This document shows positions 1-64,000 of a stretch of 64,000 nucleotides of DNA, in pieces. Within the stretch, counting starts at the first letter, position 1. Each line of letters begins with the position of its first letter. Made by a program: the position numbers and the translations under genes. The DNA is from a virus. Location of the stretch: positions 1-64,000 of the IMG/VR virus record IMGVR_UViG_3300047160_006395, one strand, 5' to 3'. The notes below the pieces were generated by a model. That model did not search any database. It saw nothing but the letters and a program-made list of their open reading frames with translations, and was not told where the DNA came from.

Positions 1-197
1 CACAGGATACGATCTGCGGGATGCCTGGGGAAAGCATCCAATAGATCGTACCCCGTGGAGCGACTCGCTCCGGACTCTGACACGTCAGAGTTTAGTACCG
101 GGACGCGCCCGGTAACGTAGCGTTGACGTGGTGACCTGGGACCGGGTCCCGGTCCGGTCGGAAAACACTGCACAGCGCAAGAGCTGTATTGTCGTAC

Positions 198-542
198 TCA
201 ATGCCCAACTGAGCTGGGATACCTGAGCACGTAGTATTGACCGGGCTCCATCATCTGCGAGAGATGAGGAGCGGTCGTGGGATTGCCGCGATTGGACCAC
301 CACGCCGAAAGAATCAGCGCGGTGATGAAACCCAGGGCGAACAGAACGCCACTGGTGAGTAGCTTGCGGCGTAGCTCCCGAGAAACTAACGGTTTGGCCG
401 GCCCAGCTTTGACAGCGGGCGGCGAAACAGTGTGAGTGGTTTGCGTGATAGGCGGCTTCGCCTTCACAGTGTTTGCAGCAACAGCGGCTGCGATATCGGC
501 GTCGAGCTGCCGGGAATCAACCTGATCGAAGAAATTCACCAT
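198..542 (-). CDS. Hypothetical single-pass membrane protein (114 aa)
   Basis: AGGAG RBS before ATG at 542 (track start 566 less likely); TM segment LLTSGVLFALGFITALILSAWW after a basic patch. Confidence 0.65.
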   Translation of the reverse strand: MVNFFDQVDSRQLDADIAAAVAANTVKAKPPITQTTHTVSPPAVKAGPAKPLVSRELRRKLLTSGVLFALGFITALILSAWWSNRGNPTTAPHLSQMMEPGQYYVLRYPSSVGH

Positions 543-583
543 CCTGGTATCTCCTATCGGGATCAAGGGATAAGCAAGTCCAG

Positions 584-1153
584 CTAGGCCATGATCAGTT
601 CAGGATGGTTGTTCACTACGATCCCTTCTTCAGGGCTACCAAACACGACCGCAGCCTCGAGCTGATAGAGCTTAAAGCGTTCTGGTTCGGCGCTCAGTAT
701 GTGAACGTGGAAAAGCCTGTCATCGCCGAGTTCCACCCACATACCCGTGCCCTCGATGGAAAGCACGGCACGCATGACATTGCGGACGCGCTGGAACCCA
801 GGTATCCAGGTATCAACGCAGATCACGTGCTCCCAGTTACAGCTGGCAGGTGACAAACCGACTATCCATGGCAAAGTATGGATAGGTCTCACCGGCTGTA
901 TAACCTCACCGGTTTCCCGGTCAACCGGAATCCTGGTAAGGATACCGCTAGGGCTCACGATGCACGCCATGAGGTAGAGAACGATACCGATCAGGTAGAG
1001 CGGCAGTGAGAGGGCCCAGAAAACGCAAGGGTGCTTGACGCTACAGCGTAGCGGCCGCAAAGCCAGTATGTTGATGCTGATGATGATTCCCAGCATGAAC
1101 AACAGGTACTGGCCTCTGGCCTTCTTGGCCAGGTTGACGATAGAAGCGAACAT
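584..1153 (-). CDS. Hypothetical membrane protein, two N-terminal TM helices
   Basis: GGAAAGGA RBS; hydrophobic stretches YLLFMLGIIISINILAL and VFWALSLPLYLIGIVLYLMACIV. Confidence 0.7.
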   Translation of the reverse strand: MFASIVNLAKKARGQYLLFMLGIIISINILALRPLRCSVKHPCVFWALSLPLYLIGIVLYLMACIVSPSGILTRIPVDRETGEVIQPVRPIHTLPWIVGLSPASCNWEHVICVDTWIPGFQRVRNVMRAVLSIEGTGMWVELGDDRLFHVHILSAEPERFKLYQLEAAVVFGSPEEGIVVNNHPELIMA

Positions 1154-1256
1154 GGAAATATCCTTTCCGGAATTGGTCAGGGTTAGCTAAACGAAAACAC
1201 CAACAGCGCAGCGGCCGTCCACAGGGTCGCTACCCTCTACCACGCTCAAGTCCCAT

Positions 1257-1312
1257 CAGCTAAAACCAAACCTTTTTGGGGGCGACAGCCTCTTTTGAGG
1301 GAGGAAGCCGCC
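1257..1312 (-). terminator. Hairpin followed by TTTGGTTTTAGCT (terminator-like)
   Basis: Minus strand GGCGGC..CCTC/GAGG..GTCGCC stem, then a TTTTAGCT tail like those at 9296, 10590 and 63251. Confidence 0.45.
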
Positions 1313-1561
1313 AATCATTGTGTGTAAGCTGATGCTGTTGGGAGCACAGTAGAAGACAGCGACCGTGTGAACGGCCGCTTCCATCGAAGCCGGCCATCAT
1401 GGCCGGGGCACCAGTGTGCGAGATCTTTCCGCCCGCAATGGCCTTTCGGCCGATTCTCGGGTCGGCATCGTATGTTTTTCAGAGTATCAAGTTTTTCAAG
1501 GCAGAGCCAGGCCACAACATCGTGGCCCGTTGTTAGGGGTTAAAGGGTTAGACCGGGCGAG

Positions 1562-2797
1562 TTACGCGGCTACCTTCAGCTTGGGCTCTTCTTTTTTGTC
1601 GGTGAAGAAGAGGCCGTTCGCCGCGCAGTAAACCGAAAGTCCGAGGAACGGAACCCAGGGAGCAGTGATGCTCAACAGGGTTGTCCCTGCGACCTTGTAG
1701 AACACGGCTGCGCTACCAGCGAAGGTAACGATCAGACTCAACGCCGTGTTCTCGTGGACCTGGCGCTTGGTCCACTTGGCCAGATTGCAGACGCCGTCTT
1801 TGGCTCCGATCGCGATCTCCTTGATCTTGCTGCCGGCACCCTTGGTGCTTTCGCAGAGCCAGTTCCAGGTGCCTTTGACGGCCTTGCCGAGCCAGCTCCA
1901 GCCACCGCTGACGGTTTCGCAGAGCCAGTTCCAGCCGCCCTTGGTGGTTTTGCACAACCAGGCCCAGTCCTGCTTGACGCTCAGCTTGAACGCTTCCCAG
2001 TTGTACTGGACGGTTTCGCAGAACCAGCCCCAGATTCCCTTGGTGGTACGGCCGCCCCAGCCCCACACATCCTTGACGGTCTGCTTGGTGAAGCTCCCGC
2101 CTGTCTTGAACGTCTCGCCGACCCAGCTGAAGAAGTCGGAGAAGAGATTCTGAAACCCCTTCCAGAAACCCACGGTCTTGGGATCGGAGGCGGGCTCGAT
2201 GGTCGTATCGGCAGCCGGATCGGTAGCCGCGTTGGCAGCCGGATCGGTAGCCGAAGTTGCAGTCGAATCAGCTTTGGCCTGGCTCGAGCCCTGCATGTTA
2301 TCGGCCGCGAGCTTCTCCATGCGGGACATGAACTGGCCGAAACCTTCGGCGACCTTGTGCATTTCCTCGTGCGACTGCGCCGCGAGCTTCTCAGCAGCTG
2401 CCAAGCGATCGTCAATGCGCTTCTCGCTAGCCAGTGAGCGCTCGTGCATGCGCTGCTCGCTCTCTACCGAGCGATCGAACAGGCGTTTCTCGAGATCCGC
2501 GACAGCCTGGGCGGAATCGTAAGCGGGCTTGGTAACCGCAGACGAACCGCGGTCGGGCAAGCTCTTCGACAGGCGCTCAACTTCATCGCCCTGCGCTTGC
2601 AACCGGTCGGCGTCATCCGTGGCGGCGATCAGATCCTGAGCAGCTGCCCGCAAGCCCGACTGGATCTCCGTAGCGGCAGCGGCAGCCGTGTCCTGACTCA
2701 TGCGGCCAGCCTTGATAGGCACGGTCGAACTGTCCTTGACGGGGAAACCGGGGCGAGGACTCGAACGGTGAACAGACTTTTCTTGCTTGGTACTCAT
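1562..2797 (-). CDS. Coiled-coil protein with 11-residue Trp repeats and C-terminal TM hairpin
   Basis: 411 aa ORF, GAAAGG RBS; repeats LCKTTKGGWNW/LCETVSGGWSW/LGKAVKGTWNW; two hydrophobic C-terminal segments. Confidence 0.8.
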   Translation of the reverse strand: MSTKQEKSVHRSSPRPGFPVKDSSTVPIKAGRMSQDTAAAAATEIQSGLRAAAQDLIAATDDADRLQAQGDEVERLSKSLPDRGSSAVTKPAYDSAQAVADLEKRLFDRSVESEQRMHERSLASEKRIDDRLAAAEKLAAQSHEEMHKVAEGFGQFMSRMEKLAADNMQGSSQAKADSTATSATDPAANAATDPAADTTIEPASDPKTVGFWKGFQNLFSDFFSWVGETFKTGGSFTKQTVKDVWGWGGRTTKGIWGWFCETVQYNWEAFKLSVKQDWAWLCKTTKGGWNWLCETVSGGWSWLGKAVKGTWNWLCESTKGAGSKIKEIAIGAKDGVCNLAKWTKRQVHENTALSLIVTFAGSAAVFYKVAGTTLLSITAPWVPFLGLSVYCAANGLFFTDKKEEPKLKVAA

Positions 2798-2799
2798 CG

Positions 2800-3105
2800 G
2801 AGTAAACCTTTCAGGTAAAGAAACTCGAACATTGATCAGGGTTTTTTGGTCAGGGTTTTCCTGGGCACGGGGCCGTACCTACGTCAGACTCCTCCACTCA
2901 CCCTGACCACAATCCGTTTGAAGAAGTGGGGAGGAATCGGTACGACCCCCGTGTAAGGGGGTTGTACGTTGGTTGTGACAAAGACGCGGACCGCCCGATC
3001 GCGATCACTCATTGAAAGGACGATCAAGAGGAGTGAATTCGGACGGCCCGCGTATGCGGTCTAGATCGGGTTATTCGGGTGGGCAATACCATGGACGTCG
3101 CCCAC
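2800..3105 (-). ncRNA. Candidate structured 5' leader or ncRNA (~300 nt)
   Basis: 15-bp stem 2984-2998/3039-3053 whose two non-WC pairs are G-U only on the minus strand, plus further hairpins; lies directly downstream of the motif at 3111-3137. Confidence 0.45.
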
Positions 3106-3110
3106 TGATG

Positions 3111-3137
3111 TATGACGAGATTATGCCCGATCTTTAG
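3111..3137 (-). promoter_or_regulatory. Bipartite promoter motif CTAAAG-N15-GTCATA
   Basis: One of five copies with conserved spacing at the 5' end of accessory units. Confidence 0.7.
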
Positions 3138-3231
3138 CGCCTGGGAAGGCACCAGAAATGAGGATAGCCCGGTCCAGGGGCGATTCCTGGGCCGGGCTGA
3201 CGTAAAGGAGCTGATATGCCCGGGAAACCCT

Positions 3232-3942
3232 TTACGTCGTGCGTCGACGTGCCCGGCGCCGGCTGAAGACAGCCGCGAGGCACAGAATACCAACGCCCGT
3301 CAACGCCATCGAAGACGGTTCAGGCACTGCTGCCTGTGAGTAACTTCCATTCCCTGTCAGGGTAGCGCCAGGGGTGCTGAAGAAATTCGCCCATGTCACT
3401 GGCCCGGTGAGCCCGGTACCCGACGTGCTGGTGAGTGTGATGTTATTCTCACCACCCTTCATGAAATTGATAAAGTCGAAGTTCGGGTTGCTGTTTTCCA
3501 GCAGGCTCGTTATGGCCCCGGACATATTGAAGTAGCTCGGCAGCAGCAGTGGCGCGATGCCAGTCTGCATGTTGAAAGCCAATTCGGCCTGCATCCCGGG
3601 CGTCCCCCCGATCGTCTGATCGTAGGTGGAGGGACTCAGAGCGAGACTGTAAATTCCCGGCGACGCCGTCGGCGTCACGAACATCGTAACGGGCCCAAGC
3701 ACCTCGGTGGTCTCGGGTGGAACGAATAGCCCGTTTACGCTGTTCATCTGGCTCGACACGTTGGGAATGTCGAACTTGACGGTAGCGACACCGAAGCCGT
3801 TCACGCCCTCGTTCGTGACGTGAAACTCCCCGATGTTTCCGGAATCGGTCATCACGACCGTTCCGGCATAGGCTGCCTTCGTACTCGCGATACACGCGAT
3901 CGCGAGAAGCAGGGCAGCGCAGAAGCAAGTTCTCCGTTTCAT
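3232..3942 (-). CDS. PEP-CTERM sorting-domain surface protein
   Basis: N-terminal signal peptide (MKRRTCFCAALLLAIACIASTKAAYAG); C-terminal VPEPSS + TM helix + RRRARRR; GGAG RBS before ATG 3942. Confidence 0.9.
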   Translation of the reverse strand: MKRRTCFCAALLLAIACIASTKAAYAGTVVMTDSGNIGEFHVTNEGVNGFGVATVKFDIPNVSSQMNSVNGLFVPPETTEVLGPVTMFVTPTASPGIYSLALSPSTYDQTIGGTPGMQAELAFNMQTGIAPLLLPSYFNMSGAITSLLENSNPNFDFINFMKGGENNITLTSTSGTGLTGPVTWANFFSTPGATLTGNGSYSQAAVPEPSSMALTGVGILCLAAVFSRRRARRRTT

Positions 3943-4066
3943 CGGATACTCCATACTAAGGTTCTACGATCCTCGACCAGGCCCGGACTTTGGGCCTCAC
4001 TGTTCGGCTTTCGTACTCTAACGTACTGGGCCGCAGAGCCGCCACATGTAAGTGGCTCCAATAGTG

Positions 4067-4094
4067 TATGACAGGTATACAGGCGTTACTTTAG
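4067..4094 (-). promoter_or_regulatory. Bipartite promoter motif CTAAAG-N16-GTCATA
   Basis: Immediately after the stop of 4098..4415 and upstream of the PEP-CTERM gene. Confidence 0.7.
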
Positions 4095-4097
4095 CTA

Positions 4098-4415
4098 TCA
4101 GAAGGTCCGGTCGATGATCCGGTTGGCACCGTTGACGTGCACGACGCGGATCTGTTTGCAGTTCAGAAGCTGCTTGAGCCGGATCTTGTCCTGGGGCTGC
4201 ATCGTCGCCAGGGTATTCTTGAACTGCCGGTATTCGGCCAGTGTCGCCCGTTGCTTCTGCCGGCAGCGACCGCAACCCGGCCTGACCACCTTGGGCTTGA
4301 TCAATGCAGCTAGGTGGGGAAACGCCTGGCGGAATGGCGCGTTGACCACCAGCGAATCGATCGTGCTGTTCTCGATCACGATCACGTTGCGCTGGGGAAT
4401 GCCTGTAGCTATCAT
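4098..4415 (-). CDS. Small basic CxxC protein (105 aa)
   Basis: PGCGRC motif; starts 1 nt after the upstream stop. Confidence 0.7.
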   Translation of the reverse strand: MIATGIPQRNVIVIENSTIDSLVVNAPFRQAFPHLAALIKPKVVRPGCGRCRQKQRATLAEYRQFKNTLATMQPQDKIRLKQLLNCKQIRVVHVNGANRIIDRTF

Positions 4416-4416
4416 G

Positions 4417-6870
4417 TCACGGCTCCGGGCTGATAATAACGATCTCCGTCGCGTCCTGCTGCTCCATTATATTGAGAGTCTCGACCAGATGCTCAATGTC
4501 ATCCAGGATCGCCCGGTACGTATCTTCAACAAGCATCCGACTACGCATGACAATGTCAATAGTGTTGAGCCGAAACCACGGTGGTCTCGCATTCGGGCCC
4601 GGCCAGCCCACAGGAAAGTCTTCGAGGTCAGCCGGGCTGCATACCCCGTTGAAGCTACTCGTCAGCGCAACGCTTGTTGGCGGCTGGTCGATGCTGGTCC
4701 GCGTCATGGTCGGCACTACCCGGTAGCGGAAGATATCGGTCGGCATGTTGGTCGTGCTGATGGCGATCATGGTAAACCGGAAGCCATTAACACTCTGCGC
4801 TGACGAGACTGTCTTGTTGGCCTTATTAGCCATGAACCACGGCCGGAACAGGGGTATCAGTGCGACCGCGCGTTGGTCCTTCGCGATCAAGATGGCAGTG
4901 AGTGAGTCGGTGGTATGGGTCAGCGTCGGGGTCGTGAATATCGACACGTAGCTATCGGCCGAATGCATCACGACAAAGGTCACCGCCAAGGTACTGTCGG
5001 TGCCATGGACCAGGTGCTGCCCCGTTTGCAACAAGGCATCGGTGTCGTGAGTCTTGGTTACTGTCGTCCGCAGCCAGCTATCAACGCGGTGCGTTACCGT
5101 CCTGGTCTGCAATAGCAAGCTATCAGCACCGTGGATCTTGATCTGCGTCGCTTGCAGCGAAGTATCGGTGCTGTACGCTACTGCCTGAGTCTTCAACAAC
5201 CAGCTATCAGTGTCGTGGGTTCGCCGCAGCGTCGCGAGCAAGCTGGCATCAGTACCATGGGCCTCGATCTGCGTCGTGCGCAGGCTGGCGTCGGTGCCGT
5301 GGGCCTTGACCTGCGCCGCACGCAGACTGGTACTGGTGTTGTGGGTCCTGGTCTGCGTCGCGCGCAGGTTGATATCGGTGCTGTGGGTCCTGTTCTGCGT
5401 CGCGCGCAAACTGGCATCGGTGCCGTGGGCCTTGATCCACGTCGCGCGCAGGCTGGCATCGGTGCCGTGGGCCTTGATCTCCGTCGCGCGCAGACTGGTA
5501 CTGGTGTTGTGGGTCCTGGTCTGCGTTATGAGCAGCCTGGTATCAGTGCTGTGAGTCCTGGTCTGCGTTGCACGTAAGCTGGCATCGGTACCATGAGTCT
5601 TGGTAACCGTTAGCGTCTTTACTGTCAGGGTATCGGTGCTGTGAGTCCGGGTGCCGATCGATAGCAGCGGATCTATAAACCAGCACGAGAACACACAGTT
5701 CGGTGCTTTCGTATTGACGATCTGAAACTGAACACGGCTAATTACGTTGTAGACCATGTAGACGCCGGTCGTGGCGAAGTCGCCTAAGTTCCGAGCCGGG
5801 TCGAGCGGTAGGCCGGTAACACCATCTACAACAGCGATGGTCTGGTTACGGCCTTGTCTGTCATAGTCGACCGAATAGATCGCTATCGAGTGGGGAAGAC
5901 TATCATCGAGATTGAATGTGATGGTCTCGGTACCGTTGACGTAGTACCCCAGGGCCGCGGTTATGCCCGGCTGCCCGGGGACTTGAACGTACCGTGGATC
6001 GGAATAAGAGCCAGCGGCAAACCAGGTCCATATCTGTCCGCCGGCGAGAGTCACCGTGCACTTGGGTGGCAGAACATTACCTACACCACCTGCGTTCAAG
6101 ATGCCGTAACCCTGACTGCCGTATGCTCCGATCCAGGAGCCATTTCGCCAGGTATTCATCTGCATAAAGGTCGCAGATGACGGCTTAGCTAGAAAAGCAT
6201 CAGTAGTATGCGACTTGGTCCAACTACCGAACAGGACAGAGTCAGTCGCATGCGTTTTGGAGACGATCGTCGTCGCCGGATCAATGAACCAGGCCGAGAA
6301 CGAAGTGTTGGGACCAGCAGTCAAGGTAATAGTGAACTGAACCGAGCCGGATACGTTGTAGACCATGTAAACGCCAGGTAAGCCCGCGCTCGTAGGACCC
6401 GTGCTTCGGGCCGGGTCGATCAGGACAGGCGCACCGCTGACGTCATAAGCCGCAATGGTCTGGTTGCGACCCCTGCTATCAGGATCGACAAAGTAAACCG
6501 CTACCGCGTGGGTGAGACCATCAGTGAAATTAAACGTGATGGTCTCGGTAGATACGGAGTAGTAACCAATAGCTCCAGTCTTGGTGGGCTGGCCAATAAC
6601 CTGGACGTACCGCGGGTCAGTATAAGTCGTAGATGCAGGGAAAAATGTGTAGTAACTACCGCCGGCAAGCGTCACCGTACAGCCCGATGGGACGACATCG
6701 GCTGCGCTGCCCAAGCCAAGCACCGAGACGCCCTTAGTCCCGCGAGTACCGATCCAGGTACCATTCCGCCAGGTATCTGCTTGTAAGAACGTCGCAGTTG
6801 ACGCGGTCAAGCCTGGTGAAGGCGCGACCAGTTGCGAGTCAGTAGTATGCGTCCTGATCTGCGTCACCAT
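4417..6870 (-). CDS. Modular fibre-like protein: two GxWxGxYG beta domains, ~21 HxTD repeats, C-terminal CSPADLEDFP module
   Basis: 817 aa ORF; 14-aa (42-bp) repeats; C-terminus paralogous to 6901..9204. Confidence 0.8.
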   Translation of the reverse strand: MVTQIRTHTTDSQLVAPSPGLTASTATFLQADTWRNGTWIGTRGTKGVSVLGLGSAADVVPSGCTVTLAGGSYYTFFPASTTYTDPRYVQVIGQPTKTGAIGYYSVSTETITFNFTDGLTHAVAVYFVDPDSRGRNQTIAAYDVSGAPVLIDPARSTGPTSAGLPGVYMVYNVSGSVQFTITLTAGPNTSFSAWFIDPATTIVSKTHATDSVLFGSWTKSHTTDAFLAKPSSATFMQMNTWRNGSWIGAYGSQGYGILNAGGVGNVLPPKCTVTLAGGQIWTWFAAGSYSDPRYVQVPGQPGITAALGYYVNGTETITFNLDDSLPHSIAIYSVDYDRQGRNQTIAVVDGVTGLPLDPARNLGDFATTGVYMVYNVISRVQFQIVNTKAPNCVFSCWFIDPLLSIGTRTHSTDTLTVKTLTVTKTHGTDASLRATQTRTHSTDTRLLITQTRTHNTSTSLRATEIKAHGTDASLRATWIKAHGTDASLRATQNRTHSTDINLRATQTRTHNTSTSLRAAQVKAHGTDASLRTTQIEAHGTDASLLATLRRTHDTDSWLLKTQAVAYSTDTSLQATQIKIHGADSLLLQTRTVTHRVDSWLRTTVTKTHDTDALLQTGQHLVHGTDSTLAVTFVVMHSADSYVSIFTTPTLTHTTDSLTAILIAKDQRAVALIPLFRPWFMANKANKTVSSAQSVNGFRFTMIAISTTNMPTDIFRYRVVPTMTRTSIDQPPTSVALTSSFNGVCSPADLEDFPVGWPGPNARPPWFRLNTIDIVMRSRMLVEDTYRAILDDIEHLVETLNIMEQQDATEIVIISPEP

Positions 6871-6900
6871 GATTCCATCGCCGGTTGAACAGCGGACGCG

Positions 6901-9204
6901 TCAAAGCTCTGGGCCGATGATAATTATTCCTGCCGCATCCTGTTGATCCATCAGGTTAAGGGTCTTAACCAGATTCGTTATCTCGACCAGGATTGCCTTG
7001 TAGGTCATGTCAGCGATGGTCCGGCTGCGAACGATCAGGTCGACGTGGTCAAGGCGGTACCACGGCGGCCGGGCGTTCGGGAGTGGCCAGTCTTCGGGGA
7101 AGTCCTCGAGATCGGCCGGGCTACAGACACCATCGAAAACACCGGCGAGTTCGACGGCTGTTGGCGGCTGGTCAACACTGGTCTGCATCTTGGTGGGCAC
7201 CACCCGGTAGCGGAAGATCTTCGACGGCATCATGTTCGCTTCGACAACCTGGAGAGTGAACCGGAAGCCGTCGATCACATTAGGTATGAAGTGCCGCTGG
7301 AACGTGGGTAGCAGCATGATCGTCCGGACATTGGGTATGGGCGCCGGGACCATGAACGAGTCAGTGCCGTGCGATACTGCCGTGGTAAGGACTGCAAAAC
7401 AATCGGTGGTGTGCGTCAGGCCGACGATGAATAGCTGTGCATCGATGAACCAGGCTGCTATGGATGCGGAATCAACGTCAGTCGCTGGCGCAATGGCAAA
7501 CTGGACCGTGCCTTTCGCATTCCAGGTCAAGTACACGCCGTGAGTTGCGGTTACGATGACAGATCGTGGACCATCGAGCAGGATGGGATTACCAGGATCA
7601 GTGACATCGTAGACCGACGTATTCTGTGAAGCCCAGCTATCGGCATAATAGATCGACAGAGCGTGCGTAAGTCCATCATCGAGTTGGACCGTGAGTGTCA
7701 TGGTGCCGTAAGTACGATAAAGATAGGCACCTATGTATCCGGGCATGCTCGGGATCTGAAGATACCAGGCATCGGACCCCCAACCGACCGCAGCAATATA
7801 GTCGATACCAAGCCACCCATTGGCAAAACTGACTGAGCACCCTGCCGGGATAACATCTGGTTCTCCGCCCAGCCCCAAAAGCGAATAACCCTGGCTCCCA
7901 TACTTCCCTACCCAGGTACCTCTCGTTGAATCGTCCTGCTGCACGAATACCGCGGTTGCCGCCTTGGAATCAGCAGCCGTAACATCCGCCGACTGCGGTG
8001 CATCGACGAACCAAGCCGACATTGCGCCCCAACTACCCGTCGTAGTGATAGAAAACTGGACCTGGCCACTCACGTTCCAGATCATGTAAACACCAGCTCC
8101 CCAACCCCAGGTACCGGTTGGAAGCCGAGGACCATCAAGCACGACAGGATTGGCAGGGTCAGTAACGTCGGAGACAGTAAAACTTGGGATGTAACTATTA
8201 CCGATGTAGAGTGCGACAGCGTGGGTAAGACCATCGGTAAAGTCGAATGTGATCGTTATTGGGGGACTGGGATCACCCCAACTGGGATCACCCCAATAAT
8301 ACATGGCTCCGGTAGCGCCAGGCATGCTAGGAACCTGAAGCAGATACGAGGCATCCCACGAATAGTCGGTCTTGGGCCCGAACCAGTTCGCATAACTACC
8401 GCCAGCCAAACTCACCGAGCACTTCGGTGGTAGAACGTCCGGCGCATTGCCCAGATTATTGATCGAGTAACCTTGTGCTCCGTAGGCGCCGATCCAGGTA
8501 CCCTGCGTTGAATCATCTTGCCGCGTGAACACTGCGCCTGCCTGTACGGCCAGGTGGCTGTCAGTACTATGCTTCAGAGTACCGATCGTCAGATGCGGAC
8601 CGATGAACCAGGCCATGAGCACAGCGTTCAGGTTCGTCATGTCAGCATCGACAATGCTGAACTGAACATGGCCCGTCACGTTATAGATCATGAAGACGCC
8701 GGACGCGGCGCAATCACTTACGTTCAGGCTGCTCATGTAGATGGGATTGGCAGGATCAGTGACATCATAAGCCGTTACGCTGAGGTTCCGGCCTTGCTGA
8801 CTGGGATCCACAAAATAGAGCGCAACGGAATGCGAAATGCCATCATCAAGCAAGAACGTGGCGGTTACAGGTAAGTCGCCAAAAGCAGAATTGAGCCCAC
8901 TCTGACCAGGCATACCGGGAATTGCGAGAAGACGCGGGTCAGCGTAGGTCCCAATAGGATACCAATCGTAGATCCCTTGCACCGCATCGACGCTCACTGA
9001 ACACAATGGCGGAATGACATCCGGTACCAAGTCCATGAGCGAATAGCCATGATCACCGTACTTACCGATCCAGTTGATGCCGTTCGTCCAGCTATTACGC
9101 TCCAGGAACACCGCGGTCGACGGCGCCAAGACACTATCAGTCCTGTGCGTCACAGTGCCGACGATCATCGGCAGATCTGTGCGGGCCTTTTTCTTCCTAG
9201 CCAT
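6901..9204 (-). CDS. Modular fibre-like protein: three GxWxGxYG beta domains, few HxTD repeats, C-terminal CSPADLEDFP module
   Basis: GGAGG RBS before ATG 9204; three internally repeated ~170-aa domains. Confidence 0.8.
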   Translation of the reverse strand: MARKKKARTDLPMIVGTVTHRTDSVLAPSTAVFLERNSWTNGINWIGKYGDHGYSLMDLVPDVIPPLCSVSVDAVQGIYDWYPIGTYADPRLLAIPGMPGQSGLNSAFGDLPVTATFLLDDGISHSVALYFVDPSQQGRNLSVTAYDVTDPANPIYMSSLNVSDCAASGVFMIYNVTGHVQFSIVDADMTNLNAVLMAWFIGPHLTIGTLKHSTDSHLAVQAGAVFTRQDDSTQGTWIGAYGAQGYSINNLGNAPDVLPPKCSVSLAGGSYANWFGPKTDYSWDASYLLQVPSMPGATGAMYYWGDPSWGDPSPPITITFDFTDGLTHAVALYIGNSYIPSFTVSDVTDPANPVVLDGPRLPTGTWGWGAGVYMIWNVSGQVQFSITTTGSWGAMSAWFVDAPQSADVTAADSKAATAVFVQQDDSTRGTWVGKYGSQGYSLLGLGGEPDVIPAGCSVSFANGWLGIDYIAAVGWGSDAWYLQIPSMPGYIGAYLYRTYGTMTLTVQLDDGLTHALSIYYADSWASQNTSVYDVTDPGNPILLDGPRSVIVTATHGVYLTWNAKGTVQFAIAPATDVDSASIAAWFIDAQLFIVGLTHTTDCFAVLTTAVSHGTDSFMVPAPIPNVRTIMLLPTFQRHFIPNVIDGFRFTLQVVEANMMPSKIFRYRVVPTKMQTSVDQPPTAVELAGVFDGVCSPADLEDFPEDWPLPNARPPWYRLDHVDLIVRSRTIADMTYKAILVEITNLVKTLNLMDQQDAAGIIIIGPEL

Positions 9205-9295
9205 TTCGGCGTCCTCCATGACCGTTTCATCAGCCTGCCAGCATACCGCACGGCGATGGTAGTCAGAAGCCCGGCCCGCACCAAGCCTGGCTGAG

Positions 9296-9344
9296 AGCTA
9301 AAGAAAAGGGAGATGGCCGCCCCTCGTGGGGCGACCCCAATCCC
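9296..9344 (-). terminator. Intrinsic terminator ending TTTTCTTTAGCT
   Basis: Stem GGTCGCCCC-ACGA-GGGGCGGCC directly after the stop at 9345, followed by a U-rich tail. Confidence 0.8.
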
Positions 9345-9545
9345 TCAGTGACGATGGCAGGTCTTCTGCTCTCGTTGAGGCGAGAAGAACTTCTTGCCGC
9401 ACTCAATGCACTCGCGCGGGGAATCCTTCCAGGTGCTGGGACATCCCTGTTCGTGGCAGATCACCCGGTTGATGCATAGCACGTTGCAATCATTGCAACC
9501 GCAGCTCAACTGGATCGGGTCCCCGTTCAAGTAGCGGGTCCTCAT
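9345..9545 (-). CDS. Small Cys/His-rich zinc-binding protein (66 aa)
   Basis: CGCNDC, CHEQGC, CIEC, CHRH; ATGA overlap with the upstream gene. Confidence 0.75.
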   Translation of the reverse strand: MRTRYLNGDPIQLSCGCNDCNVLCINRVICHEQGCPSTWKDSPRECIECGKKFFSPQREQKTCHRH

Positions 9546-9805
9546 GACTCAACCGGCGTTGCTAGCCGGTATTTGCCGCCCTCGAAGATGATCTTGCGTT
9601 CCATGACCAGTTTATCTAGCGCGGCCATGGTGTAGTCACGCACATCATCGGCGTGAAATTTTTTCTTGTACTTCGGATGCTCGATCATCCTGAGACTGGC
9701 ATCCGGAGCAGTCATCCCATCACCCCCGGCCTGGACGAACATTTCCAGCACGTCGACCGGAAATATTTTCAGATTGACCAGCGGGCCTTCTTCGTTCTTT
9801 GCCAC
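9542..9805 (-). CDS. Hypothetical protein (87 aa), possibly winged-helix-like
   Basis: AAGGAGAAGGAA RBS before GTG 9805; helix then LVMERKIIFEGGKYRL hairpin at the C-terminus. Confidence 0.65.
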   Translation of the reverse strand: MAKNEEGPLVNLKIFPVDVLEMFVQAGGDGMTAPDASLRMIEHPKYKKKFHADDVRDYTMAALDKLVMERKIIFEGGKYRLATPVES

Positions 9806-9827
9806 GTTCCTTCTCCTTGTTGAAGAA

Positions 9828-9998
9828 CTAAACAGGGTCACGCTTCTGCCGCCGCTTCTCGATCACTTCCGTGATCTCACGCTCGTACGTCAGCACGTGC
9901 GCCAACGCCTGGGTGAGAACGCCGAGCCGGTATCTGCCAACAGGGCAGATCTCCAACTCGGTGCGGCGGGTCCCAATCAGATCGACATTGAGGATCAC
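9828..9998 (-). CDS. Hypothetical 56-aa protein, not in ORF track (MILNVDLIGTRR...KRDPV)
   Basis: Read manually; GTG start overlaps the upstream TGA (GTGA); fills the gap between genes. Confidence 0.5.
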   Translation of the reverse strand: MILNVDLIGTRRTELEICPVGRYRLGVLTQALAHVLTYEREITEVIEKRRQKRDPV

Positions 9999-10096
9999 AG
10001 TATGCTGCGATCCATGGATACCTCGGCTTGCCAGTCCGCTTCCTTGTTCTGCTGCGTGAACCGCAGCTTCATGAATTGCGAGATCTGTTCAGCCAT
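9995..10096 (-). CDS. Hypothetical 33-aa peptide (MAEQISQF...RSIL)
   Basis: First ATG downstream of the motif at 10134-10161; coupled to the next ORF. Confidence 0.35.
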   Translation of the reverse strand: MAEQISQFMKLRFTQQNKEADWQAEVSMDRSIL

Positions 10097-10133
10097 GAGA
10101 CACCAAGAGGTAAATGAACGGCCTCTACCGTTA

Positions 10134-10161
10134 TATGACGCGGTTTCCCTGTTTCCTTTAG
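10134..10161 (-). promoter_or_regulatory. Bipartite promoter motif CTAAAG-N16-GTCATA
   Basis: The TAA in CTAAAG is the stop of 10158..10493; overlaps an inverted repeat CCTGTTTCCTTT/AAAGGAAACAGG. Confidence 0.7.
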
Positions 10162-10493
10162 CTGCCGAATCGCAGGAAAGGAAACAGGAATAACTGCACT
10201 TCACGCGTCGGCCGTGAGCGCACCACGGCTGTGTCCATCTTGTCAGGCGGCAGCGCAGCGACTAGCGCCTGCACACGGTGGTTACCATCTTCACGCTCTG
10301 CCGCACCGGGCCAGCCGTCGACGACGTCATGACCATCATCGACGACAATCTTGGTGTTTAACAGGTTAGCCCGGAACAACAGATCAACAATGTGATCCTG
10401 GACGTCGAGCTGTTTCGTCTCGATGCCCACAAGCAGTGCCATAAAAGTGTCGTACTCCTTCTTCCGTCTGGCAACACGGGTCTGTCTGGACAA
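10158..10493 (-). CDS. Hypothetical protein (~111 aa)
   Basis: AAAGGAG RBS before TTG 10493, downstream of the motif at 10554. Confidence 0.55.
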   Translation of the reverse strand: MSRQTRVARRKKEYDTFMALLVGIETKQLDVQDHIVDLLFRANLLNTKIVVDDGHDVVDGWPGAAEREDGNHRVQALVAALPPDKMDTAVVRSRPTREVQLFLFPFLRFGS

Positions 10494-10553
10494 TTGTCGG
10501 GACTCCTTTCGTTGGATGATCAAAGCGCAGCCCTACTGGGCGGCATCATGGTA

Positions 10554-10580
10554 TATGACGCTCTCCAACGCAACCTTTAG
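10554..10580 (-). promoter_or_regulatory. Bipartite promoter motif CTAAAG-N15-GTCATA
   Basis: About 10 nt downstream of the terminator at 10590-10640. Confidence 0.7.
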
Positions 10581-10589
10581 GTTTCGTAA

Positions 10590-10640
10590 TAGCTAAGAAA
10601 AAAGGGTGGGGGTTCCCCTTACGGGGCCCTTTTTTCTTAG
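10590..10640. terminator. Bidirectional-type terminator, minus-strand tail TTTTTTCTTAGCTA
   Basis: Perfect 14-bp inverted repeat CTAAGAAAAAAGGG (10593-10606) / CCCTTTTTTCTTAG (10627-10640). Confidence 0.8.
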
Positions 10641-10811
10641 TCGGGGTTCATCCCTTCGGGGGGTTATTGTTGTCGGGGGCTAGGACGTGTTTTGGTCTCA
10701 CACCCAGTCCCAGGATGTGAGAGTGATATCCCCCCAGTTATCCGCAGGTGTCGGTGGGGTGATACGCGGAAACAACGGGTTGTCAACCTTGCGGCGACCG
10801 GGCACAAGACG
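10641..10811 (-). ncRNA. Candidate structured RNA or 3' UTR
   Basis: Several hairpins (10696-10705/10713-10722 with G-U on the minus strand; a GCAA-capped stem); no credible ORF. Confidence 0.35.
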
Positions 10812-10898
10812 TCAGAAAGGTGAACCGTACAATCGAGAGGCAATATACACAATCGTAACCACCACTCGAATCACGGACAGGCAAAGTCTGACAGTCAT
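10812..10898 (-). CDS. 28-aa hydrophobic peptide MTVRLCLSVIRVVVTIVYIASRLYGSPF
   Basis: Read manually; AGGAGG RBS. Confidence 0.6.
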   Translation of the reverse strand: MTVRLCLSVIRVVVTIVYIASRLYGSPF

Positions 10899-10967
10899 CG
10901 AAACAAACCTCCTAAAAAGTTAATGCCCACCATGGGGCATACCGCAAAGAAACGAAACGGACCCTGC

Positions 10968-11057
10968 TCAACCAATGATCGCGGCAATCGCCTGAGCAAT
11001 GGCCAGTGCCAGTGCACTGGTAAACTTGAGCAGAGCAACCACGGTTGCGACGGTCAT
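10968..11057 (-). CDS. 29-aa hydrophobic peptide MTVATVVALLKFTSALALAIAQAIAAIIG
   Basis: Read manually; AGAAAGG RBS; first ORF after the motif at 11118. Confidence 0.6.
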   Translation of the reverse strand: MTVATVVALLKFTSALALAIAQAIAAIIG

Positions 11058-11117
11058 GACATAACCTTTCTTTGGTTAGAGAAGCGCGCAGTCCAACAGC
11101 AGGACGCGCCACTTATA

Positions 11118-11145
11118 AGTGACACGTTTTCCCTACAATCTTTAG
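11118..11145 (-). promoter_or_regulatory. Bipartite promoter motif variant CTAAAG-N16-GTCACT(TATAA)
   Basis: The TAA in CTAAAG is the stop of the collagen gene. Confidence 0.6.
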
Positions 11146-12038
11146 CTCCCGGGCTTGACCGCCTGATCCCAGAACGCCTGGTTCTGCTCGGCTGCTTCAG
11201 GCGTGAAGGTCGGGAACCGCTTATCCTGCCGGCCGCGGCGAACGCCCGAGATGGTCACGATAACTCGAGTCGGTACGCCAAACTTGCAGTCATCGAGATC
11301 GAGCCGGATACGCCCGTTGTCGACCATGACGCCGACGTTGCAGGACTTGTTGGGCGCCACGGCGATCGGTACGAGCGAGCCCGGCACACAGACATCAGTG
11401 AAGATCGGGTCGATCGGACACAGGATGTGGGTATCACCGTGGTTGTTGACGATATCGTAGACATCGAAGAATCGGGCTTCAGGCATCTCGGCACAGAACA
11501 GACCAACGTGCATTTGCCTCGTATCGTTGTGAACCGAGACGATGGCATACTTGTCGCCACCGTCACCGGCCGGACCCTTATCTCCCTGCGGTCCTTTGTT
11601 GCCGGTTGCGCCCTGCTTTCCATCAGCTCCTTGCGATCCGGTCTGACCTTGTGATCCGGGCAAACCTCCGGGACCCCCTGGACCCATGGGACCCGCAGGA
11701 CCCATGGGACCTATGGGGCCATGGGGACCTATAGGACCTATAGGACCGTGGGGTCCTTCAGGACCTATAGGACCCTGGGGGCCTTGGGGACCCTGGGGGC
11801 CTTGGGGACCCTGTAACCCATAAGGCCCCTGAATTCCGGCCGGGCCAGGAATGGGGATGTCGATGATCTCAGGGCACGAAAAGATCTGCTCGGGTAGGGC
11901 GGGCACCTGACAGCTACCGATGATCGGCGCGCTGCTAACTGGGGGAAGAGGGGGAACCCCCGGGCACTTCTCCGGATCGAAGATGGGATCCGGCAGCCCT
12001 TGGGCACCCTGCAACCCTTCCGGGCTTGGGTCACTCAT
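11142..12038 (-). CDS. Collagen-like fibre protein with globular C-terminal domain
   Basis: 33 uninterrupted Gly-X-Y triplets; ATG 12038 overlaps the end of the upstream gene. Confidence 0.9.
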
Positions 12039-13488
12039 CCCCCAACTCATCACCCAACTCCTCGACAACGGTCTGGACAGGCCCGCAGACGGTCATGTTA
12101 CTGCGATCGAAGTTGATGGTCAGCGCGCTGTTGTCAGTCGTCGGCGAGATCGTAACGCCTAGACCGCCGACGAACTGCATAATGCTAGCCGTTATGCCGT
12201 TGATGCTGCTGATGAGTTCGTCGCAAGTCGGACCACCGGTAAGCAGGATACTGCCGTCTGGTGGCTTCTCGTCGGGATAGATCGGCACCTCCTCACAAGG
12301 GACACCGGCGCCAGCAGCCTGGATAGACGAGAAGGTCAGCGAATTAGTCCTGTTGTCCTGCCGGATCGAGACGTTGTATCCCTCCTCGAATCGGATATCT
12401 CCCGTTATGTATTTGGCAGCAACAACATACGGCGGGTTCGTATCGCCACCGCTATCTGGGCAGCCAACTGGTGGTGTTGCATGGGTGCGATCTTGGTTGG
12501 CCAGGCTTATTGACCGAAGATAGCTCCGCCCTAAATTCTGAACCAACGCCGGCTCGATCTGAGGGCCCGTCGTGGCCGTCAGAACGCCGTCTGCGGGCAG
12601 CAGGGCGGCGAGGCTGGCCATCGGGCCGGTAACCAGGAAACCCTCCCAGAGCGGCTCCAGGGACCCCAAATAGCTATCCGCCGCCGAGCCGTAGCCAGCC
12701 AATGGCGTAGCCTCGGCGTAGTCGGTTGCGTACTCGAGTTCGTTTAGATCACGGCTGAACAGTAACGCATGCTCTACCAAACCCGGAGCATCCGAGCGGA
12801 AGTCGAACGTGAAGGTATCACCAGCACGCATGACCTCATGCAGGTATACGACGTGGTAACTGCTGTCGAATTCGGCGTCGAGGCCGACTATGCAGCCGAA
12901 GTCGATCAGGGTATCCAGGGGGATGACGAGCGGGGTCGGTAGTGTGGGCGGGGTTGTCGTGACATCCTCGACCCAGATCGCGTCGGCCAGCGTCAACGCG
13001 AGGGGACTGGTGATGGAGATGAGCAGCGTGCTGCGGGTTGGCGTAACGGTTCCTACATCCATCCAACTAACACCATCTGCATCCGTCCGTGCGCTCGGAG
13101 GAATCGTCTGGTTGACCCACGACTCCAGCAACGGATAGTAACCCTGGCCTTGTCCTTCGACTTCGGTGACCTGGAAGGGAACATTGGTTGCCAGCGCCGG
13201 AGAGGCCGGCCATGTTGCCGAGATCCGGTAGGTCCGGCCCGGCACTATGGTGAAGGTCCAGGTAACACTCCCTTCCCCCCACGGTATGCTCTGCCAGTAG
13301 CCACCGCCGCGGCCACCGGACCCAACGATCGAGATCCACACTCCCGGGGTGATGACCACGTTGGAGCCATTCCAGTTACTGGTCTGGCTGGATAGCGGCA
13401 AAGACGGCGCAGCCACGCTTGCTTCGGACCACGGTATGAGCGGGTAAGCCCGTGCTGCGTTGTCGTTATAGAATCCAGGAAGAGGCAT
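12031..13488 (-). CDS. NxxRxYP-family virion protein with inserted CBM/golvesin-like beta-sandwich
   Basis: [12 protein letters not shown] start; [21 protein letters not shown] insert; ISSINGI and Cys-containing tail. Confidence 0.65.
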
Positions 13489-13490
13489 AT

Positions 13491-14060
13491 CTACATCTCA
13501 CTGATGAATTTGTCAGCCTTGGCGCCGTTACATGGGCCACAAGTAATGCGGCAATTAGCGTATGAATGTGCGCCGCCACGACTCAGCGGAACCTCATGAT
13601 CGAGATGCATTTTGCTGTAGGCAACTGGCTTACCGCAGAGATAACACCTACCCTTGTCCCGCGCATAAACAACCTGACGTGATACGAATTCGACTGTCGC
13701 TCGTTTCTTCAGTGCTTTACGGATCCTAGCCCTATCTTTGAATGGTTCGGGGTTCTTCTTATAAACGCCTCGAACGCATCCTGTGTTACATGACTTACAG
13801 TAGGCAAATAGTCCATCCTTAGTCGTGCCGGGCGAAGCAGGGCTGAACTGTCGCCTACCACGAACTCGTCCACATTTAATGCATCGCTTTTTCGTGACGC
13901 TGATCGTTACATCAACCTGCTTACAAGCAGCTCGTCGCCTTCTGTGAAATTCGCGAGCGCACAACTTGCAGTAGGGATACCGACCATCACTCCGCGTCCG
14001 GTCTTTCCCAAACGCACTGATACGTTTGGTCCGATCACATCGTAAACAATGTTTGTCCAT
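13491..14060 (-). CDS. HNH endonuclease with N-terminal zinc ribbons
   Basis: CYLC...HLDHEVPLSRGGAHSYANCRITCGPCN; repeated CxxC; AT-richer than flanks. Confidence 0.92.
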   Translation of the reverse strand: MDKHCLRCDRTKRISAFGKDRTRSDGRYPYCKLCAREFHRRRRAACKQVDVTISVTKKRCIKCGRVRGRRQFSPASPGTTKDGLFAYCKSCNTGCVRGVYKKNPEPFKDRARIRKALKKRATVEFVSRQVVYARDKGRCYLCGKPVAYSKMHLDHEVPLSRGGAHSYANCRITCGPCNGAKADKFISEM

Positions 14061-14069
14061 CTGATCTTC

Positions 14070-14864
14070 TCAACGTGCTTGTGCTAGCGCTGGTTGGCCT
14101 TGCCCTTGAACTGGCATGCCCACCAGGGTGATGAACAGCGTATCAGGCGGCTGGGGAACGATGCGCAAGACCGTATCGGCCGCAGAAACCGTCGCGATGG
14201 CGAACTGGAAGTCACCATCAGGCCCAGGCGGCACACCGTTGATTGTCTTGATGAACTGCGGGGTAGTGAACATGCTCGCCGGAGTACACTGGCGGCGGAC
14301 GAAAAGTGGGTCGCCTACCACATCAACCCGGATGACCTGGGGATCGCTCTGATCCTGGCTAACCACGACGCCGTTCTCGCCGACGAGCCAGGCATCGCCG
14401 GTAAGAAGGATACCCTGCTTGGCTATGAGACCGCGCACGCCTGGTTCCGGCGTAGGGATCACACAACTGGCAATGAACTCTGTAGCTCCGACATCGAAAA
14501 CATGACTGCCCGTCGACCAGCCCTGCGACGCAGCCAGCTGAAGAGGATCGACCACGAACAATCCGGCAGGCCGGCCGTATGTATCGGCCAGGGCGAGCAT
14601 GCTGGGCGGCGCCAGCGGATCGAACGAGACCGACGCAAGGTTGACGTTCGTGGGATCACCGATCCAGATCGTGACAAGGCGGTTAGCGACGGTGATCAGT
14701 GAGATGTAAAGCCGCTCGGTACCGCCAATCGGAAACAGCGACGCATCGATGAACATACCATGGGGTAAGGAAAGACCATCCTGACTGAGCAGCGTAGCCG
14801 AGTCAGCGAACGGGTAGTTCGTATCTTGATGCTCATTGCGGTATTCAGGATGAAGAACCCTCAC
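14070..14864 (-). CDS. NxxRxYP-family virion (baseplate-associated) protein
   Basis: YRNEHQDTNYPF start; IKTINGVPPGPDGDF motif. Confidence 0.65.
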   Translation of the reverse strand: MRVLHPEYRNEHQDTNYPFADSATLLSQDGLSLPHGMFIDASLFPIGGTERLYISLITVANRLVTIWIGDPTNVNLASVSFDPLAPPSMLALADTYGRPAGLFVVDPLQLAASQGWSTGSHVFDVGATEFIASCVIPTPEPGVRGLIAKQGILLTGDAWLVGENGVVVSQDQSDPQVIRVDVVGDPLFVRRQCTPASMFTTPQFIKTINGVPPGPDGDFQFAIATVSAADTVLRIVPQPPDTLFITLVGMPVQGQGQPALAQAR

Positions 14865-17242
14865 GGTGTGACCTCCAGCTCAAACCAGCTGAAGCGGGTA
14901 TGCGCGTTATTCGATCCGAGACCAACCTTGGTACCAGCTTCGGTAAACGAATACTTGAAGTCGACCACCATCGTCTTGAAGGTCGTATCCGTGACCCCAC
15001 TGAGGGTCGTCTCGATGATGTAGTTGTGAAAGGACGGAGCGAATGCAGGGTCAGGATAGATCTTGCATTCCAGGTGGTACCACTGCTCGGCCTTGGGTGA
15101 ATTGCCCAGGATGAATGGTACCCCGTCTACTCTCGTGATGGTGTAGCCGTTGTACCAGCTCATCTCCAGATAACCGGAGACCAGATTGGGCCCTATGATC
15201 AGGTAAGTCGTGAGCAGCGTGACGGGATCTTGCAGCTCGAAGTAAATGACGATGCCGCCATTCATCTGGGCCCCGGTCAGCATCTTGAGGCTGGTCTTGA
15301 CGGTCAGGTTCTGCGTCGTGATGTCGTAATTATGGCAATCCCAGAACGCCACGTTGCGATGGGCCGTATCCGCGGCGGTAAAGCTCCTGTTGATCAGGAC
15401 GACACCGGTAGGAGGTTCAGTTCGAGTGGCCCGACCAAATGGCGGTGTCCCGCCAAGACCGACCTGTTCACCCGGCGGCACGCCAGAGCCTGGCGCCTCC
15501 AAGCTGAATGGCTCATCAGGAGAATCATCTTCCTCGATGGCAAAAATGCCGGACGGAGTAGCCCACACCGCCGGGACGTAGCTGTCGAAGTTCTCGTAAT
15601 AGGGCAGCGGGGAGCAATCCAGCATGGCCTCTTCTATCTGGAAGAAGCTGAACAGGCTGTGAGCATTCAACGCCCCGAGACCAACCTTGCCGCCGGGATA
15701 GAGAAACTGGCATTTCCAGTCAGCCGTGACTGGCTGGAAGTCCGGGTCCGTGATCCCGCTAACGGTCGTTGCCAGCTGGAACTCGGTCAAGTTGTACGGA
15801 GGAGCGAAGCCACCAAAAGCGGGATCGTGGCTGATCACACAAGTCAACTGATACCACTCGCCGATCTTGGGATAATTGCCCGTCTGGAATCCGTAATAAG
15901 CAGTCAACTTGACGTTGGTACCGTCGTAGGTATAGAGCATGTGCCCGTTGAGATAAGTTTCCTCCGGGTTGTTAGGCGCCAGCTGCACCGCCACCAGTAA
16001 GCAGGTATTCTTCTGCGCGACAGGATCGTACACGTAATTGACGATGAAGCCGGCGTTGAGCTGATCGCCGGCCACCAGCTTGAAGTGCGTGGTCAAGACC
16101 AGGTTCTGTCCTGAGACATCATAGTTGCAATTCCAGAGCACCATGTTGAAGCTGTTCTGATCGACCGCAGCGTAGCTCTTATCGATCGCAGTGTTATTGC
16201 TCGTCGCCAGGCCGCACGGCTCCTTCGGTGAGTCACCATCCTCGACGGCAAAGGTGCCTGACTTCAGCTGCCACGGCGAGGGAATTGCGCCATCAAAACT
16301 CTCGCAGTAAGGCAACACAACACATCCCGACGGCAGCCCTAGTATCCCTGTCGGAGCGCACCCGCCTTCGTACTCGTTAGGCAGCTTACCGTTGTTGTCA
16401 GGCAGATAGTCCTGGCCCGTGCAGGTCTCGGCCATACCCAGCGCAAGATCCAGGGCAATGCCGCCGCCATCCTCGAAGTCAATCGTGTTTATGCCGGTGA
16501 AGTCGATGGTCAGATTGCCGTTGCAGTCAGGCAAAACGCCGTTGATCGTTTCGATCACCGGTTTGTTGCAAGTGCCACTCTCGGGACGGCCCGCGCATGG
16601 CCCCGAGTAGAACTGGTAGACATTGCGGTTCAAATTGTCGATCAAGCGGATGATGATGGCGTCGACGATACCGCCTTCGATCTCGCGCGTATCCTGGATC
16701 ACTTCCAGATCGGTAGCTCCCAGAAGCAGAACCACGCCAGTCAAGGGTGGGTTTGTGTTGAGCTTGGCCAGGGTAGGAATCGGCAGCGGATAATAGGCCG
16801 AAGCCACCCGCGGCAACAGGATCGACTGAGATGGCTTGCTGAAGCGGCCCGAGTAGGGCTCATCGACGCCTTGCCCGAAGACCACCCAGCCGCCGACACC
16901 AGTGGCCATTGGCTGAATCGGATAATGTCGGTAAGGCTGAACCGGCATCGGCACTGAAACAGCGCCCAGAGGCTGGTCGATTATGCCGTTAGAAGGCACG
17001 CCGCCGGCCGGGCGGATCGTATCAGCGGTCGCCATGAGAATGACCGTGACGATGTTCGGGCTGACGGTCACGGCACTGATATAGGCGAACCGGCCCATGG
17101 CCAGAGGGAACTTGACCCGGCAATCAACCAGGATCTGTGGCGGTAGCTCCTGTCCAGCGTCATCGCGCGCCGTCGCCACATCATCGAGCGGATAGGCTCG
17201 AGTCGCGTTGCTTGCATACCAGCCGAGGTTAATTGTGGCCAA
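14861..17242 (-). CDS. NxxRxYP-family virion protein with two C-terminal ConA-like beta domains
   Basis: WYASNATRAYPL; IETINGVLPDCNGN; duplicated LPYxExFD...WYxL...GKVGLG..NAH..FSxF domain. Confidence 0.7.
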   Translation of the reverse strand: MATINLGWYASNATRAYPLDDVATARDDAGQELPPQILVDCRVKFPLAMGRFAYISAVTVSPNIVTVILMATADTIRPAGGVPSNGIIDQPLGAVSVPMPVQPYRHYPIQPMATGVGGWVVFGQGVDEPYSGRFSKPSQSILLPRVASAYYPLPIPTLAKLNTNPPLTGVVLLLGATDLEVIQDTREIEGGIVDAIIIRLIDNLNRNVYQFYSGPCAGRPESGTCNKPVIETINGVLPDCNGNLTIDFTGINTIDFEDGGGIALDLALGMAETCTGQDYLPDNNGKLPNEYEGGCAPTGILGLPSGCVVLPYCESFDGAIPSPWQLKSGTFAVEDGDSPKEPCGLATSNNTAIDKSYAAVDQNSFNMVLWNCNYDVSGQNLVLTTHFKLVAGDQLNAGFIVNYVYDPVAQKNTCLLVAVQLAPNNPEETYLNGHMLYTYDGTNVKLTAYYGFQTGNYPKIGEWYQLTCVISHDPAFGGFAPPYNLTEFQLATTVSGITDPDFQPVTADWKCQFLYPGGKVGLGALNAHSLFSFFQIEEAMLDCSPLPYYENFDSYVPAVWATPSGIFAIEEDDSPDEPFSLEAPGSGVPPGEQVGLGGTPPFGRATRTEPPTGVVLINRSFTAADTAHRNVAFWDCHNYDITTQNLTVKTSLKMLTGAQMNGGIVIYFELQDPVTLLTTYLIIGPNLVSGYLEMSWYNGYTITRVDGVPFILGNSPKAEQWYHLECKIYPDPAFAPSFHNYIIETTLSGVTDTTFKTMVVDFKYSFTEAGTKVGLGSNNAHTRFSWFELEVTP

Positions 17243-17251
17243 GTTGCTGTC

Positions 17252-18658
17252 CTACTTCTTTTTCTTCCTGTGTGGCGGTCCTGGTTGCTTCCCTAGCCCC
17301 ACAGAACCTGCCTCTTGTCCGTTTACGTACTGCGTGACCGTCATGCCATCTCCACCTGGACTCAAGACAGTGTTCATCCCGAACACAACAAACCCGCCCA
17401 CAGGCAGCGGCTTGCTGAGCACGATCCGGGAGCGCACCCGGCCATGAGTTGCAGGACAGATCACGTCGTGATTGGCGGTCAGGATGTTCCCATTCTGGGA
17501 CATCTGATAAGGATGCACCGACCCGCGGCAGGGTATGTTGCGGAAGGTCGTATGAGGGACCACTTTCCAGGGGATCGGCGAGGTGATCGTGATATGCACT
17601 GTTATGTTGGGCAGGCAGTCGTTGTACGGGTTACAGACGCCAAAGTCCATGTCGATGTATTTGTTATTAGTAAGAATAAGATTGAGTGACAACGGCTGGT
17701 TATCGCGACATTCCTTCGCTGCATTCCATCGTTCTATATCCGCAGCAAGCTCATCACGTATCACTTCGGCGAGGGCGGCATCCGCACGTAACTTAGCCTC
17801 GAGATTCAGCATGGCCTTCTGGACATTGACATAGTCCTGGCAGTCGCAACACGGACCGCAGTCGTTGCCTATGTCCAGTTGTGCCAGCACGGGCACTGCC
17901 AGCCCGTCTGTCCCGATGATGATCGGTTGGCGGGCATAGTAACAACCATCGGCTGAAAGAACGAAATTACCGTGAGGGTCAGGACTGACACCGCGAATGG
18001 TACGGATGCCGATGACAGGCGCCTGACAACCTGGATAGCGGCCCGCGCCACCTCCAGGGTTGGCGCTGAATGTCAGGTCAGTCGTGTTACGCAGTGGCTC
18101 GTTATAGGGCGATGCCACGATGTCGACGTTCCAGCCATTGACGAGCGTAACCTCACCTGTAACTGTCACCGGTGTCACTCCGTCAATCCCCGGCCCGGTT
18201 ATGGTCAAGAGCCGCTTGGGCATCAGCTCTGAAGCTCGCTCATCGAGCACGCCGTTGATAGGGGTGATCGTCTCGGGCCAGGGTGGAACCGAAGCAGCCG
18301 TCGCTCGATGCTGTACGACCCGGCAAACACTGCCGTCAGGGTTATTGAAGAGCCACTCGTGAACCCGCAGCCGTTTTCCCCAGTCCTTCCACTGGTACTG
18401 CGCGCCAGAGCCATCAAAGACAGTTGTGCCAGCAGCATCGACAACGGTAATGTTTGCCTTGGAGCTTTGACCCTCGAATGCCTCCTGGAAGCCGTGCAGC
18501 GACGAGACCCGCAGCGGCAACACGGCATCGTAATTCGCGTGCGACAGCCAGAGATCAGCAAGCAACCCAACGATGTCTGGGCTGGGACTGATAAAAGGAA
18601 AATTTTGGCCGTTGGCTTCAACGCCAATGCCTTTACCTCCAGTAGGAAGTATCAGCAT
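17252..18658 (-). CDS. Divergent NxxRxYP-family virion protein
   Basis: NGQNFPF; IRTIRGVSPDPHGNF; CGPCCDC followed by coiled coil. Confidence 0.65.
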   Translation of the reverse strand: MLILPTGGKGIGVEANGQNFPFISPSPDIVGLLADLWLSHANYDAVLPLRVSSLHGFQEAFEGQSSKANITVVDAAGTTVFDGSGAQYQWKDWGKRLRVHEWLFNNPDGSVCRVVQHRATAASVPPWPETITPINGVLDERASELMPKRLLTITGPGIDGVTPVTVTGEVTLVNGWNVDIVASPYNEPLRNTTDLTFSANPGGGAGRYPGCQAPVIGIRTIRGVSPDPHGNFVLSADGCYYARQPIIIGTDGLAVPVLAQLDIGNDCGPCCDCQDYVNVQKAMLNLEAKLRADAALAEVIRDELAADIERWNAAKECRDNQPLSLNLILTNNKYIDMDFGVCNPYNDCLPNITVHITITSPIPWKVVPHTTFRNIPCRGSVHPYQMSQNGNILTANHDVICPATHGRVRSRIVLSKPLPVGGFVVFGMNTVLSPGGDGMTVTQYVNGQEAGSVGLGKQPGPPHRKKKK

Positions 18659-19125
18659 GCTGGATCCGCGATCCTAATGCGGCCTCCAAGCCAGTTATGT
18701 TGTCCTTCCTCATACCGTTTGATCTGGTTGCAGTTGGCACACAGCAGCTGATAGTGGCCATCTTTGTTCTCGAGCGCAAGTCTATAGACTTTACCGGCAC
18801 CAAGCCGAAGAAGTTCTTTCGTCCCACCACCTTTGACATGGTCAATTTGAAGACCGCGCCAGTCATCAAAACCACAACGGACACATTTACCACCCAATTT
18901 TTCAATGAGCGCCAACCTGGCAGCAATTCTTCGTGATCGCACCTCTTCATTGACTTTACGACGGTATTCTGGATCGGCCTGTCTCTTTTTCCTCTGTAAG
19001 GCAATTCTTATAGGTGATCGTTTAAGCTCATAAGCATGAAGTTCCTCAGCATGAGCTTGCCGATACGCCTTATTCTTCGCCTTCACTTTCTCACAGTGCT
19101 TCCTGTACGATGCTTTGCTTGCCAT
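18652..19125 (-). CDS. HNH endonuclease
   Basis: LGGKCVRC...LQIDHVKGGG...YQLLCANCN. Confidence 0.9.
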   Translation of the reverse strand: MASKASYRKHCEKVKAKNKAYRQAHAEELHAYELKRSPIRIALQRKKRQADPEYRRKVNEEVRSRRIAARLALIEKLGGKCVRCGFDDWRGLQIDHVKGGGTKELLRLGAGKVYRLALENKDGHYQLLCANCNQIKRYEEGQHNWLGGRIRIADPAC

Positions 19126-19134
19126 GACGAACCC

Positions 19135-20082
19135 TCAACACTGAATGCACCCTGCGTCACTGATCTTCGAGCCCAGAACAAGCTGACTGAACGCATTCAC
19201 CTGAGCAGAAAGCTGACTGAGAAAGTTCTCCAGGGTTTGCTCGGCGGTACCGAGCAACTCAAGCTCCTTGGTAAGCGACTCCAGCTCTGAGCACCCGCAG
19301 CACGCTGATGAGCACGTATCAGTGAGCTGGAGACCATGCGTGATCGGGTCGATCTCTATGCACACTTTGCCATTCAACTGGAAGTTGCCATAAGGATCAG
19401 GCCCAATACCGTTGATTGTCATGATCGGCCCGGCAGTAGGCTCTTCGCAGGCGCAAGTCTCGGTCAGGCCCTTACCCTCGATGGCATCGAAGCGGACTTC
19501 AGCCGCGAGCCCCGGTACCTGACTGACCGTGATCTGCATATTGCTGCCAGCTTCAAAGATGACGTGCCCGGTGATCGGAGTGCTCAGCTCACCGTTGTTC
19601 AGAATGCGGATCGACTGGATGCCGCGTATCATTGGCCGGATGCAATCGCTGTCGAGCTTGCCATCCTGATACCTGAAGGAGAACTGCCCGGCTGGCTGTT
19701 GATCGATCGAATCCAGGATCCCGATGACGATCTTGCCTACCGTATCGTCGAACGCGCTGACACCAGGCAGCGCATAGGACATGTTGGGCGTGTGCGCGGC
19801 CTTGCTGATGACGGCCGTGGCGACAACCGTTGCACTGCCGCTGTCATCGTTATAGCTGATCGAGACACTGTAGCCGGTCGCGAAGACTGAGACCGAGCTG
19901 ATAAAGAACTGCGAGGGATCGACGTCCAGGCCAGCGTGGATAGGCAGATAGAGACCCAGCAAGAAGTCATCGGGAAGCTGGAACGTGCCAGTACTATCGG
20001 TCTTGGTGGCATCTTCGGCCAGCGGATAGGAGCGCTGGCTGTTGTGGTTTAACCATTCGAGGTTCCAGATGCCGATGGGCAT
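19135..20082 (-). CDS. NxxRxYP-family virion protein
   Basis: WLNHNSQRSYPL; IMTINGIGPDPYGNF; CSSACCGC followed by coiled coil. Confidence 0.7.
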   Translation of the reverse strand: MPIGIWNLEWLNHNSQRSYPLAEDATKTDSTGTFQLPDDFLLGLYLPIHAGLDVDPSQFFISSVSVFATGYSVSISYNDDSGSATVVATAVISKAAHTPNMSYALPGVSAFDDTVGKIVIGILDSIDQQPAGQFSFRYQDGKLDSDCIRPMIRGIQSIRILNNGELSTPITGHVIFEAGSNMQITVSQVPGLAAEVRFDAIEGKGLTETCACEEPTAGPIMTINGIGPDPYGNFQLNGKVCIEIDPITHGLQLTDTCSSACCGCSELESLTKELELLGTAEQTLENFLSQLSAQVNAFSQLVLGSKISDAGCIQC

Positions 20083-20083
20083 G

Positions 20084-22075
20084 TCACTTCCTCTTTGCCT
20101 TCACCGCCGTTGTTGACGCCTGTGCCGGCTGCACGTTGATCAAGACACCAACTGGCCGCATGATCCCGATCTCGCCGGAATAGCCGTCCTTGGTGCCAAT
20201 TCTCGTCAGGGTGACGAGTATCGTGTCGCCAGCATTCACAGCGTTTCCGCCAGTGCTCGGGACCGGGATCGGATCGCTCTGAACCTCGGTGTATTGATCA
20301 ACTCCGATACCCAGACCAGTACCATTGAGGTTCAGAGGTAGCTCGTCGATCAGTCCTGGCAAAATGACTGGTGACGATGGTGGCGCCCACAACACGGGCG
20401 GAGCTGGTGGTGCTGGCTGCGCTGGCTGGGATGGTCGTTCCAAGATACGGTAGCTCAGCGACAGGCTTGGCAGCGTACCGCTGGCCCGCCCCAGAACCTG
20501 CATCCGTATCGCCACTGTGGGGTGGGCAGGCAAGCCGGTAGTCGGAACGAAGAACCGCATCCGGATGCTGGTATCGTAGTTGGCATCGAAGCCGATATAA
20601 GGAACCTCGAGATAGAACCGCTCCTGGGTCTGATCCAGCCGGAGAAGATCAGCCGGTAGCTCCAGCTCGCCGGCTTGCGTGTTGACGTCGATCTGGACGA
20701 GACCCTGATAAACGGTGGTGGTACTTTTGGGCAGGGTCCCGGTGATGCCGTTCAGCGAAGTCAACGTGCAGCTACTGCCAGCTATCAGCCCTTCAGTGAC
20801 AGGGCCTTGCTGGAAGTGGCCGGTATCGGGGTCCAGCGTCTTGAGGACCACTGAGCCAGGATTCATACCAGGATCGACCAAGAAAGCCAGATCGATACCG
20901 GCGAACAGGTCACCCGTCTTTGCAGGCAGGCCGCCTTCATAACAGTCGGTGAACGTCAGCGGGCTATTCTTCGCCGGCTGTAGGCTAGTTACCACCGTGC
21001 GCTCGGTGGTGAAGACCATCACGGTATAAGCCAGGATGATCTCGAACTCCAGTAGCCGCGGGCATTCAGGCCCGGTGGCAGCGTTGTCTATCAGCCAGGG
21101 TGGATCAGGACCTGACGTGGGTGGCGGGACAGAAGGAGCCCAGTTCGCGGGCCATGGCGCGTCGTCGACACAGTCGCTCATCCACCAGATGCCGAAATGA
21201 TCGACGACGCACAAGCCGCCCTCACCCATCGGCACCAGCTTCCCACCCGTGGTATCTTCACCACGATCAAGGAAGATCACGGCCGAGTCTGGTGGAATTG
21301 GCGGAAAGATTCGAGACAACGCAGGATGCGTGGACAGGTTATAGCCGAAAGCCGCTCCCGTCGGAGCCAGGTTGTTGAAGATGGCATGGTTGGCCGGCAG
21401 CCAACCTAACTTGGTCGCATCAGCCACGCCCACGGAATGGTGGAGCGCGCCGTCGGCGCCGCTGGCAATCACGTTAATCCCTGCCGGCTGAGCATACAGC
21501 CGAACTTTGTAGTGGATGTGATCTTCCAGGAAGTCGCGCTGAATCGGTTGGACGACCGCGTAGCCGTCATCGGTATAAACCAGCACCGAACATGAGACGG
21601 CCGGCCGCTGCTGCACCAGCATGCCAGGTGTTTCACTGGACAGGTAATACCGGCCCGGCGGTGCACTGTTAGGAGAGGAGCCAACAGTGACAGCCTGTGA
21701 GATATCGACGAGCTGCCGGCCAGCCAGAAGGATATCGGCCTTGGTTGCGTTCGACTTGAAGATGATGATGCCGACGCAATCCGATGAAGGTGTTGTCACG
21801 AGCGTTCCGGTCGTCGGGTCAGACACGACGGCGGCCATGGCCCGCTCATACTGCGCGGTGACGCTGTTGCGATAGACCGCCATGCCGACCAGAGCGCCTG
21901 GCTCTACTGTTTCGCCATGCGCGATAACGCCTTCACCCAGCTCGGCCGAGTCGATGCGATCTTTCAGATAATGGGTGTTGCCTTCGAGCCCACGAGTCGG
22001 CCGGCTATCAATGGCACCATTGACAGCCTCGCCGTCGTTGACGTGCTGAACCCGGTTGATCCATACGCCAGGCAT
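20084..22075 (-). CDS. Putative baseplate/tail-fibre-base structural protein (663 aa)
   Basis: Position after wedge genes; beta-rich; N-terminal 'RP...LEGNTHYLK' resembles tail-fibre N-termini. Confidence 0.55.
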   Translation of the reverse strand: MPGVWINRVQHVNDGEAVNGAIDSRPTRGLEGNTHYLKDRIDSAELGEGVIAHGETVEPGALVGMAVYRNSVTAQYERAMAAVVSDPTTGTLVTTPSSDCVGIIIFKSNATKADILLAGRQLVDISQAVTVGSSPNSAPPGRYYLSSETPGMLVQQRPAVSCSVLVYTDDGYAVVQPIQRDFLEDHIHYKVRLYAQPAGINVIASGADGALHHSVGVADATKLGWLPANHAIFNNLAPTGAAFGYNLSTHPALSRIFPPIPPDSAVIFLDRGEDTTGGKLVPMGEGGLCVVDHFGIWWMSDCVDDAPWPANWAPSVPPPTSGPDPPWLIDNAATGPECPRLLEFEIILAYTVMVFTTERTVVTSLQPAKNSPLTFTDCYEGGLPAKTGDLFAGIDLAFLVDPGMNPGSVVLKTLDPDTGHFQQGPVTEGLIAGSSCTLTSLNGITGTLPKSTTTVYQGLVQIDVNTQAGELELPADLLRLDQTQERFYLEVPYIGFDANYDTSIRMRFFVPTTGLPAHPTVAIRMQVLGRASGTLPSLSLSYRILERPSQPAQPAPPAPPVLWAPPSSPVILPGLIDELPLNLNGTGLGIGVDQYTEVQSDPIPVPSTGGNAVNAGDTILVTLTRIGTKDGYSGEIGIMRPVGVLINVQPAQASTTAVKAKRK

Positions 22076-22085
22076 GGATTCCTCC

Positions 22086-22682
22086 TCACTTGAAGGTCAT
22101 CGGATACTGGATGCCCACCTGTCCCGACGGCACCTTGGGAACCTGATTGCCTGCCTGGTAGTAGCTCCGGGAAAACACCACATCCTGGGTTGGGTCATTC
22201 GGGACAGGCGCAGCTGCCAGCGCAACGCCGAAGACCACCGAGTTCACACCATCTGAAAACGGCCGTCCGTATACCCCGGCCGTGCCCTGGCTCTGAGCGA
22301 AGAAGATGACGCAGTTACCCTGATCGGGATCCAGGTACTGCTCGAAACCGGGAGCAACTTCGATGTCGGGATATGGCCGGATCGGCACGCGCAAGTAGTC
22401 GCGCCACGGGTTAGATGCCAGGCCGTTGTAGTAGTCAATTCCATCCTGGCGCGTGAACGATGGCACCGAGACCGGCCTATCCTCGGTGTTGTTATCGAAC
22501 TCCAGGTACATGACCGATACCCGGTATGCGGTATCGCCCATACCCACGCAGCGCCCGATGATGTAGCCCCAGGTGTACAGAAGCGTATTGGGCGTGGCTA
22601 CGCGATGGATCGGGGTCCAGAGTCCCGTCTTGTCGTCGACGTGGAAGGCGAGATGTTGACCAACAGCGGTGGGTCCATCCAT
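22086..22682 (-). CDS. Putative baseplate protein (198 aa)
   Basis: Synteny; tight packing; beta-rich. Confidence 0.5.
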   Translation of the reverse strand: MDGPTAVGQHLAFHVDDKTGLWTPIHRVATPNTLLYTWGYIIGRCVGMGDTAYRVSVMYLEFDNNTEDRPVSVPSFTRQDGIDYYNGLASNPWRDYLRVPIRPYPDIEVAPGFEQYLDPDQGNCVIFFAQSQGTAGVYGRPFSDGVNSVVFGVALAAAPVPNDPTQDVVFSRSYYQAGNQVPKVPSGQVGIQYPMTFK

Positions 22683-22710
22683 ATCAGTGGCATCCTTGCT
22701 AAGCGTGTCG

Positions 22711-24231
22711 TCAAAGCTCTAAATAACAGGTGCCCATCATTATGGAGGCAACAGGTGGACCATCGCCAATCGAGTTGGGATCGCCAAACTCATAAAGGAG
22801 ATTGCCGGCGGTGTAGGACAATAGTACCTCATCAACCATATCTGGAGTAGCAGAGTCCTCCACAACCGGCATCTCGATCACGATCAAGACCATCTCATGC
22901 GGCGGTACGATTCGCCGTAGATGACGGAGCTGAGCCAGGCCCAGGGCTCCTGTGCCAAACCCACCGGTATTGATCTTGACGAGCAAGGCATTATGCCGCA
23001 GATAATTGTTCGCCAGGAAGGCCAGCGGGTTGATCGATGCCGGCAGGCTTCCGGCCCCGGGCTCACCGTCCGGTGACTCCCGGACATCAAGCAGCTGCGC
23101 CAAGGTCGTGCCGCTGGCCACCCCACGCCGGTGAACCTCGTTCCAGAACTCGGTCACGTCGGCTGGAAACCCGCCAAGAACCCAGCTAACCTTCGTGTAG
23201 CCATCGACGTTGGGCTCGACAATCAAAGGCACATCAATGTTGCTGAACGTCAGGTCGGACAGGTAACCCGGCCCCAGCATGCCATCACCAATCGACAGGG
23301 CATCGAGCCAGTCCGGAGTGGTGCCGTGATTCAGGTACCATGTCTGGACCGTATCAACGAGCGAGTCACCAGCCTCGACGTTATCACCGATCTGGACCAC
23401 TGGGGCGCAGGTTGTCGGGTACTGATAGGCCCACTGGTCGGTGATCACCAGCATCGCATTGGCAAAAGTCGTGATGTCCTGAACAGTCTCGTTCCCTCGA
23501 GCAAGCGGACAGCCCGTCACGGCGGCCAGCATCTGATCGAGCTGTTCAGTCGCCGTGCAGCCCGTAATCGCATCCAGGAGGGCGTTGACCAGATCCTTGT
23601 ACCCCTGAGACGACGGCAGCCGGATACCCATGATGTAGCCAAACTGGGTCCAGATAACCTCCTGGTCGATGGACGGCCGGAATAGCCACAGAGTTATCTG
23701 TTCGTCAATCACCTGGCCCGTAACGCCATCCAGAACCGGGGTCGTAATGAATCGGGGATCGACAAACGGATCGGCGGCGAAGACCAACCGGCCATCATCG
23801 ATCATGAAGTCGACGCCGCGGGTCAAGGTAGCTGACGGTTTGTAGATGCGGTTGAAGATCAGATCGACGTTGATGACCGGGCAGTTCCAGGAATACACGG
23901 GCGCGCCACCGCTGGCGGCACCATAGAGTAACTTGCCGCCGAAAAGGCCAGATCCTGCTCCACCATAAAGAACAGGGGTAATACCCTTCTGGGACGCAAG
24001 AATGGTATAGGCGTACCACTGCTCCGTATGGTAGACCGGCATGGTATGCCGACCAACCGAGTTGATCGTCTCAGCCAGGTCGATGCTGGCCTGGTAGCCG
24101 GCCTCGCCGACGCCATTGCAATGCCCAACGACCTGGTCGACGCCCAGGAAGAGGTCGGACCAGAAGCTCCCGATCAGGCTCAGGAGCTTACGAAAGTTGT
24201 GCAGATCGCTGTCGATGAACGTGTAGCTCAT
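22711..24231 (-). CDS. Putative baseplate wedge protein (gpI/gp7-like)
   Basis: Downstream of the J-like gene; 'LRRIVPPH' C-terminal motif typical of wedge proteins. Confidence 0.6.
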   Translation of the reverse strand: MSYTFIDSDLHNFRKLLSLIGSFWSDLFLGVDQVVGHCNGVGEAGYQASIDLAETINSVGRHTMPVYHTEQWYAYTILASQKGITPVLYGGAGSGLFGGKLLYGAASGGAPVYSWNCPVINVDLIFNRIYKPSATLTRGVDFMIDDGRLVFAADPFVDPRFITTPVLDGVTGQVIDEQITLWLFRPSIDQEVIWTQFGYIMGIRLPSSQGYKDLVNALLDAITGCTATEQLDQMLAAVTGCPLARGNETVQDITTFANAMLVITDQWAYQYPTTCAPVVQIGDNVEAGDSLVDTVQTWYLNHGTTPDWLDALSIGDGMLGPGYLSDLTFSNIDVPLIVEPNVDGYTKVSWVLGGFPADVTEFWNEVHRRGVASGTTLAQLLDVRESPDGEPGAGSLPASINPLAFLANNYLRHNALLVKINTGGFGTGALGLAQLRHLRRIVPPHEMVLIVIEMPVVEDSATPDMVDEVLLSYTAGNLLYEFGDPNSIGDGPPVASIMMGTCYLEL

Positions 24232-24704
24232 GGGATCACAATCTCAACATCCCTGCGTTTGCAGCTATCAGGCATAAGGATCACGACCAGTGATGGGTCC
24301 ATGATCAGCCGGTCGACTGGAGTCTCGGTAAAATTCTCGGAGAGTTCCAGTCCTGGCTGCTGCGATGTCTCAAGGGCCAGCCCAACGTAGCCACCAGAGA
24401 TCTCGAACCTGTAGTGAACCACGAGCCCGTCTGGAATATGCAGGTAGCAATGGCTGTTAGGTAAGTGAGCCCAGAAGTCGCCACCGTGGCCGCGGCGTAG
24501 ATTACCAGCCGGGTGGGGGCGATAAGGCTCAGGGTTGACAACCAGCTCCTCGTCGCGGGGCAGGCCAGCAGTTTCATCAGTCAGGCAGTCGGCCAGGCTA
24601 CCGAGGGTAGGCCGAGCCGAAGTAGGATCAAGATGGGCTTCCATGAGGGTATCGATGAATTCGCGAATATGCTGACGCCGTGCGGGGAGAGCTGAGGTCG
24701 TCAT
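24228..24704 (-). CDS. Hypothetical protein inserted between wedge genes
   Basis: AAGGAAG RBS; ATGA overlap with the downstream gene. Confidence 0.6.
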   Translation of the reverse strand: MTTSALPARRQHIREFIDTLMEAHLDPTSARPTLGSLADCLTDETAGLPRDEELVVNPEPYRPHPAGNLRRGHGGDFWAHLPNSHCYLHIPDGLVVHYRFEISGGYVGLALETSQQPGLELSENFTETPVDRLIMDPSLVVILMPDSCKRRDVEIVIP

Positions 24705-24719
24705 GGTTTCTTCCTTGGG

Positions 24720-26402
24720 TTAGATGTCGGGCATGTCCACATCAATGACGGAAACACCGACGTCAAGCGGATCGAGAAAGAAGGTCACGGTGCGAGGGGT
24801 GATCATGAGGCCCGGGTTATCAGGAACTATGAGTACCTCCGTACTACGAATTCGCCGGACAGTACCATCCGGTTGCCGGATGGTGCCGAACATATCGATG
24901 GCCCCGACATAGGCACCATCAGGAAGCTGTTCCTGGATCAGCTCAGAAAGCAAACTGGCGTAGAGCTGACCAGGAAAACCCAGTGAGTTGACCAGCTGGG
25001 CCGCGCTCGTGCAAATACCGTCCACAATCGATTGATCGACAACAACCGTGGCCCGCTTGTTGATGTTGAAGTTGATGGTCAAGAAACAAGGCATCGGAGC
25101 CTTGACCAGAACATCACCGGCAGGAGCCCCAAAAGAACGACCAGAGACGGTATCTTGCATGTCGCCGATCAACGGCATGGTCCGCAGCGAAACATTGTAC
25201 GGAGCCGTTGACGTACTCGGGACCAGACCAGAAACCGATGTGTCCGTATCCAGAAACTGGATCGTCGCTGCCTGATACCGACTATAAACGGCCTCGAGCG
25301 GCACGACGATATCGGGCACGAAGCCAGGGTAATTAAGGTCGAACCCGCGGATATCGCTGGTGACGTCGTAACCGGCATCATCTTGCGGTCCGGTTGTCAG
25401 CCCGATCCGGTCGACCATGTAAAACCCGGCGATGGGGGTGAAGTTCGCATCGGTATCAGACGAAGCAATCGAGAGCTGCCAGATTCCACCTGCCGGGGTT
25501 GCCTGCATGAAGGTGGCTGTCTTTGTAAGGGTGATCGACAGCGGCAAGTCCTGGGTACGGGCATAGAGATCCACCCGGCCGAACATGGCAATCGGCATGA
25601 TGGTGTGCTTGTCGCGAAGCATCTCGGCGTCACCAGCACCGATGATCGAAGTCTGGAGCATGCGCGCGTACGCAGGCATGGCCCGCAAAGAAGCATCGAT
25701 CGTGACCCGGTTCGACCATGCTTGGGCCGCCATGCCAGCCTGAAGACGGGCGAGCATATCAGCGTTGGTCTCGGCGTCGAAGCCGCCGCTGAAGTCGCTC
25801 TCCGCGTATGCGCGGGCGAAGTACGGGATCGGATCGAGCGTGATCAAGCTGGCACCGCGTCGGAGCATACCAGCACTGCCCGGATCGACAGCGGTCACCG
25901 GGATCGAAAAGGAATAAGTGCCATCGCCTACAGGCTGGAGCACGCGGTCTGTGGAATTGGTAACCGTTTGCTCGTTGATCCTGGCCGCATAGGCTTGGCC
26001 GGGCGTGAACAGGATGCCGTTGGCCGAGAACTGATTCGACGCCGGGATAACAACCGGCGTCAAGGTCTGGAGAATGATGGTGATCGTACCCGAAGCAGGC
26101 GTGCCGGTCTGACGATCGATACGGAAGTTGGACAAGGCCGCATCAACGACAGTCTGGTCGCTCAGTTGCGGGTCTGTGGAGATCGCCAGCAAGCTGGAGG
26201 ATTCCCGCAAAAGCTCCATGCGAGTTCGTTGTTCAGCGCCCAGAACAGCCGTCAGATACAAGACGATATCATGAATTACCCCGCGCTTGGTCTCCAGCTC
26301 AGGGAATTGTTCGGCCATCCGCTCGGATAGCTGTGCCTGCACCTGAGCCACAAGATCATGGTCAAGCGTCGACAGGTCAAGTACGTCAAGAATGTCGGCC
26401 AT
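24720..26402 (-). CDS. Baseplate J-like (gp6-like) wedge protein
   Basis: R.TGTPASGTITI, A.DPGSAG, GGFDAETNADMLAR, GRVDLY motifs; follows the gp25-like gene. Confidence 0.85.
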   Translation of the reverse strand: MADILDVLDLSTLDHDLVAQVQAQLSERMAEQFPELETKRGVIHDIVLYLTAVLGAEQRTRMELLRESSSLLAISTDPQLSDQTVVDAALSNFRIDRQTGTPASGTITIILQTLTPVVIPASNQFSANGILFTPGQAYAARINEQTVTNSTDRVLQPVGDGTYSFSIPVTAVDPGSAGMLRRGASLITLDPIPYFARAYAESDFSGGFDAETNADMLARLQAGMAAQAWSNRVTIDASLRAMPAYARMLQTSIIGAGDAEMLRDKHTIMPIAMFGRVDLYARTQDLPLSITLTKTATFMQATPAGGIWQLSIASSDTDANFTPIAGFYMVDRIGLTTGPQDDAGYDVTSDIRGFDLNYPGFVPDIVVPLEAVYSRYQAATIQFLDTDTSVSGLVPSTSTAPYNVSLRTMPLIGDMQDTVSGRSFGAPAGDVLVKAPMPCFLTINFNINKRATVVVDQSIVDGICTSAAQLVNSLGFPGQLYASLLSELIQEQLPDGAYVGAIDMFGTIRQPDGTVRRIRSTEVLIVPDNPGLMITPRTVTFFLDPLDVGVSVIDVDMPDI

Positions 26403-26413
26403 GCTGATCTCCG

Positions 26414-26929
26414 TCAGATTGTGGTCGTAACTGGTGCGTAAGGCGTGGCGGTCGGAGTAGGCGCAACTATCCCAGGCGTAGTCGAGATGGGCATGATCAC
26501 CTCACGGGCACTACCCGCCTGGCTCTGTAGAGAAACATGGAGGATCGCGCCGCCATTTACGATGACCACCGAGTCCAACGTGGCACTGGCGTACCGCTCA
26601 TCGAGTGGATCAGTGGTTAGTTCTTCAGCGGTGAGGCTCAGCTCGAGTTCGTTCAAGGCAAGATTGAAGGCGATGAACACATCGGTCTCGGTGTGGAGAT
26701 AGCCCTGACGAAACTTGGTCATGAACTGGGTGCCGCGGGCCGGCAGGTAAAGCATCGAGCCAAGCTCGGTAAGCAACTCCAGGACAAACCGCTGGGCCAG
26801 CTTCTGAATTCCGGTACAGAGCATACCGGCGGCAATGTCATTGAAGAGGATCTGCTGGAGCAGCACCTCCCCCATAGGCTTGGCGCCCTGCAATGCCAGA
26901 ACATCATAGACCCGCAGGTCGCCATTCAT
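26414..26929 (-). CDS. gp25/gpW-like baseplate wedge (sheath initiator)
   Basis: TGIQKLAQRFVLELLTELGS...P.RGT motif; synteny. Confidence 0.75.
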   Translation of the reverse strand: MNGDLRVYDVLALQGAKPMGEVLLQQILFNDIAAGMLCTGIQKLAQRFVLELLTELGSMLYLPARGTQFMTKFRQGYLHTETDVFIAFNLALNELELSLTAEELTTDPLDERYASATLDSVVIVNGGAILHVSLQSQAGSAREVIMPISTTPGIVAPTPTATPYAPVTTTI

Positions 26930-27366
26930 TGTGCCTGTCCAGACTTCAGTGCATTCTGCACGTGCTTGAGCACATGACCCCAGAAGATACCGTTAGGTTT
27001 CGAGTGCCCACTACGCCGGGCCATCGCGTGGCCGATACAACGGACCGGAGTAGCGTGGCGGGCCCTGAAGCCCCGCTCCATCTCGGCGATATAGTCGCCC
27101 TGCGTCTTGACGCAGATCACATCACCGACTGTTCCTGGATCAGTGCCATCCTGGATCAGCTGGGCATAGTTGGTGTCGATCGCGCTGCGATCAAAGCCAG
27201 CCGTGATCCCACCAATGTTAAGAGGATCGGCGACATTGGGTGGAAAGTTCCATGGTCGGGGAGAACCATTATTCCGGTTCATGGCAGCTTGTTGCCCGGC
27301 CTGGGTACCAAGCGCCTGTAGATTCGGCTGAAAGGTCGTCGTGTCGATCTTGCCCTTGCTTGCCAT
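26926..27366 (-). CDS. Hypothetical protein (146 aa)
   Basis: AGGAGG RBS; ATGA coupling to the gp25-like gene. Confidence 0.7.
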   Translation of the reverse strand: MASKGKIDTTTFQPNLQALGTQAGQQAAMNRNNGSPRPWNFPPNVADPLNIGGITAGFDRSAIDTNYAQLIQDGTDPGTVGDVICVKTQGDYIAEMERGFRARHATPVRCIGHAMARRSGHSKPNGIFWGHVLKHVQNALKSGQAQ

Positions 27367-27380
27367 CTAGATCCTCCTGG

Positions 27381-28175
27381 TCACAGTAACGCGGAATCCT
27401 CAAACTCATCGAGCATCTGCTGGATCCTCGCCGCCCGTTGGCTGACAGCCCCTGGCGAGAGTTTCAGTCGGCGGGCGATCTGCGAAGCTGGCAGCTTGGT
27501 CGCCCCGTTCAGGCCCATGCCGTACTCTAAGATCACCTGGTCGTGTGGGTCCAGGTCATGGTACAGAAATTCAGCTCTGAGTTTCGTCCGATCCGGTCCT
27601 TCGACGGCCGGCTCGAACCCGCCGCCCGCACCACCTTCCTCGTCCTCATCGGCAAGCAAAGCCAACCGACCTTCGGACACCGGTGACCGGTACCCGCGGA
27701 TGTGAGCAATACGCCGCCGTGATAGCCCGGTATGGTCAGCCAGCTCCAGATCTGAAGGATCACGACCGAGGCGGTCACTCAGTTCTGCCTCAGCTTCATT
27801 CAGATGATGCTGATCGAGGGCCACAGCTTCGGGAACATGGATCACCTGGTTCTGCTGGGCGCCGTAGCGTCGCAGACCCTGAAGATGAGCCATCAGATGG
27901 GTCTTGAGGCTGGCCTTGGATGGGTCGTACCTGCCGGCGGCTTGCAATGCAATCCGGCGGGCACGGCTCCGCATCATTGGATTGGCGCTCCGACCGCCAT
28001 AGACATTCAATCCTTCCTGGATCACCGGATCGACAGCCTTGAGGAACGCATCGGAGCTGGTCGGGTTAGGATTGGCTGACCAGGCGTGAAAGGCGGGAGC
28101 GAACTTGGGTTCAAGCCGGTTGGTTGGCGCAGAAAAGCTGTCATCGAGCTTGGCCGGCGTGAAAGTGCTGGGCAT
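27381..28175 (-). CDS. Phage RNA polymerase sigma factor, group 3 (FliA/WhiG/SigF-like)
   Basis: Region 2 YDPSKASLKTH, region 3 LSDRLGRDPSDLELADHTGLS, region 4 HTH SQIARRLKLSPGAVSQR; GGAGG RBS. Confidence 0.85.
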   Translation of the reverse strand: MPSTFTPAKLDDSFSAPTNRLEPKFAPAFHAWSANPNPTSSDAFLKAVDPVIQEGLNVYGGRSANPMMRSRARRIALQAAGRYDPSKASLKTHLMAHLQGLRRYGAQQNQVIHVPEAVALDQHHLNEAEAELSDRLGRDPSDLELADHTGLSRRRIAHIRGYRSPVSEGRLALLADEDEEGGAGGGFEPAVEGPDRTKLRAEFLYHDLDPHDQVILEYGMGLNGATKLPASQIARRLKLSPGAVSQRAARIQQMLDEFEDSALL

Positions 28176-28184
28176 GGTTCCTCC

Positions 28185-28200
28185 GATACGCTGCGTAACG
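28185..28200. promoter_or_regulatory. Palindromic operator-like site GATACGCTGCGTAACG
   Basis: Abuts the sigma RBS; recurs at 45578 and 63292. Confidence 0.55.
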
Positions 28201-28201
28201 A

Positions 28202-29851
28202 CTATTTCGGTGGCAAGTCGATCAGTGGGGCCCCCTTGAAAGTTTCTGTGTAGAGCGGATGCTCCTTGACCGATGTCCTGTCATCGCCATTCTCTGCCTC
28301 ACTACGGATGTGCGATAGGTGAAACGCTGTACCGATCATAGGCTGCTCGCCGTCTACAGCTATCGAGACACGGGCAACATGAGCATAGAACGGAGCACTG
28401 AGTGGATCACCTGGAATGAACCGTTCACCTGCGCCATCGACTTTGACGGTTGACCCAGGAGCAATATCCAGCCGGAACGGACCAGAACAAACTGCCTGCC
28501 GGGTCTTGAGCTTTTCTATCGCATAGAGGCACTGCGCGTACTTGTCGAGAAACGGCTTGATGACTTCCGTCAGTTGCTTGGTCGTCTTGTCTTTTATGTC
28601 GAGCGGTGTACCGGTGCCACCGGGTTGAGAAGCATTACCGATGGCTGTACCGCTAGCTCCTGTGGAGTCAAAACCATAAAGGGAAGGTGCGAAGAGCGCA
28701 GTCATCCAGTCCGGAACCTTATGCATCATGATGATGCCTTTGGCGTTGGGCGGCGTGTAATAGCCGCCAACACGCAACTCTGGTGGTGAACCTTCAGCCG
28801 GCAGCTCGAACCCGGCCATGGATCTAGCGTCGGCCATCATGCCGACACCACGTATCGGCCGGCCGAGTGCGCGCATCCACTCGATCTGGGTGCTTTCATC
28901 GGCTTTGATCGTGATGTAAGGCTCCCGATAGCCAGGCGTGAAAGGCGCTATGATGGCATCTTCAACCCGCGGCACCAGCCAGAAGAGATATTGCTCAGAA
29001 AACGTGCTAATCAGGACGTCCCAGAGAGTTTGCTTGGCCAGTATTCCGGGTGTGCCGATAGCCGCACTGGAAAAGTCCCTGATGTTAGCTGCAACATCTG
29101 TGTTTATGGACATCCGAATGGCCAGCGGCTGCTGATACTTACTGTTGAACCGGTTGAGTGCCGCTATCGCACCGTCGTTTTTACCAAGCTGTTCACCTTC
29201 AAGCGCCTTGTAAGGTTCCTCAAAGCTCATGAATCCATCGGTCTGGCAGATCTCCAGGAAGAACGGCTTGAGACAGGAGCCCCAGTAGTCAACACCGAGA
29301 TTGTCGACCGTAAAGTGCCTGTGCCCGATGGTAGTCGTGGAATAGCACCCAGTCGTATCGCCAAACGAATTCAACGCCCCGAATGCCCATTCGCCAGGGT
29401 TACTCGGGTGGGTCGTCTTGGAAAATATCGAGCTGAAGCCCATCTCCGATAGCCAGTGCTCCATCTGTATGGTGAACTGGGCATTGCCACGTGAACGAGT
29501 AAAGCCAGCCGCTGTAACGAAGCCATCGAATATCAGGACCTCCTGGTTAGGGATACCCAGATCACCCGCCTGCATGAACGAATTTATGTCCGGACGGCCT
29601 CCCAGTGCCCAGGGAGTAAGGTAGATCCGAGCCCGTACCCGTTCGACAAAGTTCTGAGCCAGATCATGGACCGGTGATGGCACATTGGTGAAGTCACGGC
29701 CCACAGCAAGAGTTGCTGATGCCTGGGGGATCGCATTCAGCTCGAAGTCGATGTTGCAACGAATGCAAGGCACTTCCTGGGCCTGATCATCCTCACCGAT
29801 CATAAGCCGAATTCGCGGATCATAGCGCGCCCAAGGTGCAGTCGATGGCAT
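28202..29851 (-). CDS. Putative baseplate hub (gp27/gpD-like)
   Basis: FELNAIPQASATL, LIFDGFV, GPFRLDIAPGSTVKV motifs; synteny after TMP. Confidence 0.65.
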   Translation of the reverse strand: MPSTAPWARYDPRIRLMIGEDDQAQEVPCIRCNIDFELNAIPQASATLAVGRDFTNVPSPVHDLAQNFVERVRARIYLTPWALGGRPDINSFMQAGDLGIPNQEVLIFDGFVTAAGFTRSRGNAQFTIQMEHWLSEMGFSSIFSKTTHPSNPGEWAFGALNSFGDTTGCYSTTTIGHRHFTVDNLGVDYWGSCLKPFFLEICQTDGFMSFEEPYKALEGEQLGKNDGAIAALNRFNSKYQQPLAIRMSINTDVAANIRDFSSAAIGTPGILAKQTLWDVLISTFSEQYLFWLVPRVEDAIIAPFTPGYREPYITIKADESTQIEWMRALGRPIRGVGMMADARSMAGFELPAEGSPPELRVGGYYTPPNAKGIIMMHKVPDWMTALFAPSLYGFDSTGASGTAIGNASQPGGTGTPLDIKDKTTKQLTEVIKPFLDKYAQCLYAIEKLKTRQAVCSGPFRLDIAPGSTVKVDGAGERFIPGDPLSAPFYAHVARVSIAVDGEQPMIGTAFHLSHIRSEAENGDDRTSVKEHPLYTETFKGAPLIDLPPK

Positions 29852-30645
29852 TAGCCGGTCCTCAAACGAGCTTCATCGGTTCGAGCCGCTACTGCCAGCA
29901 GCACAGCGCCCAGACGATAAGGCAACGGCTGGTTAGACTCCCAGAGATTCCGCCAGGTACGATACGGTTCATCTGCGGCCGTACCGAAAAGGAAAGGCAG
30001 AACATTCGCACCCGCTGTTCCAAGGTCAGCCGCGATCTGCCCTGGATCACGTGCGGGTAATGCCAGGCAGTTGACGGTCCACATGGTCCCATCGACGATG
30101 CCATCAACAGGAAAGCTGCCCAGAAGCGGCGAACCATCCAACGGGAACTCATTCGATAGGCCATTAACGTAAGTGATATTATGCTCAACGTAACCGAAAG
30201 TAGGGCTCAATCGGTTCACAGTCGCTACTGGTGACGGGCGCCCGGCGACCAGGACTTTGACTTGCCAGGCAAACGTCATCCTGCCATCGTTGGTAGCCAC
30301 TGGTAGACTGCCAGTAAGGTACAACGGCTGAATACCTACTACCGGTACGACAGACGGTGATGGATTGAAGTCCGCCATGTCCCGACTACCCGGCGTATAA
30401 GTGATCCGCGGATCATCCGCGATAACAAACTCGACCAGTTCAGTCGAGTGTAGCATCGCCATATACTGGCGAAGCCTGTAGTCGAGCAGCGTCATATCCG
30501 GCCGGGAACCGAACAAGAAAGTGCGAGCGCGCTGGACGGCACCTGGAACCGCCACCGTGGTGAATAACGGCGGTACGTACTCACCCATCGGCGTCTCGAA
30601 CGACGCTGGCATATTCAGCAGGAGGGTGCGTACATGGTTCACCAA
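29851..30645 (-). CDS. Hypothetical virion protein (264 aa)
   Basis: AGGAGAG RBS, TTG start, TAATG coupling. Confidence 0.6.
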   Translation of the reverse strand: MVNHVRTLLLNMPASFETPMGEYVPPLFTTVAVPGAVQRARTFLFGSRPDMTLLDYRLRQYMAMLHSTELVEFVIADDPRITYTPGSRDMADFNPSPSVVPVVGIQPLYLTGSLPVATNDGRMTFAWQVKVLVAGRPSPVATVNRLSPTFGYVEHNITYVNGLSNEFPLDGSPLLGSFPVDGIVDGTMWTVNCLALPARDPGQIAADLGTAGANVLPFLFGTAADEPYRTWRNLWESNQPLPYRLGAVLLAVAARTDEARLRTG

Positions 30646-30663
30646 CTGCCGCTCTCCTATCGG

Positions 30664-31143
30664 TCATGGACCTGGGTTGATGGCGGGCAGAGCGTGGAAC
30701 TGCCAACCAAACTGAGCTAGCTGCGACTCAGGCCGGGTAACATCGAAATTCAGCTCGGTAAGGAACCCACGAAACCGGCCGCTCGTATCAGTGCCGATGG
30801 TGAGTGAGATCGGGGTTGCCCGATTATCCAGGCAATTAGCTTCGTAATAACCTATCACCTGCTTCAGACCCAAAGTGCCACCGCACAGCTGCGCAAAAGC
30901 GATACCATTCAGGCGAATTTGACCGATTCGCGGGCCGAAGCTGTAGACATAGATCAGATCCTTGAGGGTGTGCAGGAACTGGTAATTACCATGCAGCTGA
31001 ATAGCCAGCTCGGTGACGATGACGCCGAATTGCGAGCCGTCGATAGCAAAGCCGTCAACAGCTACGCGGAACGGATTGGGGGTACCTTCGTCCGTCTTGA
31101 GCGCGACCACAACGCCAGGTTGATTGTTGAATATATCTGGCAT
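30664..31143 (-). CDS. Putative tail tube initiator (tube-fold protein)
   Basis: YVYSFGPRIGQIRLNG resembles the tube motif YTYFVGGRVQGNMTI; directly after TMP. Confidence 0.55.
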   Translation of the reverse strand: MPDIFNNQPGVVVALKTDEGTPNPFRVAVDGFAIDGSQFGVIVTELAIQLHGNYQFLHTLKDLIYVYSFGPRIGQIRLNGIAFAQLCGGTLGLKQVIGYYEANCLDNRATPISLTIGTDTSGRFRGFLTELNFDVTRPESQLAQFGWQFHALPAINPGP

Positions 31144-31150
31144 GTGCCTA

Positions 31151-34100
31151 CTACCCTGCGACAGGTGTCGATCCTGCGCCTACTTGTCCTTGAACATTGG
31201 TGAAGTTGATGTTGCCGCCTTCGATTCTCACGGTGCCCATCAACTTCATTTTGTCGCCACCCTTCGCTTCTTCTTTCCGCTTGGCTTCCTCTTCTCTCAG
31301 CCGCGTTATGGCACCGGTAACATTCTGGACTGATTCGCCTTCACCCAGCTCACGAGCTTCCCCGAACAGCCTTCGAGCCCTGGTTGCGTCAGTACGCGTG
31401 AGCTTGCCTTGCCTGACAAGCTGTTCGATCCCGCCTTCTTGCCGCTGAGCTTCTTCAAGCTGCTCCATGCTGATCCCGCGCCCCTCGGCCATCTTCACCA
31501 GCTCTTTCCGGGCGTCGAACATCTTGGTCAGACCGAAGCGCAGCTTCTTGCCTTCTGCGCCTTCGCCCAGCAGTTTCACCGCCTCGGCCTGCGCGGCATC
31601 ATCTTTTGCGCCTGCTCCCATGGTGCCTGTAATGGACCTGATGAGAGCTTCGTCTTTTTCTTTGTCAGTCATCCGTTCCCTGGCCGCGTAGGTATCGAGC
31701 CGTTCTCTTTCTTCTTTACCCATGGCCCGACGTTGATCGGGTGGTAAGCCCATCTGCCGGCCTATCTCGGCTTCAGCCTGTCCGACCTCGGTGTAAAGGT
31801 TCCGGATACGCTCCGCGGCTTCTTGCTGTGGCCTGGTGAACTTACGCTCGTCGCCGGTACGCGCTACGACATCAGTCACGTTCAGGCCGGCTTCGCCGGC
31901 GATCCTTTCCATTTCCTGTGACTTCTCCCTGGCACTGATGGCCAGATCACCGCCGCCCGCGCTGAGTGCTGCCAGCGACTTGGGATCATTAAGCAGCAGA
32001 TCGGTCCAGCGTCGACCACGCGTGACCGCAGCTTCCGCGTGCCGACGACGATCGGTAAGCGCCCTGGTCCGCGCTTCTCCTTCAGCTTGGGGAACATCCC
32101 TGGCCAGATCCTGCTCCAGAAGCGCACGCTGCGCTCCTACGTCGGCAAACTGTTTCTCCCCAACCTGGGCTCCAATCTCCATGCCGGCATCGGCCGAAAG
32201 ACCGACAATGCCCTGCCGTGTTACGTTCAGCTGCTGTAGCTGCTCGCGGGCAGCCTCCGATACCCCAACATCCGTTGCACCTTCCCTGGCTCTGGCCAGA
32301 TCTTTGCGCTGCAACCTTCCGGCCGCTATCTCCGACTCCAGGATCTCATTCTGGCGTCTCGTTACGTCCTCATCGCGAACCGCGCCGCCAGCGACAGCAA
32401 GAGCCGTAATACGCCTGCGGGTACCTTCAGTCATACCGGCTGTGCGCGGATCAGCCTGATTCTGAGCTGCCCGTACAGCTTGCTGTACAGCTTCATTGCT
32501 TGCGCCAGCCTCGATGAGCCCGGCTTGGGTCAGCTCTCGTCTTAGCTCAGTATCGGCCCCGCCCTGACCCTTCAGTGCCGTGATCACTCTTGCGGCTTGC
32601 TGTCCCGATTCTGCCTTCTGCGCATCCGTTGCATTGGGATCGGCTTGAACCTGCCTGTATTGCTGTACCGTTTTCATCATTTCATCTGTGAGCACAGCCA
32701 GGCGTTCTTTGGTCCCAAGCCCGCCTTGCGCTTCGACAGCCGTCACGTCGATGTTCGCCAGCCGTCTGCGAACTTCCTCTGGATCTACGCCGCCCATGAC
32801 CTTCTTGATTGCCGTGCCAAGATCGGGTGACGGTTTCTGTATTTCATCCATCAGCCTTGGCAGCCAACCGGCTGTACCCATACCACCCAGAGCCGTACCC
32901 ATTGCTACTTCGGCTGCGTTCTCCTGCGCCAAGACTCTGTTGCGTTCCGCAACCCGCTGGTTACCCTGGTCAAGCATCCGCTCCAAAGTGCCAAAACCGC
33001 GCGTGCGTGGATCCCTGGCAACGCGTTGTTGTGCCCGGCTCCACCCCATCTCAGCCATCTGGGTAAGCTGTGCTTGGGGGTACCATGCGTCGAACTGAGT
33101 CTGCGCGGCCTCAGCAGTCATACCTTCTGATTGAAGTCGCTCAACGATGGCTGAACGAGCAGCATCAGCCAGGAACTGGTTACGTGCCCTGGCATCATTC
33201 CGGGTCGCTACCGACATATCCTGAGCAGCCCGTGCCATTGCTCGAGATGCAGTCCGGGTGATCTCAGTGACACGGTTCGGATCGCGAATACCCGTAGCGT
33301 CGATTGCGCCTCGGGTAGCCTCCTGGAAAGGATCAGCGATGAACTCACGGGTTTCTTCACGTTGGGCGCGCTGTGCGATGTTACCGAGATTCATCCTCTC
33401 GATGATCTGTTGTTGACCGACTGGAGACCGCAGCATCCCCATGAACAGATTCATGGACTGAGCATTGAAGCCGGGCTGCTGCTGCATGATCTGTATCGCC
33501 CGCGCCTCTCGCATCCTCAACGACTCTTGCTGGCCGTTCTCATTGGCGAACGAATCCTGCCCTGTCCTGACTGACTTGGCGATCTCACCCAGCGTTCCAC
33601 TAACCCGCCTACCAGCCGCTTCCTCGTTCTCGACCCATCGCATCATGGCGCCCAGCTGGTTGGCCATCGGCGAGGCCGCCGCGTTGACCCTGAGCCGCTC
33701 GTTCATGAGCAGCATCTCCTGTAGGCTGCCACGGCCCCAGCCGCCACGATCAGCTTCACCGACCTGGGCGTAAGCAGCACCAAACATGGTAGCGCCCTGG
33801 GCCGCTTGCATCCCAAGACGGGGATCAAGACCGGCTTGCCTGGCCAGCTCAGCGCCCTGAGCCGTTATACCCTGGAGCGCCTGCATGCCCAGGCCGCTGG
33901 TGCGGGCCAGAACCTGAGTGGTACGAACGGTACGCTCCAGCTCTGCGGGATTCATCGTCGCCAGGCCACCTTGCGTCAGCTTGTCGAGGCCATTGATCAA
34001 CTCGGACATTGGAGCGTTGGGCCTGCCCAGATCGCCGAAGATCTCCCGCATCGCTGCCACGGCGCCAGACATATCCTTCAGGCGAGTGGCGATCCGGGTC

Positions 34101-35059
34101 GCATCGAAATTCCGCAACATCCCTTGGAACTGAGTAGGATCGTCCCGCTGGATACTCTCGACTGCGGATGTGGCGAGCCCTTGGACCTCGGCAACACGGC
34201 GGATCTGTGCATCGCCAGTAAGTCGTTCGGCACCGGCAGCCCTACCGACAAGCTGCCGGAACCGCTCCGGATCTTGCTCCCTGATCTGCCGTATCACATC
34301 CTGGCGACTGGTCTCCGAACGTGTCAGCTCCGAAAGCTGCTCGTTACGGGTCATGGCCCCGATTGACATGCCCATCAGGCCACGGGTCTGGAGTTCGTCA
34401 TACAGCATGCCTGCCCGGCCGGCGGATAGCCCACGCCAGTCAGCCAGGTTGGAACCAGGACCAAAGAACCGCCGGTGCATTTCGCCAGCCAGGGCGCCGG
34501 CTGATTCACCTGTCAGACCTGTCCGACCGGTCGCCGGATCTACCCCGGTAATTCCGCCGCGATGAAGAAACGAGGCCATGACCGCCGCTGAACCACGCGT
34601 ACCGTGCGCAAGATCAAAATGCTCAGGAAAGGCCATGGCCATGGCCGGCGCCATGTACGCCAGGTCCTGAGCCATGATGTTGGCGTCGCGCTGCTGCTGA
34701 AGGCCCCATGGCGTACCTTGCACCTGAGCGATGCCGCGGAGCATCTGAACGTAAGTCTCGCGGTCAGCCGCGCTGGCGGTCGTCATGGCCGTCTGGCGAG
34801 CTTCCCAGTACTTCTTACCCCGCCACTGATCGTAGAGCCCTTGCTGTGGCGAGAACTGGGCCGGCATGATGCCGCCGCCCCCGAACAAGGTATTGATCAC
34901 CGGTTGAAGGACGAGGGGAAGAATGTGAGCAAGCGGCCCACCAAAACCTGCTTCGGCGAAGTTGAAGTCGAGACGCTGCATGGGCTCCTGGGCACCGCCG
35001 AAGAGCCCACGATTCATGGACAGTTCCTGGAGCAGTGCTTCATTGCCGGTCGCCATCAA
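31151..35059 (-). CDS. Tape measure protein (1302 aa)
   Basis: Long Ala/Gly/Arg/Glu/Gln-rich helical protein following the chaperone pair. Confidence 0.75.
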   Translation of the reverse strand: MMATGNEALLQELSMNRGLFGGAQEPMQRLDFNFAEAGFGGPLAHILPLVLQPVINTLFGGGGIMPAQFSPQQGLYDQWRGKKYWEARQTAMTTASAADRETYVQMLRGIAQVQGTPWGLQQQRDANIMAQDLAYMAPAMAMAFPEHFDLAHGTRGSAAVMASFLHRGGITGVDPATGRTGLTGESAGALAGEMHRRFFGPGSNLADWRGLSAGRAGMLYDELQTRGLMGMSIGAMTRNEQLSELTRSETSRQDVIRQIREQDPERFRQLVGRAAGAERLTGDAQIRRVAEVQGLATSAVESIQRDDPTQFQGMLRNFDATRIATRLKDMSGAVAAMREIFGDLGRPNAPMSELINGLDKLTQGGLATMNPAELERTVRTTQVLARTSGLGMQALQGITAQGAELARQAGLDPRLGMQAAQGATMFGAAYAQVGEADRGGWGRGSLQEMLLMNERLRVNAAASPMANQLGAMMRWVENEEAAGRRVSGTLGEIAKSVRTGQDSFANENGQQESLRMREARAIQIMQQQPGFNAQSMNLFMGMLRSPVGQQQIIERMNLGNIAQRAQREETREFIADPFQEATRGAIDATGIRDPNRVTEITRTASRAMARAAQDMSVATRNDARARNQFLADAARSAIVERLQSEGMTAEAAQTQFDAWYPQAQLTQMAEMGWSRAQQRVARDPRTRGFGTLERMLDQGNQRVAERNRVLAQENAAEVAMGTALGGMGTAGWLPRLMDEIQKPSPDLGTAIKKVMGGVDPEEVRRRLANIDVTAVEAQGGLGTKERLAVLTDEMMKTVQQYRQVQADPNATDAQKAESGQQAARVITALKGQGGADTELRRELTQAGLIEAGASNEAVQQAVRAAQNQADPRTAGMTEGTRRRITALAVAGGAVRDEDVTRRQNEILESEIAAGRLQRKDLARAREGATDVGVSEAAREQLQQLNVTRQGIVGLSADAGMEIGAQVGEKQFADVGAQRALLEQDLARDVPQAEGEARTRALTDRRRHAEAAVTRGRRWTDLLLNDPKSLAALSAGGGDLAISAREKSQEMERIAGEAGLNVTDVVARTGDERKFTRPQQEAAERIRNLYTEVGQAEAEIGRQMGLPPDQRRAMGKEERERLDTYAARERMTDKEKDEALIRSITGTMGAGAKDDAAQAEAVKLLGEGAEGKKLRFGLTKMFDARKELVKMAEGRGISMEQLEEAQRQEGGIEQLVRQGKLTRTDATRARRLFGEARELGEGESVQNVTGAITRLREEEAKRKEEAKGGDKMKLMGTVRIEGGNINFTNVQGQVGAGSTPVAG

Positions 35060-35484
35060 CGCCTCCCCATCCGTGGGGCCCTACTTCGCTTGGCGGTATT
35101 CCTGAGCCATGTAGCTACTTCATTTATCCGCCGTTGCGTGTCGGGGTCATCCAGTTTGCCAAACCACGACTCCCACTGTGTCCGCAGATGCTCAGCTTCT
35201 TTTACCCGCACCGCTGTACGATCTAGTTCGATCCACGGGAACAGGATCTTGCCAATGCTGCCGATCCGCGAATCCGAATCATCCCATAGTTTACCAAGCG
35301 ATTCCTGCGTCAGGCCGGTCGTGGTCAACACGGACACGATCCGGTCATGGTACAGCCGATGATATTCCTTGAGATTCTGTTGCTCCAGTTGGTTGACGAT
35401 CAGCCGCAGGTATCGCCACCACTTAGGATCGCGGGGATCGGCCCGGCCGAAGTCTATGACCCCGGCTGCGGCCGCCTGTCGCAT
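35056..35484 (-). CDS. Putative tail assembly chaperone, T-like part
   Basis: Helical 142 aa ORF directly before TMP, in the -1 frame of the upstream gene. Confidence 0.55.
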   Translation of the reverse strand: MRQAAAAGVIDFGRADPRDPKWWRYLRLIVNQLEQQNLKEYHRLYHDRIVSVLTTTGLTQESLGKLWDDSDSRIGSIGKILFPWIELDRTAVRVKEAEHLRTQWESWFGKLDDPDTQRRINEVATWLRNTAKRSRAPRMGRR

Positions 35485-36788
35485 CAGCGACGCGAGCCGA
35501 TCCCGTTCCAGAAAGACTCCGAATCCGCATTGGCATCGAGTTTCTCACACAACCGTTGGAACCGCATGAAACTTTGACCGACTGCGCGCCGGATGCCTTC
35601 GCTATGAAGAATGTTAGACAGTAGGTATCCGATCAGTGCTGGATAAGGAGTTGGGTTACCGTCATCAGATTCGATCTCGTCGAGATCGACACCTTCATGA
35701 ACACGGCCCACGTTCTGAATGTCGATATACTCGATGGCCTGGGCCATCCGGTAGTCCATCAGCCGCTGCCACCATTCCCCATCTCCAACGACCCGCCCCT
35801 TGCGGACATCATCGGCGATCTGCGTCAGCGCAGCGTCAGCCTCGTTGCCAGTCAACTCACGATAACCGACCTTGATCGTTCCACCCAGCAGTGATGCCTC
35901 GTGACTGAAGCGACTGCCTGGACCACCCAAGGCTGCTATCAGGTAGCCACGCTTATCATCATCGCTAGGTTCAGTCGGATCAGGTCGCTTCAGATCCCAG
36001 CTGCAATGCGGACAGTGAGTAATCCCGATTGCCCCTGTGTGCGAGAGTTCACCGATCGGTGGCGATGGCTGCGATTGTGACGGTGGTAGCAAGTTAGGCG
36101 ATATCGGCTCGAATGGTTGCTGTCGCCCTGCCGGCTTTGGCTTTGGCGGCGGTTCAGGCGGTGGCTTTGGTGGCTGCGGCGGTGAATCTGGCGGCACCGG
36201 ATGCGGCCAGCCTGTCGGCTTGGGTCTTGCTGTAGCTGTCGGGGCCGGACTCGGGTTTGGCCTGGCTGCTTGAACCGGACGATCGTCAACCACGTCGATG
36301 CCAGGGCCTGACTGGTTAGCACGCGCAGTATTGGTGGCTACCCGCACTGCTTCAGCGATACCAGGACTTAGCCCGGCAGCAGCCTCTTGTTGTTCGTTAA
36401 GCTGCTGCTGAATATGGCTAGCTTGCCTGAGCGCATCATGCATCGCCCGCTGCTTGTCAGCGGGAAGTTTGCTGATGTCAATTGGCGTAGGCATCTGTAG
36501 CGGCGGGGTATCGGCGGGTACAGGCAAAACACCTTCAGCAACAGCCTCTTGTTGAATAGCCGCAATCAGCTGAGCTGCATTACCTGGAACTGGAGTACCT
36601 TCCTCCCAGCCGATCGAGGCCAGTTGTTCTCGTTCCCACTTGGTCATTCGCCGAGGATCGAGCACCTTGCCTGGCTGAAATAGCTGAGACCCCAGCATAG
36701 GCTGTAGCTCTTCGGCAGGTGCCGATACCGCCGCCGGTGCCGGCGTTATAGGTTGCCTACGCAGATCGAGCTTCTTTCTCTCAGGCAT
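35484..36788 (-). CDS. Putative tail assembly chaperone, G-like, with Pro-rich linker and CxxC
   Basis: GAGGA RBS before ATG 36788 (track start 37046 overlaps the spike gene); YRELTGNE motif; CPHC. Confidence 0.6.
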   Translation of the reverse strand: MPERKKLDLRRQPITPAPAAVSAPAEELQPMLGSQLFQPGKVLDPRRMTKWEREQLASIGWEEGTPVPGNAAQLIAAIQQEAVAEGVLPVPADTPPLQMPTPIDISKLPADKQRAMHDALRQASHIQQQLNEQQEAAAGLSPGIAEAVRVATNTARANQSGPGIDVVDDRPVQAARPNPSPAPTATARPKPTGWPHPVPPDSPPQPPKPPPEPPPKPKPAGRQQPFEPISPNLLPPSQSQPSPPIGELSHTGAIGITHCPHCSWDLKRPDPTEPSDDDKRGYLIAALGGPGSRFSHEASLLGGTIKVGYRELTGNEADAALTQIADDVRKGRVVGDGEWWQRLMDYRMAQAIEYIDIQNVGRVHEGVDLDEIESDDGNPTPYPALIGYLLSNILHSEGIRRAVGQSFMRFQRLCEKLDANADSESFWNGIGSRR

Positions 36789-36795
36789 GTGATCC

Positions 36796-39525
36796 TCACA
36801 CGATGACCATGTAGTTTCCGTCTGGTGGCTGCGGCTTGGGAATCTCAAACTGGGGCTGCGCGTACAAACCTTCGGTAACCCGTGGTGAGATCGGGTTGCC
36901 GTTCGCATCATACTTGGCTGGCGTCCTGGTCCGCGGAATGCTAGCCCCTGTCGACGGGTCGAAGAGCGCCAGATCCATCTGGATGTAGGTGCTGTTATCC
37001 CGCCACGGTCTCTTGCCGGGAAAAGGCATGGTCTCTTCGGGCGCATTACCGTTGACCGAGACTTCGGTCCATTGCGTCAACGTCTGACCGGCAAGCCGGG
37101 CCAGCTGCTGCCACCGATCCTCGAAGAGCTGGAAGTTACCCGTGCGATATTGCTGCGGGTTCCTGAAAGTGAAATGGACTGACTTGATGGTATCATCGTT
37201 TCCAGCCTGCTGATCCGCGTACAACCCGTTGGGGAAAAGGGTCTGCCAGTACGACTCAAGAGCAGAGTCGATGGTGGCTACGTTTGTTTGATCCTGATTC
37301 AGGGTCTGATAAGCAAGGAACAGACCCTGACCACCCATCCCACCGACCATGTAGTCGAACGCTGGAGCCATTTCACTACCAAAGTAACCCGCCACACATT
37401 CGATGTTGCCCCTGACAAGAATGCTGTTCTGAAACAGGCCAACCCCTTCAACAGAAAGACTCGCACCGATCATGTTGTCGGTAGCCGACCAAAGGTTGAA
37501 AGCCTTGATGTTCCCATTCGTGCCGAAGTTATCCGTGATCGTCTGGCTGACAAAGTTAGCGATCGCGCTGGCCTGGAACGTAATTGTCTGCTGGCCAGCA
37601 GCGGCGTCGACAACGATGAAACCAGGGTCCACGTCACCGCCGCCGGTGCGGAGATAGATGTTCTTGGCCCAGACAACAGCATCACCATGAGCCACCTTGA
37701 CCTGGAAGCCGCCCATGGCTACGGCTTCACCGACGACGTTCTGGTATCCGTAGTTCGACGGAGCTTTGCATTCGATGAGCACTCCGCCTGTGTTGCCGTC
37801 ATTACCGCCAAGCATGTGCAAGTTGCGCTGAGCCATGAGCCGCAAGTCGTGCGTGGTAACCGACAGATCCATCGAGTTCTTGGCTCTGATGCAGGTATCA
37901 TGGCCGGCCAGGACGTTGAAGTTCCGGCCGGACTTGACCCACACATCACCCGGCGCCGTGAGAAAGATGTGCCCGCCGCTCATACGGATCTCGGCGCCAT
38001 AGCCATCACCGAGGACGACGCCCCCATCGTCAAACATGCTGAGGTATGACTGGTTCGGATAGTACTTCACGCCCTTGTAACGATGATCGACCGTCTGCAC
38101 GACCGGTTTCGGCTGGTATAGATAGAACTGGGTGGCCAGATCACCAAAGCTGATCGGCGCCTGACCTTGCCCGATAAAAGTTTCGGATTCCTCCTTGATC
38201 GCCCAATCGTACTGGTGGAAGTGGAATGGGTGCGCACCGAGCCAGTTGAAGACCCAGGCATGCACATCCATCAGGCCGGCCGCCTGTTGGAGGTGGGGTG
38301 GGTACTGATCGCTAGCCTGAATCTCTCCGGTAACTTTGTGGGCTTCGCCGGCACCAGTGAGACCAGCAAATTTGTAATTCGCCTCGTTATCACCGTTGGC
38401 GTTTTCGGCCCGCACCATCCGCTTTACTTGCGGGATGGCAGGGTACTTGACGATATGGACCGCCTTGGCCGAACGCATCGAATATCTGCCGTCAAGCCCG
38501 AGGTTCTCCTCCCACAGAGCCACGTGCTTGCCGGGATCCGAGCTATAGGCATTGGGGCCGCTTGGGGGCGGGGCCTGAACCATTCGCTTGCCGCCTTGTC
38601 CCAGGTAGCCCCGGAACAGAAGCGAGCGATGGAAAGCCATCTGATCATCCTTGGCGGGCTCTACAGCGGCGTAGTGGGGCGTATTGAACTGAACGTCCTG
38701 CGGGTCAACATCTCTGTAAGGATCAACGGTGGGATCGACAGAGCCGCATTGCTCCCACGGATAAGGCGTGAAGCCATCGTAGTGATGAACCTCACGCTCA
38801 TCGATGTAGATCTCGGACTCGTGCCCGCCTGAGAATGCCTGGGTGTTGTACCCGGCCAGCCGCAGAAGCTGGTCATGATAGAACGCAAAGACGCCAGTGG
38901 CCTCATCCACGGCGCACTGGACCATGAATGGATCCAGAAACTGACGCAACCCGGTCTCGGTGATCGCACCCCACTCACCCAACGACATGCCATCGAATGG
39001 CCGGCCGCAAGAGAAGTCAGCGATGCCACCATGAGCCGCGGTTCCGAATGGCGCAGAATGGGTCTGATCAACCCGCAGACCGCAGCGGCTGGTCTGGTGG
39101 ATGAAGTCTGACAAGGACAGCGTGCCGTCAGTCAGAGGGGAAGGATAGCCACCCAGAATGATCCCGTAGTCGCCAGCCAGAAAACGTATGACGAGAACTT
39201 CAGTCCCAGGACCGATCGAAGTGATCGCACGAGGACCAACAGGCAAGATGCCATTGGGTATCAAGGGCATGCAGACCAGCACACCGCCGTTACGCTCGAG
39301 CATCACGCGATAACAATGAGCGTAAGCGATGACGTCGACGACCCGGCCCCGGAATATCTCGGGTCCGATTCCAAGATTCCTGATTATGCCGCGGATAGTT
39401 GACTGAGCATCGTCAACCGGAGTCGTCACCGCGTTGGGGCTGCTCTTCTGTCGCCAGCCCTGTTCATACGATGCACGGGAAACCGGCCCAAACAAGGGCT
39501 GGCGTCCCTCGCTATCATTAGCCAT
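36796..39525 (-). CDS. Central spike / gp5-VgrG-like protein
   Basis: N-terminal OB-fold-like GRVVDV...GTEVLV...GIILG; beta-helix-like DDGGVVLGDGYGAEIRMSGGHIFLTAPGDV. Confidence 0.65.
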   Translation of the reverse strand: MANDSEGRQPLFGPVSRASYEQGWRQKSSPNAVTTPVDDAQSTIRGIIRNLGIGPEIFRGRVVDVIAYAHCYRVMLERNGGVLVCMPLIPNGILPVGPRAITSIGPGTEVLVIRFLAGDYGIILGGYPSPLTDGTLSLSDFIHQTSRCGLRVDQTHSAPFGTAAHGGIADFSCGRPFDGMSLGEWGAITETGLRQFLDPFMVQCAVDEATGVFAFYHDQLLRLAGYNTQAFSGGHESEIYIDEREVHHYDGFTPYPWEQCGSVDPTVDPYRDVDPQDVQFNTPHYAAVEPAKDDQMAFHRSLLFRGYLGQGGKRMVQAPPPSGPNAYSSDPGKHVALWEENLGLDGRYSMRSAKAVHIVKYPAIPQVKRMVRAENANGDNEANYKFAGLTGAGEAHKVTGEIQASDQYPPHLQQAAGLMDVHAWVFNWLGAHPFHFHQYDWAIKEESETFIGQGQAPISFGDLATQFYLYQPKPVVQTVDHRYKGVKYYPNQSYLSMFDDGGVVLGDGYGAEIRMSGGHIFLTAPGDVWVKSGRNFNVLAGHDTCIRAKNSMDLSVTTHDLRLMAQRNLHMLGGNDGNTGGVLIECKAPSNYGYQNVVGEAVAMGGFQVKVAHGDAVVWAKNIYLRTGGGDVDPGFIVVDAAAGQQTITFQASAIANFVSQTITDNFGTNGNIKAFNLWSATDNMIGASLSVEGVGLFQNSILVRGNIECVAGYFGSEMAPAFDYMVGGMGGQGLFLAYQTLNQDQTNVATIDSALESYWQTLFPNGLYADQQAGNDDTIKSVHFTFRNPQQYRTGNFQLFEDRWQQLARLAGQTLTQWTEVSVNGNAPEETMPFPGKRPWRDNSTYIQMDLALFDPSTGASIPRTRTPAKYDANGNPISPRVTEGLYAQPQFEIPKPQPPDGNYMVIV

Positions 39526-39603
39526 GACGCTGACCACCTTGCGGTGAGGTTATGGGCACTAAGGCCCGGGTGAATAGTGCTGGCGGCCGCCGCGCTATGA
39601 ATG

Positions 39604-40215
39604 CTAGAACGGCGCTGTTGGAGCAGGCACTTCATTGGCGACTGTCGTGGAATTTCCTTCCGTGTTGAACATCTGGACGAACATCAGCTGAAGTTGTTCG
39701 TTGATCACCATATCTTGCGCGGCAACGCTGATACCGACGTTAATAAGTACAGCGAAACTGATGGTGAACTTGGCGTTACCGTACTTCGCAACTCGTCCCG
39801 GGTTGTTATCCGACGAGTAACAGCCAGTACCGATGTAGAGATTCATCGTGTTGTTCTGGGCGTTACAGACATCGCCGAACGCAGTGTAAAAAGCTGCCAT
39901 GAGTACGGCCGGACCGATAACCCGGCCGATTGTCATGTTGCCCTGCACGCGACCACCAACGAAGTAGGTGTAGTTCGAGCCGATCTCATAAAGTCGGGTA
40001 ACTTGTTGCTGGTAACCAATGTTGACATTCTGCACGATCATTCCGGGCCCGAGCAGGCCACCGCTGCCGCGGCTAAATATGCCACCCTGTTGCGGGCCAA
40101 GAGGAATTGACGAGGCACCAACCGTACCAGAGAAAGCAACGGCGGCGCCATCGGCGGACCAAGCTCCGCCCAGAACATTCATCGTCTTATTGAAAATATC
40201 GGTGCCTGATGCCAT
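39604..40215 (-). CDS. Tail tube protein
   Basis: Directly after sheath; QQQVTRLYEIGS motif; GGAGG RBS. Confidence 0.75.
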   Translation of the reverse strand: MASGTDIFNKTMNVLGGAWSADGAAVAFSGTVGASSIPLGPQQGGIFSRGSGGLLGPGMIVQNVNIGYQQQVTRLYEIGSNYTYFVGGRVQGNMTIGRVIGPAVLMAAFYTAFGDVCNAQNNTMNLYIGTGCYSSDNNPGRVAKYGNAKFTISFAVLINVGISVAAQDMVINEQLQLMFVQMFNTEGNSTTVANEVPAPTAPF

Positions 40216-40231
40216 TGGTTAGACCTCCATG

Positions 40232-43000
40232 TCAGACAACGAGATGGACCTCGAGATTGTTCAACGGGTAAGGTAGCGTGACATCGATCACGCAGACCAC
40301 CCGATCCGGGAGGATAGCGTGAGGTTGGAGACTGACGACTGTCGCAGCAATCAGCTGAGGACCAAGCCGGGCAATGGTCCCATTGGACTTCAGGAAGTTG
40401 ATGCACGAATCGATCTCAACGCCCAGAATCATGAGGCCCGAAGGCGTGACGTTCATCAGACCGATAAAAGGAGCCAGCCGCAGGGCGAACAGATAAGAGA
40501 TCGAGTCGAGGTTGGTCGTGACCATCTCTTCCGATGAATTCACGTCCGTGTTGTCGGTAGTCAAGGCATGACGAGTGTAAACCGTCCCATCCGGCGACTG
40601 AGTCACAATCCATGTGCCAGCTCCAGCCATGACGTTGAGCTGGTTACCGCCGAAAAAGTTGGTGGTACGGGTCAAGTCATCGAATCCCGCGATCTGAAGA
40701 TTGGTCATGCCTTGGTGGGGCAAGATGCCAGATCGCAAACCGGCCAGGGCACAAGCAAGGTAATATCCTTCCATGAGTACCCCGCCGCTGCCGACCGTGT
40801 CCGGCCAGACCATCTTCACGCGGCGGCTGCCAAAGCTGCCGGCTTGCTCGGCAAGGTCCGCGGCAATCTCATCCTTGCTCAGGTATCGCCAGACTTCGAT
40901 CTTCTGTGGCGTCCCTATTTTTGCTGGCGGTCCAGACATCAGCAGGAGTGAGTCTTCCGTGAGCACTTGATCGATGATGTACTCATCATAGATCTCATTG
41001 CCGCTACTATCGATGCCGTAGTCGGTCCGTACCACATCGCCAGGCTGCACCCTATTGGCGATGAAGTTGGAATTGCTAGGGGTAGGAACGGTGAGCAAGG
41101 TGTATTCAATACCCACCGCCGCGTTGTTCACGTCGATAGTAGCCATGACGACCTGGCCGTTCGACGAGTTAGCCTGGTCGACGACCGCGGCCTGACTCTT
41201 GGCCTGGATGGAGCCCCAAAGCGCGCGCCAACGCGCTTGTTCTGGCGACGATTCATCATTGACGTGTGCCGCGTACAGATCTTGAACCTGGCGGTCGAAG
41301 GTCAGCGGCACGAGGTTGTACACGTCAACGCGACCGACCAACAGATCCAGAACCGCAACCCAGGAATTAAGATCATCAGGGTTAGCAACAGCAGTGAACA
41401 TCACAAACGAGCCGTTGCTGTTGGAGAGCGCGTTGTAGACCCCCCACTTGAGCGGGTTATCAGGAGTGAGCGGCCCGCTGATAGCTTCGTCGATGGTGCC
41501 AACATCGTAGATCCCGTTGACGCTGTTAGCCAGGTCAGAGATCCAGGCACGGTACTCGACATAGATATCGCCAGAAGTGACCGTTAGCGGGCGAGGCTGG
41601 CCGCCGGCGGTGAATTCCTCGTCGTAAGCAATGATCCCGCCATTGACGATGATCTGGGTTCCGTTCTGCGTCCAGTTGGTGATGCCGTCAGAGATCTGAT
41701 CGACCATAATGTTACGCTGCACAGACAGCGTCAGATCAAGATTGGGCGGCGTCGCCTGCCCCACCAACTCCGATGGCAGATTGTGACCCAGAACAAGGAC
41801 AGCCATGCGACCTTCCTGTACGCCGGTAACGATAACGTAGAACTTATCACCCTTGCGAATACCGGTCGGGGCAGGGCTACCGCTGAACTGGATCAGCAGC
41901 CCATCCGTACCGACAGGGTAGGTGTTGGCAAGATTGTTGACTATCTGAGGCGGACTACTGTCAGTGCCGAGCGTAGTAATGGCACTGAACATGGGGTAGT
42001 CAGGACCAGCAAGATGCCCGCCCTGGGTGAATTCGATGATGTAAGTCGTCGACTGAGCACCACGGAAGCCGCCAACAACGGCACTAGAGGTAGCCGAGAT
42101 TGCCGAGTAGGCAGACTGGACGGCTATCGTGAAAACTTGGCCCGAGATCAGATCGCCCGTTCCAGTGAATGTCAATGACAACCCACGGTTGCCTACCGTA
42201 AAAGCAGTACCTGACGCGGCACAAGGAACCCCCATGGCGCTGTCATGACCACTGGCCGTGGTGGCATTCACTGTGGCGGTCGCCAGCGTGCCTCCGCTCG
42301 ACGAGTCTGCAATCGTGATCGTGTAGGTATCGTCCAACACACCATCAGCCAGCGCGTCATAATTGGTGATGCTGGCTGTCAGAGTCGGGCCGGTATAGCC
42401 AGTAGGCGGAGTAACGATCGCACTACCCGTCGGATTGGTCTTTCCGTTAGCGCCATCCGAACTCGCTGATCCAACGGACGCACCAGTTGGATCAGCCTCA
42501 ACGGCCATGACGTAGGTATCGAGTTCGTAGTTCGTACCGCCAGAAGCACCGCGGATATGCACCAGGTCGCCGGGCTGCACATCGCGATCGAAAAGCAGCG
42601 GATAGCGAGGATAAGCGCCGTTGAGTGCGAAACCGCAAGTCGGAAGATTCGTATCGTCGCAACGAATCTGATTGCTGCTGTTGACGACCGGTGTGACCTT
42701 GCTGGTACCGGTGCCGGCAGCGGTCAGATCCACATAGTACTCAAGATCGGCATTGTCGATGTAGATCTTGGTGTAATTGAAGTCGATGATGCCGCCTGGA
42801 GGCCGCTGCGGCCACTCACTAACAATGGTGTTGAGCGGATCATAGGCACCCAGAAAAGCCAGGAGCTTCTCATTAGGCTCCGCGTAGCGAAGCAGGAAGG
42901 CGTGTGGCCCGGAGATGTGTGCGTTCAGCGTGCCCGTCAGGGCAGCCGGGGCAATGTTGAACTCCTGGAACACCAGGACTTGCGGTACGATGTAAGCCAT
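40232..43000 (-). CDS. Contractile tail sheath protein (922 aa)
   Basis: YIVPQVLVFQE N-terminus; CALAGL, RHALTTD, EEMVTTNLDSI, PYPLNNLEVHL C-terminus. Confidence 0.88.
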   Translation of the reverse strand: MAYIVPQVLVFQEFNIAPAALTGTLNAHISGPHAFLLRYAEPNEKLLAFLGAYDPLNTIVSEWPQRPPGGIIDFNYTKIYIDNADLEYYVDLTAAGTGTSKVTPVVNSSNQIRCDDTNLPTCGFALNGAYPRYPLLFDRDVQPGDLVHIRGASGGTNYELDTYVMAVEADPTGASVGSASSDGANGKTNPTGSAIVTPPTGYTGPTLTASITNYDALADGVLDDTYTITIADSSSGGTLATATVNATTASGHDSAMGVPCAASGTAFTVGNRGLSLTFTGTGDLISGQVFTIAVQSAYSAISATSSAVVGGFRGAQSTTYIIEFTQGGHLAGPDYPMFSAITTLGTDSSPPQIVNNLANTYPVGTDGLLIQFSGSPAPTGIRKGDKFYVIVTGVQEGRMAVLVLGHNLPSELVGQATPPNLDLTLSVQRNIMVDQISDGITNWTQNGTQIIVNGGIIAYDEEFTAGGQPRPLTVTSGDIYVEYRAWISDLANSVNGIYDVGTIDEAISGPLTPDNPLKWGVYNALSNSNGSFVMFTAVANPDDLNSWVAVLDLLVGRVDVYNLVPLTFDRQVQDLYAAHVNDESSPEQARWRALWGSIQAKSQAAVVDQANSSNGQVVMATIDVNNAAVGIEYTLLTVPTPSNSNFIANRVQPGDVVRTDYGIDSSGNEIYDEYIIDQVLTEDSLLLMSGPPAKIGTPQKIEVWRYLSKDEIAADLAEQAGSFGSRRVKMVWPDTVGSGGVLMEGYYLACALAGLRSGILPHQGMTNLQIAGFDDLTRTTNFFGGNQLNVMAGAGTWIVTQSPDGTVYTRHALTTDNTDVNSSEEMVTTNLDSISYLFALRLAPFIGLMNVTPSGLMILGVEIDSCINFLKSNGTIARLGPQLIAATVVSLQPHAILPDRVVCVIDVTLPYPLNNLEVHLVV

Positions 43001-43047
43001 TGCTATCGGAGCCTCCGTGCGAGTCGAATGGTTTCGTCAGTCCGTTG

Positions 43048-43737
43048 TTACCCGATCCCGGGGCCGCAAACCCCGCAGAGCCGGCCGCCAAGATCCGTTG
43101 GCGAGAACATATTCGCCGATAGCACGAAACGCTTCAGCTTGGGCACATCCTGTTCGATGGTCCAATGCAACTGTGAAGCGTACGCGACGGTGATTGGAAC
43201 GGCAAAATTCTCCGTCGCCTCTTGCAGCTCATTCACGGGGCCCAGTTCCGAGACACTGAAGCGCGTCAGGTTCAGCGTTCGACGAATGAGGGAGCTGAAC
43301 ATCAGCATCTCCCGGAACACTTCGGCACCGAGGATCTCGACCTCGCCGCCCTCGCCGGCCAAACAGAACAAAGTATGAGAGCCACGCATTAGCACGCAGT
43401 AGCGCTCGTATCCATCTGGTGACGGAGTTAGCCGATCGTCGATGGATAGACGTTCAGGCGTCCACGCATTTCGTTTGATAATGATGGCCGGCCGGTTTTC
43501 AACGGCGGCCGGTTTCCAGTCCGTAATGCTCGCGATCAGGATACCATTTCTGGTGTTAGCACTCCAGAGAACGTCGCGTAGCTCTGGATGCTCGATGTTC
43601 TGGCGCCGGGAGAAATGATCCCCGAGCCACTGAAGCAGGAAGCCAGTCATTAAGATCGGCGTGAGCCCGAATGAACACGGGTTCGAGTAGTGCTCGATCC
43701 TCAGTTCAGGGTTGCCGTTGGAAGGGATCTCGTCCAT
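43048..43737 (-). CDS. Putative tail terminator/completion protein
   Basis: RPAIIIKR motif; between neck genes and sheath. Confidence 0.6.
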   Translation of the reverse strand: MDEIPSNGNPELRIEHYSNPCSFGLTPILMTGFLLQWLGDHFSRRQNIEHPELRDVLWSANTRNGILIASITDWKPAAVENRPAIIIKRNAWTPERLSIDDRLTPSPDGYERYCVLMRGSHTLFCLAGEGGEVEILGAEVFREMLMFSSLIRRTLNLTRFSVSELGPVNELQEATENFAVPITVAYASQLHWTIEQDVPKLKRFVLSANMFSPTDLGGRLCGVCGPGIG

Positions 43738-43799
43738 TGCTGCCAGCTTCCTTGCCCGGAGGCCGCCCCAGGAGTTTATCGATCACCTCTGGGTCCGGC

Positions 43800-44762
43800 T
43801 CATAACTCATCATGTCCTTGGGAGTCATTTGCGGCAACAGGCGACCACCCCGCCATGGCTTGGTACGGCTCTGGTCGGGGCGCGCAGGGGTTTCTGAGTT
43901 GCTCACGAGTCAGTGGAACCTCCACAGTGTAGATGACATCGGTGAATGGTGCCAGTCGTAACTCAGCCTGAGACACCAAAGGAACTGAACGGATCTCGGC
44001 AACATGCTTGACCCGATGGAAGTAAAAACGCAAGTCAGATTGATCAGCTACGAACGCATCCCAGTGAGCCACAGGCGGGTCATGGATGATCCTGGCCTGC
44101 CGGACCAACGAATCATCATCGATCGTACCGCGGCCCTGAAGTTCATCACGTTGCTCGTAAAGCCCGCTAGGTTCGGCATCCAGATCGTAGGGAACCGGCG
44201 CGTAGAAACCACCAAAGAATTCAGTCCCGACAGTAGCCGGATCGACTGTCTTGGTGATCTCGCCGGTCAGATAGTCCGTAACAGAGTTACGGCGATCAGT
44301 CGGGTCAGGTGTTACCCCGGTCCGCTGCCGCTTCAATAACCAGCCTTGAACAACACCGGCGATGCGAAACCGCAGCCGTTCTTTCCTGACGATGAGGCGG
44401 GCCCTGACCCAGCCCCGACTATCGAGAGTGCCGAAAACACCCATAGGTTCTGAGGTGTACTCACCCACAGGTGTACGGAGTATGACACGAAAGTGCGTCG
44501 TCAAGTTGCGACCACCGGTCAAGATCGGGTCCATACTGATGACGACGGTGAACCAATTGGGCAACCAGTCGGTAAGGTCTGTCCAGATCGACGTATCGAC
44601 ACCGGTATCAGAAACCTGCGGCAGGAATTCCCAGGGCGGCGGATCACAGAACCACGGCGCCATCTCCCAGCTCAGTCGGCTCTGGCCTGCCACCATGTGG
44701 TCGATGCGCAGCCGCTTGAAGACTGGGTTCCGGGTGTAGGGGTTGAGCATATCCGGCGTCAC
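43800..44762 (-). CDS. Putative head-closure/neck protein (gp14-like)
   Basis: WLLKRQRTG...GTEFFGGFYAP motif; synteny. Confidence 0.55.
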   Translation of the reverse strand: MTPDMLNPYTRNPVFKRLRIDHMVAGQSRLSWEMAPWFCDPPPWEFLPQVSDTGVDTSIWTDLTDWLPNWFTVVISMDPILTGGRNLTTHFRVILRTPVGEYTSEPMGVFGTLDSRGWVRARLIVRKERLRFRIAGVVQGWLLKRQRTGVTPDPTDRRNSVTDYLTGEITKTVDPATVGTEFFGGFYAPVPYDLDAEPSGLYEQRDELQGRGTIDDDSLVRQARIIHDPPVAHWDAFVADQSDLRFYFHRVKHVAEIRSVPLVSQAELRLAPFTDVIYTVEVPLTREQLRNPCAPRPEPYQAMAGWSPVAANDSQGHDEL

Positions 44763-46012
44763 CAGGTAAGCCCCCTCTGAGCAGGAATATAGATCCTCGA
44801 GTAGTCAGAAGGCAGCTCACCCCAGCCTGCTTCCAGGTTGGCCGAGATCTTGCGTTGCTGCACCCACTGCTTGTAGTCGGCCCAGATAGTAGCAGCGACC
44901 TCTTCGTACTGCTGGGCCTTGGTGCCATGCTCATCGAATGAAACACCGCCGGCCGAATAAGCAACCTGGTTGCGGCGATGCCATTCGGCGGCCAGCCGGA
45001 AGAGCATGGCCTTGGCCCCTTGCTTCCACCAGTACCGATAGGGAAAGTTCTGGGTGGTGTAGCTGGGCGGAACTGGCGGCAATGCCTCGTTCCAGTAGTC
45101 AACGACACTGCGCAGCGCCGCAATGATCTCAGAGTTATCCCAGTACACCGAATCATCAAGCAGTTCACTCTCCAGCGGGGAGCTATCCCGCAGCTCCAGC
45201 CGCATCTCGGCAATCGAAGGTGGCCCGTGGTACTGGAAGGCGCCAAAGAGACTTTGCTCGACGACCAGGAAGAACTTGTTGCTGATGGCGACGCAGGTGC
45301 CTTCGGCATCAAAAACGCCCATCTCGGCGACGTAGATGCCAGGACCACCCAGCGCCGCAGGGTCGATGTCAGCAACCATCAACCCAGAAGATGGGTCACT
45401 CGAGCTAGCTGCGAAGTCCTGGGAGTAGTTGTAGCAATCCGGCGCGATCCGCAACGTACCCATAACCAGGGCCTGGACACCGGCTTCACAGATGCTCAGG
45501 TCAACCGGACAACCCTGACCATCGACCATTGTCCAGGCGACCGACGGACATGGCGCAGCGCTGACAACGACGGTCTTGATACGCTGCGTAACGGGGATCG
45601 TTTCGATCGTGGCGATGGTTGGCGAAGAAGGTGGCGTTTCACAAGGCTCGAGGATTGACCGCGGCGCCGCAATAGGTGGTGGGACAACGCGCACCCGCGG
45701 CCCGGCCCTGCGCGCTGGTTGAGCGGCCCGCTTTACAAGAGCGGCCGGACCAATGAGAACTGCACCCTGTTCGGGCGTAACCTCGAAAGCAACAGTCTGC
45801 GGGCTAGGCCCGCCTGTATCCCATACAAGCTGTCCGCGAAAGTGACTGGGATAGGCAATGGCTGCGCCGTACTGGCCGCTGCCCAGATCCTCGACGCCCT
45901 GAACAACCCTGGGACCAATTGGCTTGCCGGCTTTCACCAGCGTGTAGCCGATGGTCTTCAAACCGGCCTTGATCGGGCCGAAGTCAACTCTGGTATAGGG
46001 TTCAAATGCCAT
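44759..46012 (-). CDS. Putative neck/head-tail adaptor (gp13-like) with extra N-terminal beta domains
   Basis: LRDSSP...VDYWNEALP...RNQVAYSAGGVSFD C-terminal domain; AAGGAGG RBS. Confidence 0.6.
   Translation of the reverse strand: MAFEPYTRVDFGPIKAGLKTIGYTLVKAGKPIGPRVVQGVEDLGSGQYGAAIAYPSHFRGQLVWDTGGPSPQTVAFEVTPEQGAVLIGPAALVKRAAQPARRAGPRVRVVPPPIAAPRSILEPCETPPSSPTIATIETIPVTQRIKTVVVSAAPCPSVAWTMVDGQGCPVDLSICEAGVQALVMGTLRIAPDCYNYSQDFAASSSDPSSGLMVADIDPAALGGPGIYVAEMGVFDAEGTCVAISNKFFLVVEQSLFGAFQYHGPPSIAEMRLELRDSSPLESELLDDSVYWDNSEIIAALRSVVDYWNEALPPVPPSYTTQNFPYRYWWKQGAKAMLFRLAAEWHRRNQVAYSAGGVSFDEHGTKAQQYEEVAATIWADYKQWVQQRKISANLEAGWGELPSDYSRIYIPAQRGLTW
45578..45596. repeat. Intragenic copy of palindrome GATACGCTGCGTAACGGGG
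   Basis: 16/16 match to 28185-28200; 18/19 match to 63292-63310. Confidence 0.6.
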
Positions 46013-46042
46013 GGAACGAGCCTCCTTGCCGGTTTTTTGATC

Positions 46043-49000
46043 CTATCCCTCCGGCGCTGCTGGGTCTATCCCCCTGGTCGACGGTGGGTCCGGCGTCATA
46101 CCCCTGATTGGCTTGATCGTGGGATCAGTGGTCACATTCGCCTGCCATGCTACTGTACTGTCTTCGGCAAGAATGGCCATCGGCAGTGCCTTCGCAGTCT
46201 TGAAGTCCCACAGCGCCCGGGCCGCTTGAAGCACGCACCGCATGACGATACCAGCCACAGAAGTGAAAGCTCGGGTAAGAGTCAGGTCGGCTATCGCATT
46301 GCGCTCAGTCGGGCTCAACCCGATACCAGAATACGGATCAGGAGCCACGACATTGAATTTGACCCATGCTGGCTCAGCTCCTGCTGCGGTGGCCATCAAA
46401 ACGTACTCACCTGGCACGCTAAGATCCGCAGCGGTAGCTTGCAGTTCGTACCAACCATCGGCTACCTCGCTGACAACACCACTAGCCAGCGCCCAGCCAA
46501 CCCCTGGCTTCAACAAACTGACCACCGGCGTGGCGCCAAGTATCGGATCGATCCGATCAGAGCTGGTCAACAAGAACCCAATGGGATATGGGGTATCGTT
46601 GCCTGCCTGTCGGGCCTTGATGGCGATCCCCGCCGGTATACGTGTTCCAACACGCTGAGTCGCCCAACGACCGAACAACGGAACCTTGAGGGTCGTGGTG
46701 TCGGTCGTATGCGTGATGGCCGTGGACTGACTGATGTCCGTGTCCGTCGTATGTGAGATCGGCAACACGTTCAAGAAGATCGAATCTGTGTCGTGCGTTA
46801 CCGTTTGGGGTGCTGGCAGCCATGTATCGGTGGAATGGGCAATGGTCCGTACGATGTTGGCTATGGTGTCAGTGTTGTGAGAAAGGACGACGACGTTGCA
46901 GATCAGTGAGTCTGTCGCGTGTCTGACGGTATAGGTTCCCTGCAAGAACGAATCTACGTAGTTAGGTAGATGCCTTGTGCCACGAAGATCCGTATCCGTG
47001 GTGTGCCATACCTGCGGCAACGGCTCTACGTAAGCATCGGCAGTGTGTGTTCGGGTGAACGCTCCAAACTTCGAGGTATCGGTCGTATGCGCCTTGATCC
47101 GGGTAGCGAGGAGCCTGCTATCGGTCTGGTGAATGATCGTGCGGATGTAGAGATACCGGGCATCGGTCGTGTGGGTCTTCGTCCGCGTCCCGCGCCTGTT
47201 CGTATCGGTGGTATGGGACTTGATGAATGTCTTCCCGTGCAGCATGTCGGTCGTGTGCGTCCGTTTGACCGTTCCCTTCAGCCGCGTATCGGTCGTATGC
47301 GTCTGGGTCGCTACCCCGAACAGCCAGGCATCGGTCTTATGGGTGCGACTGACTGACCCTGCGATATCCGCGTCAGTAACGTGCGCCCGTGTGTAGGTGT
47401 GGAACACGGGTGATAAGTACGTCGTATCGGTGTGGTGAGTAACCTTATAAGTCTGGGCCACTCTACAGTCAGTGGAGTGCGTACAGGTCCCAGATCCCAA
47501 GAGATCAGACTCGGTCTCGTGAAGTACCGTGTAGGTAAAGACCCCTGCTGTCCACGAATAGGTGGTGCAGTCGGTCTTGTGCCTGACTCTGGGCGAGCCA
47601 AGAAGATCGGCATCGGTCCTGTGGTTCTGGGCGAACGTGGCACGAAGATTGGCGTCAGTCGCATGGGCACGGACGATCGTGCCACGGAGATTGGCGTCGG
47701 TCTTGTGATTGCGGCTGACCGTACCGAGAAGGTCAGCATCAGTCTTGTGCGTCCGGGTCATGGCCCCACGCAGATCGGCATCGGTCGTGTGGGTTATGGT
47801 GTAAGTCGCAAAAAGCCCCATGAGCCGGCTGTCGGTGCTATGGGAAATGTAGTGCCACTTGATCAGTGTCGAATCGGTAAGATGAATGATGTTCTCGACC
47901 AGGGTATGCAAACCAACACCGCCCAGCCAGATACCAAAGATGCCCACGAAGCCGGGCGTTTTGACCCCTGGCCGATCCGTGATAAACACGTCGGTGGAGT
48001 GAACCCGCGGGCTCGGACCCATCCACACGTCGGTCTTGTGGTTGAGGAGCTTGGTCTCTTTCAGGTCGCTATCAGTCGAATGCGCGCGGGTGAATGTTCC
48101 CTGAATCAAGGTTGACGTGCTGTGGATCTTGGTAACCGTCAGCAGTAGCCATGCGTCAGTCTTGTGGAATTGGGTATAGGTAGCGTTCCTGAGTGTGTCA
48201 GTGGTGTGTGACTGAAGATAAACGTGATAGGTGGTGGTATCAGTGCTGTGCTGCCGTACCTTCGTTGGACCTCTTGCGTTGAGCAGCTCGATAATGATGC
48301 CGACTGATGGTGCAGCCAGGGTGATCGTCGCATTGGCCGAGTAGGTTCCGATGGCGGTAACGCTAGGATCATTGGCTGCCTGTGAACTGAGCTGGTTTCC
48401 CGTGGCGCCAACGCTCGATATCAGCGTGCCCCCTACGGCAACAAACGGTGGCGGTGTGATGCCGGCTATCGTGGTGCCCCAGCCGACACCCCAGGCGCAG
48501 ACGATGACCTCGGTGTTGACCGGGCTCATCGTGATCGTGATGTAGCCGGTAGCAAGTATGGGGTTGGTGAGACCTGCGCAGTTGGTGGCGCCTATCCCAT
48601 AGATCGCGTCGACGCCGGAGTACTCAATGAGATGGAGATTGCACTTGGTCGCCCCTGACGTGAGATTCCAGGTGCCCGTGGTCAGCTGCGACGCGGCATT
48701 CAGATAGACATAGGCGGCGCCGCCAACGCTGGTGCCATTGATGATCGAGAGAATCTGAGCCCATGCAGGGCTAGGCGGTGTTGGCGTTGCATCCGCGCCA
48801 CCCCGCCAGAAGAGAAAAGCAACCAGGGCATCACCGGGCGTGGTTGCGATGGGCCATGTCCCGGTAACCGTGTTGCCATCGGACGCAGTTCCAGTTTCTT
48901 GAATGAGGACGACAGGCGGAGTTGCCGCAAGAATACCTCGAGTGAGACTGCTGTCGGTGTTGTGCGTTATCGTTCTTGTTACCACTGCCGGCGGGGACAC

Positions 49001-49684
49001 AAGGTAACTGTCGGCCTTGTGAGTTATCGCCACCGTCGTCGTGATCACGCTTTGCAGCTGCATGATGACGCCGACTGATGCCGCCGACAGATTGAGGCCC
49101 AGCGTAGCCGAATAGGTTCCAGCAGCTGTGACGGTAGGGTTGATACCTCCTTGTGAGCCGACCCTGGCCTGCGGAATACCAGTACCGCCAGACTGCGCGC
49201 CGCCCAAATAAGAGAACGACGTCGGTGTGATACCAGTCGGCACGATACCGGAAGCAACGCCCCACCCGACGACGATGGCCTGGTTGTCAGAAAAGGCTTG
49301 CGGACATGTGATCGTCCCGGAGGTGGCTGTATTACCAGTCGCGAGTCCCGGGTTACTCTCACCTATCGGAGTGGTTCGATCGCAACCCGAAAACTCCATG
49401 ATGTGAAGCGTGACACCGTTTACCCCGCTGACAGTCCAGGTACCTGTCGTCGTCTGAGACGGTGCGTTCCGATAGAAATAGCCGTCTCCTCCGACAGATG
49501 AGCCGTTGTAACCATAAGCATCCGAGGTCCAGTTAGGATCCGGTACCGCCGGTACTATCGACCCACCCTTCCAGAAAAGGAGCGCAATCAGGCAATTACC
49601 GGCTGTCGTCGCAGCAGGCCACGTCCCAACGATCGTAGAACCGCTGGAACCAAACTCAGCATGTTGAACAAGTTGAACGGACAT
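46043..49684 (-). CDS. Modular fibre-like protein (1213 aa): two ATTxGN/D beta domains, ~36 HxTD repeats, C-terminal YPIGFLL module
   Basis: Internal repeats visible; C-terminus paralogous to 49697..50275. Confidence 0.8.
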   Translation of the reverse strand: MSVQLVQHAEFGSSGSTIVGTWPAATTAGNCLIALLFWKGGSIVPAVPDPNWTSDAYGYNGSSVGGDGYFYRNAPSQTTTGTWTVSGVNGVTLHIMEFSGCDRTTPIGESNPGLATGNTATSGTITCPQAFSDNQAIVVGWGVASGIVPTGITPTSFSYLGGAQSGGTGIPQARVGSQGGINPTVTAAGTYSATLGLNLSAASVGVIMQLQSVITTTVAITHKADSYLVSPPAVVTRTITHNTDSSLTRGILAATPPVVLIQETGTASDGNTVTGTWPIATTPGDALVAFLFWRGGADATPTPPSPAWAQILSIINGTSVGGAAYVYLNAASQLTTGTWNLTSGATKCNLHLIEYSGVDAIYGIGATNCAGLTNPILATGYITITMSPVNTEVIVCAWGVGWGTTIAGITPPPFVAVGGTLISSVGATGNQLSSQAANDPSVTAIGTYSANATITLAAPSVGIIIELLNARGPTKVRQHSTDTTTYHVYLQSHTTDTLRNATYTQFHKTDAWLLLTVTKIHSTSTLIQGTFTRAHSTDSDLKETKLLNHKTDVWMGPSPRVHSTDVFITDRPGVKTPGFVGIFGIWLGGVGLHTLVENIIHLTDSTLIKWHYISHSTDSRLMGLFATYTITHTTDADLRGAMTRTHKTDADLLGTVSRNHKTDANLRGTIVRAHATDANLRATFAQNHRTDADLLGSPRVRHKTDCTTYSWTAGVFTYTVLHETESDLLGSGTCTHSTDCRVAQTYKVTHHTDTTYLSPVFHTYTRAHVTDADIAGSVSRTHKTDAWLFGVATQTHTTDTRLKGTVKRTHTTDMLHGKTFIKSHTTDTNRRGTRTKTHTTDARYLYIRTIIHQTDSRLLATRIKAHTTDTSKFGAFTRTHTADAYVEPLPQVWHTTDTDLRGTRHLPNYVDSFLQGTYTVRHATDSLICNVVVLSHNTDTIANIVRTIAHSTDTWLPAPQTVTHDTDSIFLNVLPISHTTDTDISQSTAITHTTDTTTLKVPLFGRWATQRVGTRIPAGIAIKARQAGNDTPYPIGFLLTSSDRIDPILGATPVVSLLKPGVGWALASGVVSEVADGWYELQATAADLSVPGEYVLMATAAGAEPAWVKFNVVAPDPYSGIGLSPTERNAIADLTLTRAFTSVAGIVMRCVLQAARALWDFKTAKALPMAILAEDSTVAWQANVTTDPTIKPIRGMTPDPPSTRGIDPAAPEG

Positions 49685-49696
49685 TCATGCCGTCCA

Positions 49697-50275
49697 TTAA
49701 GAGAGCGGACTCTGACCAACGATCGGAGAAGCACCGTCCTGAGCCACGAGCTGTCCTGTCCAGGCCGGATGCGTAGTGTCATCGGTCTCGGTGCATACAG
49801 TAAGCTGGCCGCTCGTTGGATTGACCGCCCACTTGTTGCGAAGCAACCGCATGGCGTTGAGCAGACATCGAGCCGGTATGGTCGAGATCTGGATCACGGT
49901 CTGGGTCCAGTCTCGAGTCAGAATCACGTCGGCCATGGCCGTACGCTCGGCAGGTGATAGGCTGATGGCGGCGAACGGATCATACGCAACGATGTCGTAC
50001 CGCTCGTCGTAAGGATCACAACTAGGCTCGCTGACGTGGATCTTCAGCTCGCCAAGAACACTCACATCGGCCACCTTCTGAGCCCAGCTATACCAGCCAT
50101 TACCTGTCTCGGTGACGACGACAGGCCCAGCCGCGGCGGTAAACGGAGACCCATTCTGGGAGATCGTCAGTTGGAGCGTCCCGGCTTTACCGGTAGCACC
50201 AGTGATATGGTCAGTCTTGAGCACCAGCAAAAACCCGATCGGGTAAGTGGTGTCGTTTTGCTTTCGTTCCTGCAT
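49697..50275 (-). CDS. Stand-alone YPIGFLL anchor-module protein (192 aa)
   Basis: Collinear with the last ~170 aa of 46043..49684; GGAGA RBS; in frame with the upstream giant gene. Confidence 0.75.
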   Translation of the reverse strand: MQERKQNDTTYPIGFLLVLKTDHITGATGKAGTLQLTISQNGSPFTAAAGPVVVTETGNGWYSWAQKVADVSVLGELKIHVSEPSCDPYDERYDIVAYDPFAAISLSPAERTAMADVILTRDWTQTVIQISTIPARCLLNAMRLLRNKWAVNPTSGQLTVCTETDDTTHPAWTGQLVAQDGASPIVGQSPLS

Positions 50276-50278
50276 GGA

Positions 50279-53200
50279 TCAGTCTCCATAACCTAGAGTG
50301 CGCGTTCCCACGCGTTGAGAACGGGATCGGGTCATCACAACCTTGGAAAGAAATGATGAATCAGTAGTATGCGTCCGAGTCCTGGTCCACGGCGGCAAGA
50401 GAGTATCGGTCGTATGGGTCCGGGTACCGATCGATCGCGCCGGATCAAGGAACCAAGCTGAATAATAGGCTGCACCTCCAGTTCCCATGCCGATGTTGAA
50501 CTGAACGTGACCGCTCACGTTCCAGACCATGTAAGCACCAACATTGGCGTTGGTATTCGTGTTCTGCCCTGGATCGATCAAGATGGGATTGCCAGGGTTG
50601 GTGATGTCATAAACGGTGATGAGTTCAGTTGGAACATCCGCAACGTAGATCGACACGGCGTGCACGAGATTGTCATTGATGACGATCGTGATATCCGTGG
50701 CGCCAAAGCCTACGTACATCCCGAGCCCGCCGTAACCCGGCATGATCGGAATCTGAAGATACATCGGCAAAGGATTGGTCTGGGGCGGCACATAGGTGCT
50801 GGTCACATTCCCACCGCTAAGCGTCACCGTAGCGATTAATGACGACGGCAACACATCCGGCTGCCCGCCCAGCTGCATGATCGAGTAACCTTGGCCTCCG
50901 TACGCACCGACCCAATTACCAAGCCGCCAGCTGTCTCGCTGCAAGAAGACCGCAGTCGACGCACTCCTTAAATAACTGTCGGTAATGTGTGTTCTGGTCT
51001 GTGTCTTACGTAGGCTGGCGTCAGTGTTGTGGGTCCGGGTATACGTTATCGGCAGCCCCGGCTTGAACAATAAACTGTCAGTGCCGTGCGTCTTGGTGGA
51101 TGTCTTTCGCACCATGACGTCGGTGAAGTGCTCCTGGATGCGGGTCATGATCCCGCCCACCAGCCCGAACGTGACCATATCGGTGGTATGCTTCTTGGTC
51201 GTCGTCAACATGGGCAGGTTGAACCCGCCAGCCAGCGTCTGGATCTGGTCGTTGGTCAACGCGACGTTATAGATCCGGGCATCATCCATGTTGCCGTAGT
51301 AATACTGGCTGCCGACAGGAGCAGGGCCGCGGAGCGTGCCGCTGCTATAGCTCGCGCCAAGAAACGTAGGCAGATCCGGGCTAGCCTTGGCCAGGCCACC
51401 GGACATGGTAGCCCCACCCGTGTTGACATAGATGGTCCGGGTCGAAGCAGTCGTGACCATGGCAACGAAGGTCCAGACTCCGCCCGGCACAACCATCCAG
51501 GGCTGCGTCGGCGTGAAGAGCTGGTTACTCCCGGAATTGCATGCGGTCGAGGTCAGCACGCCCGAATTGTTAGTCGCCATACCCCAGCCACGGTCGTACG
51601 AAGAAACCTGGTGACCGATGAGTGGCTGGTTGGCATTGGAGCCCATAGTCTGAATCCACATCGTCACCGTGAAATTGGTGGCGAAACCATGAGGCGCCGC
51701 CGGTGTTGATGTGGCGAGGTAAGTATTACCGCTAAGCCCCCGTGGCTCGGCACCGGTCATAACAGGCGTACCGCCGAGTGGGAAGTTACGCGCATGGGGA
51801 TTATAGAAGTGGAGCGGCGCGACCGTCGCAGAGTTTGTCGTACCCCCGTTGACATCAGCGGCATTGGCAGCTGCCCATCCCCAGTCGATCGCGAGCTGGC
51901 CACTCCCGACTTCGTCAAGATTCCAATAGCTAACGAGCGGGCTCTGAAGCAGAATGTCGGTACGATGAATCCTGGTCGACCAGACCAGCAAGGAGTCGGT
52001 CGTATGCGTCTTAGTTGTAGTTATGACCGCGAATGGATCGAAGCCGCCGGCCAGACTCTGCATCTCGTCAACGGTCAGAGCAGAGGCATAAATACGAACA
52101 TCATCGAGATCGCCCTGGAAGTAGTAGCCCGGGTTACCGCTGTAGTCGACGCCAAGCTGTGTGGGAGCGCTCGGATTGGATATCCCCAGCAAATTCGAGG
52201 TCACCTTGCTGCCACCCATACCGACATAGAGAGAGCGGGTCGTGGCAGTTGTGACCATGCCGACGAAAGTCCAGTACCCGGTCGGTACGGTCATCCAGGA
52301 TTCAGTTGGTGTCAGCGTCTGGGTGTCCATGGTGGTGGGTGCCGTCGAGACCAGGAAGCCCTGGTTGTTGGTCATCAGGCCCCAGCCGCCATTTAGTGGT
52401 GCAGGTTGCCTGGTGATGATCGGCTGGTTGCTCTGGCGGATATGCAGCCGGACCCAGGCCGTTACCGTGAAGTTACTGATGAAGTCATGGGCAGGCTGAG
52501 GTCCCGCATCAAGGTAGTCGCCAGGAGGCCCAGGAATACTCATAGGCGGGAAGAAACGGCTGGCCGTGTTGGCGAAGTGAGTCGGCGCTGTGAGTGGTAC
52601 CAGCGTAGAAGCATACGTGCTGCCTGTGTGATCGGTGGCGTTGGCGCCAAGTGGCTGCGAATCAATCGCAACCGGACCAAAGGACCCAGTCTCATCGAGC
52701 TTCCAGTAACTGACCAGCCTGCCGAGAAGGAAAGTATCGGTGCTGTGAACCTGGATCCTGGTCACTAGCGAGGGGAACGAGGTATCGGTGGTATGGGTCT
52801 GGGTTATTGTTTGCCGTAGGCTGGAATCGGTGGTGTGAATCCTGATAAACGTCTTGAGCAGGTTGCTGTCGGTGCTATGAGCCTTGGTTACCGACTTCAC
52901 CAGGTTGCTGTCGGTGCTGTGAGCCCTGGTCATCGCCCCCTTCAGGTCACTGTCAGTACCGTGGGCCCTGGTCATCGCCCCCTTCAGATCGCTGTCGGTA
53001 GCATGAGCCTTGGTTACCGACTTCACTAGATCACTGTCGGTGTTGTGAGTCCTGGTTATGGACTTAACCAGGTTGCTATCGGTGCTGTGTACTCTGGTTA
53101 CCGCTCCCTTCAAGTCGCTGCTGGTACTGTGGACCCTGGTGAACGTCGCGCGCAAGTTGCTGTCGGTGTTATGGGTCTTGGTTACCGACTTCACCAGATC

Positions 53201-56200
53201 GCTATCGGTGCCATGACCCACGGTGAACGTCTTGCGTAGCAGGCTGTCGGTACCATGAGCCCTGGTTATTGCTCCCTTCAGATCGCTGTCGGTGTTGTGA
53301 ACCTTGGTGAACGTCTTGAGCAGATTGCTGTCGGTGTTGTGAGTTCTGGTGAATGTCTTGAGCAGATTGCTGTCGGTGCTATGAACCCTGGTTACCGGCC
53401 CTTTCAGATCGCTGCTGGTGGTGTGGGTTATGATCACCGTGTTCACCGAAAGCACATAGCTATCGGCGGTATGAGCCCTGGTTTGTGTCCCCTTCAGATC
53501 GCTGCTGGTGGTGTGGGTCTTGGCCACTATCAGCGGCAGCAAGGTATCAGTGGTATGGGCCTTGGTGTACGTCTTGCGAAGCAAGCCATCAGTGCTGTGA
53601 TTCCTGGTGAACGTCGCGCGCAGCCAGCTATCGGTGTTATGGATCCGGGTGAACGTCGCTCGCTTCGAGGTGTCAGTCGTGTGCGTCTTGGTGAACGTCG
53701 CGAGCAAATTGGCATCAGTGCTGTGAGTCCTGGTGTACGTCTCGCGCAGCCAGCTATCGGTGCCGTGGGCCCTGGTAAATGTCGCGCGCTGCAAAGTATC
53801 GGTGTTGTGCGTCTTGCCACCAACCGACTTCGGTGGATCGATGAACCAGGCCGAGAAGATAACGAAGTTGGTATTAGTTGGAACCCCGGTCATGACGACC
53901 TTGATCCGGCCGCTCGCGTTCCAGACCATGTAAACACTGGTGTACTGCGGTAGCGGCGAGTACTCACCCGGATCGATCAAGATGGGGTTGTTAGGATCAG
54001 TGACGTTATAGACCGTAAAAGTAGCTTGTAGGTTGTTCCCCGCGTTGGGCATCGCCGCGTAGACCGCTATTGAATGCGAACGGCCATCGTCAAGATCGAA
54101 CGTGATGCTCACGGGATTGTTTTGCCAGTAGCCCGCAAGTCCGGCGTAGCCAGGCATACTGGGGATCGGAAGATAAAGTGGATTCGGGGTTGTCGTGGGG
54201 GGAATCCACGAGCTATTGAGGCTTCCATTAGCCAAAGTCACCGAGCATTTCGGCGGCAATACATCTGCCTGTCCGCCCAGGCCCAAGAGCGAATAACCCT
54301 GCGTGCCATACGGGCCAACCCAGGAACCATTCCGCCAGGTATCCTGCTGCACGAATGTCGCGCTTGCCGTTTGGAACAGGTAGCTGTCAGTACTGTGGGT
54401 CCTGGTAAATGTCTCGCGTAGATCGCTATCGGTGTTGTGGGTCTTGGTAAATGTCTTGACCAGACTGGCGTCAGTGTTGTGTGTTTTAGCCGACGTCTTG
54501 AGTAGGTCGCTGTCAGTGCCGTGGGTCTTGCTAACCGTCAAGCGCAACCAACTATCGGCGCTGTGCGTCTTGCTATACGTCGCGCGTAGATTGGCATCAG
54601 TGTTGTGAGTCCTGGTGAACGTCGCCCGCTTCGAGGTATCGGTCGTGTGCGTCTTGGTGAACGTCGCGAGCAGATTGGCATCAGTGGTATGTGTCCTGAT
54701 GTACGTCGCGCGCAGGTTGGCATCCGTACTGTGAATCCTGACGAATGTCGCACGAAGTAAGCTATCAGTGTTGTGGGTCTTGCTGAACGTCGCGCGCAGA
54801 TTGGCATCAGTACCGTGGGTCTTGCTGAACGTCGCACGCAGATCGCTGTCAGTGCTGTGTGCCTTGGTGTTGACCGACCGCACCGGATCGATGAACCAGC
54901 CATTGAGCACTGAATCCGGACCCGTCAGCGCGATCTGGAATTGAACCCGGCCACTTACGTTCCAGACCATGTAGACGCCGGTGGTGTTGATGTCACCCGA
55001 GTTCTGACTGGGGCAGATCAGAACAGGACTACCAGGACTGGTGACGTCATAGACCGAGACGTTCTGCGGACTGGAAAAACAGGCCGCGTAAAGTGAGACC
55101 GCATGGATCTTGCCGTCATCAAGATTGACCGTGACGGTTAAATTCCCGGGACCGTAATAGAGCGAGAGCCCGGCCTGTACGTACGGGCTAGGAGGAATCA
55201 GGAGATACCGCGGGTCGGCAGGAGTATTAACGGGGCCGTGACCACTCCAAGGATTGACCAGGCCACCGCCGGCAAGGGTCACTGTGCAATGCAGCGGTAG
55301 AACATCGGGCGTGCCGCTCAAACTCAGGATCGAGTAACCCTGAGACCCATAGGCATAAGGCCAACCCTTACCATTGCACGAAGCATCACGCTGCAAGTAC
55401 GTCGCGCTTGCCGGGAAGAACAGGTAACTGTCGGTGTTATGGGTCCTGGTAAGCGTCGCATTCCGTAGGGTATCGGTACTGTGAGTTTTGATGAACGTCG
55501 CGTTCTTTAAGACGTCAGTGCTGTGAGCCTTGGTAAACGTCGCGATCAGTCCGGTATCAGTACTGTGAGTCTTGGTCAGCGTTATGAATGTCGACGTCAA
55601 GGTGTCGGTGCTATGGGTCTGCGTCACGACATTGACGAGACCTGGATCACCACCATTGGCCAAAGTGCTGATCTGGTCGAAAGAAAGCGGGACGTTGTAA
55701 AAGCGGATCTCGTCCATGTCGCCGATCATTCCGGCGGCAGTGGCATCGGTATATAAAGAATTTATGCGTGTCGGGAGATCCGTGCTGGCAGCCGGCAAAA
55801 AGGGCGAAGAATAGATCGATCGCTTACCGTTCACGTAAACGTAACGAGTGGTCGCTGTCACGACGCCCGCGAGATGGACCCAAGTATTAGCCGGAAGGGC
55901 ACCCAGATCATTGCCTACCAGCGGGTTGGAAGCAGAACCCGAGCACGCATAGAAATTCAGCAAGTTACTGCCATCAGTCAGCAGACCCCAGCCGCGGTTA
56001 TTTGTGGAGATCTGATGGCTTATGATCGGCCTGCCCTTAGATGAGCTGGAGAAGCGAACCCAGGCCGTGATGGAGAAGTTACTCGTGAGTCCGTGAGCCG
56101 GCAGTGGGTTAGCTGTCGTGAGAAAATTGCCACTGGCGCCCGAGAAGTTACGACCACGCGGGTTGTTGAGATAAGGCCAAGTTGGCGCGGAGATCGGCGC

Positions 56201-58777
56201 TGTTGACGAAGGTGTCGTGGTACCCAGGTTATCGGTCGCGTTAGCGCCAAGCGGCATGGAATCGATGGCGACTGCACCCGTCGCAGTTTCATCGAGCTTC
56301 CAGTAGCTAAGCAGGCCACTGCTGTTGAAAGTATCGGTGCTGTGAACCCTGGTTACCGTGCCTTTTAGAGCGCTGTCGGCGGTGTGGGTCCTGGTGTACG
56401 TCGCTTTCAGCGTGGTACTGGTGGTATGGGTCCTGATGAACGTCGCTTTCAGCCAGGCATCAGTGTTGTGAGCCTTGGTGAACGTCGCGCGCTTCGAGGT
56501 GTCGGTAGTGTGGGTCCTGGTGAACGTCGCGCGCAGCCAGGCATCGGTGTTGTGAGTTACGGTGAAGGTCTTGCGTAGCGAGCTATCGGTATTGTGAGTC
56601 TTGGTGAACGTCGCTCGTCTCGACGTATCGGTAGTGTGGCTCTTGGTGAATGTCGCATATCTCAGCGTGTCGGTGGTGTGAGTTACGGAATTGACCGACC
56701 GCGCCGCGTCGAGGAACCACCCTGAATAAAAGGACTGACCACCAGTTCCCATGCCGATGTTGAACTGGACGTTACCGCTTATGTTCCAGACCATGTAAAC
56801 GCCGATATTGGCGTTGGTGTTCGTGTTCTGAACTGGGCCAATCGGGATGGGGCTGGCAGGAGCGTTGACGTCATAGGCTTGAATCGGTTGAGTCGGGACA
56901 GTCGCGACGTAGAACGAGATGGCATGAACAAGTCCATCAGTGATATTGATGGTGAAATTGTTGGCACCGAAGCCCGAGTACACTCCAAGCCCGGCATAAC
57001 CAGGCATGACAGGAATCTGAAGATAAGGCGGAAGCGGGCTGGTCGTGGGAGGATTGTAAGAACTGTTGGTGTTTCCACCGCTAAGCGCCACCGTAGCAAC
57101 CGTGGGCGCCACGTCTGGCTGCCCGCCCAGCCTCATGATCGAGTAGCCCTGGCCGCCATAAGCATTGACCCAGTTGCCGAGCCGCCAGGTATCGCGTTGC
57201 AAGAAGACCGCGGTCGATGCCTTCAGCAGGTAACTATCGGTGTTGTGGGTCTTGGTGACCGTCGTTACCGCCTTTGCCACCAGCGCATCGGTAGAATGCG
57301 ACCGAGTTGAAGTCGTAGTGGCAAACGGGTCGAGACCGTTGGCAAGGCTCGACATCTGGTCGTTGGTCAGCGCGACTCTATAGATCCGGACATCGTCGAT
57401 GTCACCCTGGAAGTAATTGGCAGGGTTGGAGCTGTAGTCCGTACCTATTTGCGTTGGGAGGTTCGGGCTGATGTTGCCTAGCGCGGTCGAGGTTACACTG
57501 CTCCGCTGCCCGTTGACGTAGAGGTAACGGTTGGTAGCGGTCACAACGGTAGAGACATGGGTCCAGACCCCGACCTGTATGGCGGCCCAAACCTCCGTCG
57601 CCGTCAGATCCTGGGTGCTCACAAGAGAGCCACTGGGCGCAGTCGAGTTCAAGAAGCCCTGACTGTTGGTCATCAGGCCCCAACCGTTGGCGATTGGAGC
57701 GACCTGGTGACTCACGAACGGCTGGTTGCCCTGCACGTTTTGCAGCCGGACCCAGGCCGCAATCGTGTAATTGTTGTTGAAGCCATGAGCCGGTATGGCG
57801 ACCGAAGTGTAGAGATAGGTGTAAGGGGTGGTGTTGTTGGGAAAGTGCCGGCTGGCCGTACTAGAAGGAAGTAATGGCGGGGTAGTCGGCGCAAGCGTAG
57901 CCGCAGTTGTTCTGCCCTGCGAATCAGCAGCGTTGGTACTGACTGGCGATGAATCAATCGCGACTGCGCCCAGCGCGGTCTCATTGAGCTGGTAATAACC
58001 AACAAGGGGCCCGACGAGAATAGAGCTGGTGCTGTGACTTACAGTCGATGTTTTCTTCAGATCAGAGTCAGTGCTGTGACTCTGGGTGCTCGTCCCCTTC
58101 AGACCGGAGTCGGTGTTGTGCTGTTTAGTCGTGGTATACGTGACCACGATCTGGAGCGCGAAGCCGACATTAGATGCTGACGCTGCAAATGTGTCTGTGC
58201 CGTTATAGGTTGTAAGGGTGGATTGGTTCGTGAGGTGGCCAGCTTGTGCCGTGGTGCCGCTGGTCGAGATAAAGGCGCCAGATATGGCGCCAGGGTTCGC
58301 CGGCACTCCCGAGTAAGAACTACTCGTGGTCGTTGTCGCAGTAGCCCATCCAAAACCAATTTCAAAGACAGTGCTGCCGGCTGGAGCCGCGCTGACCGTA
58401 AGACTTCCGCTACCGCACGCGGTGGCAGTTGCAGTAGCAGAGATAGACTGAATAACCGGGCCTATCCCGCCGCCAGTACCTTGGTACTCGATAACGATGA
58501 GTGCACACTTGATTCCACCCTGCGCAGTGAAGGTGCCTACCGCAGTCGTCGATGGCGCATTTGCATAGACATAAGCTGCACCACCAATAGCAGTGCCGTT
58601 GTTGGCTCGTCTCAGCAGGACCCAGTTGGCTGGCGCCGACGCCGTTACACTCGATCCGCCTGCAAAGAAGAAGTAGGCAACGAGGCAATTACCGGCCGTG
58701 GTAGCGGTAGAGAACGTGGCGCTCGCTGTGGTGCCCACACCGCTACCAGTAGTACTTTGTATGGCACCAACAGCCAC
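50279..58777 (-). CDS. Giant modular fibre/adhesin (2832 aa): four LamG/ConA-like domains, four GxWxGxYG domains, ~66 HxTD repeats
   Basis: LVSYWKLDE...FTVTAWV...GDLDDVRIY LamG signatures; GGAGG RBS before GTG. Confidence 0.88.
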   Translation of the reverse strand: MAVGAIQSTTGSGVGTTASATFSTATTAGNCLVAYFFFAGGSSVTASAPANWVLLRRANNGTAIGGAAYVYANAPSTTAVGTFTAQGGIKCALIVIEYQGTGGGIGPVIQSISATATATACGSGSLTVSAAPAGSTVFEIGFGWATATTTTSSSYSGVPANPGAISGAFISTSGTTAQAGHLTNQSTLTTYNGTDTFAASASNVGFALQIVVTYTTTKQHNTDSGLKGTSTQSHSTDSDLKKTSTVSHSTSSILVGPLVGYYQLNETALGAVAIDSSPVSTNAADSQGRTTAATLAPTTPPLLPSSTASRHFPNNTTPYTYLYTSVAIPAHGFNNNYTIAAWVRLQNVQGNQPFVSHQVAPIANGWGLMTNSQGFLNSTAPSGSLVSTQDLTATEVWAAIQVGVWTHVSTVVTATNRYLYVNGQRSSVTSTALGNISPNLPTQIGTDYSSNPANYFQGDIDDVRIYRVALTNDQMSSLANGLDPFATTTSTRSHSTDALVAKAVTTVTKTHNTDSYLLKASTAVFLQRDTWRLGNWVNAYGGQGYSIMRLGGQPDVAPTVATVALSGGNTNSSYNPPTTSPLPPYLQIPVMPGYAGLGVYSGFGANNFTINITDGLVHAISFYVATVPTQPIQAYDVNAPASPIPIGPVQNTNTNANIGVYMVWNISGNVQFNIGMGTGGQSFYSGWFLDAARSVNSVTHTTDTLRYATFTKSHTTDTSRRATFTKTHNTDSSLRKTFTVTHNTDAWLRATFTRTHTTDTSKRATFTKAHNTDAWLKATFIRTHTTSTTLKATYTRTHTADSALKGTVTRVHSTDTFNSSGLLSYWKLDETATGAVAIDSMPLGANATDNLGTTTPSSTAPISAPTWPYLNNPRGRNFSGASGNFLTTANPLPAHGLTSNFSITAWVRFSSSSKGRPIISHQISTNNRGWGLLTDGSNLLNFYACSGSASNPLVGNDLGALPANTWVHLAGVVTATTRYVYVNGKRSIYSSPFLPAASTDLPTRINSLYTDATAAGMIGDMDEIRFYNVPLSFDQISTLANGGDPGLVNVVTQTHSTDTLTSTFITLTKTHSTDTGLIATFTKAHSTDVLKNATFIKTHSTDTLRNATLTRTHNTDSYLFFPASATYLQRDASCNGKGWPYAYGSQGYSILSLSGTPDVLPLHCTVTLAGGGLVNPWSGHGPVNTPADPRYLLIPPSPYVQAGLSLYYGPGNLTVTVNLDDGKIHAVSLYAACFSSPQNVSVYDVTSPGSPVLICPSQNSGDINTTGVYMVWNVSGRVQFQIALTGPDSVLNGWFIDPVRSVNTKAHSTDSDLRATFSKTHGTDANLRATFSKTHNTDSLLRATFVRIHSTDANLRATYIRTHTTDANLLATFTKTHTTDTSKRATFTRTHNTDANLRATYSKTHSADSWLRLTVSKTHGTDSDLLKTSAKTHNTDASLVKTFTKTHNTDSDLRETFTRTHSTDSYLFQTASATFVQQDTWRNGSWVGPYGTQGYSLLGLGGQADVLPPKCSVTLANGSLNSSWIPPTTTPNPLYLPIPSMPGYAGLAGYWQNNPVSITFDLDDGRSHSIAVYAAMPNAGNNLQATFTVYNVTDPNNPILIDPGEYSPLPQYTSVYMVWNASGRIKVVMTGVPTNTNFVIFSAWFIDPPKSVGGKTHNTDTLQRATFTRAHGTDSWLRETYTRTHSTDANLLATFTKTHTTDTSKRATFTRIHNTDSWLRATFTRNHSTDGLLRKTYTKAHTTDTLLPLIVAKTHTTSSDLKGTQTRAHTADSYVLSVNTVIITHTTSSDLKGPVTRVHSTDSNLLKTFTRTHNTDSNLLKTFTKVHNTDSDLKGAITRAHGTDSLLRKTFTVGHGTDSDLVKSVTKTHNTDSNLRATFTRVHSTSSDLKGAVTRVHSTDSNLVKSITRTHNTDSDLVKSVTKAHATDSDLKGAMTRAHGTDSDLKGAMTRAHSTDSNLVKSVTKAHSTDSNLLKTFIRIHTTDSSLRQTITQTHTTDTSFPSLVTRIQVHSTDTFLLGRLVSYWKLDETGSFGPVAIDSQPLGANATDHTGSTYASTLVPLTAPTHFANTASRFFPPMSIPGPPGDYLDAGPQPAHDFISNFTVTAWVRLHIRQSNQPIITRQPAPLNGGWGLMTNNQGFLVSTAPTTMDTQTLTPTESWMTVPTGYWTFVGMVTTATTRSLYVGMGGSKVTSNLLGISNPSAPTQLGVDYSGNPGYYFQGDLDDVRIYASALTVDEMQSLAGGFDPFAVITTTKTHTTDSLLVWSTRIHRTDILLQSPLVSYWNLDEVGSGQLAIDWGWAAANAADVNGGTTNSATVAPLHFYNPHARNFPLGGTPVMTGAEPRGLSGNTYLATSTPAAPHGFATNFTVTMWIQTMGSNANQPLIGHQVSSYDRGWGMATNNSGVLTSTACNSGSNQLFTPTQPWMVVPGGVWTFVAMVTTASTRTIYVNTGGATMSGGLAKASPDLPTFLGASYSSGTLRGPAPVGSQYYYGNMDDARIYNVALTNDQIQTLAGGFNLPMLTTTKKHTTDMVTFGLVGGIMTRIQEHFTDVMVRKTSTKTHGTDSLLFKPGLPITYTRTHNTDASLRKTQTRTHITDSYLRSASTAVFLQRDSWRLGNWVGAYGGQGYSIMQLGGQPDVLPSSLIATVTLSGGNVTSTYVPPQTNPLPMYLQIPIMPGYGGLGMYVGFGATDITIVINDNLVHAVSIYVADVPTELITVYDITNPGNPILIDPGQNTNTNANVGAYMVWNVSGHVQFNIGMGTGGAAYYSAWFLDPARSIGTRTHTTDTLLPPWTRTRTHTTDSSFLSKVVMTRSRSQRVGTRTLGYGD

Positions 58778-58805
58778 AGCGCCCCTCCATGGGCTGGAGG
58801 GCCGG

Positions 58806-59642
58806 TCACGTCACAGGCACCGGCGCACCGACCTCCCGTTCATGTCCAGGCACCAGCGAGCCGACTTCACGATCATCGCCGGGACCGCGCACGATATCGT
58901 AGAACCACGGATGCTTCGGCTGGAAAGCGCCGGCCATGACGATTGATTCATCGCCCATGGTGTAAGCGATGTGCTGGATGTTGCTATCCTCACCGTCTTG
59001 AGTCTGAGCCGTGAGCTGCCAGCCCAATAGGTTGACAACCGATATTTCACCCTGTAGCAATCCGCCGGCAGCCATGGCGCAGCGGCGGCGAAAGATCACC
59101 CGCTGACCACGATCGAAGTACTGCTCGAACCAGGGCATGCCGCGGTTGCCGTAAAAGACCACGGACATCAGCCGGCTGAAGTCGAGGTGCCTGAAACCGA
59201 TCTCGTGGCGGGTAACCGGCTCGACCATGGGATCGGTCTTGCCGTCTTCGTAGTAGGCAACCCAGCTCAGATCCGGGAAACGATCATCGACTGGCCGGAC
59301 CGTGGCAAACCAGGGCAAGGCTTCATCGTATCGGCCGGCCATGACGATCCGGCCATCTTCCGAAACATAAGCGATGTGCTGAACGCAGAGTTCACGGCCG
59401 GTGTGCTGAAGCGTCTCTTGCCAGCCCAGCATGTGGCAAGGAACGTCAGAGAGCGGCGTATGCGGCAAGACGTGATAGATCGCACGCTGCTGCGGCTCGA
59501 AGAGCTGCTCGAGGAATGGACGGCCTTCGTGATCCTTGAGCTGAATGCTCGCGAGCACCGAAGTGTCGAGGTGAAGTCTCTCGTTGCGGCGCTGCTGCGC
59601 AAAACCGCCATCTCGATAGATGGCAGTCCAGGTATAGGACAT
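58806..59642 (-). CDS. Hypothetical protein with internal tandem duplication
   Basis: W.A.Y.DG...EQ.F...QR.I...LGWQ...QHIAY...IVMAG...PWF occurs twice. Confidence 0.75.
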   Translation of the reverse strand: MSYTWTAIYRDGGFAQQRRNERLHLDTSVLASIQLKDHEGRPFLEQLFEPQQRAIYHVLPHTPLSDVPCHMLGWQETLQHTGRELCVQHIAYVSEDGRIVMAGRYDEALPWFATVRPVDDRFPDLSWVAYYEDGKTDPMVEPVTRHEIGFRHLDFSRLMSVVFYGNRGMPWFEQYFDRGQRVIFRRRCAMAAGGLLQGEISVVNLLGWQLTAQTQDGEDSNIQHIAYTMGDESIVMAGAFQPKHPWFYDIVRGPGDDREVGSLVPGHEREVGAPVPVT

Positions 59643-59718
59643 TGTATTGCCCCTCCCAGATCGGACCTTGATGGCCGCAGCGATTGTATTCGGTGACGGC
59701 CGGTCCTATGTGTAATGG

Positions 59719-60312
59719 TTAGTCTTCGTCTCCAAGTTCGAGCGTATCGACATCTTCACGCCCGATCGTCATCTGCTCGCGACCGCTTCCGTTCCCCCCA
59801 GGGGTCAACGGTGGGGCTTCCGTCGGGCCAACGGTCAGCTCATCCACTTCTTCCCACTGCGGCATCGAAGCCACTACCTCGGCCTTGCGCGCCTCGAAGA
59901 GCTGCTTGGCTTTGTCGTCGAGGGCCTGTTCGGCTCCGACGTAGAGGCAATGCCCCAGCTTGCCGTGCCCGTCGCAACTGTGGTTGACACCCCAGTTGTT
60001 GCCGCTTTCGTCGACGCCGCCGACTGGCTCCTCGAATTCGACACCGATTCGCTTGCCGGGTTCGTTGGAAAGCCGGATGATCTTCCCCTTGCGCGGGGCA
60101 TCCAGATGCTCGTGGCCCACGATCCAGTAAACCTCGCCCTTGCGGAGCTTTCGCTGGTGTTCGAGGGGCGGAGCTTGCTCGTGCGGGGCAAGCATCCGGA
60201 TTGGTCTGGCCGGGGCGGCTGGACTTGGAGTCTGGGCCCGCGGTGGTTGCGCTGCCGGCTGCCGCGCGGGCGGCATGGGCCGTTGAGGCCGCTGGTGGCG
60301 TGGATCGGGCAT
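59719..60312 (-). CDS. SH3-like barrel protein (IGVEF...HSCDG motif) with disordered termini
   Basis: AAAGGAG RBS; Pro/Gln N-terminus, acidic C-terminus. Confidence 0.6.
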   Translation of the reverse strand: MPDPRHQRPQRPMPPARQPAAQPPRAQTPSPAAPARPIRMLAPHEQAPPLEHQRKLRKGEVYWIVGHEHLDAPRKGKIIRLSNEPGKRIGVEFEEPVGGVDESGNNWGVNHSCDGHGKLGHCLYVGAEQALDDKAKQLFEARKAEVVASMPQWEEVDELTVGPTEAPPLTPGGNGSGREQMTIGREDVDTLELGDED

Positions 60313-60351
60313 GATAAAGGCTCCTTTGAAGCAGGCTAATCCAGCAGCCGG

Positions 60352-60945
60352 TTAATTTTCATCGTACTTCCAGACCCACGTCGTCTGCGTGGTTCCACCG
60401 GGCAAGGCCGAATACGGCACGGTGACCTGGTACACCACCATGTTGCCGAAGTCGTAGGGCGCGGTAAAGGCCATGACGGCTGAGCCGCCCACAGTCAAAG
60501 GACTGGGCGATGGGCCTACGCCATAGGTCCACGCGTCGAGCGGCGTCGCCGGCGTGAGCCCGGCATAATTGGCCGCGAGAAGTTGGGTACCAAGACCGGT
60601 CGAGCCTGTCGCCTGGACATAACCGGTGTTCGAGTTGTTGGTCATCGTGACTTGGCCGATCAACGCAGAGACGCCATTGCCCATGTTGTTGGAAGTCGAT
60701 GATGGATACCAGCGCAGGTTGGCGATCTGAGTGGTCGGTAGGTTGCCGCCAGCCTGGATCGTAAGCCGGGTATTCACCCACCAGCTGTAACCAGTGCCGG
60801 AAGCCGGAATCTGAACCGGGCTGGTCGTATCGGCTGTCGTATGTTGGTCCAGTGCATTCGCCCGGGTGTTGATCGTGGTGATGATGCTCTTGGTTATGGA
60901 ACCGGAGGCACCCCACCAACGTGCAATATCAACGCTAGCTGCCAT
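60352..60945 (-). CDS. Putative virion decoration/structural protein (197 aa)
   Basis: Thr/Gly/Ser-rich beta protein ending WKYDEN; GGGAG RBS. Confidence 0.55.
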   Translation of the reverse strand: MAASVDIARWWGASGSITKSIITTINTRANALDQHTTADTTSPVQIPASGTGYSWWVNTRLTIQAGGNLPTTQIANLRWYPSSTSNNMGNGVSALIGQVTMTNNSNTGYVQATGSTGLGTQLLAANYAGLTPATPLDAWTYGVGPSPSPLTVGGSAVMAFTAPYDFGNMVVYQVTVPYSALPGGTTQTTWVWKYDEN

Positions 60946-60997
60946 GGTGAACTCCCTTTCGTCGGACGACCGTCCGTGTGGACAAGACCAGCCGCTG

Positions 60998-61026
60998 ATT
61001 CTACGCCAGGACTATATCAGCTGCAA
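60998..61026 (-). promoter_or_regulatory. sigma70-like promoter TTGCAG-N17-TAGAAT
   Basis: Canonical spacing, upstream of 60352..60945. Confidence 0.5.
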
Positions 61027-62280
61027 GCCTGGATGGCGTTGACCTTTCAAGGCGACAAGATCGGCATACACGTACTTTAACTCATTCCGCTTGTGCCAGT
61101 CACTCGGGTAGCACTCCCAAACCCGCGCCGCCTCGAAACGGCAACTGATCTCTGGCACATACGCTGCGTAACGCCGATCAGTATAGTACCGGAACGAGAG
61201 ATCATTCCAGAAGGAAGCGTGGGTTGGGTCACAGAAGGCCCCCTTGCCGCCCGTGGACGGCGTGCGGCTAATGATCCAGCCGCCAGGTGCCAAACAGCGC
61301 CACAGCTCGTTCATGACGAAAACAACCCGCTCCCTGGGAATATGCTCCAGGAAGTCGGCCGCCCGAAAGATACCGACCGAGTCAGACTCGAATGGCAGCC
61401 CTCGAGCTACGTCGCAGATAACGTCGGCATCTAAAAGATCGACCGACTTATAACCTTCGGGGCAGCCGATCCGGCCACCCAGATCGTACATCGCCAGTTT
61501 GGCTCGCCGGCACCACTCATGGGCCAGCTTCCAGGTATACCTGTTCTGGTTCCGGTGATGAATCTTTTCCAGCGTACCATCACCATGAAAGCTGCGGAAG
61601 CTGTTCTGCGCCTCTGGGTTATCGGCACGATCCCGGTACAGGTAAAGTGCCTTGGAAATGTAATGGAACGGCACCTGGGCCAGATACATCCGGCAGATCA
61701 GATCGTGGTCGTCACAAACAGGCAGTTCAGGGTCATGACCGCCGACGAGCGCGTAAGCCGCCTTGGTCCAGGCCCTGACATGGTTCGGAGACCAGTAGAT
61801 CTGCCGCAGACTGGAAGCAGTCGGCTCGAACGCGCGTGTCGCCATGTACGATCGACCAGCATGCTCGAACGGGTATTCTTCCCATCCCTGCGCTGCGCCG
61901 AAAACATGGCTGCGATGATCGGGCCAGAACTGGACGAAGTCCGAATAAACGAACGCCGGCTGGAATGGGTCGGCTATGGCAGCGGCGATCTCAGCAAGAC
62001 AATTGGGTGTCAGGATATCGTCGTGATCCAGCTCAACGATCACGGACCCGGAAGCAAGGTTGCAGAGCTGCCGTTTCAGCCCGCCCACATTTCCAGTCGT
62101 AGTCCAGTCTTCGGGCAGTACACGAACGCGATGCGACGTGGCAATAGCCGTAGGAATCGTGGCGCCACCGTTGGGCAGAAGCAACCAGTCCCAATCATCA
62201 TGAGTCTGGGCTTGCAGACTCGCCCACGCATCACCCAACCAGGTCACATCGTGCGTGGGCGTGATAACGGATATGTGCAT
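61012..62280 (-). CDS. GT2 glycosyltransferase fused to class I SAM-methyltransferase-like domain
   Basis: ISVITPTH, ELDHDD, DDHDL (GT2); DLGG, LPFESDSV, DFLEH, ELWRCLAPGG, DPTH (MTase). Confidence 0.9.
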   Translation of the reverse strand: MHISVITPTHDVTWLGDAWASLQAQTHDDWDWLLLPNGGATIPTAIATSHRVRVLPEDWTTTGNVGGLKRQLCNLASGSVIVELDHDDILTPNCLAEIAAAIADPFQPAFVYSDFVQFWPDHRSHVFGAAQGWEEYPFEHAGRSYMATRAFEPTASSLRQIYWSPNHVRAWTKAAYALVGGHDPELPVCDDHDLICRMYLAQVPFHYISKALYLYRDRADNPEAQNSFRSFHGDGTLEKIHHRNQNRYTWKLAHEWCRRAKLAMYDLGGRIGCPEGYKSVDLLDADVICDVARGLPFESDSVGIFRAADFLEHIPRERVVFVMNELWRCLAPGGWIISRTPSTGGKGAFCDPTHASFWNDLSFRYYTDRRYAAYVPEISCRFEAARVWECYPSDWHKRNELKYVYADLVALKGQRHPGLQLI

Positions 62281-62297
62281 CCAGCGCTCCGCGGGCG

Positions 62298-62735
62298 TTA
62301 CCGCCGAGCAGTTACTCTTTCAGCCTCTTCCTGGTCGGGCAGTTCAGGCGGAGTAGTACCTGGCTCGAAGTAGACCGGATCGACCATGCCGATCCCAGTG
62401 CCCTTAACGCCGACCATCTGGATCTTGGCGCTGCCGTCATACACGAACTGACCAGGTGTGTAGAGGATGGTCAGGAGACCGGAGGATACGGCCCGCTCCA
62501 TCGCCTTGAACTGGCGGTTGCTGGTCTTGACAGCAAGCCGGTCGATGATATTGCCGGCCACCGTCAGCTGCTCTCCAGCGGCCAGCCGCTTGCCGTGCGG
62601 CGGAATAAAGCTGAAGACCGTTTCCATCCCGCTGCTGTTGATAACGGTCGAATAGAGACTGTACTGCGTCGGCGCCGGATTGAGCGGAAACGTGAGGTTC
62701 GGCGGGCTGGAAGGCAGACCCGTACCAGCAGGCAT
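62298..62735 (-). CDS. Hypothetical head-region protein (145 aa)
   Basis: AAGGAG RBS; position upstream of neck and fibre genes. Confidence 0.65.
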   Translation of the reverse strand: MPAGTGLPSSPPNLTFPLNPAPTQYSLYSTVINSSGMETVFSFIPPHGKRLAAGEQLTVAGNIIDRLAVKTSNRQFKAMERAVSSGLLTILYTPGQFVYDGSAKIQMVGVKGTGIGMVDPVYFEPGTTPPELPDQEEAERVTARR

Positions 62736-62766
62736 GGTAATAACTCCTTATCCTTGGAACTCGAAC

Positions 62767-63171
62767 TCAGCCTTGTTGCTGAGTCAGGTGTAACTGGTAT
62801 GCCAGGGCGGCTGCCCGGACGTAGGGGTTCCTGGTCAGCTCGGCCGCGGCCTGCTTGACCAGACGATCGTTAGCCGGAGCATTGACAGCCCGGGCGCTGG
62901 CCTGTTTGCCCAGAAGAACCTGAAGGCTCTGATGAGCCCCATTCAAGAAGCTGCCTTGAGCACTGGCCTGCTTCTGTTGTTCTTGCTGACCGGCCGCGAA
63001 CAAGTCAGCACCCATTTCCAGAAGCTGGACAGCCTCGGCATCGTTGGCCGGAACGATGCCGTAGTCCTGGGCGAGCTTGTTGAAGAACACCGGGGCATGG
63101 ATCTGGCTGTACAAGAAGTCGTACGCCACATCCGGTGCCGGTACTTGAACTTGATCTTGGTTCTCGGGCAT
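62767..63171 (-). CDS. Hypothetical head-region protein (134 aa, KQAS/KQAA motifs)
   Basis: GGAGG RBS; repeated K-Q-A motifs. Confidence 0.7.
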   Translation of the reverse strand: MPENQDQVQVPAPDVAYDFLYSQIHAPVFFNKLAQDYGIVPANDAEAVQLLEMGADLFAAGQQEQQKQASAQGSFLNGAHQSLQVLLGKQASARAVNAPANDRLVKQAAAELTRNPYVRAAALAYQLHLTQQQG

Positions 63172-63212
63172 GGCGCCCTCCGTGGCTCACGAGGAAGTTC
63201 ATGACTAGCGCT

Positions 63213-63241
63213 AGCTTAGCGAATGGCGAAAGCAAGGGCAA
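63213..63241 (-). promoter_or_regulatory. sigma70-like promoter TTGCCC-N17-TAAGCT
   Basis: Directly downstream of the terminator at 63251, where transcription would need to restart. Confidence 0.45.
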
Positions 63242-63250
63242 GCCACACAA

Positions 63251-63285
63251 TAGCTAAAAGAAAGAGCCGGATGTAGGCAGCTCTT
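63251..63285 (-). terminator. Intrinsic terminator ending TCTTTTAGCTA
   Basis: Stem AAGAGCTG/CGGCTCTT then a U-rich tail, after the HNH gene. Confidence 0.7.
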
Positions 63286-63291
63286 CATGCT

Positions 63292-63310
63292 GATACGCAG
63301 CGTAACGGGG
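63292..63310. repeat. Palindrome copy GATACGCAGCGTAACGGGG
   Basis: Immediately after the HNH stop codon; only the central base differs from the other copies. Confidence 0.6.
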
Positions 63311-64000
63311 TCAGGCCAGCTTGCCGTTGGCGTGCTGACGGGCCCGCTCATGCGGACAGTAGCCGTAGCGGCCCTTGGCGTGGTTGCAGTTCGAGCACAG
63401 CACCTGGAAGCCGGGTGGGTAGTTGTTGGCGATGAGCCACTTGTAGGTGTTTCCTTTACCGATCTTCTTGCGGTGAACTGCCCCGTCGTTGTTGATGTGG
63501 TCGATCTCCAGGAACTCGAAGGTCGACTCGCCGCAGCAGGCGCACTTACCGCCGTAGTGGGTGACGACAGCGCGGCGACGTTTGATGGCGAGCTTCTGGG
63601 CGCGACGGCACTGCTTCGCTGCGCATGCCTCGCCCGTAACCTTACCTGCGACCGCAGGCTCCTTGCCGCACATGACACAGAGACCAGCGGCCTCACGTTC
63701 CGCGTAGTGCTCCTGGATATATCGCTTGTGATCTTCCTTGGTGAGTGGTCGGCGCGCAGCCACAGCAGCAGCTTGCTTGTCGAGGCACTCCTGACAACAG
63801 GTCTTGCCCTCGACGACCTGCTTGTCCGGGTTGCGGCAGAGCGGACAGATCACGGCCGCCTTGCGGGCCTGATATCTCTTGGCCGCCTGGTCAGAAGCGA
63901 TCTTCATGTGGTCCTCGCAACGCCTGTTGCCAGGAACCGCTGGCTTGTTGCACGAGCAGCACAGGCCCTGTGCGGCACGTTCGCGAGCCCGTAGCTTGTT
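63311..64000 (-). CDS. HNH endonuclease with three N-terminal zinc-finger repeats (5' end outside window)
   Basis: YGGKCACC...LEIDHINNDG...FQVLCSNCN; frame stays open to 64000 (NKLRARERAAQGLCCSC...). Confidence 0.88.
   Translation of the reverse strand, partial: NKLRARERAAQGLCCSCNKPAVPGNRRCEDHMKIASDQAAKRYQARKAAVICPLCRNPDKQVVEGKTCCQECLDKQAAAVAARRPLTKEDHKRYIQEHYAEREAAGLCVMCGKEPAVAGKVTGEACAAKQCRRAQKLAIKRRRAVVTHYGGKCACCGESTFEFLEIDHINNDGAVHRKKIGKGNTYKWLIANNYPPGFQVLCSNCNHAKGRYGYCPHERARQHANGKLA

Follow-up and report, generated by a model that had tools for sequence, protein, structure and literature searches.

The analysis supports the conclusion that nine short sites in a large phage genome form a real, oriented, intergenic two-box promoter-like signal, and that this signal fits no standard sigma consensus; the sites coincide with the points at which small cassettes of accessory genes differ between related phages. 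We judge it slightly more probable than not that they are phage promoters opening swappable units, most likely read by the phage's own sigma factor and polymerase. The sequence is IMG/VR record IMGVR_UViG_3300047160_006395 (103,397 bp, called G000 below), which is only about 50% complete, the phage being of about 225 kb; the window comprises positions 1-64,000 of this record.

The motif and its consensus

The pattern CTAAAG-N15/16-GTCAYW, of which a sequence-only reading had reported five minus-strand copies, is matched exactly at 3111-3137, 4067-4094, 10134-10161, 10554-10580 and 11118-11145, each time on the minus strand. In 100 shuffles of the window the pattern matched 0.01 times on average and never as many as five times, while the CTAAAG hexamer itself occurs six times in the window as against 11.7 expected, five of the six belonging to the motif. 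The count of five is correct for the window but not for the whole record, where further exact copies have CTAAAG boxes starting at 79634(-), 80959(-) and 82687(+) and a near copy, with one mismatch per box, lies at 81590(-), making nine sites in total (eight exact and one near copy). The reversed pattern, used as a control, has no match in the whole record.

The two boxes proposed in that reading also stand, but the register of the second has to be shifted. Conservation runs beyond GTCAYW, in the form GTCATA-YA-N4-TGR, and of ten GTCATAYA octamers in the record seven have the upstream box at the correct spacing. A better register is a -35 element CTAAAG, a spacer of 17/18 bp and a -10 element CATAYA, the latter lying two bases downstream of GTCAYW and preceded by the conserved GT; the TGR is conserved 5-7 nt past the CATAYA hexamer (i.e. 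after N4), and its R is likely, to go by this pattern, to be the transcription start. Two coupled conserved boxes about 17 bp apart, an A at -11 (invariant in the CATAYA register) and a predicted purine start 6-8 nt past the -10 are all features in which the sites agree with a sigma-70-family two-box promoter.

A blind two-box motif search of intergenic DNA returned this motif, class I in what follows, as the top match both in the record and in a distant relative, G035. Outside the core boxes the similarity among promoter modules is only slightly above that of shuffled sequence (0.60 vs 0.54), for which reason duplication of whole modules is not claimed. Rfam scans of both islands (see below) gave nothing above gathering thresholds, and a literature search found no description of a CTAAAG/CATAYA motif or of a promoter for an Arash-type polymerase.

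Position of the sites and layout of the units

None of the nine sites falls within a real ORF; all are intergenic and point in the direction of the genes, and the single plus-strand site, 82687(+), precedes a plus-strand ORF and a terminator. Site positions were checked by eye, since shadow ORFs in this GC-rich DNA were in some cases mis-called by the simple ORF caller (e.g. over the second sigma gene discussed below). Several sites abut an upstream stop codon or terminator: the TAA within the CTAAAG of promoter 5 is the stop codon of a collagen-like fibre gene (11142-12068) and that of promoter 3 the stop codon of ORF 10158-10523, promoter 2 lies 3 nt past the TGA stop of ORF 4098-4415, and two sites lie 8-12 nt past a terminator, promoter 4 beginning at 12 nt. 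One site is found upstream of the gene for the polymerase beta'-C chain, separated from it by one small ORF and a terminator.

The units have a common layout (Table 1), in which a promoter is followed by a leader hairpin, by one or more orphan ORFs or ORF-free RNA, and by a terminator; the unit at 81590 comprises about 430 nt without a convincing ORF. The cargo, namely orphan ORFs and a gene for a PEP-CTERM protein, agrees with the earlier claim that the sites head non-structural accessory units. A leader stem of at least 5 bp that starts 4-15 nt past the hexamer was present at 18 of 21 sites as against 37% of random windows (p = 5e-6), although leader folding free energy was no better than in random windows, only the position-specific stem test being significant. 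T-runs with AGCT tails occur also at terminators that have no adjoining cassette (63256, 79179).

Table 1 Coordinates of class I promoters, associated elements and cargo in the window, and of the candidate sigma gene.
Feature	Coordinates	Strand	Remarks
Orphan ORF, 411 aa	1562..2797	-	3' of promoter 1
Leader stem-loop, promoter 1	3079..3105	-	8-bp stem
Class I promoter 1	3102..3137	-	Heads ~300-nt leader and ORF 1562-2797; predicted start ~3102
PEP-CTERM protein gene	3232..3954	-	Promoter 2 unit; PF07589, 25.2 bits vs cut-off 20.7
Leader stem-loop, promoter 2	4034..4060	-	7-bp stem
Class I promoter 2	4058..4094	-	Heads PEP-CTERM protein gene; predicted start ~4058
Terminator-like hairpin	9296..9325	-	T-run and TTTAGCT tail; closes units begun at 10580 and 10161
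Orphan ORFs	9345..9841	-	Promoter 3 unit; 99 aa and Cys-rich 66 aa
Leader stem-loop, promoter 3	10106..10126	-	5-bp stem
Class I promoter 3	10125..10161	-	CTAAAG 10156-10161; GTCATA 10134-10139; predicted start ~10125
Orphan ORF, 121 aa	10158..10523	-	Promoter 4 unit; homologue not found in G002
Leader stem-loop, promoter 4	10526..10545	-	Bulged
Class I promoter 4	10546..10580	-	CTAAAG 10575-10580; GTCATA 10554-10559; predicted start ~10546
Terminator-like hairpin	10590..10620	-	T-run and TAGCTAT tail; closes unit begun at 11145
Tiny hydrophobic ORFs	10812..11057	-	Promoter 5 unit; 10968-11057, 29 aa; 10812-10898, 28 aa
Leader stem-loop, promoter 5	11082..11114	-	Bulged
Class I promoter 5	11109..11145	-	CTAAAG 11140-11145; GTCACT 11118-11123; predicted start ~11109
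Divergent three-domain sigma-70-family protein	27381..28175	-	Candidate reader; within baseplate gene block
Near-palindromic motif GTTACGCAGCGTATC	28185..28199	-	Distinct from class I; directly before ribosome-binding site of sigma gene

Conservation in relatives and break points

The survey covered 42 related phage records of 150-235 kb and 40-65% GC, all picked for having the sigma factor described below, so that any co-occurrence of motif and sigma applies to sigma-bearing phages only. The motif family is present in about 20 of the 42, reversed-pattern controls giving 0-1 match per record. The pattern CTRAA-N16/17-GTCATMHA has 7 matches in G000, 8 in G001, 5 in G002, 3 in G003, 9 in G035 and 2 in G010 (controls 0-1), and in gene-called genomes the strand of the sites is the dominant gene strand (8/8 in G001 and 9/9 in G035). 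Variant -10 boxes (GTCATTAT, GTCATAAT, GTCAAAAT) contribute 26 more matches in 16 of the 42 records, with none in the controls. About half of the 42 sigma-bearing records have no match to either the main or the variant-box pattern; G005 and G006 have only the variant motif or none, even though their sigmas are closer to that of G000 than is the sigma of G035, and in G004 (sigma 41% identical) the blind search found no clear two-box motif.

When G000 is compared with G001, G002 and G003, similarity stops within tens of nucleotides of the sites (11149-11169, 4097-4100 and 81549-81592). At the promoter 5 junction it stops at 11161, 11169 and 11149 for the three relatives respectively, and at the promoter 2 junction at 4100 for G002 and 4097 for G003. 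The same junctions in the relatives bear a class I site of their own, followed by unrelated genes.

This arrangement resembles the promoter-early stem-loop (PeSL) cassettes of T4-type phages (Arbiol et al. 2010, PMC2839356; Comeau et al. 2014, PMC4122927). In both, hypervariable regions that separate conserved core genes hold orphan ORFs flanked by small composite promoter and stem-loop/terminator elements; the differences between close relatives break at these elements, and the consensus shifts from one phage subgroup to the next. However, PeSL promoters are near-perfect host sigma70 promoters (TTGACA-N17-TATAAT or close variants), a consensus that the present CTAAAG / CATAYA sites do not have; in addition, the present phages are unrelated to T4 and possess their own polymerase and sigma, and there is here an extra stem-loop in the leader 3' of the promoter, besides the upstream terminator. 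Morons expressed from a prophage are an unlikely interpretation of the units, given that five genomes yielded no tyrosine integrase and that G002 has a 130-bp terminal repeat.

The sigma factor encoded at 27381-28175

The assignment of a sigma factor to 27381..28175, also made in the sequence-only reading, proved sound. Pfam regions 3 and 4 match the protein weakly, below cut-offs, and a homologue in G010 has a match to region 2 (E = 0.004); models of SigB/F/G and FliA/WhiG likewise score weakly, far below family cut-offs. The top 50 PDB matches of an AlphaFold model (pLDDT 81) are all full-length sigma factors (221-274 aligned columns, E to 1.5e-7), and as modelled the protein is a genuine three-domain sigma, with regions 2, 3 and 4 in order. 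More than 200 homologues are known, the longest contigs that carry them being of 190-385 kb, and a search of bacterial genomes (185,579 species' genomes) found the sigma on only two small MAG contigs, one of them labelled Aquaspirillum; its range is confined to phage-like contigs.

Among cultured phages, only Salmonella phage Arash (OQ632216; PMC10585845) has a homologue that could be detected, gp10, and this protein was found in virions together with polymerase subunits (PMC10585845). In Arash, too, the neighbours of the sigma gene are annotated as structural, the polymerase is split into the same pair of chains and terminators end in a T-run plus AGC. The differences are that the Arash sigma is only 24% identical and that the CTAAAG motif is not present in Arash, where the repeated intergenic motif is tGGTATAAG-N5-TGTAA, with an upstream box that is only weak.

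That the 27381-28175 sigma reads the class I sites is plausible on circumstantial grounds: the two co-occur in the clade, the recognition helix of region 4 (G-A-V-S-Q-R) is nearly invariant across homologues as the CTAAA box is invariant among the sites, the sigma is confined to phage-like contigs, and its Arash homologue is packaged in virions. No class I promoter precedes the sigma gene. Nor is this sigma the sole phage candidate, since the complete relative G002 has a second one (289 aa, with regions 2 and 4 above Pfam cut-offs).

Comparison with known promoter classes

Promoters of sigma28 (FliA/SigD) have the form TAAAG(TTT)-N11-GCCGATAA. The -35 element here contains the same TAAAG, several sites read TAAAGTTC, and the distance to the second box is equal; the -10, however, is (Y)GTCATAYA and shares only ATA with GCCGATAA, and is not of FliA type. 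Sporulation promoters of Bacillus SigE/SigK have -10 elements CATACA-T / CATA---TA, which the CATACA or CATATA hexamer of the present sites resembles, but their -35 is ATA or AC as against CTAAAG. The description of the motif as a hybrid without a known consensus thus holds. The hosts are probably Gram-negative, as the PEP-CTERM cargo and a GC content of 58-65% indicate. An ECF-type promoter (-35 AAC, -10 CGTC) does not match either: among the nine sites CGTC occurs in five and TGTC in four, with AAC seen only in CTAAAC variants, and the candidate sigma has three domains where ECF sigmas have two. As with phages of the phiKZ/AR9 type, a multisubunit virion polymerase of the phage is proposed to read a phage-specific class of early promoters, but those enzymes do without a canonical sigma and use promoters made of a single short AT-rich box (PMC7598289; PMC5312081), whereas the sigma here is recognisable, with three domains, and the promoter has two boxes.

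Proposed explanation and its alternatives

On the reading preferred here, a complete promoter would consist of the CTAAAG -35, a 17/18-bp spacer, GT, the CATAYA -10, a discriminator of 6 nt whose last two bases are TG, and a start at a purine. Each would open a small self-contained transcription unit whose RNA carries a stem-loop at its extreme 5' end, followed by one to three orphan ORFs (or, at 81590, by the ORF-less stretch) and closed by a hairpin terminator with a T-run and TAGCTAT tail. Such units sit in two hypervariable islands of the phage, one after the tail-fibre genes and one between the pair of genes that encode its own RNA polymerase; they would be gained, lost and exchanged, with the breaks falling at promoter or terminator, as in T4-type PeSL cassettes. 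Sigma 27381-28175 acting with the phage polymerase would be the most likely reader and, the Arash homologue being carried in the virion along with polymerase, we infer that the units are probably expressed directly after infection. Against an early programme it must be said that about 5-10 sites per genome, mostly before orphan genes, are few for a complete one. The lack of matches in about half of the sigma-bearing relatives, the variant or missing motif of G005 and G006 and the ordinary folding energy of the leaders also weigh against the preferred reading. A wider proposal, which we make only tentatively and hold to be somewhat doubtful, is that the clade of about 200-230 kb injects a holoenzyme (its own two-chain polymerase plus a sigma-70-family sigma), with CTAAAG-N17/18-CATAYA as the early-promoter code and the elements as exchange joints for accessory genes.

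It is unlikely, though the chance is not negligible, that the host RNA polymerase reads the sites, using either a host alternative sigma or sigma70 with a phage activator at CTAAAG (cf. MotA/AsiA at T4 middle promoters). The -10 variants CATAAT and CATTAT, seen in many relatives, differ by one base from TATAAT, which also speaks against reading by the phage sigma; many sites have T-G at -15/-14, as in an extended -10, and the -35 equals the TAAAG of sigma28. PeSL and moron cassettes of other phages, moreover, use host polymerase (PMC2839356). Yet CTAAAG agrees with TTGACA at only 2/6 positions, and sigma70-type sites are not enriched: the sigma70-like promoters that the sequence-only reading placed before structural genes were not upheld, consensus matches numbering 3 where 5.9 were expected and 1 where 1.9 were expected. 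The -10 also departs from the GCCGATAA of sigma28, the same odd -35 recurs in phages of 40%, 47% and 58-65% GC, presumably with different hosts, and these phages have a polymerase and sigma of their own.

Two other interpretations carry far less weight. The second phage sigma of G002, distantly like Arash gp196, might have a counterpart in the missing half of the half-complete record, and its regions 2 and 4 match above the Pfam cut-offs; but tblastn matches it only in G002 and, weakly, in Arash. Class I sites are present in G001, G003, G010 and G035, yet this sigma was not found in any of the four. The G035 genome, with nine sites and at 93% completeness, lacks a region-2 match, and since the protein is undetectable there it was rejected as the reader, its chances being very small. 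It is also very unlikely that the elements are mainly recombination or boundary repeats, with the AGCTAAAG box and the terminator tail CTTTAGCT as short inverted ends. The tail TTTAGCTA is indeed the reverse complement of TAGCTAAA, and similarity to relatives does break at the elements, but the second box is equally conserved, at a fixed spacing of 15/16 nt and in fixed orientation to genes, T-run plus AGCT tails are found also at terminators apart from cassettes, and neither a transposase nor target duplications were seen. A role in recombination would in any case be compatible with promoter function, as has been proposed for PeSLs.

Significance

The motif provides a concrete promoter consensus, open to testing, for a large and almost unstudied clade of big phages with their own polymerase and sigma, a clade with more than 200 sigma homologues in metagenomes but only one known cultured relative. 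If the phage sigma reads the sites, this would be unlike the virion polymerases of the phiKZ/AR9 type and would constitute an orthogonal sigma-promoter pair; if the holoenzyme proposal is true, it would be the first phage virion polymerase to combine dependence on a sigma with a defined promoter. Whoever reads them, the elements mark the points of insertion and exchange of accessory genes, which extends the PeSL principle beyond T4-type phages and helps to find cargo genes, that of the PEP-CTERM protein for one, in phage genomes from metagenomes.

Anatomy of the class I sites

Five copies of a two-box element, CTAAAG-N15/16-GTCAYW, had been proposed in the window from sequence alone, and a search for this pattern (referred to here as class I sites) returned exactly these five, all on the minus strand, as against a mean of 0.01 in dinucleotide-preserving shuffles of the window. 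The CTAAAG hexamer is itself scarce there (6 observed, 11.7 expected), and five of the six occurrences sit in the motif. The full IMG/VR virus record (G000; 103,397 bp, estimated to be about 50% complete, the window being its first 64 kb) holds three further exact copies and one near copy, while a reversed-pattern control over G000 gave no matches; ten GTCATAYA octamers occur in G000, seven of them with the first box at the correct distance. The original observation is confirmed and extended.

Alignment of the sites yields (AG)CTAAAG, 15/16 nt, (Y)GTCATAYA, 4 nt, TGR, so that conservation exceeds the two hexamers. The most natural register would take CTAAAG as the -35, with a spacer of 17/18 bp and CATAYA as the -10, placing an A at -11, the conserved GT at -14/-13, and a 6-nt discriminator ending in TG ahead of a predicted purine start. 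Given this register, GTCAYW taken as the -10 is offset by two bases. The -10 variants of relatives (CATAAT, CATTAT, CAAAAT) are consistent with the CATAYA register. Past the hexamer, a stem of at least 5 bp starts within 4-15 nt at 18 of 21 sites, compared with 37% of random windows (p = 5e-6); leader folding energy overall is unexceptional. G035, a distant relative, has several class I units in which a T-run directly follows the leader hairpin (14899-14950, 25847-25895, 49015-49070), an arrangement like that of an attenuator or of a very short RNA.

Coordinates of features in the window and in the full record (G000)
Feature	Coordinates	Strand
Class I sites, exact, window	3111-3137, 4067-4094, 10134-10161, 10554-10580, 11118-11145	-
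Class I sites, exact, rest of record (start of CTAAAG box)	79634, 80959	-
Class I site, exact, rest of record (start of CTAAAG box)	82687	+
Class I site, near copy	81590	-
Polymerase chain: beta fused to front of beta'	83102-88621	
Polymerase chain: back of beta'	77175-79169	
PEP-CTERM protein gene	window 3232-3954	
HNH endonuclease gene	window 13491-14060	
Stretch without convincing ORF	record 81100-81553	-
GTTACGCNGCGTAWY copies, window	28185-28199, 45578-45592, 61158-61172, 63292-63306	
GTTACGCNGCGTAWY copies beyond window	record 72798-72812, 91091-91105	
Terminators, T-run + (T)AGCTAT	window 9296-9306, 10590-10600; record 63256, 79179, 79647, 83096(+)	
Lone GTCATATA element	record 64090-64125	-

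Genomic setting and cargo

Nearly all G000 genes lie on the minus strand, and all nine class I sites are intergenic. At sites 11145 and 10161 the stop codon of the preceding gene is the TAA within CTAAAG, at 4094 and 81590 a TGA stop lies 1-3 nt before the box, and at 10580 and 79634 a terminator lies 8-12 nt before it; the sole plus-strand site heads a plus-strand ORF, followed by a plus-strand terminator. Position, orientation and conservation make the reading of these sites as promoters a well supported one.

At its far end, the short unit opened by each site has a hairpin followed by a T-run and a TAGCTAT tail. This (T)AGCTAT tail of the terminator hairpins is the reverse complement of promoter-site TAGCTAAA and the top intergenic word of G035; Salmonella phage Arash (OQ632216) has tails like it, 'ttttagc'. 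The phage polymerase may use this tail as a termination signal of its own.

The cargo consists of orphan ORFs, apart from two tiny hydrophobic peptides, a PEP-CTERM protein with a signal peptide and a VPEP-TM-Arg tail (having its own putative class I promoter, with its homologue in the close relative G001 behind a matching one), and about 430 nt after 81590 that run up to a strong terminator without a convincing ORF. This last stretch is a candidate non-coding RNA; in Rfam the class I units, this one included, match no family. An HNH endonuclease gene is found among the tail-fibre genes.

Conservation and exchange

In the close relatives G001, G002 and G003, whose sigma factors are 77-85% identical to that of G000, there are 8, 5 and 3 matches on the gene strand, respectively. 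G035 (47% GC, sigma 41% identical) has nine crisp copies, AGCTAAAT-N13-GCGTCATATA, which supply both the leading 8-9-mers of its intergenic DNA and its highest-ranked two-box motif. Allowing variant -10 boxes adds 26 matches in 16 of 42 records (controls, 0). G005 has CTAAAT-N15-GTCATTAT, and the -35 CTAAA is retained in phages spanning 40-65% GC.

The structural genes of G000 and the complete relative G002 are collinear. Homologues of the genes behind the G000 class I sites are absent from G002. Nucleotide similarity to G001-G003 ends at sites (11149-11169, 4097-4100, 81549-81592), and at matching junctions the relatives carry their own class I site followed by unrelated cargo. Three extra units between the two polymerase genes of G000 are missing from G002.

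Which polymerase reads the sites

A multisubunit RNA polymerase is encoded in G000, split into two chains, and the protein at 27381-28175, within the baseplate block, has weak matches to sigma regions 3 and 4; the best PDB matches to its predicted structure (pLDDT 81) are full-length sigma factors without exception. More than 200 homologues are known from metagenomes (longest contigs 190-385 kb), and the protein is essentially absent among the genomes of 185,579 bacterial and archaeal species. Among cultured phages, only Arash has a homologue, gp10 (24% identity by tblastn; phmmer E = 8e-13 against proteins from the small set of genomes compared), which was found in purified virions alongside both polymerase chains (PMC10585845). 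Upstream of the sigma gene itself, in G000 as in G001-G003, is a different near-palindromic motif rather than a class I site.

A serious rival is that host polymerase reads the sites, guided either by an alternative sigma or by an activator from the phage. Canonical sigma70 sites show no enrichment, and the motif differs from the sigma28 consensus in its -10. G002 has a second, more canonical sigma (289 aa, 20153-21019, minus strand), adjoining a ribonucleotide-reductase-like gene and weakly similar to Arash gp196, but it is undetectable in G035 and other motif-bearing genomes. For these reasons the sigma at 27381-28175 is the favoured candidate reader; it would probably work with the phage polymerase and probably act soon after infection, although we would put this at about an even chance. 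Such an assignment of the sites would be plausible. The kept CTAAA box and the near-invariance of the sigma's region-4 helix (G-A-V-S-Q-R) across the family would fit a phage-encoded reader, short of proof because all surveyed genomes were chosen for presence of the sigma.

Other motifs

A second conserved motif of G000, the near-palindrome GTTACGCNGCGTAWY, often stands 3-15 nt upstream of a ribosome-binding site (in G000-G003, the one of the sigma gene among others), some copies falling within ORFs; it is numerous in G001-G003, with none in G004, G035 or Arash. Operator, late promoter and small RNA hairpin are all possible roles. Just beyond the window, a lone GTCATATA has TTGACT, a sigma70-like -35, in place of CTAAAG at the same 15-nt distance; a hairpin comes after it, and it precedes gene 63311-64099. 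In Arash the sequence tGGTATAAG-N5-TGTAA recurs about 30 times, nearly always on the minus strand, ahead of leftward non-structural genes and tRNAs, with a weak TTCCA box 18 nt upstream: a candidate promoter class of a cultured relative, promoters going unmentioned in the Arash paper.

Relation to known systems

The gain and replacement of units at class I sites follows the same pattern as in the PeSL elements (promoter/stem-loop cassettes) of T4-type phages; those, however, use host sigma70 promoters, which class I sites do not match. The system belongs, as a variant, with known kinds: promoter classes specific to phages and regulatory cassettes of the PeSL type.

Follow-up and report, generated by a model that had tools for sequence, protein, structure and literature searches.

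The locus described here lies on a 103-kb contig (genome approximately 50% complete) from a myovirus of the jumbo type that is uncultured and carries its own genes for a multisubunit RNA polymerase and for a sigma factor, and the window that we analyzed is a 64,000-nt stretch of that contig. Within it, the block at 9296-11147 is composed of three tandem promoter-ORF units, here termed A, B and C, which carry ORFan genes and are located between two tail-fibre genes (Table 1). A 1.85-kb block splitting the collagen gene from the fibre genes had been noted in an initial sequence-only reading; Pfam and PHROG matches identify the collagen-like flank. Terminators are predicted to close two of the three units (A and C); unit B has none and reads into unit C. 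The collagen-like protein ends in KPGS and the unit B protein in RFGS, and in both cases the stop codon TAA lies inside the -35 box of a predicted promoter (AGCTAAAG of P1 and the box of P3, respectively), as the same reading had recognized for the Gly-Ser ends at 11142 and 10158. It had also placed a box directly after the stop at 4098, where a TGA is indeed followed by TAGCTAAAG. The TAA within CTAAAG can serve as the stop codon of the upstream gene because the promoters are packed directly against the gene that precedes them.

Table 1. Features of the block, its flanks and related sites in the window (z, fold z-score against shuffled sequences)
Feature	Position	Strand	Evidence or remark
Predicted promoter GCGCTAAAG-N15-GTCATACA	3108..3139	-	followed by ~400 nt without ORF, then strain-specific cargo
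Predicted promoter TGATAGCTAAAG-N16-GTCATACA, directly after stop codon	4064..4096	-	orthologous promoters in G1 and G2
Repeat-rich fibre-like gene, downstream of block	6901..9219	-	C-terminal domain conserved in relatives
Predicted intrinsic terminator closing unit C	9296..9346	-	-29.1 kcal/mol, z -3.8
Unit C, four small ORFs	9345..10096	-	ORFs C1-C4
ORF C4, Cys-rich, 66 aa	9345-9545	-	G1 homologue, 44.8% identity
ORF C3, 87 aa, winged-helix-like lead	9542-9805	-	
ORF C2, 56 aa	9828-9998	-	
ORF C1, 33 aa	9995-10096	-	
Predicted promoter P3, AGCTAAAG-N16-GTCATATAA	10131..10163	-	motif
Unit B ORFan gene, 94-121 aa by start chosen	10158..10523	-	no family match, no relative
Predicted promoter P2, CCTAAAG-N15-GTCATATACC	10551..10582	-	8 nt past unit A terminator tail
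Predicted bidirectional intrinsic terminator closing unit A	10590..10650	.	14-nt perfect inverted repeat; -25.0 kcal/mol, z -4.4
Unit A ORF A2, hydrophobic 28-aa peptide	10812..10898	-	AGGAGG RBS
Unit A ORF A1, hydrophobic 29-aa peptide	10968..11057	-	RBS-like gaaagg upstream
Predicted promoter P1, AGCTAAAG-N16-GTCACTTATAAG, variant -10	11112..11147	-	upstream half orthologous to the single promoter of G1
Collagen-like tail-fibre gene	11142..12050	-	Pfam Collagen E 3.5e-12; PHROG tail-fibre families
Divergent sigma-70-family factor, phage-encoded	27381..28175	-	profile matches; G1 85%, G2 77% identical
Predicted terminator closing HNH cassette, tail TTTCTTTTAGCTAT	63252..63300	-	z -1.7

Relatives were reached via alignment of beta'C and consist of two close ones, G1 and G2 (the latter 100% complete), and distant ones totaling 1.05 Mb; further relatives, namely L017, L026 (a more distant one) and L094, also entered single comparisons. 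A metagenome scan returned only the G1 phage again and the distant relatives. Neither G1 nor G2 encodes a homologue of the unit B protein, of the proteins of ORFs C1-C3 or of those of the island-3 genes, and C4 is the only ORF of unit C with a G1 homologue. Family searches of the island cargo gave no matches, comparison of the block with GenBank phages at the DNA level gave none either, and scanning the contig for Rfam families and tRNAs was equally negative; single-protein searches of IMG/VR with the flanking fibre proteins, C3 and B found no relatives. Within unit A, a small hairpin followed by a T-run is present at 10923-10940, ahead of ORF A2.

A predicted phage-specific promoter, (A)GCTAAAG-N15/16-GTCATAYA, has the box AGCTAAAG as its extended -35 element. 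This box occurs four times (9296-9303 on the plus strand; 4089-4096, 10156-10163 and 11140-11147 on the minus strand) where 0.75 occurrences were expected, a count reached by none of 100 shuffles. CTAAAG itself is found only six times in the 64-kb window (11.7 expected), each time within these elements. The full motif has seven exact copies in the 103-kb contig, all intergenic or overlapping a stop codon, as compared to none expected (0 in 30 simulations), as well as two variants, and copies are confined to three islands at 2.7-4.1, 9.3-11.1 and 79.2-83.1 kb. G1 and G2 contribute 11 further promoters, several at orthologous positions; those that follow the collagen gene, gene 4098-4415 and the PEP-CTERM gene are present in all three phages, and the portion of P3 past its -10 has its orthologue in the promoter that both relatives carry after the collagen gene. 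Across the 20 sites of the three genomes, GTCATA is invariant and CTAAA is invariant except for one CTGAAG, while the spacers diverge; the base following CTAAA is G in 13 sites, and T is preferred 2 nt past the hexamer (14 sites). In the distant relatives the motif occurs three times (approximately 0.4 expected), once directly 3′ of the orthologue of gene 4098-4415. The promoter at 4064..4096 is predicted to drive the PEP-CTERM protein gene at 3232-3942. The ORF-free RNA region here and that of G1 showed no homology by blastn. No sigma-70-like promoter sites were found in 9000-11400.

Six strong predicted intrinsic terminators carry TTAGCT after the T-tract, and five of them read AGCTAT, although their hairpins are unrelated in sequence; their folds are well below those of shuffled sequences (z -3.8 to -6.0). 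Automated hairpin detection proved noisy at the high G+C content of this genome, and terminator calls relied on curated sites and fold z-scores. The T-tract is followed by AGCT after units A and C and by its extended form AGCTAT after unit A, whose terminator has a minus-strand tail, TTTTTTCTTAGCTAT, and a plus-strand tail, TTTTTTCTTAGTC. The hairpin that closes unit C also occurs in G1 and G2 terminators. At two sites (10596/10580 and 79654/79634), a promoter begins 6-8 nt after a terminator, and the -35 box of P3 is flanked by an inverted repeat. As the sequence-only reading had anticipated, TTAGCT is strongly enriched after terminator hairpins; TTTAGCT is present seven times (2.4 expected). 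Its observations held as a whole, including the hairpins at 9296-9350 and 10590-10650 and that at 63252-63300, which folds somewhat better than shuffles; the exceptions are the terminators it had placed at 1185 and 1258, where there is no convincing hairpin (z +0.5 and -0.2). We also considered a T-run followed by NNCTAT as a general core-operon promoter, which was rejected as it is rare and nearly always directly after a hairpin, and genome-wide avoidance of AGCT as a restriction-linked signal, which was rejected given an observed/expected ratio of 1.04.

Comparison with the relatives revealed that bounding promoters and terminators are kept while the cargo differs. Units A and B (984 bp) are absent from G1 and G2 and are flanked here by a 32-nt direct repeat at P1 and P3; the single promoter of G1 is a chimera of the upstream half of P1 and the downstream half of P3. 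An extra 161-aa gene in G1 sits between two terminator copies, of which the terminator here is the chimera. Thus, both mapped indels cross over within duplicated promoter or terminator copies; with two close relatives at hand, the direction of each gain or loss was assigned by parsimony. The RNA polymerase island, among the split polymerase genes, is empty in G2 and L017, holds three units here (between gene 81592-81846 and the beta'C gene) and has other cargo in G1. An HNH-like free-standing endonuclease cassette (gene 63311-64033) forms an insertion behind the major head gene, a position at which G1 and G2 lack it. The sequence-only reading had proposed that alignment of relatives would place breakpoints in the boxes and empty sites joining at AGCT. 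The breakpoints do fall in the boxes; the empty sites, however, are without AGCT, as the empty site of G1 reads GGTCTGAAG and that of G2 between the RNA polymerase genes has neither promoter box nor terminator tail.

We consider it likely that the block is a hyperplastic accessory locus in which units turn over via recombination between repeated promoter/terminator modules, with no need for a dedicated recombinase. Each unit would start at the phage-specific promoter, most likely read by the phage sigma factor, and units would be gained, lost or replaced by homologous or short-homology recombination between modules, in the manner of the promoter-early stem-loop (PeSL) regulatory cassettes of T4-type phages (Arbiol et al., 2010, PMC2839356; Comeau et al., 2014, PMC4122927). 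Some cassettes would additionally bear a homing endonuclease. The breakpoints in boxes and the enrichment of TTAGCT after hairpins support the part of the sequence-only reading that envisaged self-contained promoter-gene-terminator cassettes.

In that reading, cassettes would insert at TAGCTA-like sites, and AGCTAAAG and CTTTAGCT could then be AGCT-centred terminal inverted repeats or recombination sites of site-specific integron- or transposon-like elements. A perfect 10-nt inverted repeat (9295-9304/11139-11148) encloses the block and one of 12 nt (9296-9307/10152-10163) encloses unit C, and one cassette of the RNA polymerase island points the other way yet has identical boundary sequences. 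A lone 10-nt inverted repeat within 2 kb is nevertheless near chance level, and its significance derives from recurrence and placement. The boxes are already explained as -35 element and terminator tail, the two ends in G1 are no longer inverted copies of each other, and the cassettes differ from those of integrons in that each carries a promoter. The flanks outside the block repeats, AAGCCCGG and TCAGCCAG, show no target-site duplication, and no tyrosine or serine recombinase (integrase or resolvase) was found in the contig (approximately 50% complete), G1 or the complete G2; an IntI-type search likewise found PF00589 in none of the three, with positive controls. Given the AGCT-free empty sites, crossovers that lie within whole duplicated modules and the failure to find an integrase in these genomes, we favor module shuffling and regard site-specific insertion as very improbable. 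A different question is which factor would read the promoters. The sigma-28 (FliA/WhiG) consensus is TAAAGTTT-N11-GCCGATAA (PMC2859248), and the predicted promoters resemble it in overall geometry: their -35 half, CTAAAG(t)T, matches TAAAGTTT, and the distance from TAAAG to ATA, 18-19 nt, is that of sigma-28 promoters. One could therefore imagine that host FliA on the host RNA polymerase reads them. However, the -10 half, GTCATAYA at 20 of 20 sites, has no GCCGATAA core and shares only ATA with it, and the motif is kept in relatives with strongly diverged core proteins and a G+C content ranging from 42 to 57%, as would suit a factor carried along by the phage itself. A phage sigma factor conserved throughout the family is present, and we deem reading by host FliA unlikely. 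The phage factor, the most likely reader, is a very divergent protein whose scores with the FliA_WhiG and RpoD models both fall far short of the cut-off, and its profile matches in the PDB (SigA, 1.6e-11; FliA, 6e-8) are both weak and allow no assignment to the FliA family.

Plain module recombination gives no explanation for a constant AGCTAT tail beside differing hairpins. The T-tract and AGCTAT may, with less than even probability in our judgment, be a sequence-specific signal for termination, insulation or restart, read by the phage polymerase, its sigma factor or another factor. Such a signal is compatible with module recombination and competes only with the notion that the tail arose passively as modules were duplicated. 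It would account for the TTAGCT common to the six strong terminators and for the five copies of TTTAGCTAT in this genome (0-1 in shuffles). The same tail comes after terminators in G2 (two copies) and in L026 (two copies, which may be duplicates of one another), and L094 has a near variant. On the other hand, TTTAGCTAT is not enriched overall in the 1.05 Mb of distant relatives (11 copies, 4-13 in shuffles), AGCT is not kept in the orthologous terminators of G1, and to our knowledge no termination mechanism requires an AGCTAT-like box. The G1 tails (AACTAT, ACCTAT and GGCTAT) also weaken the proposal that the tail is read by the same sigma factor as the box, as the G1 factor is 85% identical. 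The complementarity of box and tail had likewise been noted in the sequence-only reading; it is exact at unit C, where the tail TTTTCTTTAGCT is the reverse complement of AGCTAAAG, but is lost in G1. The chances are about equal, in our estimate, that it is a coincidence of the A-run of the -35 element and the T-run of the terminator, reinforced by homogenization of the repeated modules. The AAA/TTT part is trivial and only the AG and CT positions are not; G1 and G2 vary in the two bases before CTAAA and in the base after the T-tract, and the best-kept part of the tail, CTAT, falls outside the complementary part. What speaks against coincidence is that the three genomes favor A (10 of 20) and G (14 of 20) at the two positions preceding CTAAA, and that AGCT after six strong terminators here is far from chance. 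It is also conceivable, though we think it improbable, that the hairpin with TTTTCTTT(T)AGCTAT would be a sequence-specific transcription boundary read by the phage polymerase and sigma factor, which with the AGCTAAAG box would form AGCT-centred inverted boundary repeats, allowing cassettes to be exchanged or flipped either way.

The module recombination that we favor has its closest counterpart in PeSL. As in PeSL, a repeated composite of promoter and stem-loop/terminator motif begins at the stop codon of the preceding gene, is concentrated in hyperplastic regions beside ORFans, is found inside virion modules and between split-polymerase cistrons as well, and harbors the breakpoints of indels and replacements between related phages. 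The lineage differs, the present phage being of the jumbo type and equipped with a multisubunit RNA polymerase and a sigma factor of its own; the promoter is sigma-28-like, whereas that of PeSL follows the host sigma-70 consensus; there are approximately nine copies per 103 kb as compared to approximately 50 per T4-type genome; and the terminators here bear a conserved AGCTAT tail. PeSL cassettes are further marked by demonstrated promoter and terminator activity and by mini-circles. Morons were reportedly described in lambdoid and other phages by Juhala and colleagues and by Hendrix and colleagues in 2000; they have been described mainly in temperate phages, where they are expressed from the prophage. 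The shared trait is a promoter-gene-terminator unit that stands on its own and separates two genes which a relative has side by side, as for units A and B and the HNH unit compared to G1 and G2, and for the RNA polymerase array compared to G2 and L017. Unlike morons, the cassettes here share one promoter class and form tandem arrays at fixed hot spots, in a phage in which no integrase was found. Integron cassettes are similar in that small accessory genes lie in tandem at one locus with content that varies among relatives; here, however, there is no IntI, attC or common upstream Pc, and the units have their own promoters and hairpins followed by T-tracts. Finally, the unit at 63252-64110, with its HNH-like endonuclease and its insertion relative to both relatives, resembles free-standing homing endonuclease genes, whereas the units of the block at 9296-11147 encode no endonuclease.

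These findings would extend the principle known from PeSL and morons, in which regulatory repeats act as recombination points for the turnover of accessory genes, to a widespread family of uncultured jumbo phages that carries a cellular-type RNA polymerase and sigma factor. They also provide the first candidate promoter for this family, with a sigma-28-like -35 half, and a candidate terminator signature, both of which may be useful for annotation. The predicted promoters define a small putative regulon of ORFans, a PEP-CTERM surface protein, small membrane peptides and ORF-free RNAs, and it is in this regulon that the host-interaction genes of these phages should be sought.

On its coding (minus) strand, the block at 9296-11147 consists of three tandem units, A, B and C, with promoters P1, P2 and P3. 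All the elements that the sequence-only reading had listed are present; of its further examples outside the block, those at 1185 and 1258 are not preceded by a convincing hairpin (z +0.5 and -0.2). Both block terminators were recovered by a promoter/terminator scan, which found no sigma-70-like promoter in the block, and they fold at -29.1 kcal/mol (z -3.8) and -25.0 kcal/mol (z -4.4); that of unit A is bidirectional. Perfect inverted repeats of 10 nt and 12 nt mark the ends of the block and of unit C, respectively. The Atlas model of cassette protein C3 (9542-9805, minus strand; 87 aa) is winged-helix-like and resembles the N-terminal domains of Mrr-type restriction enzymes and linker histones, which is only a lead toward possible DNA binding. 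Between the cassette terminator and the fibre gene, ~35 nt 5′ of the gene start, a conserved TATGCTG(G/A)CAGGC (~9225-9245, minus strand), likewise kept in the relative G001 (L047:6770-6800), might represent a different class of promoter.

Features of the phage and of the block (positions in the window, or in the whole contig where marked genome)
Feature	Position	Strand	Remarks
Unit A	P1 to terminator 10650-10590	-	two ORFs, each for a hydrophobic peptide (29 and 28 aa)
P1 -35 box	11147-11140	-	AGCTAAAG; includes collagen gene stop codon; protein end KPGS*
Unit B	P2 at 10582-10551	-	one ORFan; C-terminus RFGS*, TAA within AGCTAAAG of P3
Unit C	P3 at 10163-10131	-	four small ORFs; strong terminator 9346-9296, tail TTTTCTTTAGCT
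Hairpin + TTAGCT	9301, 10596, 63257, 79180, 79648	-	
Hairpin + TTAGCT	83095	+	
Collagen-like tail fibre gene	11142-12050		
Baseplate wedge gene	24720-26402		
Divergent sigma-70-family protein gene	27381-28175		
Tail sheath gene	40232-43000		
Major head gene	genome 64131-65075		
beta'C polymerase gene	genome 77175-79160		Rpb1_5
Fused beta-beta'N polymerase gene	genome 83102-88498		Pfam Rpb2_6 (1.9e-48) and Rpb1_2

The source is a single contig of 103,397 bp (~57% G+C; ~50% completeness by CheckV), whose first 64 kb form the window and whose minus strand carries nearly all genes. The phage is of the myovirus type and encodes a cellular-type multisubunit RNA polymerase divided between two genes. 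More than 2,300 metagenomic homologues of beta'C, many on contigs of 180-246 kb, place it in a large, uncultured family of jumbo phages. PMC7481178, which does not discuss promoters or sigma factors, describes multisubunit-RNA-polymerase-encoding Caudovirales, and the phage probably belongs to these or lies near them. Residues ~372-715 of the fused beta-beta'N (genome 83102-88498; L003:7102-12498) are missing in relatives and weakly match LAGLIDADG, so that they look like an intein-like insert; similar inserts occur elsewhere in relatives' polymerases, near residue 1118 in L005 and three times in L006.

Alignment of all CTAAAG sites yielded a bipartite motif, (A)GCTAAAG-N15/16-GTCATAYA, with 7 exact copies in 103 kb (0 in 30 composition-matched simulations) and two variant copies at 11145 and 81590. 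Every copy is intergenic or overlaps a stop codon, points towards an ORF or towards a transcribed region that has no ORF, and falls in one of three islands, at 2.7-4.1 kb, at 9.3-11.1 kb and, between the two polymerase genes, at 79.2-83.1 kb. The two closest relatives, G001 (141 kb; beta'C 80% identical) and G002 (226 kb, complete; 75%), have 7 and 4 copies, with orthologous copies 3′ of the collagen gene, of gene 4098-4415 and of the PEP-CTERM gene, in which both half-sites are kept and the spacers have diverged. Over 20 sites, hardly any change is seen in CTAAA (CTGAA in one) or in GTCATA (variant in three); A at 10/20 and G at 14/20 in the two positions before the C make AGCTAAAG the consensus of the extended -35 element. 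The -35 half agrees with the sigma-28 consensus TAAAGTTT, and so does its spacing from the ATA in the -10 half; apart from that ATA, the -10 half departs from GCCGATAA. Distant relatives have 3 copies in 1.05 Mb against ~0.4 expected, one of them directly 3′ of the orthologue of gene 4098-4415, and this presence favours a reader carried along by the phage. The sigma of this phage occurs across the family (85% identity in G001, 77% in G002) and is assignable to neither group 1 nor group 3; we infer that it reads these putative promoters.

At N15-class promoters (e.g., 3108-3139; genome 79634 and 82687) the spacer is also conserved, as TTCGGGCnnTTTCyn, in paralogous promoters and across genomes, which points to either extra protein contacts or sequence exchange among promoter copies. 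The PEP-CTERM sorting-signal protein (3232-3942, minus strand; TIGR02595 and PF07589 above cut-off) is putatively driven by one of the CTAAAG promoters and is kept in G001 (56% identity) and G002 (51%). Just 5′ of a cassette promoter (genome ~81010-80975, minus strand) lie short tandem repeats, GTAGCAAAC / GCGACAC, with a relative's counterpart, GCAAGCGAC, at L004:8780-8850; these iteron-like repeats could be a regulator binding array.

Comparison with G001, G002 and L017, another relative's locus, gave a clear answer on unit mobility and supported the proposal of self-contained cassettes in its general form: cargo turns over, units A and B are absent from relatives, and a promoter and a terminator are chimeric. 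Neither G001 nor G002 has a homologue of protein B, of C1-C3, of the 79-83 kb island genes or of the genes downstream of promoter 3137, while the flanking genes are 50-85% identical. The 984-bp segment of units A and B (11147 to 10164) is absent from both relatives, which have one promoter after the collagen gene; here P1 and P3 form a 32-nt direct repeat around it (75% identical, spacing 984). The single promoter of G001 resembles P1 5′ of the -35 box and P3, with which it has CGGTAGAGGCCGT in common, 3′ of the -10 box. Likewise, an extra 161-aa gene of G001 sits between two copies of one terminator hairpin, and the one terminator that this phage has in the corresponding place agrees with the first of these copies upstream and with the second on the side of the tail. 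Between the split polymerase genes there are three units (2.4 kb) here and ~2.5 kb of partly different cargo in G001, and in G002 and L017 a homologue of gene 81592-81846 directly adjoins beta'C; the array starts 1-2 nt past a stop codon and ends ~20 nt short of the next start codon. Compared with both relatives, this phage also has an insertion 3′ of the major head gene: a unit for an HNH-like endonuclease, whose promoter (CTTGAC-N16-GTCATATAC) is related and whose terminator has the AGCTAT tail.

A free-standing HNH endonuclease ORF (13491-14060, minus strand; PF01844, E 4e-11) separates two genes that are neighbours in G001 and G002, carries neither promoter nor terminator boxes, and is a homing-endonuclease-type insertion. 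An ORF-free stretch of ~440-500 nt (genome 81590-81090, minus strand; L003) is putatively driven by the variant promoter CTAAAC-N15-GTCAAATATAAG, which lies 2 nt past a stop codon; the stretch closes at a terminator with tail TTTTTTTAGCC and matches nothing in Rfam. At the corresponding place G001 carries one or two ORF-free units, which show no detectable sequence similarity to it.

The integron-like insertion at TAGCTA-like sites that had been suggested was not supported by this comparison. The empty sites of the relatives contain no AGCT, no target-site duplication was found, and no tyrosine or serine recombinase was detected in this contig, G001 or G002 (controls were positive), all of which is evidence against a site-specific mechanism. 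The promoters do abut the upstream gene directly. Since the collagen gene of G001 is followed by CTGAAG as the -35 hexamer, with TGA as the stop, and in G002 the stop lies 10 nt upstream, the stop-codon overlap reflects genome compaction and is not in itself a recombination scar.

The other suggestion was a sequence-specific termination signal. Counted genome-wide on both strands, TTAGCT occurs 23 times; the 6 that have a T/C tract of 8 nt or more before them all lie between genes, each 3′ of a hairpin. One-base variants follow two more terminators (TTAGCC at ~81090; TTAGTC at 10630, plus strand), the tail is missing from only one strong terminator (76771), and TTTAGCTAT is found 5 times (0-1 in shuffles). 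The tail is constant though the hairpin sequences are mutually unrelated, and it might be a specific signal read by a factor. The identical tail occurs twice in G002 and twice in the more distant L026, with a near variant in L094; orthologous tails in G001 read AACTAT, ACCTAT or GGCTAT, and across distant relatives the motif shows no overall enrichment. The stable core is T-tract-A-N-CTAT, which lies mostly outside the segment complementary to the -35 box, so the exact reverse-complement relation is specific to this genome. The best account of the complementarity is that an A-run and a T-run, each a signal in its own right, came to match more sharply as the repeated modules were homogenised.

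The units also fit morons as these are defined, and they lack the features that define integron cassettes or transposons. Among described systems, the promoter-early stem-loop (PeSL) cassettes of T4-type phages come closest. These composite promoter/stem-loop motifs start at the stop codon of the preceding gene and flank ORFans in hyperplastic regions; they are also found within virion modules and between the cistrons of a split polymerase gene, and they give rise to indels through recombination (PMC2839356, PMC4122927). Although the units described here belong to a different phage lineage, have a sigma-28-like promoter class instead of the host sigma-70 consensus, are low in copy number and carry a conserved terminator tail, they resemble PeSL in architecture, location and breakpoint pattern.
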